From NCBI RefSeq assembly GCF_003334305.1, contig NZ_QOWS01000001.1: a stretch of DNA of 64,000 nt. The stretch is one strand, 5' to 3'. This DNA is from Escherichia coli. Its GTDB lineage: Bacteria; Pseudomonadota; Gammaproteobacteria; Enterobacterales; Enterobacteriaceae. Below are positions 1-64,000 of the stretch, piece by piece. How positions within the stretch are numbered: the first letter of the stretch is position 1; each line of letters starts with the position of its first letter. Made by a program: the position numbers and the translations under genes. The notes under the pieces are model-generated. The model had not been told where the DNA came from. It worked only from the letters and a program-made list of their open reading frames with translations, and did not search any database.

Positions 1-253
1 TTTGGCATAATTTCTCCGTCGGGCACACTCTGGCACAAACGGCACCGAGGGCATTATTTTCGCGAATTGTCTCGGCAGCGCCTTTAAAATTACGAAAGTA
101 GATTGAGCGAATAAATTTCCCCGGATCGGTCTGTGCCGGGCAAGCCTGACTACAGGGAGCGTCGTGACATAATAAACAGCGAGAGGCTTCTTTAATCGCC
201 AGTAAAGGCGTAAAAGCCGGAGTGAGTTCATCCAGATAATTTTGTTGCGGCAT
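1..253 (-). CDS. preT: N-terminal part of NAD-dependent dihydropyrimidine dehydrogenase small subunit (PreT/YeiT); gene continues beyond window start
   Basis: Minus-strand ATG at 253..251; translation MPQQNYLDELTPAFTPLLAIKEASRCLLCHDAPCSQACP... carries a Cys-rich Fe-S motif; position next to yeiS/sanA matches known synteny. Confidence 0.6.
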   Translation of the reverse strand, partial: MPQQNYLDELTPAFTPLLAIKEASRCLLCHDAPCSQACPAQTDPGKFIRSIYFRNFKGAAETIRENNALGAVCARVCPTEKLCQ

Positions 254-294
254 GTGATCTTCCTTAATGCTATGAGTAATTAAGGCGAACGCTA

Positions 295-428
295 AATATA
301 CTCGTCATACTTCAAGTTGCATGTGCTGCGTCTGCGTTCGCTCACCCCAGTCACTTACTTATGTAAGCTCCTGGGGACTCACTCACTTGTCGCCTTCCTG
401 CAACTCGAATTATTTAGAGTATAAATAT
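295..428. repeat. ERIC / IRU (enterobacterial repetitive intergenic consensus) element, full length ~130 bp imperfect palindrome
   Basis: Contains both classic ERIC primer cores: atgtaagctcctgggga.tcac and, as reverse complement, aagtaagtgactggggtgagcg; palindromic ends tatactc...gagtata. Confidence 0.8.
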
Positions 429-571
429 TGCGTGCTGATATTAAGGCTATGCGCGTGGGGAAATTTAAACTGTGAAAGGATTCACAAATAGCTGCGGTTC
501 AGAATGTTACATCCGCAGCTTATTGAGTGAAGTAATAATTATTCTCAATAATTAACATAAAAGAGAAAATA

Positions 572-2567
<1,996 letters not shown>

Positions 2568-2696
2568 GGCGTTGCCTCATAATCATGTAATGGGATAACA
2601 GTTTACGAACCCGTTATGGCTTTATATGTGATCTGAATCTCATTAATTATGCAACGCGTGAAACTTACATCAAAAATGCGCGACGCATCGCAAATT

Positions 2697-3823
<1,127 letters not shown>

Positions 3824-4025
3824 TTAATTCGTAAAACGTGCTACCGATCACATTAAGAAATCAGCGCTTATTTTTTCGCTCCCCGGCATTACGCAATGCG
3901 CAACGAACTCAGGCATACATCAAGCATAGAGAGGGATTACAGTTTGCAGCAATCCCTCTTTGCAGACCTTTAATCCGTTGACCATAGGCGCTAACATGGC
4001 GCCTCATTTTTTTGCGGGTGAAGAT

Positions 4026-4976
4026 ATGCGTGTGTTACTGGCTCCGATGGAGGGTGTGCTTGACTCTCTGGTGCGTGAATTGCTGACCGAAGTTAACGAC
4101 TACGATCTGTGCATCACCGAGTTTGTCCGCGTGGTGGATCAACTGCTGCCGGTAAAAGTCTTTCATCGCATTTGCCCTGAGCTACAAAACGCCAGCCGGA
4201 CACCATCTGGTACGCTGGTGCGCGTGCAGTTGTTAGGTCAGTTCCCACAATGGCTGGCAGAGAACGCCGCCCGTGCGGTGGAGTTAGGTTCCTGGGGCGT
4301 GGATCTCAATTGCGGCTGCCCGTCGAAAACGGTTAACGGTAGCGGCGGCGGCGCGACGTTACTCAAAGATCCTGAACTCATCTACCAGGGTGCAAAAGCG
4401 ATGCGTGAAGCTGTACCAGCGCATTTGCCCGTCAGCGTAAAAGTGCGTCTGGGCTGGGACAGCGGTGAGAAGAAATTTGAAATCGCCGATGCGGTTCAAC
4501 AGGCTGGCGCTACGGAGCTGGTGGTGCATGGACGGACAAAAGAGCAGGGTTACCGCGCGGAGCATATTGACTGGCAGGCGATTGGCGAGATTCGCCAGCG
4601 GCTGAATATTCCGGTGATTGCCAACGGCGAAATCTGGGACTGGCAGAGCGCGCAACAATGCATTGCGATCAGCGGCTGCGACGCAGTGATGATTGGTCGC
4701 GGGGCGCTCAATATTCCCAACCTGAGCCGGGTAGTAAAATATAACGAACCGCGAATGCCGTGGCCGGAGGTGGTTGCTTTGCTGCAAAAATATACCCGTC
4801 TGGAAAAGCAGGGCGATACCGGGTTATATCACGTTGCGCGGATTAAACAGTGGTTGAGTTATTTGCGTAAAAAATACGATGAAGCAACGGAATTATTTCA
4901 GCATGTTCGGGTGTTGAATAATTCCCCTGATATTGCAAGGGCTATTCAGGCAATTGATATCGATAAGCTGCGATAA
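4026..4976 (+). CDS. dusC: tRNA-dihydrouridine synthase C
   Basis: TIM-barrel Dus family; start taken at [10 protein letters not shown]; recognised. Confidence 0.9.
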
Positions 4977-5084
4977 TAGTGGAATCGCAGTTTATCAGAG
5001 ACAATGAATCGCTTATTCAGCTTCATCATCTTGTTGCGCTCCTTTCATGAGCTAAGCCACATATTGCCACTGGCGCAAGGAGCG

Positions 5085-5290
5085 CGCAGGGGGAGGACAA
5101 TCGCCTCCTCCCCCTGCACCCCCGGGCTCTGGCGAACAAAATCGCCGCTGCGCGGTACCTTCAGCTTATCCCCTTCGTCTACCGGGTCGGGCGCGAGGTA
5201 ACGTCCTTGTAAGACGCGCCCTCAGCCCACATCCATGTGGGCTGCCCCGGCCTTCGGGGAACGCTTCAGCGATTTTGACGCCACCAACAC
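5085..5290. other. GC-rich intergenic element with several strong hairpins, identity unknown
   Basis: Inverted repeats gggggagg...cctccccc (5088..5116), gcccacatccatgtgggc (5224..5241), ccccggccttcgggg (5245..5259); no plausible ORF. Confidence 0.4.
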
Positions 5291-5363
5291 CGGAGCTGTT
5301 TGCAAATCAAGTACACAAAATATCTAGTTCCTGACCTGACAACTTATATGCCATATCTGATTT

Positions 5364-5447
5364 TTAAAATATCATCTTAAATACGCCAGTCACCACCAGT
5401 AGCCCAATCAGGAAAATAATCAATACAGCCCAGAGTATAATTTTCAT
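5364..5447 (-). CDS. yohP: Small membrane protein YohP (27 aa)
   Basis: Hand-translated MKIILWAVLIIFLIGLLVVTGVFKMIF with TAA stop; not in the ORF track (below length cut-off). Confidence 0.8.
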   Translation of the reverse strand: MKIILWAVLIIFLIGLLVVTGVFKMIF

Positions 5448-5670
5448 TGGCGTTCCTTTATTTGTGAGTGCTGAATAAGTATAGGAAAAAACGAAGCCCT
5501 TTGCCGTTATCCATAAACGATTAAGATAAATCGGAAGATATCATTTACTTAGTCTATATTTTTCTGGATATGTCGTTTTATTGCTACTGATGTATTGCCA
5601 CGCGAAACTAAAAAATATATCGCAACACACGGTAATCTCCGCGCACCTTTTCTTACCTGATTATTCCCCC

Positions 5671-7107
5671 ATGAATCGTGATTCCTTTTATCCAGCCATC
5701 GCCTGTTTTCCGCTGTTACTGATGCTGGCCGGGTGTGCACCTATGCATGAAACCCGCCAGGCGTTAAGCCAGCAAACGCCTGCTGCACAAGTTGACACCG
5801 CATTACCCACGGCGCTGAAAAATGGTTGGCCAGACAGCCAATGGTGGCTGGAGTATCACGATAATCAACTCACTTCCTTAATTAACAATGCACTACAGAA
5901 CGCACCGGATATGCAGGTGGCTGAACAGCGCATTCAGCTAGCTGAAGCCCAGGCGAAGGCAATTGCTACTCAGGATGGTCCGCAGATCGACTTTTCTGCG
6001 GATATGGAGCGGCAAAAAATGTCGGCAGAAGGCTTAATGGGGCCGTTTGCTCTGAACGATCCGGCCGCAGGTACGACCGGTCCGTGGTACACCAACGGAA
6101 CTTTTGGCTTAACGGCGGGCTGGCATCTCGATATCTGGGGAAAGAATCGGGCGGAGGTTACTGCCCGCCTGGGTACGGTTAAAGCACGGGCGGCGGAACG
6201 CGAGCAAACCCGCCAATTGCTGGCTGGCAGCGTAGCCCGCCTGTACTGGGAGTGGCAAACCCAGGCGGCGTTAAACACGGTCTTGCAGCAAATAGAAAAA
6301 GAGCAGAACACCATTATCGCGACCGATCGCCAGCTATATCAGAACGGGATTACTTCTTCAGTTGAAGGTGTGGAAACCGATATTAATGCCAGCAAAACCC
6401 GGCAGCAGCTCAACGATGTCGCGGGGAAAATGAAAATTATTGAGGCACGGTTAAGCGCACTTACAAATAACCAGACAAAGTCATTGAAGCTTAAACCGGT
6501 CGCGTTGCCGAAAGTGGCAAGCCAGCTTCCTGATGAACTGGGGTACTCCTTACTGGCCCGGCGGGCAGATTTGCAGGCGGCGCACTGGTACGTTGAGTCA
6601 TCGCTAAGCACCATTGATGCGGCAAAAGCGGCATTTTATCCTGACATCAACCTGATGGCCTTCCTGCAACAGGATGCGTTGCACTTAAGCGATCTGTTCC
6701 GTCATTCCGCGCAGCAAATGGGCGTTACGGCAGGCCTGACGCTACCCATTTTCGATAGTGGTCGTCTTAACGCCAATCTCGATATCGCAAAAGCCGAAAG
6801 CAACTTGTCTATCGCCAGCTACAACAAAGCGGTGGTTGAAGCGGTGAATGACGTGGCGCGGGCAGCCAGTCAGGTTCAGACACTTGCGGAGAAAAACCAG
6901 CATCAGGCGCAAATTGAGCGCGATGCCTTGCGTGTGGTAGGTCTTGCGCAGGCGCGCTTTAACGCGGGCATCATTGCTGGTTCCCGCGTCAGCGAAGCCA
7001 GAATCCCCGCGCTGCGTGAGCGGGCCAATGGCCTGTTATTGCAAGGGCAGTGGCTGGATGCTTCCATTCAACTCACTGGTGCGTTGGGCGGGGGTTACAA
7101 ACGCTGA
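5671..7107 (+). CDS. mdtQ: Outer-membrane efflux lipoprotein, TolC/OprM (NodT) family, apparently intact
   Basis: Lipoprotein signal peptide ending LLMLAGC (lipobox), 478 aa uninterrupted; recognised as yohG/mdtQ. Confidence 0.85.
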   Translation: MNRDSFYPAIACFPLLLMLAGCAPMHETRQALSQQTPAAQVDTALPTALKNGWPDSQWWLEYHDNQLTSLINNALQNAPDMQVAEQRIQLAEAQAKAIATQDGPQIDFSADMERQKMSAEGLMGPFALNDPAAGTTGPWYTNGTFGLTAGWHLDIWGKNRAEVTARLGTVKARAAEREQTRQLLAGSVARLYWEWQTQAALNTVLQQIEKEQNTIIATDRQLYQNGITSSVEGVETDINASKTRQQLNDVAGKMKIIEARLSALTNNQTKSLKLKPVALPKVASQLPDELGYSLLARRADLQAAHWYVESSLSTIDAAKAAFYPDINLMAFLQQDALHLSDLFRHSAQQMGVTAGLTLPIFDSGRLNANLDIAKAESNLSIASYNKAVVEAVNDVARAASQVQTLAEKNQHQAQIERDALRVVGLAQARFNAGIIAGSRVSEARIPALRERANGLLLQGQWLDASIQLTGALGGGYKR

Positions 7108-7159
7108 TGATATGCGCCTTCTATACTTAACGTTTATTCAGCGTTAAGTGGAGAACTCG

Positions 7160-7921
7160 ATGGCACAGGTTGCGATTATTACCGCCTCCGATTCGGGGAT
7201 CGGCAAAGAGTGCGCGTTATTACTGGCGCAGCAGGGGTTTGATATTGGCATTACCTGGCACTCAGATGAAGAAGGGGCAAAAGATACCGCGCGTGAGGTA
7301 GTTAGCCACGGCGTACGTGCGGAGATCGTGCAGCTGGATCTCGGTAAACTGCCAGAAGGTGCGCAGGCGCTGGAGAAACTCATTCAACGGCTGGGGCGTA
7401 TTGATGTGCTGGTGAATAATGCGGGCGCAATGACCAAAGCGCCGTTTCTTGATATGGCTTTCGATGAGTGGCGCAAGATTTTTACCGTTGATGTCGATGG
7501 TGCATTTTTATGCTCACAAATTGCGGCCCGCCAGATGGTGAAACAAGGGCAGGGCGGTCGCATCATCAACATTACGTCGGTACATGAACATACGCCGCTG
7601 CCGGATGCCAGCGCCTACACAGCCGCTAAACATGCGCTCGGTGGGTTAACCAAAGCGATGGCGCTGGAGCTGGTCAGGCATAAGATTTTGGTGAACGCAG
7701 TCGCGCCTGGGGCGATCGCCACGCCAATGAATGGCATGGATGACAGCGACGTGAAGCCCGACGCGGAGCCTTCGATTCCTCTGCGGCGTTTTGGCGCAAC
7801 GCATGAGATTGCCAGCCTGGTAGCGTGGCTGTGCTCAGAGGGCGCAAATTACACCACCGGGCAGTCGTTGATAGTGGATGGCGGCTTTATGTTGGCGAAT
7901 CCGCAGTTCAACCCAGAATAG
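7160..7921 (+). CDS. yohF: Short-chain dehydrogenase/reductase YohF
   Basis: Rossmann motif TASDSGIG and catalytic YTAAK; 253 aa. Confidence 0.88.
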   Translation: MAQVAIITASDSGIGKECALLLAQQGFDIGITWHSDEEGAKDTAREVVSHGVRAEIVQLDLGKLPEGAQALEKLIQRLGRIDVLVNNAGAMTKAPFLDMAFDEWRKIFTVDVDGAFLCSQIAARQMVKQGQGGRIINITSVHEHTPLPDASAYTAAKHALGGLTKAMALELVRHKILVNAVAPGAIATPMNGMDDSDVKPDAEPSIPLRRFGATHEIASLVAWLCSEGANYTTGQSLIVDGGFMLANPQFNPE

Positions 7922-7961
7922 CGCAGTGAGGTGCGTGGTTATTTCAATGGGTAAAATTTTG

Positions 7962-8043
7962 GTAGGCATGATAAGACGCACAAGCGTCGCATCAGGCATG
8001 GTGCACCGGATGTCGGATGCGGCGCGAACGCCTTACCCAGGGC
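7962..8043. repeat. BIME-type REP cluster (two inverted REP units)
   Basis: gtaggcatgataagacgc...gcgtcgcatcaggc and ccggatgtcggatgcggcgcgaacgccttac, between convergent yohF and yohD. Confidence 0.65.
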
Positions 8044-8050
8044 AATGGTT

Positions 8051-8629
8051 TTACGCCTGATGATCCGGCTTTTTCTTCCCGCGCCGTTTCAGCCACCAGC
8101 GCACGCCCACCACCAGAACCACGACCAGAATCAACCAGACCCAGTGCTTCAAATGCTGGTCGAGATTGTGCAACCACGGCGCAATCACCTGACCACCAGC
8201 GTAACCAATAGTGGTAAAAATCAACGCCCAGGCAAATGCGCCGAGAATATTCAGCGGCAGAAAGATTTTCGGCGGCAGCTGGCTGGCACCAATCAGCGTC
8301 GGGCCAATCACCCGAAAGCCATACATAAAGCGCGTACCAATGACAAACAGATACGGATGGCGTTGGATAAGTTTCTGCGCCCGCTCAATTTTATCCTGAT
8401 GTTTCGAGAAACGGCGTAACAGCTTGCCGCCAAACCGCCGCCCGCACAGATAAAGCACCTGGTCGCCAATCATGCCGCCAAGCGCCACAGAAAGTACCAC
8501 CAGCGGGAACTTTAATAGCCCCTGATGTGCCGCAACGCCTCCCAGCAAAGTCACGGTTTCACCTTCCGCCAGGCTACCGATCACCAGCGCGGCATAACCA
8601 TATTGTGAGATGAGTGTATTGAGATCCAT
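8051..8629 (-). CDS. yohD: DedA-family inner-membrane protein YohD
   Basis: 192-aa membrane ORF from MDLNTLISQYGYAAL; recognised. Confidence 0.85.
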   Translation of the reverse strand: MDLNTLISQYGYAALVIGSLAEGETVTLLGGVAAHQGLLKFPLVVLSVALGGMIGDQVLYLCGRRFGGKLLRRFSKHQDKIERAQKLIQRHPYLFVIGTRFMYGFRVIGPTLIGASQLPPKIFLPLNILGAFAWALIFTTIGYAGGQVIAPWLHNLDQHLKHWVWLILVVVLVVGVRWWLKRRGKKKPDHQA

Positions 8630-8798
8630 AGGCCAGTCTGTCTCCCTTTGGTTGCCTGTAAGCATACACCCTGGAAATCATTCACGCTGAAAAAGGACAT
8701 ACATCAGACGGTGCAAATTACATGGATGAACAAAAAATAATCACAAGCTGACTTATACTTGAACTGTCAGGTTCATGAACTCACAACAAGGGGGCGGT

Positions 8799-9386
8799 AT
8801 GAGCCATGTCTGGGGACTGTTTTCCCATCCCGATCGTGAAATGCAGGTGATTAATCGCGAAAACGAAACGATTTCTCACCATTACACCCACCACGTTTTG
8901 CTGATGGCGGCGATTCCGGTGATTTGCGCCTTCATTGGCACTACACAGATTGGCTGGAATTTTGGCGATGGCACTATCCTGAAGTTATCCTGGTTTACCG
9001 GACTGGCGCTGGCTGTCCTGTTTTATGGCGTTATGCTGGCTGGGGTTGCGGTAATGGGGCGGGTCATCTGGTGGATGGCGCGTAATTATCCGCAGCGTCC
9101 GTCACTTGCGCACTGCATGGTCTTCGCGGGCTACGTTGCAACTCCGCTGTTTTTAAGCGGTCTGGTGGCGCTTTATCCGCTGGTCTGGTTGTGTGCGCTG
9201 GTCGGCACGGTGGCGCTGTTTTACACCGGCTACCTGCTTTACCTTGGTATTCCGAGCTTCCTGAATATCAACAAAGAGGAAGGCCTTAGCTTCTCTAGTT
9301 CGACGCTGGCGATTGGCGTGCTGGTACTGGAAGTGCTGCTCGCCCTAACCGTTATACTATGGGGCTACGGTTATCGTTTGTTCTAG
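8799..9386 (+). CDS. yohC: Yip1-family inner-membrane protein YohC
   Basis: 195-aa polytopic membrane ORF starting MSHVWGLFSHPD. Confidence 0.8.
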   Translation: MSHVWGLFSHPDREMQVINRENETISHHYTHHVLLMAAIPVICAFIGTTQIGWNFGDGTILKLSWFTGLALAVLFYGVMLAGVAVMGRVIWWMARNYPQRPSLAHCMVFAGYVATPLFLSGLVALYPLVWLCALVGTVALFYTGYLLYLGIPSFLNINKEEGLSFSSSTLAIGVLVLEVLLALTVILWGYGYRLF

Positions 9387-9559
9387 AAAGTTCTTTGACG
9401 TTGCATTGCTGGCGTAAATGTCAGCAATGCAGCATTTCCTCACGATTCTCCTTTGACGATCGCACTTTTTGCTCGTTATGATGGCGTCGCTAGCCTCAGT
9501 AAATCCTTACTCCGGCGGTGCGCAACCCGTGCGCGTGAACCACTATCTGAATGCTCATC

Positions 9560-10492
9560 ATGCCGAAATTTCGAGTTTCTTTATTTAGCCTGGCCCTGAT
9601 GCTGGCTGTGCCTTTGGCACCGCAGGCCGTTGCGAAAACGGCAGCCGCTACCACCGCTTCACAACCGGAAATTGCCTCCGGTAGCGCGATGATTGTTGAT
9701 CTGAATACCAACAAAGTGATCTATTCGAACCACCCGGATCTGGTGCGTCCGATTGCGTCTATCAGCAAATTAATGACCGCGATGGTTGTGCTGGATGCAC
9801 GACTGCCGCTGGATGAAAAACTAAAAGTGGATATCAGCCAGACGCCGGAGATGAAAGGGGTCTATTCGCGCGTACGACTGAATAGCGAAATCAGCCGTAA
9901 AGATATGCTGTTGCTGGCGCTGATGTCTTCAGAAAACCGCGCGGCGGCAAGCCTTGCACACCATTATCCCGGTGGTTACAAAGCCTTTATTAAGGCAATG
10001 AATGCGAAAGCGAAATCGCTCGGAATGAACAACACGCGCTTTGTTGAACCTACCGGATTGTCGGTGCATAACGTTTCAACTGCCCGTGACTTAACCAAAC
10101 TGCTCATTGCCAGCAAACAATATCCGTTGATCGGGCAGTTAAGTACTACCCGGGAAGATATGGCAACCTTCTCTAACCCGACGTATACGCTGCCGTTCCG
10201 CAATACTAATCATCTGGTGTATCGCGATAACTGGAATATTCAGTTAACCAAAACCGGCTTTACCAATGCGGCGGGCCATTGTCTGGTGATGCGTACGGTT
10301 ATCAATAATAAACCGGTGGCGCTGGTAGTGATGGACGCGTTTGGCAAATATACCCATTTTGCCGATGCCAGCCGCCTGCGTACCTGGATTGAAACCGGTA
10401 AAGTGATGCCTGTGCCGGCAGCAGCGTTGAGCTATAAAAAACAAAAAGCCGCCCAAATGGCGGCGGCGGGGCAGACGGCACAGAACGATTAA
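9560..10492 (+). CDS. pbpG: D-alanyl-D-alanine endopeptidase PBP7
   Basis: Signal peptide plus SxxK active-site motif (ASISKLMTA); recognised. Confidence 0.9.
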
Positions 10493-10529
10493 GTGAATTC
10501 GGATGGCGATACTCTGCCATCCGTAATTT

Positions 10530-12245
10530 TTACTCCACTTCCTGCCAGTTTTTCCGTTTACTGGTTTTACCGATCCCCGGATTCATGCTGTTGGTCGGAT
10601 CGTTCTCGCGATAGAACTTCTGCAACGTCTCCGGTGCTTTATACAAATGACCGACGTTATGCTCGGCAGGGTATTGCGCGCCGCGCTGCTGTAGCAGTTC
10701 CAGCATCTGTTCTTTTAACGCATGCACATCCACGCCTTTTTTCACTATGTAATCCTGATGGAAGACATAGCACATAAAATGGCCGTAATAGAGCTTGTGC
10801 ACCAGCTGGCTGTCGATCTCCGGCGGTAAATGCTCATACCACTCGGTGTCGTTACGCCGCAGAGCGATATCCAACGCCAGAATGTCTTCGACTTCATCGG
10901 AATGCACCGCCTGATAACGAATTGCTGCGCCCGCAGCGGCGAAACGGTGTAAAAACGCTTTGCTGCCTTCCTCCGGCGTACAGACAAAGAAATCGCCTTC
11001 GGCCTGTTTGAAATAATCCACCAACCACGATTTGGCTTCGCCCACGCCATCGCCCGCCATTTTTAACAGCAGATGATGCTCGTATTTATCGCGCCAGTTT
11101 TTCATGCGCGGCGGTAAATGGCTGGGGAACAGGTGACCGAATTTTTGCATCGCACGGTCAGTAAAATGCGGACGGAAGAATTTCACTTTCTCCAGCATCG
11201 CATCGGTGCGTCCCTTGAGATTAAAGAAGAACGGCATCTTGTCGGTGCCTAACTTATCAATCATCAGGAAGGTGTCTTTGCCGTATTTTTCCGCAATATC
11301 GTAGATATCCCGGTGCATATATTCCCCGGCAACCGGCAGATTTTCGAAGTTAGCCAGAATATGACGGCGGATTTCGGTCAGCACTTCCGGCTGGTTGGTG
11401 CCGATATAAAACACCTGCTGATTTTTTTCCGCTTCGAAGGTATCTAGACGTACCGCAAAGACGGCCAGCTTCCCGGCGCAACCAGAAGATTCAAATAACC
11501 GATCCGGATCGGCGTTATAACGTGCGGGCGTGTCGGCTTCAATATCACGAACGCGGTGGACATAGTCATAATCGTGGGCGTGACGACCATCGTGACGCAC
11601 ATCGTCATCTTTGATGCGATCATCATCCAGCTTGCTAAGGATCTGCTCCGGCGTTTCGCCCAGATCAATCCCCAGATGGTTCACCAGCGTCAGTTTGCCG
11701 TCTTCATTTATACGCGCGAATAACGACATTTCGGTATACGCCGGGCCACGTTGCACCAGCGAGCCGCCGGAGTTGTTACAAATACCGCCGATAACCGATG
11801 CGCCTATACACGACGATCCAATCACCGAGTGCGGTTCGCGTCCCAGCGGTTTGAGGGCTTTTTCCAGCGAATAGAGCGTGGTGCCCGGATAGGCCAGCAC
11901 CTGTTCGCCCTTGCCAAGAACGTGCAGCTTGTCGAGACGCAGGGTGCTGATGATCACGATATCGCGATCATAGTCGTTACCGTTTGGCGTCGATCCTTCG
12001 GTCAGGCCTGTATTGGCAGCCTGCATCAGAATAATTTTGTCGGCGGTGACACAGGCTTTCAGCACCCGCCACAATTCCAGTAGTGAGCCAGGGAAAACGA
12101 CAGCCAGCGCGTCGCCCTGACCAGAACGGAAGCCCTTGCGATAGCGGGCCGTTTTTGCGGGATCGGTGAGCAGGTGTGAATGACCGACCAGACGGGCAAG
12201 TTCATTCAAAAAGGCTTTATTATCAGTTGTTGTCATGGAAGACAT
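10530..12245 (-). CDS. dld: Quinone-dependent D-lactate dehydrogenase (FAD)
   Basis: 571-aa ORF starting MSSMTTTDNKAFLNEL; recognised. Confidence 0.9.
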   Translation of the reverse strand: MSSMTTTDNKAFLNELARLVGHSHLLTDPAKTARYRKGFRSGQGDALAVVFPGSLLELWRVLKACVTADKIILMQAANTGLTEGSTPNGNDYDRDIVIISTLRLDKLHVLGKGEQVLAYPGTTLYSLEKALKPLGREPHSVIGSSCIGASVIGGICNNSGGSLVQRGPAYTEMSLFARINEDGKLTLVNHLGIDLGETPEQILSKLDDDRIKDDDVRHDGRHAHDYDYVHRVRDIEADTPARYNADPDRLFESSGCAGKLAVFAVRLDTFEAEKNQQVFYIGTNQPEVLTEIRRHILANFENLPVAGEYMHRDIYDIAEKYGKDTFLMIDKLGTDKMPFFFNLKGRTDAMLEKVKFFRPHFTDRAMQKFGHLFPSHLPPRMKNWRDKYEHHLLLKMAGDGVGEAKSWLVDYFKQAEGDFFVCTPEEGSKAFLHRFAAAGAAIRYQAVHSDEVEDILALDIALRRNDTEWYEHLPPEIDSQLVHKLYYGHFMCYVFHQDYIVKKGVDVHALKEQMLELLQQRGAQYPAEHNVGHLYKAPETLQKFYRENDPTNSMNPGIGKTSKRKNWQEVE

Positions 12246-12440
12246 TTTCCACTCCTTGTGGTGGCGAAAAAATATCACAAACTAGAATAGCGCCTTGTAT
12301 GACAATTCAGCGAGTGAATATTTTGAAAATTCAGACAATAAACTGAGCATTCTTTTTCTCTCTCCATCATGCTTATGGCAAACTACGGTTTTTGCACCAT
12401 TTTCGCTGCCTCGTCGGGCAACAGAGGAAGAAAAATCCAT

Positions 12441-23330: not shown

Positions 23331-25331
23331 TCATCCTTGTTGCTGAAGCATGGGGAATAATTGTTCGCAAAGTAAAACACCGTTATTCATTGCTTCTACC
23401 CGTGCCTCGCTTTCTGTATTACGAAATTGTCCCAACACATGTGCCAGCCGATAAAAACCGACCGCGGAGAGGTCATTCGCCAGCAACTCTGCCTGACTAA
23501 TAGCGCTCTGTTCCTGATAGCGCCAGCCGTTATGGAGCAGTTGAATAAGTAACGCCTGGCAGCGCATCAGCAACTGATGAGCGGTAGACGGCACAGGCAA
23601 AACGCTGGCAGAAGGTAGCGGTGCCACAGGCGCAGTTTCTGCGTCCAGCGCCCAGGCGCGGGTTTTTGTCATCATCACCCGTGGTTCCAGTGTCAATTGC
23701 CCATCAACAAAACTGACAAAGCCAGAAACCAGACTCACGGGGTCGTCTGTTTGTTGCAAAAGCGCCGCCATGCGTTCAACGGCAAAAGGAGAACAGGCAG
23801 ATGCCGGAAGGGATAACGTCAGGAGATTATCTTCACCTTCGCCGCTGATTACCTGCGCATCCAGCGTCTGGCGGCTGCTATCCCAACCGAGCGAAATACA
23901 CTCAGCGACCGGCAGAATAAATAAGTTATCGACCTGATTAAGAGGCCGTATGCAGGCGGGGGGACGCTGGCGTAAATATTCCCGCAAAGCCACAATGCCC
24001 GGCTGGCGTAACGGCGCGCTCAACATTTGCCAGGCATCAGGCGACAGCGGCACAACGCTGCTTAAGCGGTTGCGGGTAGCTAACAGCAGCTCGCCATCGG
24101 CACTGCGTTTTGCTGCTTGTGAAACAATTTGCCCACCCGCCAGTGCGCCAGCCTGAAAACTAAACAGCCGACGCGTAGCTGCCGGTGAGTTTTCCTGTTC
24201 ACTTCGCGGCCAACTGCGCGAAAGGTGCAAAATACTGCCGGTGTCGGGATCGGTAAACCAGATGCGTAAACCATAATGCTCAATATCCTGCCAGCAACGC
24301 ATACCTAAAGACACCAGCCGCAGATGATCAAGCTTTGCTTCTCCGGCAATGCCAGAGCCAACGACCGTGCGCCACGGCACAGGAGGAACTTCACCAACAC
24401 TGTCGCGCCGGGCCATCTCTTGTGCGCAATTTAATCGACTGTTTAATGCCGCAAGCTGACGTAAGCATTCTCCGGCATGATAGTGGCTGGCGCGGGCGTG
24501 GAAGGCATCAACGCTTGCCCGTAGCTGTCGTAGTGATTCACTCACCCATCGCCAGTTGCAGCGTTCCGCCGCCTGCTGCGCGCGACTGAAAGCGGCCTCG
24601 TAGTGAATAAGCGGCTGGCTGATGCCGCCCAGCCATAATGCCTGGCTTAATTGCTGAACATATTGACGACACGCGTTACCCTCGTCGTTGGCAAACGGAT
24701 CGTCAGATGATGTGACGTGTTCGCTGCGCATCTGCCAGATTAAATGAGTAAATTCCGCTTGCTGAGTTTTGGCCTCGACGAAGGCCTGCACAGCCAGTAC
24801 GACATGTTCGCAAAGTGTGCCTTCAATACAATCACAACGGGCGAAACGAATACTGCTGCGGGAATAAAAACGCACATCGCTCATCGGTAAGCGGGCAGAG
24901 GGAATTTCGCCCGGCGTACAGAACAACTCAATGGTGATGCCTTTAGCGACCAACGCCTGTGCGCGTTTGCGGGTGGCATCGGGCAGGGTAGCCAGTTCTT
25001 CCAGCCAGATTGCCGGATCCCACGCTTCTTCTTTTTCCGTAGGCTGGGCGGTAGTACAAAGTCGTTGATAACTTAACACAAGCATCACGCGATGACGGCA
25101 CATACCGCTGGCCCCGCAGCTGCACTGAGCCTCTTTCAGTGCCTGGCTGTTCGCCAGCTGGGTACGGACACCGTCACTGAAGGTGGCGATTAAAGCGCTG
25201 TTCTCATGGCTGATTTCCGGGACGTTGCCATTTTCCAGTTCCTTAAGACTGCGCTTAACAAAACCGGCATTGCTTAACGCCGTCAGGGCCTGCGGTGTCA
25301 GTTCTAATAATTCCGGACGTAGTGAATTCAT
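23331..25331 (-). CDS. yehQ: SWIM zinc-finger protein YehQ (two CxCxnCxH motifs)
   Basis: Motifs CSCGASGMCRH and CDCIEGTLCEH; start ATG (25331..25329) overlaps yehP stop (ATGA coupling); exact start uncertain. Confidence 0.75.
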   Translation of the reverse strand: MNSLRPELLELTPQALTALSNAGFVKRSLKELENGNVPEISHENSALIATFSDGVRTQLANSQALKEAQCSCGASGMCRHRVMLVLSYQRLCTTAQPTEKEEAWDPAIWLEELATLPDATRKRAQALVAKGITIELFCTPGEIPSARLPMSDVRFYSRSSIRFARCDCIEGTLCEHVVLAVQAFVEAKTQQAEFTHLIWQMRSEHVTSSDDPFANDEGNACRQYVQQLSQALWLGGISQPLIHYEAAFSRAQQAAERCNWRWVSESLRQLRASVDAFHARASHYHAGECLRQLAALNSRLNCAQEMARRDSVGEVPPVPWRTVVGSGIAGEAKLDHLRLVSLGMRCWQDIEHYGLRIWFTDPDTGSILHLSRSWPRSEQENSPAATRRLFSFQAGALAGGQIVSQAAKRSADGELLLATRNRLSSVVPLSPDAWQMLSAPLRQPGIVALREYLRQRPPACIRPLNQVDNLFILPVAECISLGWDSSRQTLDAQVISGEGEDNLLTLSLPASACSPFAVERMAALLQQTDDPVSLVSGFVSFVDGQLTLEPRVMMTKTRAWALDAETAPVAPLPSASVLPVPSTAHQLLMRCQALLIQLLHNGWRYQEQSAISQAELLANDLSAVGFYRLAHVLGQFRNTESEARVEAMNNGVLLCEQLFPMLQQQG

Positions 25332-26464
25332 GACTGAAGATTCTCCGCAAGCCATGATGCCAGCTCGCCCGGTGTCATGGCGGCTATTTGTGCGCCGACA
25401 TTTACCAGCGCCTGGGCCGTATCGTGGTCATAGCAAGGTGTTGCTGTGCTATCGAGCGCTGCCAGTCCCAGCACTTTGATGCAGCTCTGGACACACTTTT
25501 TCACCTGATGCGTCAGTAATGATGATGAACCCCCTTCGTAAAAATCGCTCACGAGGATAATGACGCTTTTCGCTGGTTGTTCAATAAGTTGCCGACCATA
25601 CTCCACGGCACTGGCGATATTGGTCCCGCCGCCCAACTGTACTTTCATTAATAACTCTACCGGATCGGCAACGTCTGCCGTGAGATCAACGACGCTTGTG
25701 TCAAACGCCACCAGATGGGTACGAATGCCGGGTAACTGCCACAAACAGGCCGCCATCACCGCAGAGTGGATCACCGAATCGACCATCGATCCGCTTTGAT
25801 CAACCAGTAAGACCAGTTGCCATTGTTCGCTTTGGCGTTTAATGCGGCTGTTAAAGCGGGGGGATTCGATATACAACTTGCCGTGTTGCGGGTGCCAGTG
25901 TTGCAGGTTGGCGCGCAGAGTACTTTTGAAATCAAAGTTTCGCGCCAGTGGAATAAATGAACGGCGACGGCGATCGCGGACACCAGAAAAAGCCTGACGA
26001 ACTTCCTTTGCCAGTCGCGCCATAATTTCTTCAACAACCTGGCGCACTATCTGGCGGGCGGCAGCCAGTACTTCGGGATTCATCAGATGTTTGGTGTGCA
26101 AAACGGCGCGTAGCAGGCTTTCCGAAGGCTGCATACGTTCCAGCACGTCGAGATTTGTCACCACATCTTCAATGCCGTAGCGCAGTACGGCATCGCTTTC
26201 CAGCCGCTCAATCACCTGTTGCGGAAACAGCGTGTGGATACTGTTGATCCACTCAGGAGTGGTGAGATTTGAGCCACCTAATCCACCAGAGCGTTCACCA
26301 CGCTGGAGCCGTTCAGGATCGCGCCCATACAGCCACTCCAGCGCGTGATCTATCTGCCGGGCGTTGTCATCCAGCCCACAAAGCGTCGTTTCTGCCGCTT
26401 CGCCAAGAATTAATCGCCAGCGTTGTAGCTCACGGGTGGTCAGAAGATCGTTCAGTTCAGACAT
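25328..26464 (-). CDS. yehP: von Willebrand factor A (VWA) domain protein YehP with MIDAS motif
   Basis: 378 aa from MSELNDLLTT; MIDAS DxSxS in LLVDQSGSMVDS; overlaps yehM 3' end by 8 nt. Confidence 0.85.
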   Translation of the reverse strand: MSELNDLLTTRELQRWRLILGEAAETTLCGLDDNARQIDHALEWLYGRDPERLQRGERSGGLGGSNLTTPEWINSIHTLFPQQVIERLESDAVLRYGIEDVVTNLDVLERMQPSESLLRAVLHTKHLMNPEVLAAARQIVRQVVEEIMARLAKEVRQAFSGVRDRRRRSFIPLARNFDFKSTLRANLQHWHPQHGKLYIESPRFNSRIKRQSEQWQLVLLVDQSGSMVDSVIHSAVMAACLWQLPGIRTHLVAFDTSVVDLTADVADPVELLMKVQLGGGTNIASAVEYGRQLIEQPAKSVIILVSDFYEGGSSSLLTHQVKKCVQSCIKVLGLAALDSTATPCYDHDTAQALVNVGAQIAAMTPGELASWLAENLQS

Positions 26465-27098
26465 GGAAAACTCCCCAGTGTTGCAGCGATGCCAGTGCCT
26501 GCTGTTCGAGTTGTTGATGATGTGCAATGGCTTGCGGTGGACAATGCAACGGCATTTGCAGTGCCGAAACGGGAAGTTGCGCCAGTTGATAATGCTCAAG
26601 CACCTGATGCGCCAGCGTTCCGCGTTCTCGTGGCGGTAGCCAGGCCATCGCCGCGCGTAAATCGGGCAGGGCATTGATAAAATCGGCATCACTTAGTTGA
26701 TTTAAATGACTGCTGAAACCGGCGATAAATGTCGGCTGACAGGCCAGTTGATGACGGGCTAATGCCAGCAAACCTTGCAGCGCCTCGCCGGATTGTGCCG
26801 GGGATAACTGCGCCAGCATCGTCAGCGCCGCTTCGGCACTGGCGTTGGGATGTTCCAGACGCATTAGTGCGCCAAGAACCGCGCCGCGATCCAGCGCCGG
26901 GGCATGAATCGCCTGACTGCGTCGCTCCAGTAAGGCTACCGCCGCAGAAAGCGAAACGCCGGATAAATTAACGCCGCTATGTAGATCGCGCAGAATATGG
27001 CAAAGCGCTTGCCAGCTATGCAGGTGAGCGTGAAACTCCTTTTCATCCGGTCTGCCGTTAGATTCACACAGCCACAGCGTGCGATCGATAGCGCGCAT
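26457..27098 (-). CDS. yehM: C-terminal ~213-aa segment of YehM, in a different frame from the N-terminal segment (apparent frameshift)
   Basis: ORF MRAIDRTLWLCESNGRPDEK... continues to a stop overlapping the yehP start; frame differs by one nucleotide from 26936..28735. Confidence 0.55.
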   Translation of the reverse strand: MRAIDRTLWLCESNGRPDEKEFHAHLHSWQALCHILRDLHSGVNLSGVSLSAAVALLERRSQAIHAPALDRGAVLGALMRLEHPNASAEAALTMLAQLSPAQSGEALQGLLALARHQLACQPTFIAGFSSHLNQLSDADFINALPDLRAAMAWLPPRERGTLAHQVLEHYQLAQLPVSALQMPLHCPPQAIAHHQQLEQQALASLQHWGVFHV

Positions 27099-28735
27099 AA
27101 CGTCGTTTGTAATATCTGCGCGCCTTGCATACCGCTAATTTCATCCAGCCGCCATAAGGCATATAGCACTTCCAGCGCCTGGCCCATTTCGGCAAATTGA
27201 TTTTCCTGGGCGATTAATAATGTGAGTTGCTCCAGTAATTGTTGACTGAAGGACGCCAGACCCGCTAACGCCGCCTGGCTAAGACATGTGGTGATACTGC
27301 CGATTCCACCCGCGTCCAGCATATCGGCTTCTAATTTATGGCGTGCGGCTTCCTGGAGTGTTGCACCAAAGCAGGCGGCCTCAATCAATGCCGCATGCTG
27401 GCTAAGCGGGCGGGTTAATTTCCAGCGTTCTTCACCGTTGCCTGCAAGTGTCAGTGTGCTTCCCTGCTGGCGTACAATCCCTGGGATCTCCAGTATTGCC
27501 AGCCGATGTAACACCTGACTTTGCGCTAGTCCATTGGGGTTAAAGCGATTTAAGGTAAGCTCCGCCGGAAGAGAGATTGCGGTACGTTCCAGTTCGCAGG
27601 TGACATCTTTTGGCAGAGGCGGTTGTGGCGTAGAAGGGGCAAGTTTACCGAATCCGTCACCCGCTAATGTGTCTATCAACGTTAGCAGAATCGGATCGGT
27701 ATCGGGATGAATAACGCCGCGATAGCTCCACGGCAACGGCGCATTCAGGGCTTCTTTAATCAGCGAGCCTGCTATGGCATCCAGCCAGTCAGTGCGTAAC
27801 GGTAGTGTATGACCGCGCAACTGTGCCAGCGCCATCGCATGCAGATGAGCGGCAGCCATATCCGCGGTCGAAGCAGGCAACTTGTGCTGGCGCAAACGGG
27901 TGAGAACCGTTTTTAGCAGTTGTTCTCCCGCCTGCTGTAAGCCCCACTGCCAGCACCAGTTTTGCCAGACCGGGGCAGGCATTCCGGAAAGGTATCCTGC
28001 CAGCACATCAAGGCGCTTTTCACTGTAGGGGGTGAGATAACAACCTGTAACGGCATCTGCCAGCGACGGCAATTCTGGCGTGTTAATTTCCTGCGGGCAT
28101 TCGCGCCACATTTTTGCCAGTACCGGAGCGTGCCAGCCACCGCAGACAACTAACACGTCGCCATTATTTTGCTGCATCGCCCATCCAATCCAGCGGGCCA
28201 TAAAGGCTTCGCGCAGACGATTGAGAGCATCTCCGGGGGAGTCGCCCCGCAGTTGGGCAAAATAGTGCGCCAGTGCAGAGGGTAATGCAGTTTGCTGGCT
28301 TTCATCTTCGAACAAGTGATCCCACAGGGTGTCGCTGTTATCCATGCGGGTGGCACGCAGCAGCAAGGCCTGGCTTTCCTCTTGCGTATCAGGCGAATCG
28401 TCCACTTCTTCACTCTGCGCCCAGCAAGGCAAATCGATGAAGTAAGTTTGTGCCTGAATACGACGTGCGGCTTGTAGCGCCTGCCACTCCGGCGAAAATT
28501 CAGCAAATGGCGTCCAGGCACCACGCCCGGGGGCTGCACCGTCCTGATACTGGCAATAACTGTAAATAGCTACCGGAAGCTGGTGGGCTAAAAACAGTTC
28601 GTCTACCCGGTCATTAAAATCAGCCGGGCCTTCAATCAATACGTATCGTGGCCGCTGGCTTTCGATTAACGATTTCACCAGCCGGGCGCAGGCCGGACTA
28701 TGATGCCGGATGCCGACAATTAACGGCTCGCTCAT
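26936..28735 (-). CDS. yehM: N-terminal ~599-aa segment of YehM (unknown-function partner of the MoxR/VWA pair)
   Basis: Start MSEPLIVGIRHH overlaps yehL 3' end by 12 nt; the last ~50 codons before the stop at 26936 look out of frame. Confidence 0.6.
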   Translation of the reverse strand: MSEPLIVGIRHHSPACARLVKSLIESQRPRYVLIEGPADFNDRVDELFLAHQLPVAIYSYCQYQDGAAPGRGAWTPFAEFSPEWQALQAARRIQAQTYFIDLPCWAQSEEVDDSPDTQEESQALLLRATRMDNSDTLWDHLFEDESQQTALPSALAHYFAQLRGDSPGDALNRLREAFMARWIGWAMQQNNGDVLVVCGGWHAPVLAKMWRECPQEINTPELPSLADAVTGCYLTPYSEKRLDVLAGYLSGMPAPVWQNWCWQWGLQQAGEQLLKTVLTRLRQHKLPASTADMAAAHLHAMALAQLRGHTLPLRTDWLDAIAGSLIKEALNAPLPWSYRGVIHPDTDPILLTLIDTLAGDGFGKLAPSTPQPPLPKDVTCELERTAISLPAELTLNRFNPNGLAQSQVLHRLAILEIPGIVRQQGSTLTLAGNGEERWKLTRPLSQHAALIEAACFGATLQEAARHKLEADMLDAGGIGSITTCLSQAALAGLASFSQQLLEQLTLLIAQENQFAEMGQALEVLYALWRLDEISGMQGAQILQTTLCALSIARCGCVNLTADRMKRSFTLTCIAGKRFAIFCAIYIAALIYPAFRFLRR

Positions 28736-28745
28736 GCATCTTTCC

Positions 28746-29834
28746 TCACGGCAGGCGGTGGCGGGCTTGATAATAAGCCTGCCAGTGAGCTTCTTTATGT
28801 GTGGCGACTCGTTGTTCGAAGTAACGGCGCAGACGAGCGCGATCTTCTTCGTTATCTTTGACGATGGTTCCGGCAATGCAGTCCACCAGGTCGGCTGGCT
28901 CACCTGCGCGATTCGCTAAAAACCAGGCGCGGACGCCTACGGCGTGGGCCACGTTCACGGCTTCAGCGGTGGACATAATCGCTGTTAGTGTATCCATTGA
29001 CGTTTTCTTTTCGCCGTTGGCACGCAGATCGCGGAAGGTGCGGACCAGTAACTCCAGTACCGCGTCAGGCACTTTATGCGGAATACCGCTATGGGCCAGC
29101 AAACGCGCCGAAGCACTGGCGACAAGCTCCAGCTCCTGGGCGAAATCCATAATCGGAAAGACAGTTTCAAAATCGAAGCGACGCTTTAGCGCAGCACTCA
29201 TTTCATTGACGCCGCGATCTCGGGTATTGGCAGTGGCAATAATATTAAAGCCTTCTCGCGCATAGAGCTGACTGGCTTCACCAGTGAGTTCCGGCACCGT
29301 CATCACCCTGTCAGAAAGCATACCTAACAGACAGTCTTGCACTTCCAGCGGTGTACGCGTTATCTCTTCAAAACGGACGATTTTGCCGTCGCGCATTCCC
29401 TGGTAAAGCGGGGCAGGGACCAGCGCTTCCGTTGATGGACCATGATTGATAAGCAGGGCGTAGTTCCAGCCGTACTTGATTTGATCTTCGGTAGTAGATG
29501 CGCCGCCCTGGATGGTTAACCCGGCATCGCCGCTAATAGCGGTTGCCAGTAATTCAGACAGGAGAGATTTTGCGGTGCCAGGTTCCCCCACCAACATCAA
29601 ACCGCGCCCGGTGGCAAGAGTGACTAACATGCGTTCGACAGCGGAGGGACTAATCACCACTTTACGGCTAATATTTTGCGCGCTATCGCCAAGGATAAAA
29701 GCACGGGCCGCAGGCAAACTTAACTGCCAACCGGGCGGGCAAGGAGCGTTATCATTTTGTTTTAATTTTGCCAGTTCATCGGCGTATAACACAGCAGCAG
29801 GCGGACGCTGCAGATGATTATTCTGCGGTGACAT
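28746..29834 (-). CDS. yehL: MoxR-type AAA+ ATPase YehL
   Basis: Walker A GEPGTAKS, Walker B-like IVRFEEITR; 362 aa from MSPQNNHLQRPP. Confidence 0.88.
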   Translation of the reverse strand: MSPQNNHLQRPPAAVLYADELAKLKQNDNAPCPPGWQLSLPAARAFILGDSAQNISRKVVISPSAVERMLVTLATGRGLMLVGEPGTAKSLLSELLATAISGDAGLTIQGGASTTEDQIKYGWNYALLINHGPSTEALVPAPLYQGMRDGKIVRFEEITRTPLEVQDCLLGMLSDRVMTVPELTGEASQLYAREGFNIIATANTRDRGVNEMSAALKRRFDFETVFPIMDFAQELELVASASARLLAHSGIPHKVPDAVLELLVRTFRDLRANGEKKTSMDTLTAIMSTAEAVNVAHAVGVRAWFLANRAGEPADLVDCIAGTIVKDNEEDRARLRRYFEQRVATHKEAHWQAYYQARHRLP

Positions 29835-29941
29835 ATATTCATCCCTGAAATGTATTAATGAAATAAACGATATTTTACGCGCAATAAATGTTTGGCGCAT
29901 TAGTTGTTTGAGCAAAAAATATCTGGAAAGCAGATCGCAGT

Positions 29942-30028
29942 AAATAAAAAAACCTGCTGGTGAGGCAGGTTCTTTTATTTACTATTTTCAGGCCTAACAC
30001 CACAGCCTGTGCAACATCGTGTTCCAAC
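29942..30028 (-). ncRNA. orzP: Orz-like antisense sRNA (type I antitoxin), copy proximal to yehL; approximate ends
   Basis: Minus-strand sigma70 promoter (-35 ttgcaa 30058..30063, -10 tataat = plus attata 30035..30040); intrinsic terminator 29951..29971 plus U-run; 5' end complementary to zor leader at 30175..30194. Confidence 0.55.
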
Positions 30029-30034
30029 GAACGA

Positions 30035-30085
30035 ATTATAACCACGGCTGGACCCCGTTGCAATTAAGATAATGAGATTTATAAT
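30035..30085. promoter_or_regulatory. Divergent overlapping sigma70 promoters sharing one palindromic -35 hexamer (TTGCAA)
   Basis: ttgcaa at 30058..30063 is its own reverse complement; plus-strand -10 tataat 30080..30085 (16-nt spacer); minus-strand -10 at 30035..30040 (17-nt spacer). Confidence 0.55.
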
Positions 30086-30266
30086 CCAGACCGTTGGGAC
30101 GTTGCGCCGGATCGAACCTATTTCAAGTCCTGGCTACCGGACGGGGGGTGCTGCAGGTGGTGCCCTGATCCGGAGTGCAACATCGTGGTCCAACATACGT
30201 AAACCAGTATCGACAGGCAGTGTAAGGGTAAGGTGCTGGTGTTGCGCTCCTTAATAAGGAGAGCGG

Positions 30267-30356
30267 ATGGACTCGCTGACACAAAAGTTAACCGTGCTCA
30301 TTGCTGTACTGGAGCTATTAGTGGCTCTGTTACGGTTGATTGATTTGTTGAAGTAA
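30267..30356 (+). CDS. zorP: 29-aa hydrophobic type I toxin peptide, Zor family (MDSLTQKLTVLIAVLELLVALLRLIDLLK)
   Basis: ATG 8 nt after SD ggagag; single TM helix with C-terminal Lys; predicted leader ~174 nt from TSS ~30093; O versus P naming inferred from position. Confidence 0.6.
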   Translation: MDSLTQKLTVLIAVLELLVALLRLIDLLK

Positions 30357-30376
30357 CGGGCAAATTGAAACGCATC

Positions 30377-30404
30377 TAAGGGGGAAAACCGCTTCCCCCT
30401 TTAA
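30377..30404 (+). terminator. Intrinsic terminator of toxin mRNA (copy 1)
   Basis: aaggggga aaaccgc ttccccctt hairpin followed by tt/aat. Confidence 0.6.
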
Positions 30405-30551
30405 TAAAATGATTACTGTTTTTATTAATTCATCATATAACTCATTTTTATTTATAAATTCATCGATTTTATATTCAACGCACCATTTGACCGGGATGTG
30501 AATATTTATGTTGGGCTATTGGCAAAAAATATCTGGAAAGTAGATCGCAGA

Positions 30552-30636
30552 AAATAAAAAAACCTGCTGGTGAGGCAGGTTCTTTTATTTACTACAGTGA
30601 CGCTAACTTGCTGATTGTGCAACATTTCGTACCAAC
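30552..30636 (-). ncRNA. orzO: Orz-like antisense sRNA (type I antitoxin), copy proximal to yehK; approximate ends
   Basis: Same architecture as copy 1: -35 ttgcaa 30666..30671, minus -10 at 30643..30648, terminator 30561..30581; 5' end complementary to leader 30785..30802. Confidence 0.55.
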
Positions 30637-30642
30637 GAATAA

Positions 30643-30693
30643 ATTATAACCATATCCACACTCCATTGCAATTCAGTGAGTGAGATTTATAAT
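30643..30693. promoter_or_regulatory. Divergent overlapping sigma70 promoters sharing a palindromic -35 (copy 2)
   Basis: ttgcaa 30666..30671; plus -10 tataat 30688..30693; minus -10 at 30643..30648. Confidence 0.55.
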
Positions 30694-30874
30694 CCTGCCC
30701 GTTGGGAGGTTGTGCCGGATCGGACCAATTTTAAGTCCTGGCTGCCGGACGGGTGGTGCCGCAGGCGGTGCCCTGATCCGGAGAGCAACGTTTCGTACCA
30801 ACATACGTAAACCAGTATCAACAGGCAGTGTAAGGGTAAGGTGCTGGTGTTGCGCTCCTTAATAAGGAGAGCGG

Positions 30875-30964
30875 ATGGACACGCTGACACAAAAGTTAAC
30901 CGTGCTCATTGCCGTACTGGAGTTATTAGTGGCTCTGTTACGGTTGATTGATTTGTTGAAGTAA
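30875..30964 (+). CDS. zorO: 29-aa hydrophobic type I toxin peptide, Zor family (MDTLTQKLTVLIAVLELLVALLRLIDLLK)
   Basis: Differs from copy 1 peptide by one residue (T3 vs S3); SD ggagag; hand-translated, below ORF-track cut-off. Confidence 0.6.
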   Translation: MDTLTQKLTVLIAVLELLVALLRLIDLLK

Positions 30965-30984
30965 CGGGCAAATTGAAACGCATC

Positions 30985-31012
30985 TAAGGGGGAATACCGT
31001 TTCCCCCTTTAA
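30985..31012 (+). terminator. Intrinsic terminator of toxin mRNA (copy 2)
   Basis: aaggggga ataccgt ttccccctt hairpin. Confidence 0.6.
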
Positions 31013-31017
31013 GAAAG

Positions 31018-31073
31018 CTATACTCGTCATACTTCAAGTTGCATGTGCTGCGACTTTAATTATCTAGAGTATA
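31018..31073. repeat. Short ERIC variant (both ERIC termini joined, central part absent)
   Basis: ctatactcgtcatacttcaagttgcatgtgctgcg matches the left end of the ERIC at 295..428, and aattatctagagtata matches its right end. Confidence 0.65.
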
Positions 31074-31391
31074 TTATTCTATTTCTTGGTTGAATATATT
31101 CTGTAGTTCACGATTAAAAATTGCTATTACAGTTTCAGGTGATTCACCTCGTAATTTCCGCTCATCAATACACTCATCTCTTATATAAATCAACGCATCA
31201 TTTATTAGCGGGTCAGCATCTTCTCGATCACGTTGATGAAATGTTGGATGTAGCCGGAATCGCTCCAGTCGATAGACGGAACCTGTAAATAATTCAGAGC
31301 ATTTATGGATCTCAAGTCTGAAGGAAAACGGATCTTCAGGTACAGGGACCTCATAATCGTAAATAGCAACTAGCTCTTTTTGCACGATCAT
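31074..31391 (-). CDS. yehK: Uncharacterised small protein YehK (105 aa)
   Basis: ORF MIVQKELVAIYDYEVPVPEDPFSFRLEIHK...; recognised by sequence and position downstream of yehI. Confidence 0.75.
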   Translation of the reverse strand: MIVQKELVAIYDYEVPVPEDPFSFRLEIHKCSELFTGSVYRLERFRLHPTFHQRDREDADPLINDALIYIRDECIDERKLRGESPETVIAIFNRELQNIFNQEIE

Positions 31392-31451
31392 CGCTTTCCC
31401 CGCTGGTAAGTCGTGTAGATAACGGGCAGTCGCATCACTGCCCGCTGTGTT

Positions 31452-34400
31452 TTAATGGAAAATGACGTCAGGTGCGCTTAACGCCTCACTCAAATCAAAC
31501 ACATCAAGTTCGGCAAAAGTGACGGATTTATTGTCACGGTACACTCGAAGAGAACGGAAGCTCATTAGCGCTTTGCTATCAACATTGTAGTGGTTAAAAC
31601 CGGGTGAAAACTTAAGGACCAGCCGGTACTCGCCCAGGTCATAGACAAATGCATCCTCATAGCCTGACTCCCAGCCTTTGTATCGCATTCCCATAAGCTG
31701 CCCAACGGTAGCGGATTTACCTTCCCAGCGAGTCAGGCTGTTACTGGTTGACTCATCAGGTGTGAGCAGCACCGTGCACCGCGCCAACTGGCGAAAAGGC
31801 GGCATAATTTCGTAATCGGCAAAAAGCTGTGCAAATTCACTGCGCATTTCTACTGTCATTTCTAACGGGTGGGCAATGCCAATCAGAGCGTCCGCAGGCA
31901 GGTCAATTGGCTCATCTTGCGCATTGCAGAACTCCCCCTCTGCGGCCACACGAAAGGCGTTGAGTAAACAACGCGGTTCATTTGCCGGATAAGCCCCCCA
32001 TATTAATCGCTGGGTAACCAGACGGGTAAAGGGATGATTAACAAACAGAGAATGAAAATCTGCCAGCGACCAGCGTCGGGTGGTACGTAGGGCCGTTTCA
32101 AGACGCGGGAGCAGGTTTTTGCTCACCTGAGTGGCATCTTTTTTTAGCCCTTTTAGTCGGGCCAATGCCTCGGGCGCTTTCAGTTGATCGTCATCGGCGC
32201 GCAACCGGGGAACGCTTTTCTGGCGAACGTTTTGCTGATCAAAGATAACCGGGTTGAGGTTTTCATCGAAGCGAACGGTAAACTGCCGGGGACCAAAATC
32301 AAAACTCAACGCCTGCGGATCATCAAGGCCCAGGGTTGGGACTAATCTGTCCGCTAGCTCTTCCTGGCTTAGCCCGCGATTTTCTGCGACCACCTGAAGA
32401 AATTCCGCCGCGTTATCACGTAAGGGGCGGGATTTCGCCCGTTGCGATATATGATGCAGCTGTATCAGCGCCATATCATTATTCATCAGGGTAAGGATGT
32501 TCAGGCCACTGACAGCACGGGCAGATTTGCCTTCTTGTGGCCAGCCGAGGATCTGTGTCGTTAGATCCCGTGCCGTGCTTTCGTCACCAAAGAGACTTAA
32601 CGCCAGAAATGCCCAGTTGTCTTTTACGGGGGCACCAGCTTGTTGCCACGCAGTGAAGAGATCCCAGGCAAAAGCTGCCAGCGTTTGTGGCTGGCAGAAC
32701 GTTTTCAGTTGTTCCAGCCCGCTATAAAAACGTCCCCCCTGGGTAAAGCGCAGCATTTCGCCGATAATTTCCAGAGCGTCATCGGTAACAGGTTGATTAT
32801 TAGTGATAAGGCGCGGCCTGGACCACATTTGCGGATGCCAGAAATCAGGGGCTTTTGGAATGCGTGCCGGGTAAATCTCTATTGGACTCTGTTTAAGTAA
32901 TTGTTCCAGGGCAGGCCATAGATCTGTACGCTGCCAACGATTGGCTACAGTTTGTAGCAATTCGCCATGCCCATGTTCGTAAAGTAAACGCAGGGCAAGT
33001 AATGCAGCTTCGCTTTTATCGCTAGATTTGGTGAAGATAAGAGGGATAAGTGCAGTAGCCGTATGTTCCGGCCATTGTAAAATCCACTGGCGAGCCAGAT
33101 TACGCTGGCCCGCAAAACGGTGCCAGACGCGGGCAATGGGCAGGGCCAGTTCTGTTGCGCCGAAATTTAAAATTAACGGAAATGTTTCTTTTGGACGATG
33201 TGAAAAAGCCAACATCAGACCTGGTAGCGCATCCAACCCGAGGATACTGAGAAAATAGTCCTCACCCGCGAACAGATGTTTTTTCTCATTGATACGCAGC
33301 CAGAAGGTCAAAGCCATCTCACGCGGCAACTGTGCCAATAAATACAGGTTCCAGACACTCTTTTCCGGACGATAACGTGAGTAGTTGTCATTTTCCCATA
33401 TGTTAATTAACGCTTCTATGTGACCGCTGCGGAGCGCCTGTTCTGCTAATTGTGCTTCCGGGGAGTTCCAGCCATTCAGGATCTCTTCAACCCGCCCCTG
33501 GTAGTAATGCCACTGAACAATGAGTGAATTGCGTGCAGCATCCAGTTTTCCGGGGAGTATATAATTCAAAAACAGCCATACATCATCCCCAAAACCCAGT
33601 TCCTGTAATACAACTCGCCCACTTTTTTGTTCCATGCGTTCCGCAAGAGATTCCGTGCTGAAATAACGGGCAGGCTCAGTGGCGGCAAGCCTCTCTCGTT
33701 CGCCAGGTTGCCAGTAAACTTGCGGCGTTAATTCGAGCGGTGCCAAATCAAGACGTGGAGCTGTCATTTTTTTCTTACTACGCCACGGTGGTGAAACGAG
33801 GATTTCAGGCAGATTGCTGTTATCGGTACTATCAATAACCGGTTTGGGCGGTGCCGATAAATAACTATTCAGCACTGCCCTGGCTTGAGTACTTAACCAC
33901 TGCATCATCTCTTCTGCCAGTTGTGGCTGCGATGCCATCAGCGTTTGTAACAGCGTACGCCAGTATTCATCGCGTGCTTTTTGCTGTGCAGGCAGCTTTT
34001 TGTCTTCGATGATTGGATAACCTGGGCGGGCTGGTGGTTCTGTTAACGCCAGCAGTTCTGCCAGTGCGGCGAGCGTCGCATGGGGGAAGTTTTTATGGTA
34101 TTTAGCTACACGTTGCAGGCTGGGTTTGTTTTTATCAGCCACCAGTAGCAAGGTGCGGATGACTTGCGGATGGTTAATTTGTACCAGCAGACTGCCGCAA
34201 TCTTCTTTATGGGCATACATCGCGAGGCGCGGAATGGCTGCCAGTCCTTGTTCGCGCAAAAGGGCGGCGCAGGCCGCGTAGCCGAAGTGGTTTTCATGCG
34301 ACATGTAGCTGGCTTCTCGATCGCTAAATATATCCTGGCTCCAGTAGTGCTCGAGTTTTCTCACCGCTGTGGGGTCATTAGCAACAACTTTTAACCACTC

Positions 34401-35084
34401 CTTAGAATGAAAATGAGTTCGCGGGCATTCAAGGCCTACCAACTCATTGGCTATTTCTGGTTTTTCCGGGAGGATCAGCGCAATAAAAGGGCGGCGAACT
34501 TTGGTTATTCCTGGTAGTGCGGCAATGAGTTTGTCGGCGCAACGCTGCCAGCAGCTTTCCTCTGCCAGAGAGAGATGCTTACGCAGTCGGAGATCGAATT
34601 CGTTATAGGTTTCTGAGCGATAACCATAGCCATAATCCTCGTCCTGATACTGCAATGTCACTACCAGAGGATCACTCTCATAACACCGCGCAATAAACTG
34701 GCGTGCAATCACCACCTCAGTCGCATATTCCAGCCCCTCTTGTTGGACGATTTCGTCGAGCAACTGTTGGCTGTCATTTTGCGCGATACAGGCTAGCGCC
34801 GCCATTGTCCGGGCCGGGATTGAGGGTTTGTGTTCGCCGATCAAGTTGATGGCCTGCGTGATGGCGGACTGCCACTCCAGTGAAAAATTTTCATAACGCC
34901 AGACAATGTTTTTTTTCTTCTCAGCTTTTTGTAGCAATTCATCACCCAGTGTCTGAATGATGCTTTCAGTGATAACAGGCACCGGTTCGCCCGGCCATTT
35001 GCGATGACTGAGTGGTGTTTTGCCTTTTTTATATTTCAGTTCCAGTTGGGCGTTATCCGCCAGCCACGGTAATTCCTTGTCCAT
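31452..35084 (-). CDS. yehI: Large DUF4132-family protein YehI (1210 aa), paralog of MolR
   Basis: Shares long collinear blocks with the upstream ORF (e.g. RLRKHLSLAEES.WQ.CA.KLIAA, LFADYE..PPFRQL). Confidence 0.85.
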   Translation of the reverse strand: MDKELPWLADNAQLELKYKKGKTPLSHRKWPGEPVPVITESIIQTLGDELLQKAEKKKNIVWRYENFSLEWQSAITQAINLIGEHKPSIPARTMAALACIAQNDSQQLLDEIVQQEGLEYATEVVIARQFIARCYESDPLVVTLQYQDEDYGYGYRSETYNEFDLRLRKHLSLAEESCWQRCADKLIAALPGITKVRRPFIALILPEKPEIANELVGLECPRTHFHSKEWLKVVANDPTAVRKLEHYWSQDIFSDREASYMSHENHFGYAACAALLREQGLAAIPRLAMYAHKEDCGSLLVQINHPQVIRTLLLVADKNKPSLQRVAKYHKNFPHATLAALAELLALTEPPARPGYPIIEDKKLPAQQKARDEYWRTLLQTLMASQPQLAEEMMQWLSTQARAVLNSYLSAPPKPVIDSTDNSNLPEILVSPPWRSKKKMTAPRLDLAPLELTPQVYWQPGERERLAATEPARYFSTESLAERMEQKSGRVVLQELGFGDDVWLFLNYILPGKLDAARNSLIVQWHYYQGRVEEILNGWNSPEAQLAEQALRSGHIEALINIWENDNYSRYRPEKSVWNLYLLAQLPREMALTFWLRINEKKHLFAGEDYFLSILGLDALPGLMLAFSHRPKETFPLILNFGATELALPIARVWHRFAGQRNLARQWILQWPEHTATALIPLIFTKSSDKSEAALLALRLLYEHGHGELLQTVANRWQRTDLWPALEQLLKQSPIEIYPARIPKAPDFWHPQMWSRPRLITNNQPVTDDALEIIGEMLRFTQGGRFYSGLEQLKTFCQPQTLAAFAWDLFTAWQQAGAPVKDNWAFLALSLFGDESTARDLTTQILGWPQEGKSARAVSGLNILTLMNNDMALIQLHHISQRAKSRPLRDNAAEFLQVVAENRGLSQEELADRLVPTLGLDDPQALSFDFGPRQFTVRFDENLNPVIFDQQNVRQKSVPRLRADDDQLKAPEALARLKGLKKDATQVSKNLLPRLETALRTTRRWSLADFHSLFVNHPFTRLVTQRLIWGAYPANEPRCLLNAFRVAAEGEFCNAQDEPIDLPADALIGIAHPLEMTVEMRSEFAQLFADYEIMPPFRQLARCTVLLTPDESTSNSLTRWEGKSATVGQLMGMRYKGWESGYEDAFVYDLGEYRLVLKFSPGFNHYNVDSKALMSFRSLRVYRDNKSVTFAELDVFDLSEALSAPDVIFH

Positions 35085-35093
35085 GCTCTTTCC

Positions 35094-38000
35094 TTATTCA
35101 AACAGGGCTTCAATATCGTTAATTAGCTCGCTGGCGGTGATGGCATCGAGTACGGAGAACTGCGCTTCCTGTGTTGAATTACTCCCCCAGCCATAGCTTT
35201 CCGCTTTGCCTTCCCATAACCACAGCTTGCTTAAGAGCTGCTCAGCGCTAAGTTCGGCTGGTGACATACCCACCGCAAAACCTTCGTCGATTTCCATGAT
35301 TAACGACCAGCGACCCAAAGGTTTGATCATCCATCCGATCCAGCCTCCATCCTGTGGTTCGCCCTTTATCCAGCCTTTATTCGCCAGCCCCATGACCCGA
35401 CCACTCGGGCATTTTCTGCCTGCCCAGCGGGTCAGTTCACTGGCATTGTGCTCGGCTTCTGTCAGGGCGTAGCTGTTACGGTCGAGCTGGCGGAACGGTG
35501 GTAGCAGTTCGTAGTCGGCAAAAAGCTGACCAAAGGCGGCAGCATCCGTTGGTGATATTTCCAGAACGTGAGGAGTGCCGATAGAGATATCGCCTTCCGG
35601 CAGGGTGAAAAGATCATCGTCAGCGGTGCTGTAGCTGTTATCTTCTGCTACGCGAAAGCAAGCCAGTAGCTGGTTTTCGGCGCTATAAACGCCCCAAATC
35701 AGACGGCGGGTTAAGTGGCGAACCAGCGGATGCTCAACCAGGAAGAGCTGGAAGTTTTCCGGCGACCAGCGGCGGCGCAGGCACATGGCGGATTCCAGCC
35801 TTGCTACCTGCTGGGCGGCGACGGTACGCGCATCTTTTTTCAGCAATTTGTAGCGGTTAACCGCATCGTTCGACCGCGATTCATCATCGCTTTTGTTCGG
35901 TTTGGGCAGGTCTTTCAGGCGGCTGCCGGAAACATCACGCACAAACGGTTTTAAGGTTTCATCAAAGCTGACGGTGAACTGCCGTGGGCCAAAATCCAGC
36001 AGCAGCGAACCGTTATCATCCAGACCGAGATCCGGTGCTAACCGATCTTCAAGCTCCGCCACCGTGAGTTCGCGGCTCTCGGCAATGTCGGCAATTTTTT
36101 CTTTTGCCCGCTCCTGTAATGCTTTGAATTTCAGTTTCTGGGCGATGCCGTTAAGCTGCATAAGGGCGATATCACTACCGATAGCAGCGAGAATATCCAA
36201 CCCAACGGTGGCGCGTTTATGCTGGGATTCACCAGGCCAGGCGCGTATTAATGGCGTCAGTTTGCGGGCGGTGTCATCGTTACCGAGAACGCCTAACGCA
36301 GTGAACGCCCAACTCTCTTTCGACGGCGCGCCAGCGGTCTGCCAGGCGGTAAACAGATCCCAGGCAAATCCCGCCAGTGAGTCGGCGGAACAGACGTCTT
36401 TCACCTGCAATAATCCCGGATACAGAGCCTCTTCCTGAGGGAAGCGGAGCATTTCACCGAGGTGGAGGAGGGCGCTATCTGGCAGTGATTGGGCATTTGC
36501 TTTTAATACCGGGCGCGTCCAGAGCGATGGCTGATAAAAGGCCGGAAGAGTGGGGATTTTTGTCGGGTGATTATCTAAGGGATCGAGCGCAAGCAGAGCG
36601 TTCACCGCATCGGTTACTTCCGGCTGGTTATAACGTCGGGCGATTTCTTGCAGTAATGGCTGATGACCGTTTTCGGTAAGCATACGCAAGGCAGCGCGGG
36701 CGTTATCCTGTGCTTCACCGGCTTTGCCGAGCGCCGCAGGCAGCAGGCCGGTAAGGGCATGTTCCGGGTATTTCAACAGCCAGCTACGGGCGTTTTCGCG
36801 TAGCGTTTTCAGTTTGTTGAAGGCACGGGCGACGGCAGGAGCCAGCTCACTCGCTGCGAAGTAATTCGTGATGGGCAAGGCTTCTTGTGGATAGCGTGCA
36901 AGTGAGTTTACTAACCCAGGTAACCCTTTGAGTCCAAAATGTAACATGGCGTATTCGGTATCGGTATGTGGAGATAGGGTAAGGGCATTCCATGCTTTTA
37001 CTGCTTTCTCCAGCGGCAATGTTGTCAAAATCCCCAACTGCCAATAATGCCCGGTAGGTGAATGAAACACCTTAAATTCACTTAGTAAGGTTGAATAATC
37101 TTCATTTAGCCATGCCTCAACTACCGCTTCGGGAGCTTTAATATATGTACCAGCGATCCGTCGTTGAAAACCCATCCTTGCCAACAGGTTGGTAGTACTT
37201 TCTTCATGGCTAACCGTGATGTGTTTTGAATACCAGATATATTTCGCCAAAAGTTGATTACTGATTTCTTCTGTCAGATAACAGATTGGCTCAATGCCTA
37301 ATGGCGCTAAATCCAGCACCGGAATCGGCGATTTTTTCTTTTTCGAAAGCCAGGGAGGGGAGACTACTACGGCTGGCAGTAGATCGGCGCTGGCATGGTT
37401 TGAGGGCTGTGTCAGTTGTTGCTGGCATGATTTCAGTACGGCAACTGCGGGTGTCGAGAGCCAGGGAATGACCTGTTCTGCCAGTGCTGGTTGTGAGATA
37501 AGCATTGTCATTAGCATAATGCGCCAACTGTTCTCTTCTTTTTGCCCAAGAAGTTCCGTCAGTGCCGCCATTGCTGCATGTGGGAACGCAGCGCAGGCTT
37601 TCGTCATCCGATCGTGACAGCGTTTAGTATGCCCGGCTACACGTATAAGCAGTGTTAATGCGAACGGATGATTGATATGACGCAACACATCGGCGCAGTA
37701 GTCACTTGCGGCATAGGGAGCAAATCGGGGCAGGGCTGCAACACCTTGCTCCTGTAATACGGTGGCTGACCATATCGCACCACAATAGTAATCATCAAAA
37801 ATGGCATATGGCTCGTGATATTTTTCTAATGAGGCAAGAATGTGCTCATCAGTCGCCACTATTTTTAACCACTCAAGCGAGGGTAATTTTTTTTGCCCCA
37901 GTAGACGCTGGGCAATTTCATGTGCAATTTCTGGTTTTTCGGGTAATAACAAAGCAATTAATGGTTGCCGCCATTCTGGAATATGTGGAATTGCGGCAAT

Positions 38001-38888
38001 AAGTTTTTGTGCACATTTTTGCCAGAGAGACTCTTCCGCCAGTGATAAATGTTTACGTAGGCGTAATTCAAATCTGGAATATTGCTCCAAGTAGTCAGGT
38101 GCAATGCCAGACGGCAGAATAATAATGACATTATTCGCATAATCCCATTTAATATCAATCTGTTGAAGGTGTATTATTACATCAGTAGCATATTCCAGAC
38201 CGCCTTCCTGGACGATCTGATCCATAACATCCTCACGCACTTTATATCTTGTGCATTTCATTTCAAGTGCCGTGAGTACAGCCATTACTGGTGATGGTAG
38301 CTGTGTTGTTTTCAGGCCGTCGATCTGACTGATCGCCTGGGCGACGGTGTTTTGCCATTCTAAAGAACAGGCGCTGAAGTCAAATGTGGCTGTTTTATTA
38401 TCCCGTTGCGACACACTACAGGCTAAGCGACGTAATTGGGTCAATTTGTCTGCTTGCTGAACAGGAACTCCGGGAAAGCGGCGATGACTTAACGTGGTGT
38501 GTACAACTTCGGGCGGAAAAACGACAGCAATATCTTTCGCCAGCCACGGTAAAACAGCATCTGTATTTTTGTCAGGCGCACGGGTTTCTGCTACGAAAGA
38601 GGGTTGTTCCTGAATAATGGTGGATAAGTCCGCTACCTTGAGAGAGCCCGTTACCGTTTGGGAAGGTTGCAAAGAATTATCCTTCGCTTGCTCCACATAC
38701 CCCTTCTTCACCTTCTCCGCAATCAGCTTAAGCTCCGCTTTTGCCGCTGCCGCAGCATCTGAAAAACTTTTTATCTGGCTTTGCCCTTTGGTGCCAACTT
38801 TTCCCCAACTGATATGCAACTCGTTTCCCTGTTGCTCAACTGCCCAGAATTTATGTGATTTTTCGTCCTGATAGATAAAGTGTCTCAT
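35094..38888 (-). CDS. molR: Intact MolR-family protein (1264 aa) with N-terminal WGR domain and C-terminal DUF4132 region
   Basis: N-terminus MRHFIYQDEKSHKFWAVEQQGNELHISWGKVGTKGQ is a WGR domain; uninterrupted here; 9-bp gap to yehI. Confidence 0.8.
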   Translation of the reverse strand: MRHFIYQDEKSHKFWAVEQQGNELHISWGKVGTKGQSQIKSFSDAAAAAKAELKLIAEKVKKGYVEQAKDNSLQPSQTVTGSLKVADLSTIIQEQPSFVAETRAPDKNTDAVLPWLAKDIAVVFPPEVVHTTLSHRRFPGVPVQQADKLTQLRRLACSVSQRDNKTATFDFSACSLEWQNTVAQAISQIDGLKTTQLPSPVMAVLTALEMKCTRYKVREDVMDQIVQEGGLEYATDVIIHLQQIDIKWDYANNVIIILPSGIAPDYLEQYSRFELRLRKHLSLAEESLWQKCAQKLIAAIPHIPEWRQPLIALLLPEKPEIAHEIAQRLLGQKKLPSLEWLKIVATDEHILASLEKYHEPYAIFDDYYCGAIWSATVLQEQGVAALPRFAPYAASDYCADVLRHINHPFALTLLIRVAGHTKRCHDRMTKACAAFPHAAMAALTELLGQKEENSWRIMLMTMLISQPALAEQVIPWLSTPAVAVLKSCQQQLTQPSNHASADLLPAVVVSPPWLSKKKKSPIPVLDLAPLGIEPICYLTEEISNQLLAKYIWYSKHITVSHEESTTNLLARMGFQRRIAGTYIKAPEAVVEAWLNEDYSTLLSEFKVFHSPTGHYWQLGILTTLPLEKAVKAWNALTLSPHTDTEYAMLHFGLKGLPGLVNSLARYPQEALPITNYFAASELAPAVARAFNKLKTLRENARSWLLKYPEHALTGLLPAALGKAGEAQDNARAALRMLTENGHQPLLQEIARRYNQPEVTDAVNALLALDPLDNHPTKIPTLPAFYQPSLWTRPVLKANAQSLPDSALLHLGEMLRFPQEEALYPGLLQVKDVCSADSLAGFAWDLFTAWQTAGAPSKESWAFTALGVLGNDDTARKLTPLIRAWPGESQHKRATVGLDILAAIGSDIALMQLNGIAQKLKFKALQERAKEKIADIAESRELTVAELEDRLAPDLGLDDNGSLLLDFGPRQFTVSFDETLKPFVRDVSGSRLKDLPKPNKSDDESRSNDAVNRYKLLKKDARTVAAQQVARLESAMCLRRRWSPENFQLFLVEHPLVRHLTRRLIWGVYSAENQLLACFRVAEDNSYSTADDDLFTLPEGDISIGTPHVLEISPTDAAAFGQLFADYELLPPFRQLDRNSYALTEAEHNASELTRWAGRKCPSGRVMGLANKGWIKGEPQDGGWIGWMIKPLGRWSLIMEIDEGFAVGMSPAELSAEQLLSKLWLWEGKAESYGWGSNSTQEAQFSVLDAITASELINDIEALFE

Positions 38889-38995
38889 TCTGCATCCCTG
38901 TAATTTTATCCAGTTGAATGCAGATGCTACCAGTATTTATGCGGGTTAGAGAGAGACAAAATCGCAAGAAAACAACTTTAGGAATTTATAAAGAA

Positions 38996-39022
38996 AAGGC
39001 GCTGTCGATGCAGCGCCTTAAA
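38996..39022 (-). terminator. Intrinsic terminator downstream of metG
   Basis: aaaggcgctgtcgatgcagcgcctt hairpin just 3' of the metG stop. Confidence 0.6.
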
Positions 39023-39028
39023 GGGGGA

Positions 39029-41062
39029 TTATTTCACCTGATGGCCTGGTTTAGCACCAGCATCCGGGCTTAACAGGAAGATATCTTTCCCGCCAGGACC
39101 AGCAGCCATTACCATGCCTTCGGAGATACCAAAGCGCATTTTACGCGGTGCCAGGTTGGCCACCATAATGGTGTGACGCCCGATCAGTGCCTGCGGATCC
39201 GGGTAGGCAGAACGAATACCGGAGAAGACATTGCGTTTTTCACCGCCGAGATCCAGTGTCAGGCGCAGCAGTTTGTCAGAACCTTCAACAAACTCTGCGT
39301 TTTCGATCAGCGCCACGCGCAGGTCAACTTTTGCGAAGTCGTCAAAGGTGATGGTTTCCTGAATCGGATCATCTGCCAGTGGGCCAGTAACTGGCGCGGC
39401 AGCTGCTTTCACTTCTTCTTTAGACGCTTCCACCAGTGCTTCAACCTGCTTCATATCGATGCGGTTATACAGCGCTTTGAACGGATTCACTTTGTGGCCC
39501 AGCAGCGGTTGCTGGATACCATCCCAGGTCAGTTCTGTATTGAGGAATGCTTCTGCGCGCTCGGTCAGTTTCGGCAGTACCGGCTTCAGGTAAGTCATCA
39601 GCACGCGGAACAGGTTTATGCCCATTGAGCAAATTGCCTGCAGGTCGGCATCGCGGCCTTCCTGTTTTGCCACCACCCACGGAGCCTGCTCGTCGACATA
39701 GCGGTTAGCCAGATCAGCCAGCGCCATGATTTCGCGCACTGCTTTACCAAATTCGCGGCTTTCCCACGCTTCACCAATCACTTCAGCGGCATCAGTGAAG
39801 GTTTTGTACAACTGCGGGTCAGCCAATTCGCTTGCCAGCACGCCGTCAAAACGCTTGTTGATAAAGCCCGCATTACGAGAGGCCAGGTTAACCACTTTGT
39901 TCACGATATCGGCATTCACACGCTGAACGAAATCCTCCAGGTTGAGATCGATATCATCAATGCGCGAAGAGAGTTTCGCAGTGTAGTAGTAACGCAGGCT
40001 GTCAGCGTCAAAATGATTCAGCCAGGTGCTGGCTTTAATAAAGGTGCCGCGAGACTTGGACATCTTTGCGCCGTTCACCGTCACATAGCCATGAACAAAC
40101 AGGTTGGTCGGCTTGCGGAAGTTGCTGCCTTCCAGCATGGCAGGCCAGAACAGGCTGTGGAAGTAAACAATATCTTTACCGATGAAGTGGTACAGCTCGG
40201 CGGTGGAGTCTTTCTTCCAGTATTCATCGAAGCTTACGCTGTCGCCGCGCTTGTCGCACAGATTCTTGAAAGAACCCATGTAGCCAATCGGTGCGTCCAG
40301 CCAGACGTAGAAATATTTGCCCGGCGCGTTCGGAATTTCAAAACCAAAGTATGGCGCGTCGCGGGAGATATCCCACTGTTGCAGGCCGGATTCAAACCAC
40401 TCCTGCATTTTATTTGCCACCTGCTCCTGCAACGCACCGCTGCGGGTCCATGCCTGCAACATTTCGCTGAAAGAGGGCAGATCAAAGAAGAAGTGTTCAG
40501 AATCACGCATTACCGGCGTAGCGCCAGAAACCACCGATTTCGGCTCGATCAATTCAGTCGGGCTGTAGGTCGCGCCGCAGACTTCGCAGTTATCGCCGTA
40601 TTGATCCGGGGATTTACATTTCGGGCAGGTGCCTTTCACAAAACGGTCCGGCAGGAACATGCCTTTTTCCGGATCGTACAGCTGAGAGATGGTGCGGTTT
40701 TTAATAAAACCGTTCTCTTTCAGGCGAGAGTAGATAAGTTCTGACAACTGGCGGTTCTCTTCGCTGTGCGTCGAGTGATAGTTGTCATAGCTGATGTTAA
40801 AGCCTGCGAAATCAGTCTGATGCTCCTGACTCATTTCGCCAATCATCTGCTCCGGGGTGATACCAAGCTGCTGAGCTTTCAGCATGATCGGTGTACCGTG
40901 GGCATCGTCGGCGCAGATGAAGTTGACCTCGTGGCCGCGCATTCGCTGGTAACGGACCCAGACATCAGCCTGGATGTGCTCCAGCATATGGCCGAGGTGG
41001 ATTGAGCCGTTAGCGTACGGCAGTGCGCACGTCACCAGAATTTTCTTCGCGACTTGAGTCAT
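39029..41062 (-). CDS. metG: Methionyl-tRNA synthetase
   Basis: HIGH motif (ANGSIHLGH), KMSKS motif, Zn knuckles CPKC/CEVC; 677 aa; recognised. Confidence 0.95.
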
Positions 41063-41193
41063 AGTAGGCATTACTTCTTAATAGTGAAAAGGGGTTAGAT
41101 AGTACCAAATGGGAAAATGTTAAGTAAGTACTTCTCTATATTCTTCAGGTAAACTATCAGCTGATGGTTTATCTATACAAAAAAGGAGTCGGG

Positions 41194-42303
41194 ATGAACG
41201 AACAATCCCAGGCCAAATCACCAGAAGCCTTGCGCGCAATGGTCGCCGGGACACTGGCCAATTTTCAGCACCCAACCCTGAAGCATAACCTCACCACGCT
41301 GAAAGCGTTGCACCATGTCGCCTGGATGGACGACACGTTGCATGTGGAACTGGTTATGCCATTCGTCTGGCATAGCGCGTTTGAAGAGTTAAAAGAGCAA
41401 TGTAGCGCCGAACTGCTGCGTATCACCGGGGCGAAAGCTATCGACTGGAAACTGTCGCACAATATCGCCACCTTAAAACGCGTGAAGAATCAGCCGGGTA
41501 TTAATGGTGTGAAGAACATCATTGCGGTCAGCTCCGGTAAAGGCGGCGTGGGTAAATCCTCCACGGCGGTAAACCTGGCGCTGGCACTGGCGGCGGAAGG
41601 GGCGAAAGTCGGCATTCTGGACGCCGATATCTACGGCCCATCAATTCCCACCATGCTGGGCGCAGAAAATCAGCGTCCAACGTCGCCGGACGGTACCCAC
41701 ATGGCACCGATTATGTCTCATGGCCTGGCAACCAATTCAATTGGTTATCTGGTCACTGACGACAATGCGATGGTGTGGCGTGGACCGATGGCGAGCAAGG
41801 CGTTAATGCAGATGTTGCAGGAAACCTTGTGGCCGGATCTCGACTATCTGGTGCTTGATATGCCGCCAGGCACCGGTGACATTCAATTGACGCTGGCGCA
41901 AAACATTCCAGTAACTGGTGCAGTCGTGGTCACCACCCCGCAGGACATCGCGTTGATCGATGCGAAAAAAGGCATTGTGATGTTCGAGAAAGTCGAGGTT
42001 CCGGTGCTTGGTATTGTCGAGAACATGAGTGTGCATATTTGCAGTAACTGTGGTCACCATGAACCGATTTTCGGTACCGGTGGTGCTGAGAAACTGGCTG
42101 AAAAATACCACACACAGCTGCTGGGGCAGATGCCGTTACACATCTCCTTACGTGAGGATCTCGATAAAGGCACGCCAACGGTTATCAGCCGTCCGGAGAG
42201 CGAATTTACCGCTATCTACCGCCAGTTGGCTGACCGCGTTGCAGCTCAGCTCTACTGGCAGGGTGAAGTCATTCCAGGCGAGATTTCCTTCCGCGCGGTC
42301 TAA
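41194..42303 (+). CDS. mrp: Fe-S cluster carrier P-loop NTPase Mrp/ApbC
   Basis: Deviant Walker A SGKGGVGKSS and CxxC motif (CSNCGHHE); 369 aa from MNEQSQAKS. Confidence 0.92.
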   Translation: MNEQSQAKSPEALRAMVAGTLANFQHPTLKHNLTTLKALHHVAWMDDTLHVELVMPFVWHSAFEELKEQCSAELLRITGAKAIDWKLSHNIATLKRVKNQPGINGVKNIIAVSSGKGGVGKSSTAVNLALALAAEGAKVGILDADIYGPSIPTMLGAENQRPTSPDGTHMAPIMSHGLATNSIGYLVTDDNAMVWRGPMASKALMQMLQETLWPDLDYLVLDMPPGTGDIQLTLAQNIPVTGAVVVTTPQDIALIDAKKGIVMFEKVEVPVLGIVENMSVHICSNCGHHEPIFGTGGAEKLAEKYHTQLLGQMPLHISLREDLDKGTPTVISRPESEFTAIYRQLADRVAAQLYWQGEVIPGEISFRAV

Positions 42304-42332
42304 CGCCTATTAACCATTCTGGTTATTCTTCA

Positions 42333-42372
42333 TACACCGCAGAGATGTTACATTGATGCGGTGTATTAGTTT
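42333..42372 (+). terminator. Intrinsic terminator after mrp
   Basis: acaccgcagagatgttacattgatgcggtgt hairpin followed by a T-rich tract. Confidence 0.55.
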
Positions 42373-42565
42373 TTGCCGCATTAATGAACACTTATTTAAT
42401 ACTGCGAATATTCTGCGGACCTTCGTCCGAAACTCTACAAAGTCGATTGATCATACAGGCAATGCTTCATTATCATCCTTCGTGGCTGTGTAGTGGATGT
42501 ACAGCTATAGTTTGTTATGCACTCATTCTATCCAGGCATAACCTTTACTACAGGGATAACGTTCA

Positions 42566-42847
42566 ATGAATAAGTATTGGCTGTCAGGAATTATTTTTCT
42601 TGCCTATGGATTGGCTTCTCCCGCATTCTCTTCAGAGACTGCCACATTAACGATTAATGGCAGGATCAGTCCCCCAACATGCAGTATGGCTATGGTTAAT
42701 AGTCAACCACAACAGCATTGTGGTCAGTTAACGTATAATGTTGACACCCGTCATCTGTTTTCTTCGCCCGTCAAAGGTGTAACGACAGAAGTGGTTGTTG
42801 CAGGTAGCGATAGCAAACGTCGAATCGTGTTAAATCGCTACGATTAA
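42566..42847 (+). CDS. yehE: Small secreted protein YehE (DUF2574)
   Basis: 93-aa ORF with signal peptide; recognised. Confidence 0.75.
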   Translation: MNKYWLSGIIFLAYGLASPAFSSETATLTINGRISPPTCSMAMVNSQPQQHCGQLTYNVDTRHLFSSPVKGVTTEVVVAGSDSKRRIVLNRYD

Positions 42848-42877
42848 TTTGGCAACCTGATTTTAATTGCATTTAGA

Positions 42878-42920
42878 AAGCCGAAATCATTTATATAAAT
42901 GATTTCGGCTTTTTTATTGA
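42878..42920 (+). terminator. Intrinsic terminator after yehE
   Basis: aaagccgaaatcatttatataaatgatttcggctttttta: perfect hairpin plus T-run. Confidence 0.7.
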
Positions 42921-43139
42921 TATCAACAATACCATTTACATAAATCTACATTAATTGATAGATGCGATAAATAGTTAATACTCTTAAATATTTGCTGTAT
43001 TTATATTGCAATGGTTAATTTGTTTTAAATCAATAAAACAATGTGTTTACATTGCGGCAACTTTTTTGATGTGAGAAATTTGTTTCCAAGAGATACAGAC
43101 TCTTAACAACCAAAAATAAATTTTATTAAGGAACATATT

Positions 43140-43682
43140 ATGAAACGTTCAATTATTGCTGCCGCTGTCTTTTCTTCTTTTTTTATGAGCGCTGGAGTAT
43201 TTGCTGCAGACGTTGATACCGGAACATTAACTATTAAGGGGAATATTGCAGAATCTCCGTGTAAATTCGAAGCGGGTGGTGATTCAGTAAGTATTAATAT
43301 GCCGACTGTACCAACCACTGTCTTTGAAAGTAAAGCTAAATATTCTACCTATGATGATGCAGTCGGTGTAACCAGCAGCATGTTAAAAATTAGCTGCCCG
43401 AAAGAAGTTGCTGGTGTAAAACTCTCGTTGATTACCAACGATAAAATAACCGGTAACGATAAGGCGATAGCCAGTAGCAACGATACCGTGGGTTACTATC
43501 TCTATTTAGGTGATAACAGCGATGTCCTGGATGTTTCTGCACCTTTTAACATTGAGAGTTATAAAACAGCGGAAGGTCAATATGCTATTCCGTTTAAAGC
43601 AAAATACCTGAAACTGACAGATAACTCAGTGCAATCAGGTGATGTGTTATCTTCTCTGGTTATGCGTGTGGCGCAGGATTAA
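43140..43682 (+). CDS. yehD: Fimbrial major subunit (chaperone-usher Yeh fimbriae)
   Basis: Signal peptide, Cys pair, fimbrial C-terminal beta-strand; 180 aa. Confidence 0.85.
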   Translation: MKRSIIAAAVFSSFFMSAGVFAADVDTGTLTIKGNIAESPCKFEAGGDSVSINMPTVPTTVFESKAKYSTYDDAVGVTSSMLKISCPKEVAGVKLSLITNDKITGNDKAIASSNDTVGYYLYLGDNSDVLDVSAPFNIESYKTAEGQYAIPFKAKYLKLTDNSVQSGDVLSSLVMRVAQD

Positions 43683-43720
43683 TAAATAAAATTGCAAGTT
43701 TCTCCAGGTAATAAACATGG

Positions 43721-43746
43721 CCGCTATCCCCATGGCGGCTTTTTAA
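43721..43746 (+). terminator. Attenuator-type hairpin between major subunit and chaperone genes
   Basis: gccgctatccccatggcggc followed by ttttaattt. Confidence 0.55.
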
Positions 43747-43762
43747 TTTAAGAGGCATTAAG

Positions 43763-44437
43763 ATGAAAGGATTATTATCTTTACTCATTTTTTCTATGGT
43801 CCTTCCTGCACATGCCGGAATTGTTATCTACGGGACGCGCATTATTTACCCGGCAGAAAATAAAGAAGTTATGGTGCAGTTGATGAACCAGGGAAACCGT
43901 TCTTCGCTGCTGCAGGCGTGGATTGATGATGGCGATACGTCGTTACCACCAGAAAAAATTCAGGTTCCTTTCATGTTAACGCCACCAGTGGCAAAAATAG
44001 GGGCAAATTCCGGGCAGCAAGTAAAAATCAAAATTATGCCGAATAAACTGCCCACTAATAAAGAAAGCATTTTTTATCTGAATGTTCTGGATATTCCACC
44101 AAATAGTCCAGAACAAGAAGGTAAGAATGCACTGAAGTTTGCGATGCAAAACAGAATCAAATTGTTTTACCGCCCGGCGGGTATTGCTCCGGTAAATAAA
44201 GCGACCTTTAAAAAGTTACTGGTAAGTCGCAGTGGCAATGGATTGGTGATAAAAAATGACTCAGCTAATTGGGTGACGATTTCGGATGTCAAAGCTAATA
44301 ATGTCAAAGTCAATTATGAAACTATAATGATTGCCCCCTTAGAAAGTCAGAGTGTTAATGTCAAAAGTAATAATGCAAATAACTGGTATCTGACCATTAT
44401 CGATGACCACGGCAACTATATTAGTGACAAAATTTAA
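43763..44437 (+). CDS. yehC: Periplasmic fimbrial chaperone (PapD-like)
   Basis: Signal peptide plus conserved chaperone motifs (GTRIIYP, LPxDxESIFYLNV). Confidence 0.88.
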   Translation: MKGLLSLLIFSMVLPAHAGIVIYGTRIIYPAENKEVMVQLMNQGNRSSLLQAWIDDGDTSLPPEKIQVPFMLTPPVAKIGANSGQQVKIKIMPNKLPTNKESIFYLNVLDIPPNSPEQEGKNALKFAMQNRIKLFYRPAGIAPVNKATFKKLLVSRSGNGLVIKNDSANWVTISDVKANNVKVNYETIMIAPLESQSVNVKSNNANNWYLTIIDDHGNYISDKI

Positions 44438-44452
44438 TTGCAGGAGCTGCCT

Positions 44453-46933
44453 ATGTTGAGAATGACCCCACTTGCATCAGCAATCGTAGCGTTATTGCTC
44501 GGCATTGAAGCTTATGCAGCTGAAGAAACCTTTGATACCCATTTTATGATAGGTGGAATGAAAGACCAGCAGGTTGCAAATATTCGTCTTGATGATAATC
44601 AACCCTTACCGGGGCAGTATGACATCGATATTTATGTCAATAAGCAATGGCGCGGGAAATATGAGATTATTGTTAAAGACAACCCGCAAGAAACATGTTT
44701 ATCAATAGAAGTTATCAAGCGGTTAGGCATTAATAGCGATAACTTCGCCAGCGGTAAGCAATGTTTAACATTTGAGCAACTTGTTCAGGGTGGGAGCTAT
44801 ACCTGGGATATCGGGGTTTTTCGTCTCGATTTCAGTGTCCCGCAGGCCTGGGTGGAAGAACTGGAAAGTGGCTATGTTCCACCGGAAAACTGGGAGCGGG
44901 GTATTAATGCGTTTTATACCTCTTATTATGTGAGTCAGTATTACAGTGACTATAAAGCGTCGGGTAATAGTAAGAGTACATATGTACGTTTTAACAGCGG
45001 GTTAAATTTACTGGGGTGGCAACTGCATTCTGATGCCAGTTTCAGTAAAACAAATAACAATCCAGGGGTGTGGAAAAGCAATACCCTGTATCTGGAACGT
45101 GGATTTGCCCAACTTCTCGGCACGCTTCGCGTGGGTGATATGTACACATCAAGCGATATTTTTGATTCTGTTCGCTTCAGCGGTGTGCGGTTGTTTCGTG
45201 ATATGCAGATGTTGCCTAACTCGAAACAAAATTTTACGCCACGGGTGCAGGGGATTGCTCAGAGTAATGCGCTGGTAACTATTGAACAGAACGGTTTTGT
45301 GGTTTATCAGAAAGAGGTTCCTCCTGGCCCGTTCGCGATTACAGATTTGCAGTTGGCCGGTGGTGGAGCAGATCTTGATGTCAGCGTGAAAGAGGCGGAC
45401 GGCTCGGTAACCACCTATCTGGTGCCTTATGCAGCAGTGCCAAATATGCTGCAACCCGGCGTATCGAAATATGATTTTGCGGCGGGTCGTAGCCATATTG
45501 AAGGGGCGAGCAAACAAAGTGATTTTGTCCAGGCGGGTTATCAGTATGGTTTTAATAATTTATTGACGCTGTATGGTGGCTCGATGGTCGCGAATAATTA
45601 TTACGCGTTTACTTTGGGGACTGGCTGGAATACACGCATTGGTGCCATTTCCGTCGATGCCACGAAGTCGCATAGTAAACAAGACAACGGCGATGTGTTT
45701 GACGGGCAAAGTTATCAAATTGCCTACAACAAATTTGTGAGCCAAACGTCGACGCGTTTTGGTCTGGCGGCCTGGCGTTATTCATCGCGTGATTACCGGA
45801 CATTTAATGATCACGTTTGGGCAAACAATAAAGATAATTATCGCCGTGATGAAAACGATGTCTATGACATTGCCGATTATTACCAGAACGATTTTGGCCG
45901 TAAAAATAGCTTCTCTGCCAATATGAGCCAGTCATTGCCAGAAGGCTGGGGGTCTGTGTCCTTAAGTACGTTATGGCGAGATTACTGGGGGCGTAGCGGC
46001 AGCAGTAAGGATTATCAGTTGAGTTATTCCAATAACTGGCGGCGGATAAGCTATATCCTCGCGGCAAGCCAGGCGTATGACGAGAATCATCATGAAGAGA
46101 AACGTTTTAATATTTTTATATCGATTCCCTTTGATTGGGGTGATGACGTTACGACGCCTCGTCGGCAAATATATATGTCTAACTCAACGACGTTTGATGA
46201 TCAGGGGTTTGCCTCAAATAATACGGGATTATCAGGAACCGTTGGAAGCCGGGATCAGTTTAACTATGGGGTCAACCTGAGTTATCAGAATCAGGGAAAT
46301 GAAACGACAGCTGGGGCGAATTTGACCTGGAACGCGCCGGTTGCGACAGTGAATGGCAGTTATAGTCAGTCGAGTACTTATCGACAGGCTGGAGCCAGTG
46401 TTTCAGGGGGCATTGTCGCCTGGTCGGGGGGCGTTAATCTGGCGAACCGTCTTTCCGAAACGTTTGCTGTGATGAATGCGCCAGGAATTAAAGATGCTTA
46501 TGTCAATGGGCAAAAATATCGCACAACAAACCGTAATGGAGTGGTGGTATACGACGGAATGACACCTTATCGGGAAAATCACCTGATGCTGGATGTGTCG
46601 CAAAGCGATAGCGAAGCAGAATTACGTGGCAACCGGAAAATTGCCGCCCCTTATCGCGGCGCGGTTGTACTGGTTAATTTTGATACCGATCAGCGCAAGC
46701 CCTGGTTTATTAAAGCGTTAAGAGCGGATGGTCAACCATTAATGTTTGGTTATGAAGTCAATGATATCCATGGTCATAATATTGGCGTTGTCGGTCAGGG
46801 AAGCCAGTTATTTATTCGCACCAATGAAGTACCGCCATCGGTTAATGTGGCAATTGATAAGCAACAAGGACTTTCATGCACAATCACCTTCGGTAAAGAG
46901 ATTGATGAAAGTAGAAATTATATTTGCCAGTAA
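44453..46933 (+). CDS. yehB: Outer-membrane fimbrial usher
   Basis: 826-aa usher-family protein; start taken at MLRMTPLASAIVALL. Confidence 0.88.
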   Translation: MLRMTPLASAIVALLLGIEAYAAEETFDTHFMIGGMKDQQVANIRLDDNQPLPGQYDIDIYVNKQWRGKYEIIVKDNPQETCLSIEVIKRLGINSDNFASGKQCLTFEQLVQGGSYTWDIGVFRLDFSVPQAWVEELESGYVPPENWERGINAFYTSYYVSQYYSDYKASGNSKSTYVRFNSGLNLLGWQLHSDASFSKTNNNPGVWKSNTLYLERGFAQLLGTLRVGDMYTSSDIFDSVRFSGVRLFRDMQMLPNSKQNFTPRVQGIAQSNALVTIEQNGFVVYQKEVPPGPFAITDLQLAGGGADLDVSVKEADGSVTTYLVPYAAVPNMLQPGVSKYDFAAGRSHIEGASKQSDFVQAGYQYGFNNLLTLYGGSMVANNYYAFTLGTGWNTRIGAISVDATKSHSKQDNGDVFDGQSYQIAYNKFVSQTSTRFGLAAWRYSSRDYRTFNDHVWANNKDNYRRDENDVYDIADYYQNDFGRKNSFSANMSQSLPEGWGSVSLSTLWRDYWGRSGSSKDYQLSYSNNWRRISYILAASQAYDENHHEEKRFNIFISIPFDWGDDVTTPRRQIYMSNSTTFDDQGFASNNTGLSGTVGSRDQFNYGVNLSYQNQGNETTAGANLTWNAPVATVNGSYSQSSTYRQAGASVSGGIVAWSGGVNLANRLSETFAVMNAPGIKDAYVNGQKYRTTNRNGVVVYDGMTPYRENHLMLDVSQSDSEAELRGNRKIAAPYRGAVVLVNFDTDQRKPWFIKALRADGQPLMFGYEVNDIHGHNIGVVGQGSQLFIRTNEVPPSVNVAIDKQQGLSCTITFGKEIDESRNYICQ

Positions 46934-46948
46934 TAGTCAGGTGGTTCT

Positions 46949-47983
46949 ATGGAAATTCGCATAATGCTATTTATATTAATGATGATGGTTATGCCTGTGA
47001 GCTATGCGGCATGTTATAGTGAGTTATCTGTTCAGCACAACTTGGTTGTTCAGGGGGATTTTGCACTTACTCAAACACAAATGGCGACATATGAGCATAA
47101 TTTTAATGATTCGTCATGCGTAAGTACAAATACTATCACCCCTATGAGCCCGTCGGATATTATTGTTGGACTTTATAACGATACCATAAAATTAAATTTA
47201 CATTTTGAATGGACCAATAAAAACAACATCACGTTGTCAAATAATCAGACCAGTTTCACCAGTGGTTATTCAGTTACGGTGACACCTGCGGCCAGTAATG
47301 CAAAAGTGAATGTTTCTGCGGGGGGCGGCGGTTCAGTGATGATTAATGGTGTTGCGACATTATCCAGCGCTTCATCATCGACACGCGGGAGTGCCGCAGT
47401 ACAATTTCTACTGTGTTTATTAGGTGGCAAGTCATGGGATGCATGTGTAAATAGCTACAGAAATGCATTGGCACAAAATGCAGGTGTCTATTCCTTTAAT
47501 CTGACATTGTCATACAACCCGATAACCACAACCTGCAAACCGGATGATTTATTAATTACTTTAGACAGTATTCCCGTTTCACAATTACCAGCCACAGGTA
47601 ACAAAGCAACAATAAATAGTAAAAAAGAGGATATTATTCTGCGTTGTAAAAATTTATTAGGTCAACAAAATCAAACATCACGGAAAATGCAGGTGTATTT
47701 ATCAAGTTCTGACTTGTTAACCAACAGCAACACAATACTGAAAGGTGCGGAAGATAATGGCGTAGGATTTATTCTTGAAAGTAATGGTTCGCCAGTCACA
47801 CTTTTAAATATCACTAACAGCAGTAAAGGATATACAAATTTAAAGGAAGTTGCGGCGAAGTCAAAACTTACAGATACAACGGTTTCAATTCCGATAACTG
47901 CCAGTTACTACGTCTACGATACAAATAAAATTAAATCTGGCGCACTGGAGGCAACCGCATTAATCAACGTGAAATACGACTAA
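46949..47983 (+). CDS. yehA: Fimbrial tip adhesin-like subunit
   Basis: 344-aa secreted protein with fimbrial C-terminal domain; last gene of the operon. Confidence 0.8.
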   Translation: MEIRIMLFILMMMVMPVSYAACYSELSVQHNLVVQGDFALTQTQMATYEHNFNDSSCVSTNTITPMSPSDIIVGLYNDTIKLNLHFEWTNKNNITLSNNQTSFTSGYSVTVTPAASNAKVNVSAGGGGSVMINGVATLSSASSSTRGSAAVQFLLCLLGGKSWDACVNSYRNALAQNAGVYSFNLTLSYNPITTTCKPDDLLITLDSIPVSQLPATGNKATINSKKEDIILRCKNLLGQQNQTSRKMQVYLSSSDLLTNSNTILKGAEDNGVGFILESNGSPVTLLNITNSSKGYTNLKEVAAKSKLTDTTVSIPITASYYVYDTNKIKSGALEATALINVKYD

Positions 47984-48038
47984 TAACAAGCAAGACGAGC
48001 AAGTGGCTAATAATAAAAAATAACAAGGTGTCTGCATT

Positions 48039-48066
48039 TCCCCCTCATGATGAGGGGGCTTTTTTT
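48039..48066. terminator. Bidirectional intrinsic terminator between convergent yehA and rcnB
   Basis: cccctcatgatgaggggg flanked by A-run and T-run. Confidence 0.7.
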
Positions 48067-48403
48067 AGCGATGATAAAAAATCTCACCGTCGTAGGCTTT
48101 AATGATTTTACCGTCGGTGTCGCTGATCAACACGTACGCGCCACCCATATAGGTCCAGTGCGTCCCGGCATCAGGCGCGGGCAGGTTACGTAACTGCCAC
48201 TGCTTAATGTTGTACTCATCGGTGCGGTACATCTCTGGGACGGTATCGCCTGGTTTGAAATGCTTAAAGTCAGCAATGAAACTGCTTAACTCATACTTAG
48301 AAATTCCCGAGGTATTGGTCGAACCCGCGGTGGCTGGTGCGGCCCAGGCGGCACTGGTAACCAGCAAAAGCGCACCCAGCAACATCTTATTTTTAATGGT
48401 CAT
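48065..48403 (-). CDS. rcnB: Periplasmic Ni/Co homeostasis protein RcnB
   Basis: 112 aa from MTIKNKMLLGALLLVTSAAWA; recognised. Confidence 0.85.
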   Translation of the reverse strand: MTIKNKMLLGALLLVTSAAWAAPATAGSTNTSGISKYELSSFIADFKHFKPGDTVPEMYRTDEYNIKQWQLRNLPAPDAGTHWTYMGGAYVLISDTDGKIIKAYDGEIFYHR

Positions 48404-48621
48404 AAACTCTCCACTTTGGGGATCTGTAATATCAGTCGCATATCTTTCCTGCCATACAATATAACTGACAAGCGATATTTTGTTAGTGATCCCATGATTT
48501 CGTAAAAAGTGTAAATGAAAGGATGCCCTAAAAGCATCCTTAGCGAGCAGAGAGTCAGCGGAAATAGCTGATTTAAGAATCATCCTGGGCTGAAGATAAC
48601 ATGCAAGCCTAAAGGATTGAG

Positions 48622-49446
48622 TTATCGCATTATGCCCATGAAGCCATGTACGCCCATATACACACCAACTAAGCCAATCAACAGACTGGAAAAATAGGGG
48701 GCGCGTTTAGCGAGAGTGTTAAATCCGCTCCAGCGTTTTGCGACCTGCTGAACGCTGATTGCTGCGCCAACGCCTACGGTGACCAGCGTTAACGCCAGGC
48801 CAATGCTGAAACTGACGACCAGTGTTGCGCCCAGTGTCAGGGCTTTCAACTGAATGCAAATCAACAGCACGGTAATTGCTGCCGGGCAGGGGATAAGGCC
48901 ACCGGTTAAGCCAAATAGCAAAATTTGCCAGTTGGTGACCTCTCTACCATCAAAGCGTCGTTTAATGTCATTGGCATGGGCTCGTGCATGGGCATCCTGA
49001 TACTCGCCATGTTCGTGATGGTGATGATGTCCATGGTCGTGGTGATCTTCGTGATCGTGGTGATGATGTTCATGATCATACTCGTGCATATTCTCCAGCC
49101 AGTTGCGTTCGCCGCGCCAGGTACGCCAGAACATCCAGAACGCGGTGCCAATAATGATCACTGCGGAAATCAGCTGGAGCCACGGTTCTGCTGATTGAGC
49201 AGTAAAGCGCTTGCTGATCACCATCCCGCCAAAGGCAATTAACCAGACCACTGCGGTATGCGAAATAGTTGCTGCCAGTCCGAGCATCACCGCTTGTTTA
49301 ATGGTGCCTTTGATGGCGATGATAAACGCCGCCATCATCGTTTTTGAGTGCCCTGGTTCCAGGCCATGAAGCGCACCAAGTAAGATGGCGCTGGGGATGA
49401 AGAACCAGGCGTTTCCTTGCTGAAGAAGAGTTGTAAATTCGGTCAT
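48622..49446 (-). CDS. rcnA: Nickel/cobalt efflux permease RcnA
   Basis: Membrane protein with a His-rich loop (HEYDHEHHHHDHEDHHDHGHHHHHEHGEY). Confidence 0.92.
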   Translation of the reverse strand: MTEFTTLLQQGNAWFFIPSAILLGALHGLEPGHSKTMMAAFIIAIKGTIKQAVMLGLAATISHTAVVWLIAFGGMVISKRFTAQSAEPWLQLISAVIIIGTAFWMFWRTWRGERNWLENMHEYDHEHHHHDHEDHHDHGHHHHHEHGEYQDAHARAHANDIKRRFDGREVTNWQILLFGLTGGLIPCPAAITVLLICIQLKALTLGATLVVSFSIGLALTLVTVGVGAAISVQQVAKRWSGFNTLAKRAPYFSSLLIGLVGVYMGVHGFMGIMR

Positions 49447-49483
49447 GATAATAATTCTTAGTATTAATTCGGCAATCTGATTC

Positions 49484-49518
49484 TACTCCCCCCCAGTACC
49501 TGATACTACCCCCCAGTA
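49484..49518. promoter_or_regulatory. Two RcnR operator sites (TACT-G/C tract-AGTA) in the rcnR–rcnA divergent intergenic region
   Basis: tactcccccccagta (49484..49498) and tactaccccccagta (49504..49518). Confidence 0.8.
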
Positions 49519-49566
49519 GATTAATAGTGCTATGATTTTTCATATTCTTGTTAACCAGGTGTTGCC

Positions 49567-49839
49567 ATGTCTCATACAATCCGTGATAAACAGAAACTGA
49601 AAGCGCGTGCCAGTAAGATTCAGGGCCAGGTCGTGGCGCTCAAGAAAATGCTCGACGAGCCGCACGAATGCGCTGCAGTTTTACAACAGATTGCTGCTAT
49701 CCGTGGCGCGGTAAACGGTCTGATGCGGGAAGTGATTAAAGGTCATCTGACGGAACACATCGTTCACCAGGGGGATGAGCTAAAACGTGAAGAAGATCTG
49801 GATGTCGTTCTGAAGGTGCTGGATTCATATATCAAATAA
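49567..49839 (+). CDS. rcnR: Ni/Co-responsive repressor RcnR (CsoR/RcnR family)
   Basis: 90-aa [24 protein letters not shown]...; recognised. Confidence 0.9.
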
Positions 49840-49929
49840 TTTATTAACGCGATTGTAAAACTGCCGTTTTTCCTCGTTTACAACGCGTGCGCTGGACATT
49901 ACCATCCTCCTCTGCGATTTATCATCGCA

Positions 49930-50061
49930 ACCAAACGACTCGGGGTGCCCTTCTGCGTGAAGGCTGAGAAATACCCGTATCACCTGATCTGGATAATGCC
50001 AGCGTAGGGAAGTCACGGACCACCAGGTCATTGCTTCTTCACGTTATGGCAGGAGCAAACT
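49930..50061 (+). promoter_or_regulatory. TPP (thiamine pyrophosphate) riboswitch / THI-box in the thiM leader
   Basis: cggggtgcccttctgcgtgaaggctgagaaatacccgtatcacctgatctggataatgccagcgtagggaa matches the THI element consensus, directly upstream of thiM. Confidence 0.85.
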
Positions 50062-50850
50062 ATGCAAGTCGACCTGCTGAGTTCAGCGCAATCTGCGCAC
50101 GCGTTACACCTTTTTCACCAACATTCCCCTCTTGTGCACTGCATGACCAACGATGTGGTGCAAACCTTTACTGCCAATACCTTGCTGGCGCTCGGTGCAT
50201 CGCCAGCGATGGTTATCGAAACCGAAGAGGCCAGTCAGTTTGCGGCTATTGCCAGTGCGTTGCTGATTAACGTTGGCACGCTGACGCAGCTACGCGCACA
50301 GTCGATGTGTGCCGCCGTTGAGCAAGCAAAAAGCTCTCAAACACCCTGGACGCTTGATCCAGTAGCGGTTGGTGCACTCGATTATCGCCGCCGTTTTTGT
50401 CTGGAACTTCTGTCTCATAAGCCAACCGCCATACGTGGTAATGCTTCGGAAATCATGGCATTAGCTGGCATTGCTAATGGTGGACGGGGAGTGGATACCA
50501 CTGACGCCGCAGCTAACGCGATACCCGCTGCACAAACACTGGCACGGGAAACTGGCGCAATCGTCGTGGTCACTGGCGAGATGGATTATGTTACCGATGG
50601 ACATCGTATCATTGGTATTCACGGTGGCGATCCGTTAATGACCAAAGTGGTAGGAACTGGCTGTGCATTATCGGCGGTTGTCGCTGCCTGCTGTGCGTTA
50701 CCAGGCGATATGCTGGAAAATGTCGCATCTGCCTGTCACTGGATGAAACAAGCCGGAGAGCGCGCAGTCGCCAGAAGCGAGGGGCCAGGCAGTTTTGTTC
50801 CACATTTCCTTGATGCGCTCTGGCAATTGACGCAGGAGGTGCAGGCATGA
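50062..50850 (+). CDS. thiM: Hydroxyethylthiazole kinase
   Basis: 262-aa ORF; recognised; 4-nt overlap with thiD. Confidence 0.92.
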
Positions 50851-51647
50851 AACGAATTAACGCTCTGACGATTGCCGGTACTGATCCCAGTGGTGGTGCG
50901 GGGATTCAGGCCGATCTTAAAACCTTCTCGGCACTTGGCGCTTATGGTTGCTCAGTTATTACTGCACTGGTGGCGCAAAATACCCGTGGCGTACAGTCGG
51001 TGTATCGCATTGAGCCTGATTTTGTCGCCGCCCAGCTCGATTCGGTGTTCAGCGATGTGCGAATCGACACCACTAAAATCGGTATGTTGGCGGAAACCGA
51101 TATTGTTGAAGCGGTGGCAGAACGGTTGCAACGTTATCAGATCCAAAACGTGGTACTCGACACCGTTATGCTGGCAAAAAGCGGCGACCCGCTGCTTTCA
51201 CCTTCGGCGGTTGCTACACTGCGCAGTCGATTATTGCCACAGGTTTCATTAATAACGCCAAACTTGCCCGAAGCTGCCGCCTTGCTCGACGCGCCACACG
51301 CGCGCACCGAACAGGAAATGCTGGAACAAGGGCGATCGCTGTTGGCGATGGGCTGTGGCGCAGTGCTAATGAAAGGTGGTCATCTGGATGATGAGCAAAG
51401 CCCGGACTGGCTGTTTACCCGCGAGGGTGAACAACGGTTTACCGCACCGCGCATTATGACCAAAAACACCCACGGCACTGGTTGTACGCTCTCTGCGGCG
51501 TTGGCTGCACTACGCCCGCGCCATACAAACTGGGCTGACACCGTACAGGAGGCAAAAAGCTGGCTTTCATCAGCATTAGCCCAGGCCGACACGCTGGAAG
51601 TTGGTCACGGTATTGGTCCGGTTCACCACTTCCACGCCTGGTGGTGA
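50847..51647 (+). CDS. thiD: Hydroxymethylpyrimidine / phosphomethylpyrimidine kinase
   Basis: 266 aa; ribokinase-like fold motifs; recognised. Confidence 0.92.
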
Positions 51648-51711
51648 GCACCGTACTATAGCTGCTTTGGTTATTGTCAGCCTTTGGCACTGACATTCAG
51701 GGATGAAACCA

Positions 51712-64000: not shown

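Follow-up and report, generated by a model that had tools for sequence, protein, structure and literature searches.

Gene content and organisation of the locus

The window, a stretch of 64,000 nucleotides of Escherichia coli DNA, carries the giant genes molR and yehI in tandem, together with the neighbouring yehLMPQ operon. The features considered here are the following (positions in the window):

38889-39028 (-): metG-molR intergenic region, with the metG terminator hairpin (~38994-39017) and the molR promoter
38896-38915 (-): candidate LexA (SOS) box AACTGGATAAAATTACAGGG, whose end lies 8 nt 5' of the molR ATG
35094-38888 (-): molR (yehH), intact here, 1264 aa, WGR, alpha-solenoid and DUF4132 (ORF, Pfam)
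38682-38873 (-): WGR domain of MolR, residues 6-69 (Pfam PF05406, E 4.9e-18)
36039-38681 (-): MolR linker, then a predicted, mostly helical alpha-solenoid, residues ~70-950 (AF2 model, Foldseek)
35097-36791 (-): conserved C-terminal block of MolR, residues ~700-1264, including Pfam DUF4132 (35370-35927)
31452-35084 (-): yehI, 1210 aa, without WGR; DUF4132 at ~31671-32225 (ORF, Pfam, BLASTP against MolR)
31074-31391 (-): yehK, 105-aa ORF
29912-30915 (-): tandem 608-bp repeat with a zor-orz type I toxin-antitoxin locus (repeat analysis, Rfam)
28746-29834 (-): yehL, MoxR-type AAA+ ATPase of the YehL subfamily (Pfam AAA_5, E 2.6e-34)
26457-28735 (-): yehM, DUF5682, split here into two overlapping ORFs by a 1-bp deletion at ~27093
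25328-26464 (-): yehP, CoxE-like VWA protein with a MIDAS DxSxS motif (Pfam VWA_CoxE, E 2.1e-72)
23331-25331 (-): yehQ, two SWIM zinc fingers (CxCx5CxH; Pfam SWIM, E 0.0011 and 0.21)

Both molR and yehI start with ATG and are uninterrupted, and the ORF coordinates agree with the initial annotation, which gave the two frames 1264 and 1210 aa and placed a gap of 9 bp (35085-35093) between them. The paralogy with collinear conserved blocks proposed there is likewise confirmed: the two proteins align over 1186 collinear residues with 37% identity and 53% positives (BLASTP, E = 0), MolR carries about 109 additional N-terminal residues, and the alignment contains both blocks originally quoted, RLRKHLSLAEES... 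and LFADYE..PPFRQL. The claimed distribution of domains agrees with Pfam, which places DUF4132 in MolR (residues 988-1173, E 2.2e-49) and in YehI (E 8.1e-46), where it is the sole domain found and WGR is absent. The WGR domain of MolR matches that of PDB entry 2ra8 (E 1.4e-16, PDB sequence search), and the WGR profile of the family matches the WGR of PARP3 (E 4e-4). MolR and YehI are thus real, intact and already catalogued paralogues. Since RefSeq names exist ('DUF4132 domain-containing protein YehI' for YehI and 'DUF4132 domain-containing protein' for the molR of E. coli A7, which is 100% identical to that of the window), the observation itself is not new.

DUF5682 is recognised on the K-12 copy of YehM (Pfam, E 3e-98). 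Walker A and B of YehL are conserved to 98-100%, with a median identity of 74% across phyla (46 loci), the YehP motif D222-x-S-x-S to 98% (43 homologues) and both Cys/His patterns of the YehQ SWIM fingers to 90-98% (42 homologues). The dN/dS ratios of yehL, yehP and yehQ are 0.05-0.08.

Fold and variation of MolR

The AF2 model of MolR (pLDDT 89.8, pTM 0.84) predicts with high confidence a large alpha-solenoid followed by a conserved alpha+beta region at the C-terminus, while the linker that follows the WGR domain is of low confidence over its first 40 or so residues. In Foldseek searches the solenoid gave generic HEAT/ARM matches only, and no enzyme-like fold was matched for either the solenoid or the C-terminus.

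Variation between E. coli strains is distributed very unevenly along the protein. Residues 1-700 are mosaic and share 43-76% identity, with saturated dS in the comparison with the S14 allele, whereas residues 700-1264 (~560 aa) are 94-100% identical. The window molR is a fusion of two ancestral copies. The dN/dS ratios of the giant genes molR and yehI are 0.2-0.25, which indicates that selection is still acting on them; taken together with the saturated dS, this pattern fits old recombining alleles under purifying selection and not demonstrated positive selection.

Intact and broken copies within E. coli

An intact molR is usual, not exceptional, in E. coli. The DNA of the window molR is matched in 5420 of 5426 complete E. 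coli genomes, with a coverage of at least 80% in 4011, and clusters of full-length MolR (1262-1264 aa) comprise tens of thousands of members. A third DUF4132 paralogue, overlooked in the initial annotation, is present in 1644 of the 5426 genomes (~30%), and the locus lies between metG and btsSR, at the same core position, in virtually every genome. The K-12 molR is indeed the broken pseudogene named in the initial annotation: RefSeq flags it as 'frameshifted; internal stop', and in an alignment codon 275 is a stop, while one extra G (1-bp insertion) follows nt 2845. The yehQ gene of K-12 is likewise broken. The suggestion that the window allele is special in that it could be functional therefore loses its ground, because intactness is the norm and the partner gene yehM is frameshifted here. 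The deletion in yehM, located by comparison with K-12 and M18, splits the gene, and an identical frameshift is annotated in E. coli A7 (RefSeq 'frameshifted'). Owing to this frameshift the complete YehLMPQ machine is probably inactive in the window strain, despite intact molR and yehI.

Of nine E. coli genomes sampled, six have at least one disrupted core gene, and the sites of disruption all differ. The system is thus dispensable in E. coli, where it may be in decay. The cluster might consequently be regarded as a relic without current function, in which the intact frames seen here have simply not yet been hit; a resistance transposon inserted in the region in the ST131 L1a lineage (PMC9334617) and the insertion of the zor-orz element between yehK and yehL point in the same direction. 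However, the dN/dS ratios of both the giant genes and yehL, yehP and yehQ are far below neutrality, all core genes are intact in three of the nine genomes, and the module is conserved across phyla. We consider a functionless relic very unlikely.

Linkage of DUF4132 genes to yehLMPQ

Co-occurrence with yehLMPQ had been proposed beforehand as a check, and the outcome is strongly positive over several phyla: within 10 kb of 69 DUF4132 loci, YehL is encoded at 46, YehM at 45, YehP at 42 and YehQ at 44. The order is conserved on one strand, with one to six DUF4132 genes followed directly by L-M-P-Q, and the genes often overlap. Linked loci span Gamma-, Beta- and Alphaproteobacteria, Myxococcota, Acidobacteriota and Actinomycetota. 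Some loci hold tandem arrays of 2-6 full-length DUF4132 copies and further fragments, and an N-terminal WGR domain is present in 99 of 115 full-length representatives of the family. No other conserved gene family was found in the flanks of the 69 loci. Among 72,556 plasmid records DUF4132 occurs in 31 and YehM in 39, and in the 24 records that possess both, YehM adjoins DUF4132.

This tandem expansion leads to the question of an immune function. In MoxR-vWA ternary conflict systems (Aravind group) a MoxR ATPase and a vWA protein are joined by a variable partner rich in repeats, and diversifying repeat-sensor NTPase systems are comparable. The molR/yehI copies could likewise encode sensors that diversify to detect phage proteins or invading nucleic acid, with YehLMPQ transducing or executing a response that is induced with SOS when prophages wake or DNA is damaged. 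Besides the multiplication of copies and fragments, such a role is suggested by the divergent, mosaic N-terminal halves with old allelic lineages in one species, by the copy-number polymorphism of the third paralogue, by independent, scattered pseudogenes, and by the patchy occurrence of the module, whose YehL is very similar in distant phyla and so hints at horizontal transfer. Two plasmid contexts adjoin a type I R-M system or Wadjet, and YehL has a weak Pfam match to the MoxR domain of MoxR-vWA-beta-propeller systems (bpMoxR, E 0.0021).

PADLOC models, however, matched none of the eight proteins tested and none of the sister-module proteins described below; there is no copy among 50,697 phage records, and the few plasmid carriers are mostly megaplasmids. 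Pfam and structure searches detected no nuclease, NADase, pore or other effector fold, and the yeh module lacks a beta-propeller and any effector-associated or toxin domain. The position of the E. coli locus is fixed. The largest flanking ORFs, 30 in all, were tested at 17 diverse loci; 21 of these ORFs could be assigned to a family, most of them to housekeeping genes such as metG, topA, sohB, dnaG, rpoD, kefC and gspF, with no defence gene among them. The substitution pattern of the giant genes also fits purifying selection on old recombining alleles. The analogy to conflict systems drawn in the initial annotation thus finds no direct support: a defence function gains little from these results, the signs of it (copy expansion, mosaic N-terminal halves, gene decay and two plasmid contexts) are indirect, and we regard it as unlikely.

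Relation to MoxR/VWA pairs and to the molybdate name

The yeh operon resembles the MoxR/VWA pairs RavA-ViaA, CbbQ-CbbO, NorQ-NorD and CoxD-CoxE in combining, in one operon, an AAA_5 motor with intact Walker motifs and a VWA protein with a MIDAS site. E. coli YehL is itself the name-giver of its subfamily, one of seven named MoxR subfamilies (PMC3893208). Unlike these pairs, the yeh operon lacks a nearby client enzyme; its further members, namely DUF5682, a protein with two SWIM fingers and between one and six giant proteins of the WGR-solenoid-DUF4132 type, are all absent from the characterised pairs.

As known maturation factors include MoxR/VWA pairs (PMC3893208), YehL/YehP might act like CoxD/CoxE, NorQ/NorD or CbbQ/CbbO as a chaperone for metal-centre or complex assembly, with MolR/YehI as scaffold. 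This could explain the old molybdate phenotype, the name molR having been derived from a molybdate-utilisation mutant (Lee et al. 1990, as cited in PMC7824862), and it is consistent with the strong VWA_CoxE match of YehP and with weak matches of YehL to GvpN- and MadB-type ATPases. We nevertheless judge it highly improbable: across the 69 loci no enzyme that could be a client is conserved beside the module, a dedicated assembly factor would not be expected to have a WGR head and hypervariable tandem paralogues, and K-12, the source of the phenotype, has a broken molR and a broken yehQ.

Source names such as 'MolR family transcriptional regulator' and 'molybdate metabolism regulator' present MolR as a DNA-binding transcription factor of molybdate metabolism, and WGR has been called the DNA-binding domain of MolR-like transcription factors (PMC7824862). 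Pfam, however, finds no HTH or other transcription-factor domain in MolR or YehI, and regulators are not typically solenoid proteins of 1264 aa whose genes are linked to an ATPase/VWA operon. Neither mod nor moa genes are linked to DUF4132 in any of the 69 loci, and in Deinococcus molybdenum genes are unchanged alongside the DUF4132 gene (PMC8533742). We find a regulator of this kind barely credible, and the earlier rejection of the name was reasonable given the missing HTH/regulator domain and the modelled solenoid scaffold.

Promoter and regulation of molR

No CTG-N10-CAG site in the window other than the candidate LexA box has an AT-rich spacer, and the box is identical 5' of the first copy in K-12, O157, S14 and EBJ003. 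A published list of LexA genes whose SOS box is known includes molR (PMC6590174). The gene is also a target of BglJ-RcsB: experimental mapping has located its promoter, the start of transcription and the BglJ-RcsB site, and the promoter is not repressed by H-NS (PMC3950696). This published control by LexA and BglJ-RcsB had escaped the initial annotation. By comparison, yehL and yehM increase in hns/stpA mutants (PMC3686432).

The SOS box raises the possibility of a DNA-damage factor, in which the WGR head would sense nicks or breaks as in PARP1-3, the solenoid would scaffold repair or protein-removal factors, and the motor would clear stalled nucleoprotein. The PARP3 match of the family WGR profile agrees with this, as does the strong induction of the WGR protein DR2173 and the DUF4132 protein DRA0166 of Deinococcus upon depletion of DdrO, its DNA-damage repressor (PMC8533742). 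MolR shares the WGR domain with the DNA-break sensors PARP1-3 but lacks an ADP-ribosyltransferase or other catalytic domain, its WGR being followed by solenoid and DUF4132. Moreover, a similar box was found in Klebsiella and Escherichia sp. only, with no lineage-appropriate SOS motif upstream of 47 other loci scanned; the box deviates from the consensus (CTGG instead of CTGT, with 7 of 20 positions differing), SOS control of yehLMPQ itself is unreported, and E. coli can dispense with the system and often has it in broken form. A role as a DNA-damage response factor therefore appears unlikely to us.

MolR and YehI as putative adaptors of an ATPase machine

The linkage of molR/yehI-type genes to yehLMPQ in many groups suggests that their products are variable adaptor subunits. 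MoxR AAA+ proteins and their VWA partners, with YehL as a named subfamily, work as remodelling chaperones (PMC3893208), and the most likely interpretation of MolR and YehI is that of nucleic-acid-tethered adaptors of such a MoxR/VWA remodelling machine. That they are paralogous accessory (adaptor) subunits of a conserved multi-protein YehLMPQ ATPase machine is, in our estimate, an evenly balanced proposition. The comparisons above establish domain content, paralogy, gene linkage, conservation pattern and fold class, and from them we infer docking, nucleic-acid binding, remodelling activity and a biological role as follows. The core would comprise the MoxR-type AAA+ motor YehL, the VWA protein YehP with its MIDAS metal site, the DUF5682 protein YehM and the double-SWIM protein YehQ. 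The giant proteins would combine a variable N-terminal alpha-solenoid with the conserved C-terminal block of ~560 aa that includes DUF4132, preceded in MolR by a putative nucleic-acid-binding WGR head on a flexible linker. The conserved C-terminus may dock on the YehLMPQ core, plausibly via the MIDAS site of YehP by analogy with other MoxR/VWA pairs; the WGR head and the variable solenoid would then choose a nucleic-acid-associated client or site, and ATP hydrolysis by YehL would remodel the client or the adaptor itself. DUF4132 genes of Escherichia and Klebsiella are driven by a promoter of their own that carries a LexA box and a BglJ-RcsB site, and are hence inducible by DNA damage.

Several patterns argue for the machine model. 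The core appears active, with Walker A/B, MIDAS and SWIM motifs conserved to 90-100%; the predicted scaffold fold without enzyme-like match would suit an adaptor, as would the variable N-terminal and constant C-terminal halves. In Deinococcus, Rhizobium and Methylosinus plasmids, a sister module of the composition SWIM-DUF5691-AAA-DUF5682-VWA shares all four core families in one operon, but its SWIM gene comes first and a ~470-aa DUF5691 protein stands in place of the giant DUF4132 protein. No homology between DUF5691 and MolR is detectable (hhalign probability 2%), and the replacement may point to a swappable partner. Three observations count against the model: in E. coli molR/yehI and yehLMPQ are separate transcription units under different control, orphan DUF4132 genes or arrays without yehLMPQ within 10 kb occur in Massilia, some Myxococcales and Rhodococcus, and most of the sampled E. 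coli genomes (six of nine) have a broken core gene.

A further lead, at the level of domains, is a possible likeness to Midasin/Rea1, a eukaryotic AAA_5 ring with a MIDAS domain that pulls assembly factors off pre-ribosomes. The Midasin system couples a dynein-related AAA_5 ATPase and MIDAS with large helical scaffolds; Midasin holds six AAA modules in one polypeptide, whereas yeh splits AAA_5 and MIDAS between YehL and YehP.

Other features of the region

The yehK gene was found in Escherichia only (1 of the 69 loci) and is frameshifted in strains S14, A33 and Ecol_743. The zor-orz insertion, which had been overlooked, fills the 1.2-kb gap before yehL and separates yehK from yehL. It belongs to a described type I toxin-antitoxin locus (PMC2887945), and its OrzO/OrzP antitoxin sRNAs lie at 29946-30021 and 30556-30629 (Rfam RF02083, 99.9 and 88.8 bits).

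The giant gene pair and its surroundings

The region is chromosomal E. coli DNA in the reverse orientation of the K-12 map, and across molR it matches E. coli A7 with 100% identity at the DNA level; the RefSeq annotation of A7 gives the genes the same names. Two giant ORFs of 1264 and 1210 aa, 9 bp apart, are present exactly as the initial annotation had described them, within the following series of genes:

Genes of the metG-yehQ region
39029-41071, minus strand: metG, first in gene order
35094-38888, minus strand: molR, ORF of 1264 aa
31452-35084, minus strand: yehI, ORF of 1210 aa
31074-31391, minus strand: yehK, followed by a 1.2-kb spacer before yehL
28746-29834, minus strand: yehL, AAA_5 ATPase
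26457-28735, minus strand: yehM, DUF5682, frameshifted
25328-26464, minus strand: yehP, VWA_CoxE
23331-25331, minus strand: yehQ, two SWIM motifs

The proposed paralogy and collinearity of the giant proteins are borne out by BLASTP, which aligns them at 37% identity across 1186 collinear residues (E = 0), with the N-terminus of MolR being about 109 residues longer. Pfam likewise confines WGR (PF05406) to MolR (residues 6-69, E 4.9e-18), detecting none in YehI, and finds DUF4132 (PF13569) in both proteins, at MolR residues 988-1173 over model positions 1-179 of 179 (E 2.2e-49) and in YehI at E 8.1e-46. In PDB sequence searches MolR matched the WGR domain of 2ra8 (E 1.4e-16), and the family profile matched that of PARP3 (E 4e-4).

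K-12 molR, described earlier as a fragmented pseudogene, is indeed annotated as 'frameshifted; internal stop', and its stop at codon 275 together with a 1-bp insertion after nt 2845 explains the three K-12 molR fragments. The importance given to the intact frame was misplaced, however, as an intact molR is the norm in E. coli. Its DNA is matched in 5420 of 5426 complete genomes, and the clusters of full-length proteins (1262-1264 aa), which bear the name 'WGR and DUF4132 domain-containing protein', run to tens of thousands of sequences. The gene pair is real, yet already catalogued.

Linkage with yehLMPQ across bacteria

MolR and YehI are encoded in conserved linkage with the four-gene core yehLMPQ. 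Searching 1.84 billion representative proteins gave 2582 clusters at E <= 1e-30, and 99 of 115 full-length family representatives possess an N-terminal WGR domain. When one genome per species was scanned, 69 DUF4132 loci were returned, in which YehL (46 loci), YehM (45), YehP (42) and YehQ (44) lie within 10 kb of the DUF4132 gene, with E-values mostly of about 1e-50 to 1e-250. The strand of the DUF4132 and yehLMPQ genes is identical throughout and the L-M-P-Q order is conserved. Between one and six full-length DUF4132 genes usually stand directly 5' of the yehL-yehM-yehP-yehQ series, although a small number of loci have them 3' of it or placed between yehM and yehP.

The linked loci belong to Gamma-, Beta- and Alphaproteobacteria, Myxococcota, Acidobacteriota and Actinomycetota. 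Where yehLMPQ are missing, the locus is on a short contig, represents an additional orphan copy or array in Massilia, or belongs to one of a few Myxococcales. Beyond yehLMPQ, the flanks of the 69 loci have no conserved family in common and show only lineage-specific synteny and spurious high-GC ORFs, and the neighbours of distant homologues on two contigs were uninformative. The yehK gene occurs in Escherichia only among these loci; three of nine E. coli genomes sampled have it frameshifted, and it probably stands outside the conserved module. Massilia genomes (L020, L032, L035, L036, L042, L054) contain arrays of numerous tandem WGR-DUF4132 genes and fragments, as well as several solitary copies at other sites, a gene number far above the single yehLMPQ set per genome.

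Plasmids display the same association. The MolR C-terminus was found in 31 plasmid records and YehM in 39, with both in 24, and the two genes are adjacent in every record for which coordinates or annotation were compared. The co-occurrence of molR/yehI with yehLMPQ, put forward earlier as a check, extends across phyla and to plasmids. The records with YehM only carry a sister operon, SWIM-DUF5691-AAA-DUF5682-VWA, which has no DUF4132 gene; examples are on plasmids of Deinococcus, Rhizobium and Methylosinus (L085 4759-12805; L086 5518-12451; L087 5058-11217), with the VWA gene not annotated after DUF5682 in Methylosinus. The sister operon implies that a four-protein core of the yehLMPQ type has at least two alternative partners. 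DUF5691 itself was considered as a relative of MolR and rejected, for it shows no detectable homology (hhalign probability of 2% against the MolR family).

A putative MoxR/VWA machine with variable subunits

The YehLMPQ core looks active, judging by its motifs. The Walker motifs of YehL (GEPGTAKS and VRFEE) are 98-100% conserved among 46 homologues, and the core as a whole shows the following conservation:

Conservation of the core proteins (median identity to E. coli)
YehL: AAA_5 ATPase (E 2.6e-34), Walker A/B 98-100% conserved, median identity 74%
YehP: VWA_CoxE (E 2.1e-72), MIDAS DxSxS 98% conserved, median identity 66%
YehQ: two CxCx5CxH SWIM motifs, 90-98% conserved, median identity 34%
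YehM: DUF5682, median identity 47%

One of the seven MoxR subfamilies takes its name from YehL, and MoxR proteins generally pair with VWA partners as remodelling chaperones (PMC3893208). Such systems combine a MoxR ATPase with intact Walker A/B motifs and a MIDAS-bearing VWA protein of the same operon, and both features are present in YehL and YehP.

The AlphaFold2 model of MolR (residues 65-1264, 89 aligned sequences; pLDDT 89.8, pTM 0.84) predicts that WGR is followed by a low-confidence linker of about 40 residues and then by a long alpha-solenoid, largely helical, before the chain ends in a beta-rich C-terminus. Foldseek, run with the entire model against the PDB, returned generic HEAT/ARM solenoids only, none at E <= 1e-3, and the AFDB50 matches were family members only. 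Sequence searches of the PDB, whether by single proteins or by the family profile, gave nothing besides WGR, faint similarity to artificial alpha-repeat proteins and one further match above E 0.1, and NCBIfam gave only WGR-level and generic AAA/VWA matches, all under the family cut-offs. MolR differs from PARP-type break sensors, in which WGR is coupled to an ADP-ribosyltransferase: Pfam finds no ART/PARP domain in it, and the model contains no such fold.

In the best-supported interpretation, YehLMPQ form a MoxR/VWA machine to which MolR and YehI contribute variable subunits, as adaptors or scaffolds. The genes are demonstrably linked; the two proteins would dock onto this machine, and MolR would be tethered to nucleic acid through its WGR domain.

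Two other functional readings were considered and not adopted. The label 'MolR family transcriptional regulator' presupposes a regulator domain and target genes, but Pfam detects no HTH or similar domain in MolR or YehI at significant E and no linkage with mod or moa genes is seen in the 69 loci, where yehLMPQ are the sole conserved neighbours. Neither domains nor gene context back the molybdate-regulator name, for which the initial annotation had likewise seen no motif. A role in translation might be read from the K-12 delta-molR_1 mutant, which grows slowly only in combination with delta-lepA (PMC4245954); a polar effect on the adjacent metG is at least as likely, and may account for this defect rather than MolR function.

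Origin and variation of the molR allele

Three tandem giant genes follow metG in the strains S14, EBJ003, O157:H7 and Ecol_743. The first copy (c1) has WGR and DUF4132 and is 44% identical to MolR, the second (c2) is the MolR orthologue, and the third is yehI. The same series of two genes with WGR and one without it occurs in Klebsiella oxytoca, which makes three copies the older state for the group. The window molR is a hybrid: comparison of 38700-38888 with the c1 and c2 starts of loci L003, L004 and L005 shows that it begins as c1, with the c1 promoter, LexA box and first codons (MRHFIYQ), and continues as the body of c2, and this implies a recombination deletion within the well-conserved WGR-coding segment. 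The c1 body is found in 1644 of 5426 E. coli genomes (~30%).

MolR also varies more than its neighbours. Amino acid identity to the window proteins across the comparison strains is 99.0-99.4% for MetG, 98.9-99.7% for YehL, 97.6-98.9% for YehP, 96.3-96.8% for YehQ, 91.8-96.4% for YehI and 75-92% for MolR. The divergence of MolR sits in residues 1-700 (window 36790-38888), where identity to the S14 allele is 43-76% and synonymous sites are saturated; residues 700-1264 reach 94-100% identity. With the flanking metG at 99%, the divergence of residues 1-700 indicates segmental exchange, either of allelic lineages of great age or of imports from other species. The dN/dS ratios are 0.2-0.25 in the giant genes and 0.05-0.08 in yehL, yehP and yehQ. 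We interpret these segments as old, recombining alleles under purifying selection, with a variable and a constant half in MolR; positive selection is not proven.

The molR promoter and its SOS link

A candidate LexA box, AACTGGATAAAATTACAGGG, lies at 38896-38915, its 3' end 8 nt 5' of the molR ATG, and is unchanged across five E. coli lineages. It is the sole CTG-N10-CAG with an AT-rich spacer in the whole window. The literature counts molR among the LexA-regulated genes whose SOS box is known (PMC6590174), and its promoter, transcription start and a BglJ-RcsB activator site have been mapped (PMC3950696).

We scanned the upstream regions of 50 loci with gamma/beta, alpha, actinobacterial, Xanthomonadales and RDRM patterns. 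LexA-type boxes were found upstream of Escherichia and Klebsiella loci only and were absent from all 47 others, for which motifs suited to each lineage were used; one of these loci (L045) had a single isolated match to the alpha-type pattern. This pattern suggests that the SOS link of the module is local to Escherichia and Klebsiella and not family-wide. Deinococcus offers a separate clue: depletion of the damage repressor DdrO induces one WGR protein and one DUF4132 protein (PMC8533742).

CTG-N10-CAG as such is over-represented in the window (32 sites against 13.9 expected from shuffles, none of which reached 32). Except for the site 5' of molR, these sites are intragenic with GC-rich spacers, so the excess is probably an effect of codon usage.

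Decay of the module in E. coli

At least one core gene is broken in six of nine sampled E. coli genomes, whereas M18, S14 and A33 have kept all of them:

Broken module genes in E. coli strains
K-12: molR, yehQ
A7 and window strain: yehM
O157:H7: c1, c2, yehM
O111: molR, yehQ
EBJ003: deletion fusing yehI to yehM
Ecol_743: yehP

Compared with K-12 and M18, the window yehM lacks 1 bp at ~27093, a G in a GCGCG context, and its frame shifts near codon 548 of 759. A7 is annotated with the same defect, which may be a genuine mutation or result from an error in assembly. If the parts cooperate, the frameshift probably leaves the system inactive in the window strain despite its intact molR.

The 1.2-kb spacer between yehK and yehL contains a 608-bp tandem duplication (29912-30915), in which Rfam places two antitoxin sRNAs:

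29946-30021, minus strand: OrzO/OrzP antitoxin sRNA
30556-30629, minus strand: OrzO/OrzP antitoxin sRNA

The spacer is a zorO-orzO / zorP-orzP type I toxin-antitoxin locus, which K-12 lacks, and it interrupts an operon that is contiguous in other bacteria.

A possible role in genetic conflict

The initial annotation had likened the giant pair and its neighbours to conflict systems. Some observations speak for this analogy: the tandem expansion of DUF4132 genes, their divergent variable halves, the copy-number polymorphism, the scattered decay and signs of horizontal transfer would all suit a conflict system, as would two plasmid contexts:

L081 22918-26575: whole module on an Iodobacter plasmid, adjoining a type I restriction-modification system and IS elements
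L084 15726-22454: orphan split DUF4132 gene on a Rhodococcus plasmid, near Wadjet and a zeta toxin

Other observations speak against it. Neither the sister-module proteins nor MolR, YehI, YehK, YehL, YehM (as two fragments), YehP and YehQ have a match in PADLOC-DB v2 (E <= 0.01); the phage collection gave no match, and plasmid copies are few (31 of 72,556 records). An effector fold (nuclease, NADase, pore or protease) is not detected in MolR or YehI by Pfam, NCBIfam or fold searches, nor an effector domain in YehM or YehQ by Pfam. The E. coli locus occupies a fixed core position, and flanking ORFs with a family match in 17 diverse loci are mostly housekeeping genes. We consider a conflict system possible but not supported, and rather improbable.

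A specific version of it is similarly doubtful: the WGR-solenoid-DUF4132 proteins would be interchangeable, diversifying sensors of a new class of nucleic-acid surveillance system, with a MoxR/VWA/DUF5682/SWIM engine and DUF5691 as the sister type, SOS-induced in enterobacteria and acting against phages, plasmids or invading DNA without a classical effector domain.

The module is one of the larger functional blanks in the E. coli genome (~15 kb and seven genes in nearly every strain). A literature search found no dedicated study of it, with DUF5682 absent and DUF4132 named in passing, and searches on yehM/yehP/yehQ and on MoxR and defence found nothing relevant. Treating MolR/YehI and YehLMPQ as one conserved module provides a concrete experimental handle, to which the swappable partner, the variable/constant split of the giant proteins and the enterobacterial SOS link add further ones. 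K-12 is unsuitable for such work because molR and yehQ are broken there, as is the window strain because of its yehM; natural isolates with every core gene kept are available in M18, S14 and A33.

Follow-up and report, generated by a model that had tools for sequence, protein, structure and literature searches.

The Yeh pilus of E. coli belongs to the gamma4 clade of chaperone-usher pili, as do the related Stc fimbriae of Salmonella (stcABCD; PMC12778044). In K-12 its genes are named as the transcription unit yehDCBA in a transcriptome study of SlyA, where the operon is described as cryptic, as a member of the H-NS regulon, and as 3.6-fold up on SlyA overexpression (PMC5797941). The citation in that study credits Korea et al. 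(2010) with the finding that the K-12 operon is repressed by H-NS and is functional when constitutively expressed. Surface pili have been published both for K-12 with the operon constitutively expressed (the same citation) and for plasmid-expressed Yeh, and BolA overexpression has been reported to raise yehD and yehC. The receptor-binding domain of the tip adhesin (PDB 9N4G) was published in January 2026 as that of a pectin-binding adhesin (Tamadonfar et al. 2026, PMC12778044), with a beta jelly-roll fold and a hinged alpha-helical flap, binding of pectin (pectic galactan) on plant fibre present in the lumen of the gut, and both a flap mechanism and an in vivo gut colonisation phenotype. The Yeh-like (Yhl) pilus of phylogroup E and O157:H7 has a receptor-binding domain only ~14% identical to that of Yeh and binds colonic mucosa, whereas Yeh binds luminal pectin (PMC12778044). 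The naming used by the UTI89/Hultgren laboratory is reversed relative to K-12, such that the K-12 adhesin YehA is their YehD and the K-12 major subunit YehD is their YehA; K-12 names are used here.

Positions 42566-47983 of the window, by which we mean the whole 64,000-nucleotide stretch of DNA analysed, hold E. coli yehE-yehD-yehC-yehB-yehA, flanked by apbC and rcnB, with all five ORFs intact, on the + strand (as are all features described below), and of the same lengths as in K-12. Several RefSeq genomes carry this locus with 100% identical DNA, its genes annotated there as yehE, yehD, yehC, yehB, and yehA, and a search of complete E. coli genomes gave a match in 5424/5426. The locus, gene order, and gene lengths are the same as those of K-12 yehDCBA and UTI89 yehABCD; the yehD region has ~99% DNA identity to K-12, from which the window differs only by strain-level polymorphism, such as that in the hairpin after yehD (loop CCC in K-12 vs CCCC, tail U4 in K-12 vs U5). 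Yhl is found at the same place, apbC-yehE...rcnB, has four genes arranged likewise and of equal lengths, and conserves with Yeh the proximal promoter block and the post-pilin hairpin stem, but its yehD region is 79% identical to the window at the DNA level, it has no U-run after the hairpin, and the O157 adhesin matches PDB 8V9V rather than 9N4G. The Yhl-type allele was present in 658 of 5426 genomes, compared to 4606 with a full yehA. In comparison with Salmonella Stc, YehC reaches 342 bits with the NCBIfam model for StcB, short of its cutoff of 500, and is therefore not considered a StcB equivalog. The Salmonella stc locus is presumably syntenic with yehE.

RefSeq annotation and domain matches bear out the original prediction of a cryptic Yeh chaperone-usher fimbrial locus, and its gene order (pilin, chaperone, usher, adhesin) and span are correct for yehD to yehA. 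Its further description of the locus as horizontally acquired is in line with composition methods, which flag the locus, but has to be set against a constant site between apbC and rcnB. The order apbC-yehE-pilin-chaperone-usher-adhesin-rcnB is found in K-12, O157, E. albertii, other Escherichia, and Citrobacter, and as this position is shared so widely, any acquisition would have to be ancient. We consider it highly probable that the locus is, as proposed here, a monocistronic yehE beside the known H-NS-silenced gamma4 pilus operon yehDCBA. The locus is already known, with silencing, assembly genes, adhesin structure, and ligand all published. The expression, H-NS, and ligand data derive from K-12 or UTI89 rather than from the strain in the window, the regulatory DNA of which is ~99% identical to K-12.

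The products of the four pilus genes have the domains expected of their roles. The major pilin subunit is encoded by yehD (43140..43682; 180 aa; RefSeq yehD); its product has a signal peptide, a Fimbrial domain over residues 32-169 (Pfam PF00419, 2.6e-7), a match to the NCBIfam model ‘fimbrial protein YehD’ (1e-32) that falls under the cutoff of that model, and a weak PDB match to the type 1 fimbrial subunit 5N2B. The PapD-like periplasmic chaperone is encoded by yehC (43763..44437; 224 aa), which matches the NCBIfam StcB-like chaperone model at 1.4e-102 and NCBIfam chaperone models overall at 1e-96 to 1e-102; PF00345 and PF02753 (PapD_N, PapD_C) are carried by a cluster representative 100% identical to YehC. 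The outer-membrane usher, yehB (44453..46933), has 826 aa counted from the ATG at 44453, while the ORF as listed begins at TTG 44438, and contains PapC_N (2.3e-33), Usher (2e-195), and PapC_C (1e-7) with 1755 bits on NCBIfam NF011763 (cutoff 933). If assembly follows the rest of the family, the pilin YehD and the tip adhesin YehA would be exported by Sec, captured by YehC through donor-strand complementation, and polymerised by donor-strand exchange at YehB.

The tip adhesin, yehA (46949..47983; 344 aa; 686 bits on NCBIfam NF011788), consists of a receptor-binding domain (aa 21-193; 47009-47527) and a C-terminal pilin domain (aa 184-344; Pfam Fimbrial, 5.6e-23). Over residues 21-193 its sequence is 100% identical to that of PDB 9N4G, the UTI89 crystal structure entered as ‘YehD protein’, and with this identity to a pectin-binding domain the earlier statement that the specificity of the adhesin is unknown is outdated. 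The three checks suggested with it (an hns mutant, adhesion and biofilm assays, and a structure of the lectin domain) are likewise in the literature already. As adhesin structure and ligand are published, the original prediction was correct in outline, yet ordinary and partly outdated. The present analysis matters little as a discovery and its value lies in corrections: yehDCBA is the transcription unit, with yehE separate, the adhesin has a known ligand (pectin), and the proposed experiments have been published.

The principal correction concerns the operon boundary. yehE (42566..42847; RefSeq ‘YehE family protein’) is an ORF for a 93-aa secreted protein with a full-length match to Pfam DUF2574 (1.5e-52). 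A candidate promoter, TTGATC-18-TATCAT (42447..42476), drawn from a consensus scan only, lies ~90 nt upstream of the yehE ATG, and an E-sigmaS ChIP-seq peak has been assigned to yehE itself (PMC4447067). The gene is followed by an intrinsic terminator (42875..42916), an 18-bp perfect hairpin and then a U-run, with a fold (dG -23.5 kcal/mol, z -7.1) that none of 200 shuffles matched. A hairpin 3′ of the yehE stop was present in 10 of the 11 yehE-homologue loci folded, with the sole exception of an orphan Klebsiella gene (dG -9.5), and among six alignable stems four pairs had compensatory changes, with 95% of cells paired and a score reached by 0/500 shuffles. This hairpin, which is much stronger than the one after yehD, was absent from the original prediction.

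Because this terminator and then the AT-rich stretch described below separate yehE from yehD, the fimbrial operon is yehDCBA and not, as first described, yehEDCBA; that description stands for yehDCBA and fails for yehE. Transcription would accordingly be divided into a monocistronic unit for the small secreted DUF2574 protein, stopping at its own terminator, and a second unit for the known gamma4-clade chaperone-usher pilus operon. It seems quite improbable that yehE instead heads an operon of five genes, its promoter reading through into yehD and YehE being a pilus component. The genes are co-oriented and adjacent in Escherichia and Citrobacter, a preprint speaks of the ‘yehEDCBA operon’, the N-terminus of YehE resembles a pilin signal peptide and donor-strand region, and some IMG records of YehE family members are labelled ‘type 1 fimbria pilin’, but the terminator is strong and kept with compensatory changes, a 292-bp promoter island follows it, yehDCBA is the published transcription unit (PMC5797941), and the Hultgren description of the complete operon has four genes (PMC12778044). 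Further, in Superficieibacter transcription of the yehE homologue and of the pilus operon is divergent, in Klebsiella no pilus genes were called beside the homologue, and the YehE structure model has no pilin fold match.

A separate yehE may still have a part in pilus biology. By profile comparison, residues 1-40 of YehE resemble the N-terminus of YehD (hhalign 94%, with a reciprocal Pfam hit), and the family alignment has an invariant C-terminus, R.I.L..YD, which recalls the C-terminal strand of pilins with its penultimate tyrosine. A search with the YehE model for a pilin fold gave no match, and a literature search found no paper on the DUF2574/YehE family. The gene stays beside Yeh-type operons in Escherichia and Citrobacter, and in Superficieibacter a homologue adjoins a Yeh-type operon at another chromosomal site, in opposite orientation. 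From these sequence features, we offer as a tentative and rather unlikely idea that YehE is a pilin-derived mini-protein working with Yeh-type pili, for instance by ending the chain, by serving as an anchor, or by titrating chaperone or usher.

The yehE-yehD intergenic region (42848..43139), the AT-rich regulatory region of yehDCBA and a published promoter island, has a GC content of 25% (0.25 vs 0.505 for the window), the lowest in the 64 kb, and is the sole 292-bp stretch of the window with GC ≤ 0.30 (0.05% of positions). The operon itself has a GC of 0.425. The AT-rich upstream region of the original prediction is thus real, but sits inside the span given there for the operon, downstream of yehE and upstream of yehD. 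For K-12, a ChIP-chip compilation places a 357-bp promoter island with H-NS binding at yehD/yehE (PMC3661553 Table 1), and this H-NS-bound island together with the reported repression by H-NS (PMC5797941) agrees with the silencing that had been predicted. According to a preprint, the locus is within a static extended protein occupancy domain and the operon is not induced by loss of protein occupancy alone, so removal of H-NS may be insufficient for expression. As published for K-12, the operon would normally be silent because H-NS coats both the promoter island of 25% GC and the AT-rich operon, with expression expected to rise on overproduction of SlyA or BolA or on loss of H-NS.

Within this region, comparison of alleles delimits a conserved proximal block upstream of yehD (42994..43139) that hardly differs between Yeh and Yhl alleles, in contrast to a diverged distal half. 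The block is probably the core promoter and 5′ UTR with an AAGGA ribosome-binding site. Citrobacter shares blocks such as TATATTGCA, TTAAATCAA.AAAACAA, TTTACATTGCGG, and TGTGAGAA with the region upstream of yehD.

That ‘cryptic’ should mean dead rather than silenced, with the locus a decaying and non-functional remnant, is hardly credible. Lesions do occur, including an internal stop in the usher of O157:H7, one strain in which IS1 has taken the place of yehD, yehC, and the 5′ part of yehB, another with IS1 inside yehD, and ~3% of genomes without a full yehA-type or yhl-type adhesin gene. Against these, every gene in the window is intact at K-12 length, full-length yehA is kept in ~85% of complete genomes (4606/5426), and the operon is published as functional once expressed, with an in vivo colonisation phenotype.

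In pap and other pilus operons an intercistronic hairpin lies directly after the major-subunit gene (e.g. papA) and before the assembly genes, with a surplus of pilin message as the proposed purpose. The hairpin after yehD (43719..43745), identified by folding and conservation as a candidate partial terminator or stabiliser of the mRNA 3′ end, is alike in position and proposed purpose, but a U-run is not conserved among Yeh-type operons. A hairpin at 43721-43746 had been predicted after the major-subunit gene; it exists, although the actual stem is at 43719-43740. The stem is 9 bp, GGCCGCUAU/CCCC/AUGGCGGCU, then UUUUAAUUU (UUUUU), with a dG of -13.3 kcal/mol and five G-C pairs among the nine, making it a stable GC-rich stem-loop. 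On its own the fold is not beyond chance (z -1.4; 16/200 shuffles fold equally well), and the region has 5 terminator-like motifs compared to 5.5 ± 2.7 in shuffles. The hairpin is accepted as real because it is conserved and not because of its fold score: a hairpin occupies the post-pilin position in all 10 Yeh-type operons examined, even where the sequences are unrelated, as in Citrobacter and Superficieibacter, whose operons have unrelated hairpins there. Among Escherichia alleles the stem is conserved with one compensatory pair, a covariation signal that is weak (49/500 shuffles reach the score).

The U-run is found only in the Yeh allele (U5 here, U4 in K-12) and was absent from the O157/Yhl, E. 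albertii, Escherichia sp., Citrobacter, and Superficieibacter versions compared. With most related alleles lacking the U-run that intrinsic termination requires, classical intrinsic termination is disfavoured as the conserved function, and a role as attenuator, like the stoichiometric control originally proposed for it, is only plausible for this candidate. The hairpin would probably make the pilin message more abundant than those for chaperone, usher, and adhesin, either by partial termination in this allele (U5 tail) or by shielding the yehD 3′ end from decay. A somewhat less probable, though serious, alternative is that it is no terminator or attenuator and is instead an element of mRNA stability or processing (e.g. 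a 3′ protective stem after endonucleolytic cleavage), or is functionless. This would suit a stem conserved where Yhl, E. albertii, Citrobacter, and Superficieibacter miss the U-run, an unexceptional fold, and terminator-like motifs at the chance rate, but here and in K-12 the stem runs directly into U5 or U4 and an AAUUU tract, fitting a weak intrinsic terminator, and persistence at the post-pilin position across unrelated sequences argues against an absence of function. The operon terminator after yehA (48040..48066), from hairpin scan and folding, has an 8-bp GC stem and UUUUUUU, and sits between the convergent genes yehA and rcnB.

Between apbC (mrp) and rcnB, the ORF listing for 40–51 kb of the window contained five same-strand ORFs, which carry the RefSeq names yehE (42566–42847, 93 aa), yehD (43140–43682, 180 aa), yehC (43763–44437, 224 aa), yehB (44453–46933, 826 aa from the ATG), and yehA (46949–47983, 344 aa). 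Gene lengths were those of K-12 MG1655, indicating that all of the yeh genes are intact. YehD possesses a Pfam Fimbrial domain, YehC the PapD_N/PapD_C chaperone domains, and YehB the PapC_N, Usher (2e-195), and PapC_C domains (1755 bits against the NCBIfam usher model), while YehA joins a region identical to a solved adhesin structure (residues 21–193, 100% identity with PDB 9N4G, ‘YehD protein’) to a C-terminal Fimbrial pilin domain (residues 184–344). From yehD to yehA, this domain content confirms the canonical order of major pilin, chaperone, usher, and adhesin. Overall, the observation behind the original prediction holds up except for where the operon begins, and its interpretation as a silenced fimbrial operon was right in kind, wrong on yehE, and outdated on the adhesin. 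Everything central on the yeh locus was already known, and the interest of the finding is therefore low. The wider neighborhood included metG, apbC, rcnB, rcnA, rcnR, a TPP riboswitch (49931–50027, plus strand, 71.2 bits) upstream of thiM, and thiD. A terminator hairpin 3′ of yehA (48040–48066) lies 7 nt past the rcnB stop codon, the two genes being convergent; the U-run of this hairpin is on the yehA strand only, which gives yehA a good terminator and rcnB a poorer one.

The assignment of yehE to a single yehEDCBA operon did not hold, and yehE is outside the pilus operon. On the yehE strand, the gene is followed immediately by a strong intrinsic terminator (42875–42916) composed of an 18-bp perfect hairpin and a U-run (dG −23.5 kcal/mol, z = −7.1), which 0 of 200 shuffles matched in folding energy. 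A hairpin occurs 3′ of the yehE stop codon in 10 of the 11 yehE-homologue loci that were folded, the exception being an orphan Klebsiella gene. Among the six alignable stems, compensatory double changes occurred at 4 of 14 pairs, 95% of cells were paired, and the covariation score was reached by 0 of 500 shuffles. The terminator is conserved in Escherichia and Citrobacter by way of these compensatory changes. An E-sigmaS ChIP-seq peak has been assigned to yehE itself, and in Superficieibacter the yehE homologue (L011, 7001–7273) adjoins a Yeh-type operon at a different chromosomal site and in divergent orientation. The conserved terminator, the E-sigmaS peak, and the divergent Superficieibacter copy all argue against cotranscription as one operon. 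In the literature the published unit is yehDCBA, with one preprint also writing yehEDCBA. One Klebsiella genome carries a yehE homologue (L010, 7001–7276) with no called pilus neighbor and no ORF of at least 300 aa in the 5.8 kb upstream of it. This upstream stretch may be an rRNA operon. The yehE terminator had not been part of the original prediction. An Rfam scan of the yeh intergenic regions returned no known RNA family; microRNA and snoRNA models matched the yehE terminator palindrome at sub-threshold scores only and were set aside.

The sole Pfam match of YehE is DUF2574, a family whose few members occur in Enterobacteriaceae. A YehE profile recovered 32 representatives (E ≤ 0.001) among 1.84 billion proteins, including fragments and spurious matches to repeat proteins, and the named DUF2574 members came from Escherichia, Citrobacter, Klebsiella, and Superficieibacter. 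The one large multi-repeat protein examined (P0185) proved to be a eukaryote-like TTI1-type tandem repeat and was rejected as spurious. Neither the Salmonella stc chaperone (among the 120 matches listed) nor a Salmonella YehE was present in the matches listed. In a profile–profile comparison, residues 1–40 of YehE aligned with the N-terminus of YehD (94% probability, E = 9e-8) across the signal peptide and the TLTI.G.I..C donor-strand region, with the remainder of YehE unaligned, and reciprocally YehD residues 1–44 matched Pfam DUF2574 at 0.0014. A truncated pilin was considered and rejected, as BLASTP against YehD gave E = 1.0 and the profile match covers residues 1–40 only. AlphaFold2 models (pLDDT of 60 with 13 sequences and 73 with 21 sequences) predicted a small five-stranded beta domain with residues 20–38 unstructured. 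In a Foldseek search of the PDB, the model with pLDDT 73 had no convincing match (best E = 1.5, TM < 0.3), and consequently YehE was given no fold assignment; there was also no NCBIfam family and no sequence relative in the PDB. The term ‘DUF2574’ occurred in no paper in the literature search, and an apparent ‘yehE’ paper (PMC10642762) matched through an author’s name. Gene neighborhood and the N-terminal resemblance make it possible that the role of YehE is tied to the pilus.

The AT-rich region reported upstream of the operon is real, but it sits 3′ of the yehE terminator and 5′ of yehD. This 292-bp yehE–yehD spacer has a GC content of 0.25, compared to 0.425 for the operon itself and 0.505 for the whole window, and is the sole stretch of its length in the 64 kb with a GC content ≤0.30. 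Silencing by H-NS is supported by existing literature (PMC3661553, PMC5797941), and the proposed hns experiment has already been published. Two ChIP-chip studies detected H-NS on a 357-bp promoter island at yehD/yehE, an element that falls within compositionally predicted genomic islands (PMC3661553). The yehDCBA operon has been described as a cryptic member of the H-NS regulon, increased 3.6-fold with SlyA overproduction (PMC5797941), and Korea et al. 2010, as cited there, reported repression by H-NS and a functional operon when constitutively expressed. Published data also show yehD and yehC raised by BolA overproduction, and according to a preprint a static extended protein occupancy domain includes the yeh locus, where occupancy loss alone did not lead to induction. 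Between the Yeh alleles and those of Yhl, the Yeh-like pilus of O157:H7 and phylogroup E, the half of the spacer proximal to yehD (about 42994–43139, about 145 nt) is almost invariant, in contrast to the divergence of the distal half and of the pilin gene; Citrobacter also shares several blocks of the proximal half. This pattern of conservation suggests that the core promoter and 5′ UTR of yehD are probably within 42994–43139. The promoter scan identified a single sigma-70-like site in the spacer (42955–42982), positioned in the non-conserved half, and promoter-like sites were in no excess over shuffles; no start site is claimed from the scan.

Following yehD, on the same strand, is a hairpin (43719–43740) with a 9-bp stem (GGCCGCUAU-CCCC-AUGGCGGCU) and then UUUUAAUUU, which the original prediction interpreted as an attenuator for stoichiometric control. 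Taken alone the hairpin is not remarkable (dG −13.3, z = −1.4, 16 of 200 shuffles folding equally well), and the number of terminator-like motifs, five, compares to 5.5 expected from shuffles. Across K-12, O157/Yhl, E. albertii, and another Escherichia lineage, the loop and flanks vary while the stem persists (98% of cells paired), and unrelated hairpins occupy the same position in three Citrobacter operons and the Superficieibacter operon; together, stem retention and the positional hairpins in relatives lend good support to the conservation of an RNA hairpin 3′ of the pilin gene. Covariation was weak, with one compensatory pair (G–C to A–U) and a score reached by 49 of 500 shuffles. A U-run after the hairpin is restricted to the Yeh allele (U5 in the window, U4 in K-12); classical partial termination is plausible for the U5 allele and cannot be the whole conserved function of the hairpin. 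The hairpin could equally well protect the 3′ end of the pilin mRNA. By analogy to hairpins of other pilus operons, stoichiometric control may be a function of the yehD hairpin.

The adhesin specificity, initially given as unknown, has been published for an identical domain (PMC12778044, Science Advances, January 2026; 9N4G), and with a crystal structure of the same sequence available the suggested lectin-domain structure prediction is superseded. That study names the genes in transcription order, such that its YehD is the K-12 YehA, and places Yeh in the gamma4 clade beside Yhl and Salmonella Stc. Receptor-binding domain structures were solved for Yeh (9N4G) and Yhl (8V9V), with that of Yeh displaying a hinged alpha-helical flap, and the Yeh adhesin bound pectic galactan, pectin, and gut luminal fiber, binding that was improved in the flap-opening mutant W143K. 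In gut colonization, a fim yeh double mutant had a 1.6- to 3.9-fold defect compared to a fim mutant (PMC12778044).

Megablast of 42300–48100 matched 5424 of 5426 complete E. coli genomes, of which 5223 had a query coverage ≥80% and several were 100% identical. Full-length yehA was present in 4606 of the 5426 genomes (85%), above the roughly 50% of about 88,000 genomes previously reported (PMC12778044), and a Yhl-type receptor-binding domain in 658. In O157:H7, Yhl (L003, 5719–11137) occupies the same apbC–rcnB locus as Yeh (42566–47983) as a divergent allele, with an adhesin matching 8V9V (YhlD) and an internal stop in the usher. Yeh and Yhl are apparently alternative alleles at one locus, consistent with the yehA and Yhl counts summing to below the total. 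In one strain (L002, 2591–3288), an IS1 replaces yehD, yehC, and the 5′ end of yehB; in another, IS1 interrupts yehD, and some strains have deletions in the locus. E. albertii, other Escherichia, and Citrobacter share the apbC–rcnB synteny, showing that the yeh locus has long occupied this position, wherever it first came from.

Elsewhere in the window, two matches to the OrzO-P antitoxin RNA (Rfam RF02083) on the minus strand (29946–30021 and 30556–30629; 99.9 and 88.8 bits) indicate a tandem zor-orz type I toxin–antitoxin pair. The pair is not known from K-12, which would make the source of the window a non-K-12 strain. Upstream of metG, an intact 1264-aa ORF (35094–38888, minus strand) has a counterpart in syntenic loci with WGR and DUF4132 domains; in K-12 and O157:H7 the counterpart is an annotated pseudogene, frameshifted or internally stopped. 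A Peptidase-S11 cis-regulatory RNA motif (9475–9555, plus strand, 72.8 bits) occurs just before the ORF at 9551–10492.

Follow-up and report, generated by a model that had tools for sequence, protein, structure and literature searches.

The rcnA-rcnR locus

The window analysed here, a 64-kb stretch of Escherichia coli chromosomal DNA, carries the divergently oriented genes rcnA and rcnR, whose start codons are separated by a gap of 120 bp containing a pair of 15-bp operator sites (Table 1). The rcnR product scores 197 bits against its equivalog model (cutoff 138, E = 4e-59) and is identical to the RefSeq-annotated protein WP_000019944.1. It carries the RcnR ligand set of H3, C35, H60 and H64, corresponding to an H-C-H-H pattern in the W-X-Y-Z fingerprint, as well as S2, and the RASK motif occupies residues 14-17. 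RefSeq annotation of identical DNA also names rcnA. The accessory gene rcnB lies downstream of rcnA; its product matched none of the NCBIfam HMMs, and it has been reported to be co-regulated with rcnA as rcnAB.

Table 1. Features of the rcnB-rcnA-rcnR region, numbered along the window
Feature	Position	Strand	Remarks
rcnB	48065-48403	-	Periplasmic accessory protein gene downstream of rcnA; RefSeq annotation at the homologous position in E. coli strain 503025
rcnA	48622-49446	-	Ni/Co efflux transporter with His-rich loop, the regulated target; NF007454, 559 bits, E = 2e-168
Candidate rcnA -10 element, TAGAAT	49485-49480	-	Predicted; TA is the end of the site 1 AGTA arm
RcnR operator site 1 (rcnA-proximal)	49484-49498	-	Plus strand TACTCCCCCCCAGTA; minus strand TACTGGGGGGGAGTA, i.e. 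TACT-G6-N-AGTA with N = G
Spacer, 5 bp	49499-49503	none	Plus strand CCTGA; site centres 20 bp apart, about two helical turns
RcnR operator site 2 (rcnR-proximal)	49504-49518	-	Plus strand TACTACCCCCCAGTA; minus strand TACTGGGGGGTAGTA, i.e. TACT-G6-N-AGTA with N = T
Candidate extended -10 element of the rcnR promoter, TGcTATGAT	49528-49536	+	Predicted; starts 9 nt after site 2
rcnR	49567-49839	+	Ni(II)/Co(II)-responsive repressor, CsoR/RcnR (DUF156) family; NCBIfam equivalog NF011613

Downstream of rcnR lie thiM and then thiD, with a TPP riboswitch (RF00059, 71 bits, 49931-50027, plus strand) between rcnR and thiM, as expected for a thiMD operon. In E. coli strain 503025, a gene for a tyrosine recombinase/integrase and one for an HNH endonuclease directly follow the riboswitch in thiM's place (4632-6955 of that locus), which suggests that an island has been inserted between the TPP riboswitch and thiMD in this strain.

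Two tandem sites in the divergent gap

The operator element as a whole spans 35 bp (49484-49518), beginning 37 bp from the rcnA start codon (ATG at 49446) and ending 48 bp from that of rcnR (ATG at 49567). A sequence-only reading of this DNA had placed two sites, 5 bp apart, at these positions between the divergent rcnA and rcnR starts; direct reading and a pattern search both returned the same coordinates, and the gene models bear out the placement. Its description of the sites as TACT-(G/C)6-7-AGTA is correct but for one nuance of notation: site 2 reads TACT-A-C6-AGTA on the plus strand, and its central 7-mer is thus not purely G/C. The A preceding the C6 tract is covered by the published form of the motif, TACT-G6-N-AGTA on the minus strand, so that this formula describes both sites exactly.

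Both sites belong to the type-1 class of operators, with C7 and C6 tracts held between TACT and AGTA arms that lie 7 bp apart, and they are arranged in tandem within the divergent gap at a spacing that places both on the same helix face. On the minus strand, each matches TACTGGGGGGNAGTA with no mismatches, and no further sites with up to two mismatches to this sequence were found in the 64-kb window. The outer arms of the two sites, together with ATTC/GAAT-like flanks, form an inverted repeat (49472-49487 / 49515-49530). We also noted a direct repeat at 49403-49419 / 49553-49569 (82% identity), which we set aside as probably due to chance.

Could these sites be chance palindromes in an AT-rich intergenic region, without function? 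A single TACT-N7-AGTA is not very rare: its expectation from base composition is about 0.9 per window. The two sites are the sole matches to this pattern on either strand of the window; dinucleotide-preserving shuffles gave a mean of 0.24 matches, with two or more in 3 of 100. Requiring the G6 tract, however, lowers the composition-based expectation for a single site to about 6e-4 per window, and a tandem pair with such spacing is expected about 3e-12 times per window by the same kind of estimate. Identity to a demonstrated operator and conservation across species, described below, bear on this explanation as well.

Identity with the published RcnR operator

When reverse-complemented, the 35-bp element becomes identical to rcnO, an operator part given in the supplement of PMC7105576 as TACTGGGGGGTAGTATCAGGTACTGGGGGGGAGTA, with each site making up one half of the part. 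Placed after a strong heterologous promoter, rcnO confers RcnR- and cobalt-dependent control and has been used to build a cobalt-inducible circuit in vivo (PMC7105576). The 120-bp intergenic region is also 100% identical to that of E. coli K-12 MG1655, and comparison with the K-12 rcnR-rcnA operator showed the same sequence, position, orientation and flanking genes, with no difference. Of 5426 complete E. coli genomes, 5362 carry this intergenic region and 5364 match a 401-bp query spanning it, with rcnA and rcnR annotated.

An operator composed of two copies of TACT-G6-N-AGTA is attributed to Iwig & Chivers (2009, J Mol Biol 393:514) and Blaha et al. (2011, Biochimie 93:434), the latter describing in its title the autoregulation of rcnR through a shared operator. 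Control of both rcnA and rcnR by RcnR through these two sites is therefore already known, having been published between 2009 and 2011. Our account of the published footprint draws on citing papers, one supplement and sequence identity; within these sources, the comparison with the published RcnR site that the sequence-only reading had proposed gives an exact motif match along with the identity to rcnO. According to subsequent work, one RcnR tetramer occupies each type-1 site, with both sharing one face of the DNA; recognition combines contacts to the TACT/AGTA arms with shape readout of an A-form-like G tract, and non-specific contacts with flanking DNA can wrap the DNA (PMC5146963, PMC3902906).

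Together with the gene models and the cross-species comparison below, identity to MG1655 and rcnO argues for the assignment originally made from the letters of the window, namely RcnR operators under autoregulated, Ni/Co-responsive control. We consider it almost certain that 49484-49518 is a tandem type-1 RcnR operator common to the divergent rcnA(-rcnB) and rcnR promoters, and we met no evidence against this assignment in our analysis. Because the operator is already in use as a synthetic-biology part, the finding adds no new biology. Rather, it shows that a real, experimentally validated operator can be read from raw sequence alone at exact coordinates, which is what the original reading, offered as a sanity check on whether regulatory sites are legible in this window, had set out to establish. 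The comparisons also yield small testable details: a fixed asymmetry between the sites, a spacing of 5 or 6 bp, third sites and conserved -10 positions.

Conservation of the tandem pair across species

We searched species-representative genomes, 100,044 in all, for TACTGGGGGGNAGTA-N(1-25)-TACTGGGGGGNAGTA, orienting the resulting loci like the window and identifying their neighbouring genes by tblastn. The tandem pattern was found at 78 loci, in as many genomes, mostly from Enterobacterales but also from four Vibrio, three Shewanella and one Chromobacterium. At all 75 loci with enough flanking DNA, an rcnR homologue (58-100% identity) lies 44-98 bp to the right of the pattern. A divergent rcnA lies 31-40 bp to the left in 68 loci, and in three more only a C-terminal HSP of rcnA was scored. 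Because the sample is seeded by a pattern, these counts are a lower bound and give no fraction of rcnR genes that carry the pair.

In this sample, the arms and the lengths of the tracts are dictated by the search pattern, leaving only the N positions, the spacer and the flanks as informative. The spacer takes 25 different 5-mer sequences, almost always ending in A at its 3′ end, and its length is 5 bp at 61 loci and 6 bp at another 16; the single 24-bp spacer belongs to a locus that really has three sites. Across loci, columns in the flanks carry 0.3-0.5 bits on average. By contrast, the N positions are nearly invariant: on the plus strand, the position corresponding to 49488 in site 1 is C in 77 of 78 loci, and that corresponding to 49508 in site 2 is A in all 78. 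As a comparison of sequences, the scan is an independent confirmation of the operator assignment.

These data return us to the possibility of functionless chance palindromes. The pair is kept upstream of rcnR in 78 species while its spacer and flanks diverge, and the same DNA has demonstrated operator function as rcnO. Conservation and rcnO identity effectively refute this explanation, to which we assign a vanishingly small probability.

The scan also bears on whether the sites might be recognised mainly by a different regulator, for instance FrmR or some other DUF156 protein. Of the paralogues of RcnR, FrmR is the closest: the rcnR product scores 77 bits against the FrmR model, and the FrmR structure 5LCY is its nearest match (E = 6e-16) in the PDB copy searched, which held no structure of RcnR. 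(A 2024 review noted that the absence of an RcnR structure limits the understanding of its allosteric mechanism.) The sites of FrmR, too, are type-1 and in tandem, with AT-rich arms enclosing a G/C tract. The FrmR operator at Pfrm, however, has ATAC/GTAT arms and 9-bp GC-rich tracts, and the TACT-G6-N-AGTA pair co-occurs with rcnR wherever neighbouring genes could be assessed. Recognition mainly by a protein other than RcnR thus appears highly improbable.

Comparison with related operators

Among the closest known systems is the rcnRA operator-promoter of Salmonella Typhimurium (rcnRAPro; Osman et al. 2016, PMC5016687). It also contains two TACT...AGTA sites with C tracts and a 5-bp spacer, but differs in having TAGAA as the spacer and A-C7 rather than A-C6 in site 2, as printed in the supplement of PMC5016687. 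A probe with this two-site layout is bound by two tetramers of Salmonella RcnR with a K_DNA of ~1.5e-7 M, and binding weakens to at least 5.9e-6 M with Ni (at least 40-fold) and to at least 1.5e-5 M with Co (at least 100-fold) (PMC5016687). This validated A-C7 site, which our exact search pattern would miss, shows that the motif is not absolutely rigid.

Other type-1 operators of the CsoR/RcnR (DUF156) family include those of FrmR at Pfrm in E. coli and Salmonella and of DmeR-like regulators next to dmeF. Unlike the RcnR operator, they have other arms and tract lengths, as in the E. coli FrmR operator described above, and respond to formaldehyde or other metals. The type-2 CsoR operators, exemplified by Streptomyces lividans CsoR, share with RcnR the same protein fold, A-form G tracts and GTA dyads. 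Unlike the RcnR sites, they carry a pair of short, interrupted G/C tracts, their AT-rich repeats are ~11 bp apart, and two tetramers bind one site, as opposed to one per type-1 site for RcnR.

Sequence variation within E. coli

Of 5353 E. coli genomes, 4429 share an identical 55-bp core around the operator, and a further 897 differ in it at one or two positions. The variants we sampled, from complete genomes aligned to 49440-49572, comprised a substitution in the flank and two changes of tract length: strain 23CRST025 has C8 in site 1, and strain ET625 has A-C5 in site 2. In 23CRST025, rcnA is annotated as frameshifted, which suggests a homopolymer assembly error. The C8 and A-C5 tracts may just as well be artefacts of long-read assembly or sequencing as products of true slippage.

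Tract-length variants of this kind raise the possibility that the C/G tracts are slippage-prone promoter-spacing elements, acting as a phase-variation switch to which protein binding is secondary. Apart from the two E. coli variants, each seen in one genome, the A-C7 tract in site 2 of Salmonella Typhimurium fits such behaviour, as does the placement of the tracts between promoter elements. Several lines of evidence argue against it. First, the core is unchanged in the large majority of E. coli genomes, and the genome with the C8 tract is the one that bears signs of an assembly error. Second, at 6-7 nt, the tracts are short for slippage to be efficient. Third, the arms play no part in slippage and show the same degree of conservation as the tracts. 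Finally, the Salmonella A-C7 operator is still bound by two RcnR tetramers. A slippage switch is accordingly an extremely unlikely account of these tracts.

Candidate promoters and a model for shared repression

Returning to the operator as a target of RcnR, we considered how its two sites might be positioned relative to the divergent promoters. The candidate -10 element of rcnA (Table 1) is supported by the cross-species sample: TAnnnT occurs at exactly this position in 77 of 77 loci, with its final T (T6), which the search pattern leaves unconstrained, invariant against a flank mean of 0.48 bits per column. For rcnR, the candidate extended -10 element corresponds to a TGnTAnnnT sequence that 67 of the 78 loci have beyond site 2, at an offset of 9 nt in 42 and of 26-27 nt in 21. 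Third sites, inserted between site 2 and the -10 element, were seen within the group with the longer offset. In most of the other loci, a TAnnnT that lacks the TG lies closer by one base. The -35 elements of both candidate promoters are poor.

A consensus promoter scanner reported neither candidate -10 element. We rejected both of its own hits, a minus-strand -10 at 49453-49448, which ends one base before the rcnA ATG, and a plus-strand -10 at 49575-49580, which falls inside the rcnR coding sequence. Our literature search found no primer-extension or transcription start site data for rcnA or rcnR.

Placing these candidates beside the published behaviour of RcnR suggests a simple model. In the absence of metal, apo-RcnR would occupy the operator with one tetramer per site, both on one DNA face, repressing both divergent promoters, as the literature describes. 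Site 1 probably overlaps the -10 element of the rcnA promoter, in keeping with the conservation of that element across species. Site 2 would lie over the -35/spacer region of both promoters, with the predicted extended -10 of the rcnR promoter just outside it. In this arrangement, bound tetramers would block RNA polymerase at both promoters, which would explain how a single shared operator represses rcnA and rcnR jointly. Binding of Ni(II) or Co(II) at His3, Cys35, His60 and His64 would then weaken DNA affinity, as reported in the literature, and derepress both the efflux pump and the repressor gene.

Site asymmetry and third sites

The constancy of the N positions means that the two sites differ in a fixed way on the minus strand, with G7 in the site next to rcnA and G6-T in the site next to rcnR, although the published motif writes this position as N. 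This asymmetry may reflect differing affinities of the sites or a role in a promoter -35 element. On the minus strand, N of site 2 is the first T of a weak -35-like sequence, TAGTAT, that lies 17 bp upstream of the candidate rcnA -10 element.

In some lineages, a third RcnR-like site is found between site 2 and rcnR. Five loci of a Kosakonia group have a third site, aACTCCCCCCCAGTt, 7 bp beyond site 2. Among Enterobacter, Klebsiella and Lelliottia, 13 loci with a 6-bp spacer, whose RcnR is ~62% identical, carry a sequence of opposite polarity, TACTC(A/C)GGGGGAGTA, 6 bp beyond site 2. Three sites in direct orientation occur in Vibrio diabolicus, and the tract of the middle site is C5. Loci with a third site have the candidate rcnR -10 element moved by ~17 bp.

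In the three Shewanella loci, the tandem operator lies upstream of rcnR, yet in place of rcnA the divergent gene codes for a membrane protein of 123 aa from the uncharacterised PRK09272 family (NF006751, 187 bits; for example, 8542-8913 on the minus strand of locus L031), for which the only Pfam similarity is a weak one to GlpM. This PRK09272-family gene may be an RcnR-controlled gene of unknown function.

Plasmid-borne and distant homologues

An rcnR gene whose product is 92% identical to RcnR, together with an intact tandem operator, occurs on large conjugative resistance plasmids in Enterobacter, Salmonella, Citrobacter and E. coli. Upstream of rcnR on an IncHI2 plasmid, both 15-mers are exact, while the spacer (AAATA) and the flanks differ from those of the window. 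On IncHI2-type plasmids, the divergent efflux gene is truncated (annotated as incomplete, without its C-terminus), and in one case (locus L002) it lies near IS26.

More distant homologues are preceded by single sites. For a Ralstonia megaplasmid homologue (62% identity), the site is perfect, TACTCCCCCCTAGTA; upstream of a dmeF-linked regulator (49%), the single type-1 site is TACTATACCCCAGTA, and upstream of a Cupriavidus homologue (41%) it is ATAGTATACCCCCCTATACTAT.

A Fur-box-like block at the rcnA start and RNA elements elsewhere in the window

A further palindrome, TGATAATAATTCTTA, spans 49446-49460 (plus strand) and overlaps the ribosome-binding site (RBS) and start codon of rcnA. The 7-1-7 consensus for Fur is TGATAATnATTATCA. 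The palindrome agrees with this consensus at 12 of 14 positions, and the window contains two matches with up to two mismatches, against an expectation of 0.32; 4 of 100 shuffles reach two. Among 75 rcnR-rcnA loci from other species, 39 agree with the consensus at 10 or more of the 14 positions in the corresponding place, although the RBS and start codon could explain this conservation. The title of Koch et al. (2007) refers to a link between Ni/Co and iron homeostasis for RcnRA, and the Fur-like palindrome could be the physical basis of this reported link. Whether the constant site asymmetry, the lineage-specific third sites and the Fur-like box at the rcnA start amount to regulatory detail not described before is doubtful, though there is some chance that they do.

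Elsewhere in the window, the OrzO-P antitoxin RNA family (RF02083) is represented by a tandem pair on the minus strand, at 29946-30021 (100 bits) and 30556-30629 (89 bits), which indicates a duplicated type I toxin-antitoxin locus. A Peptidase-S11 RNA motif (RF03039, 73 bits) at 9475-9555 on the plus strand is a candidate cis-regulatory element.
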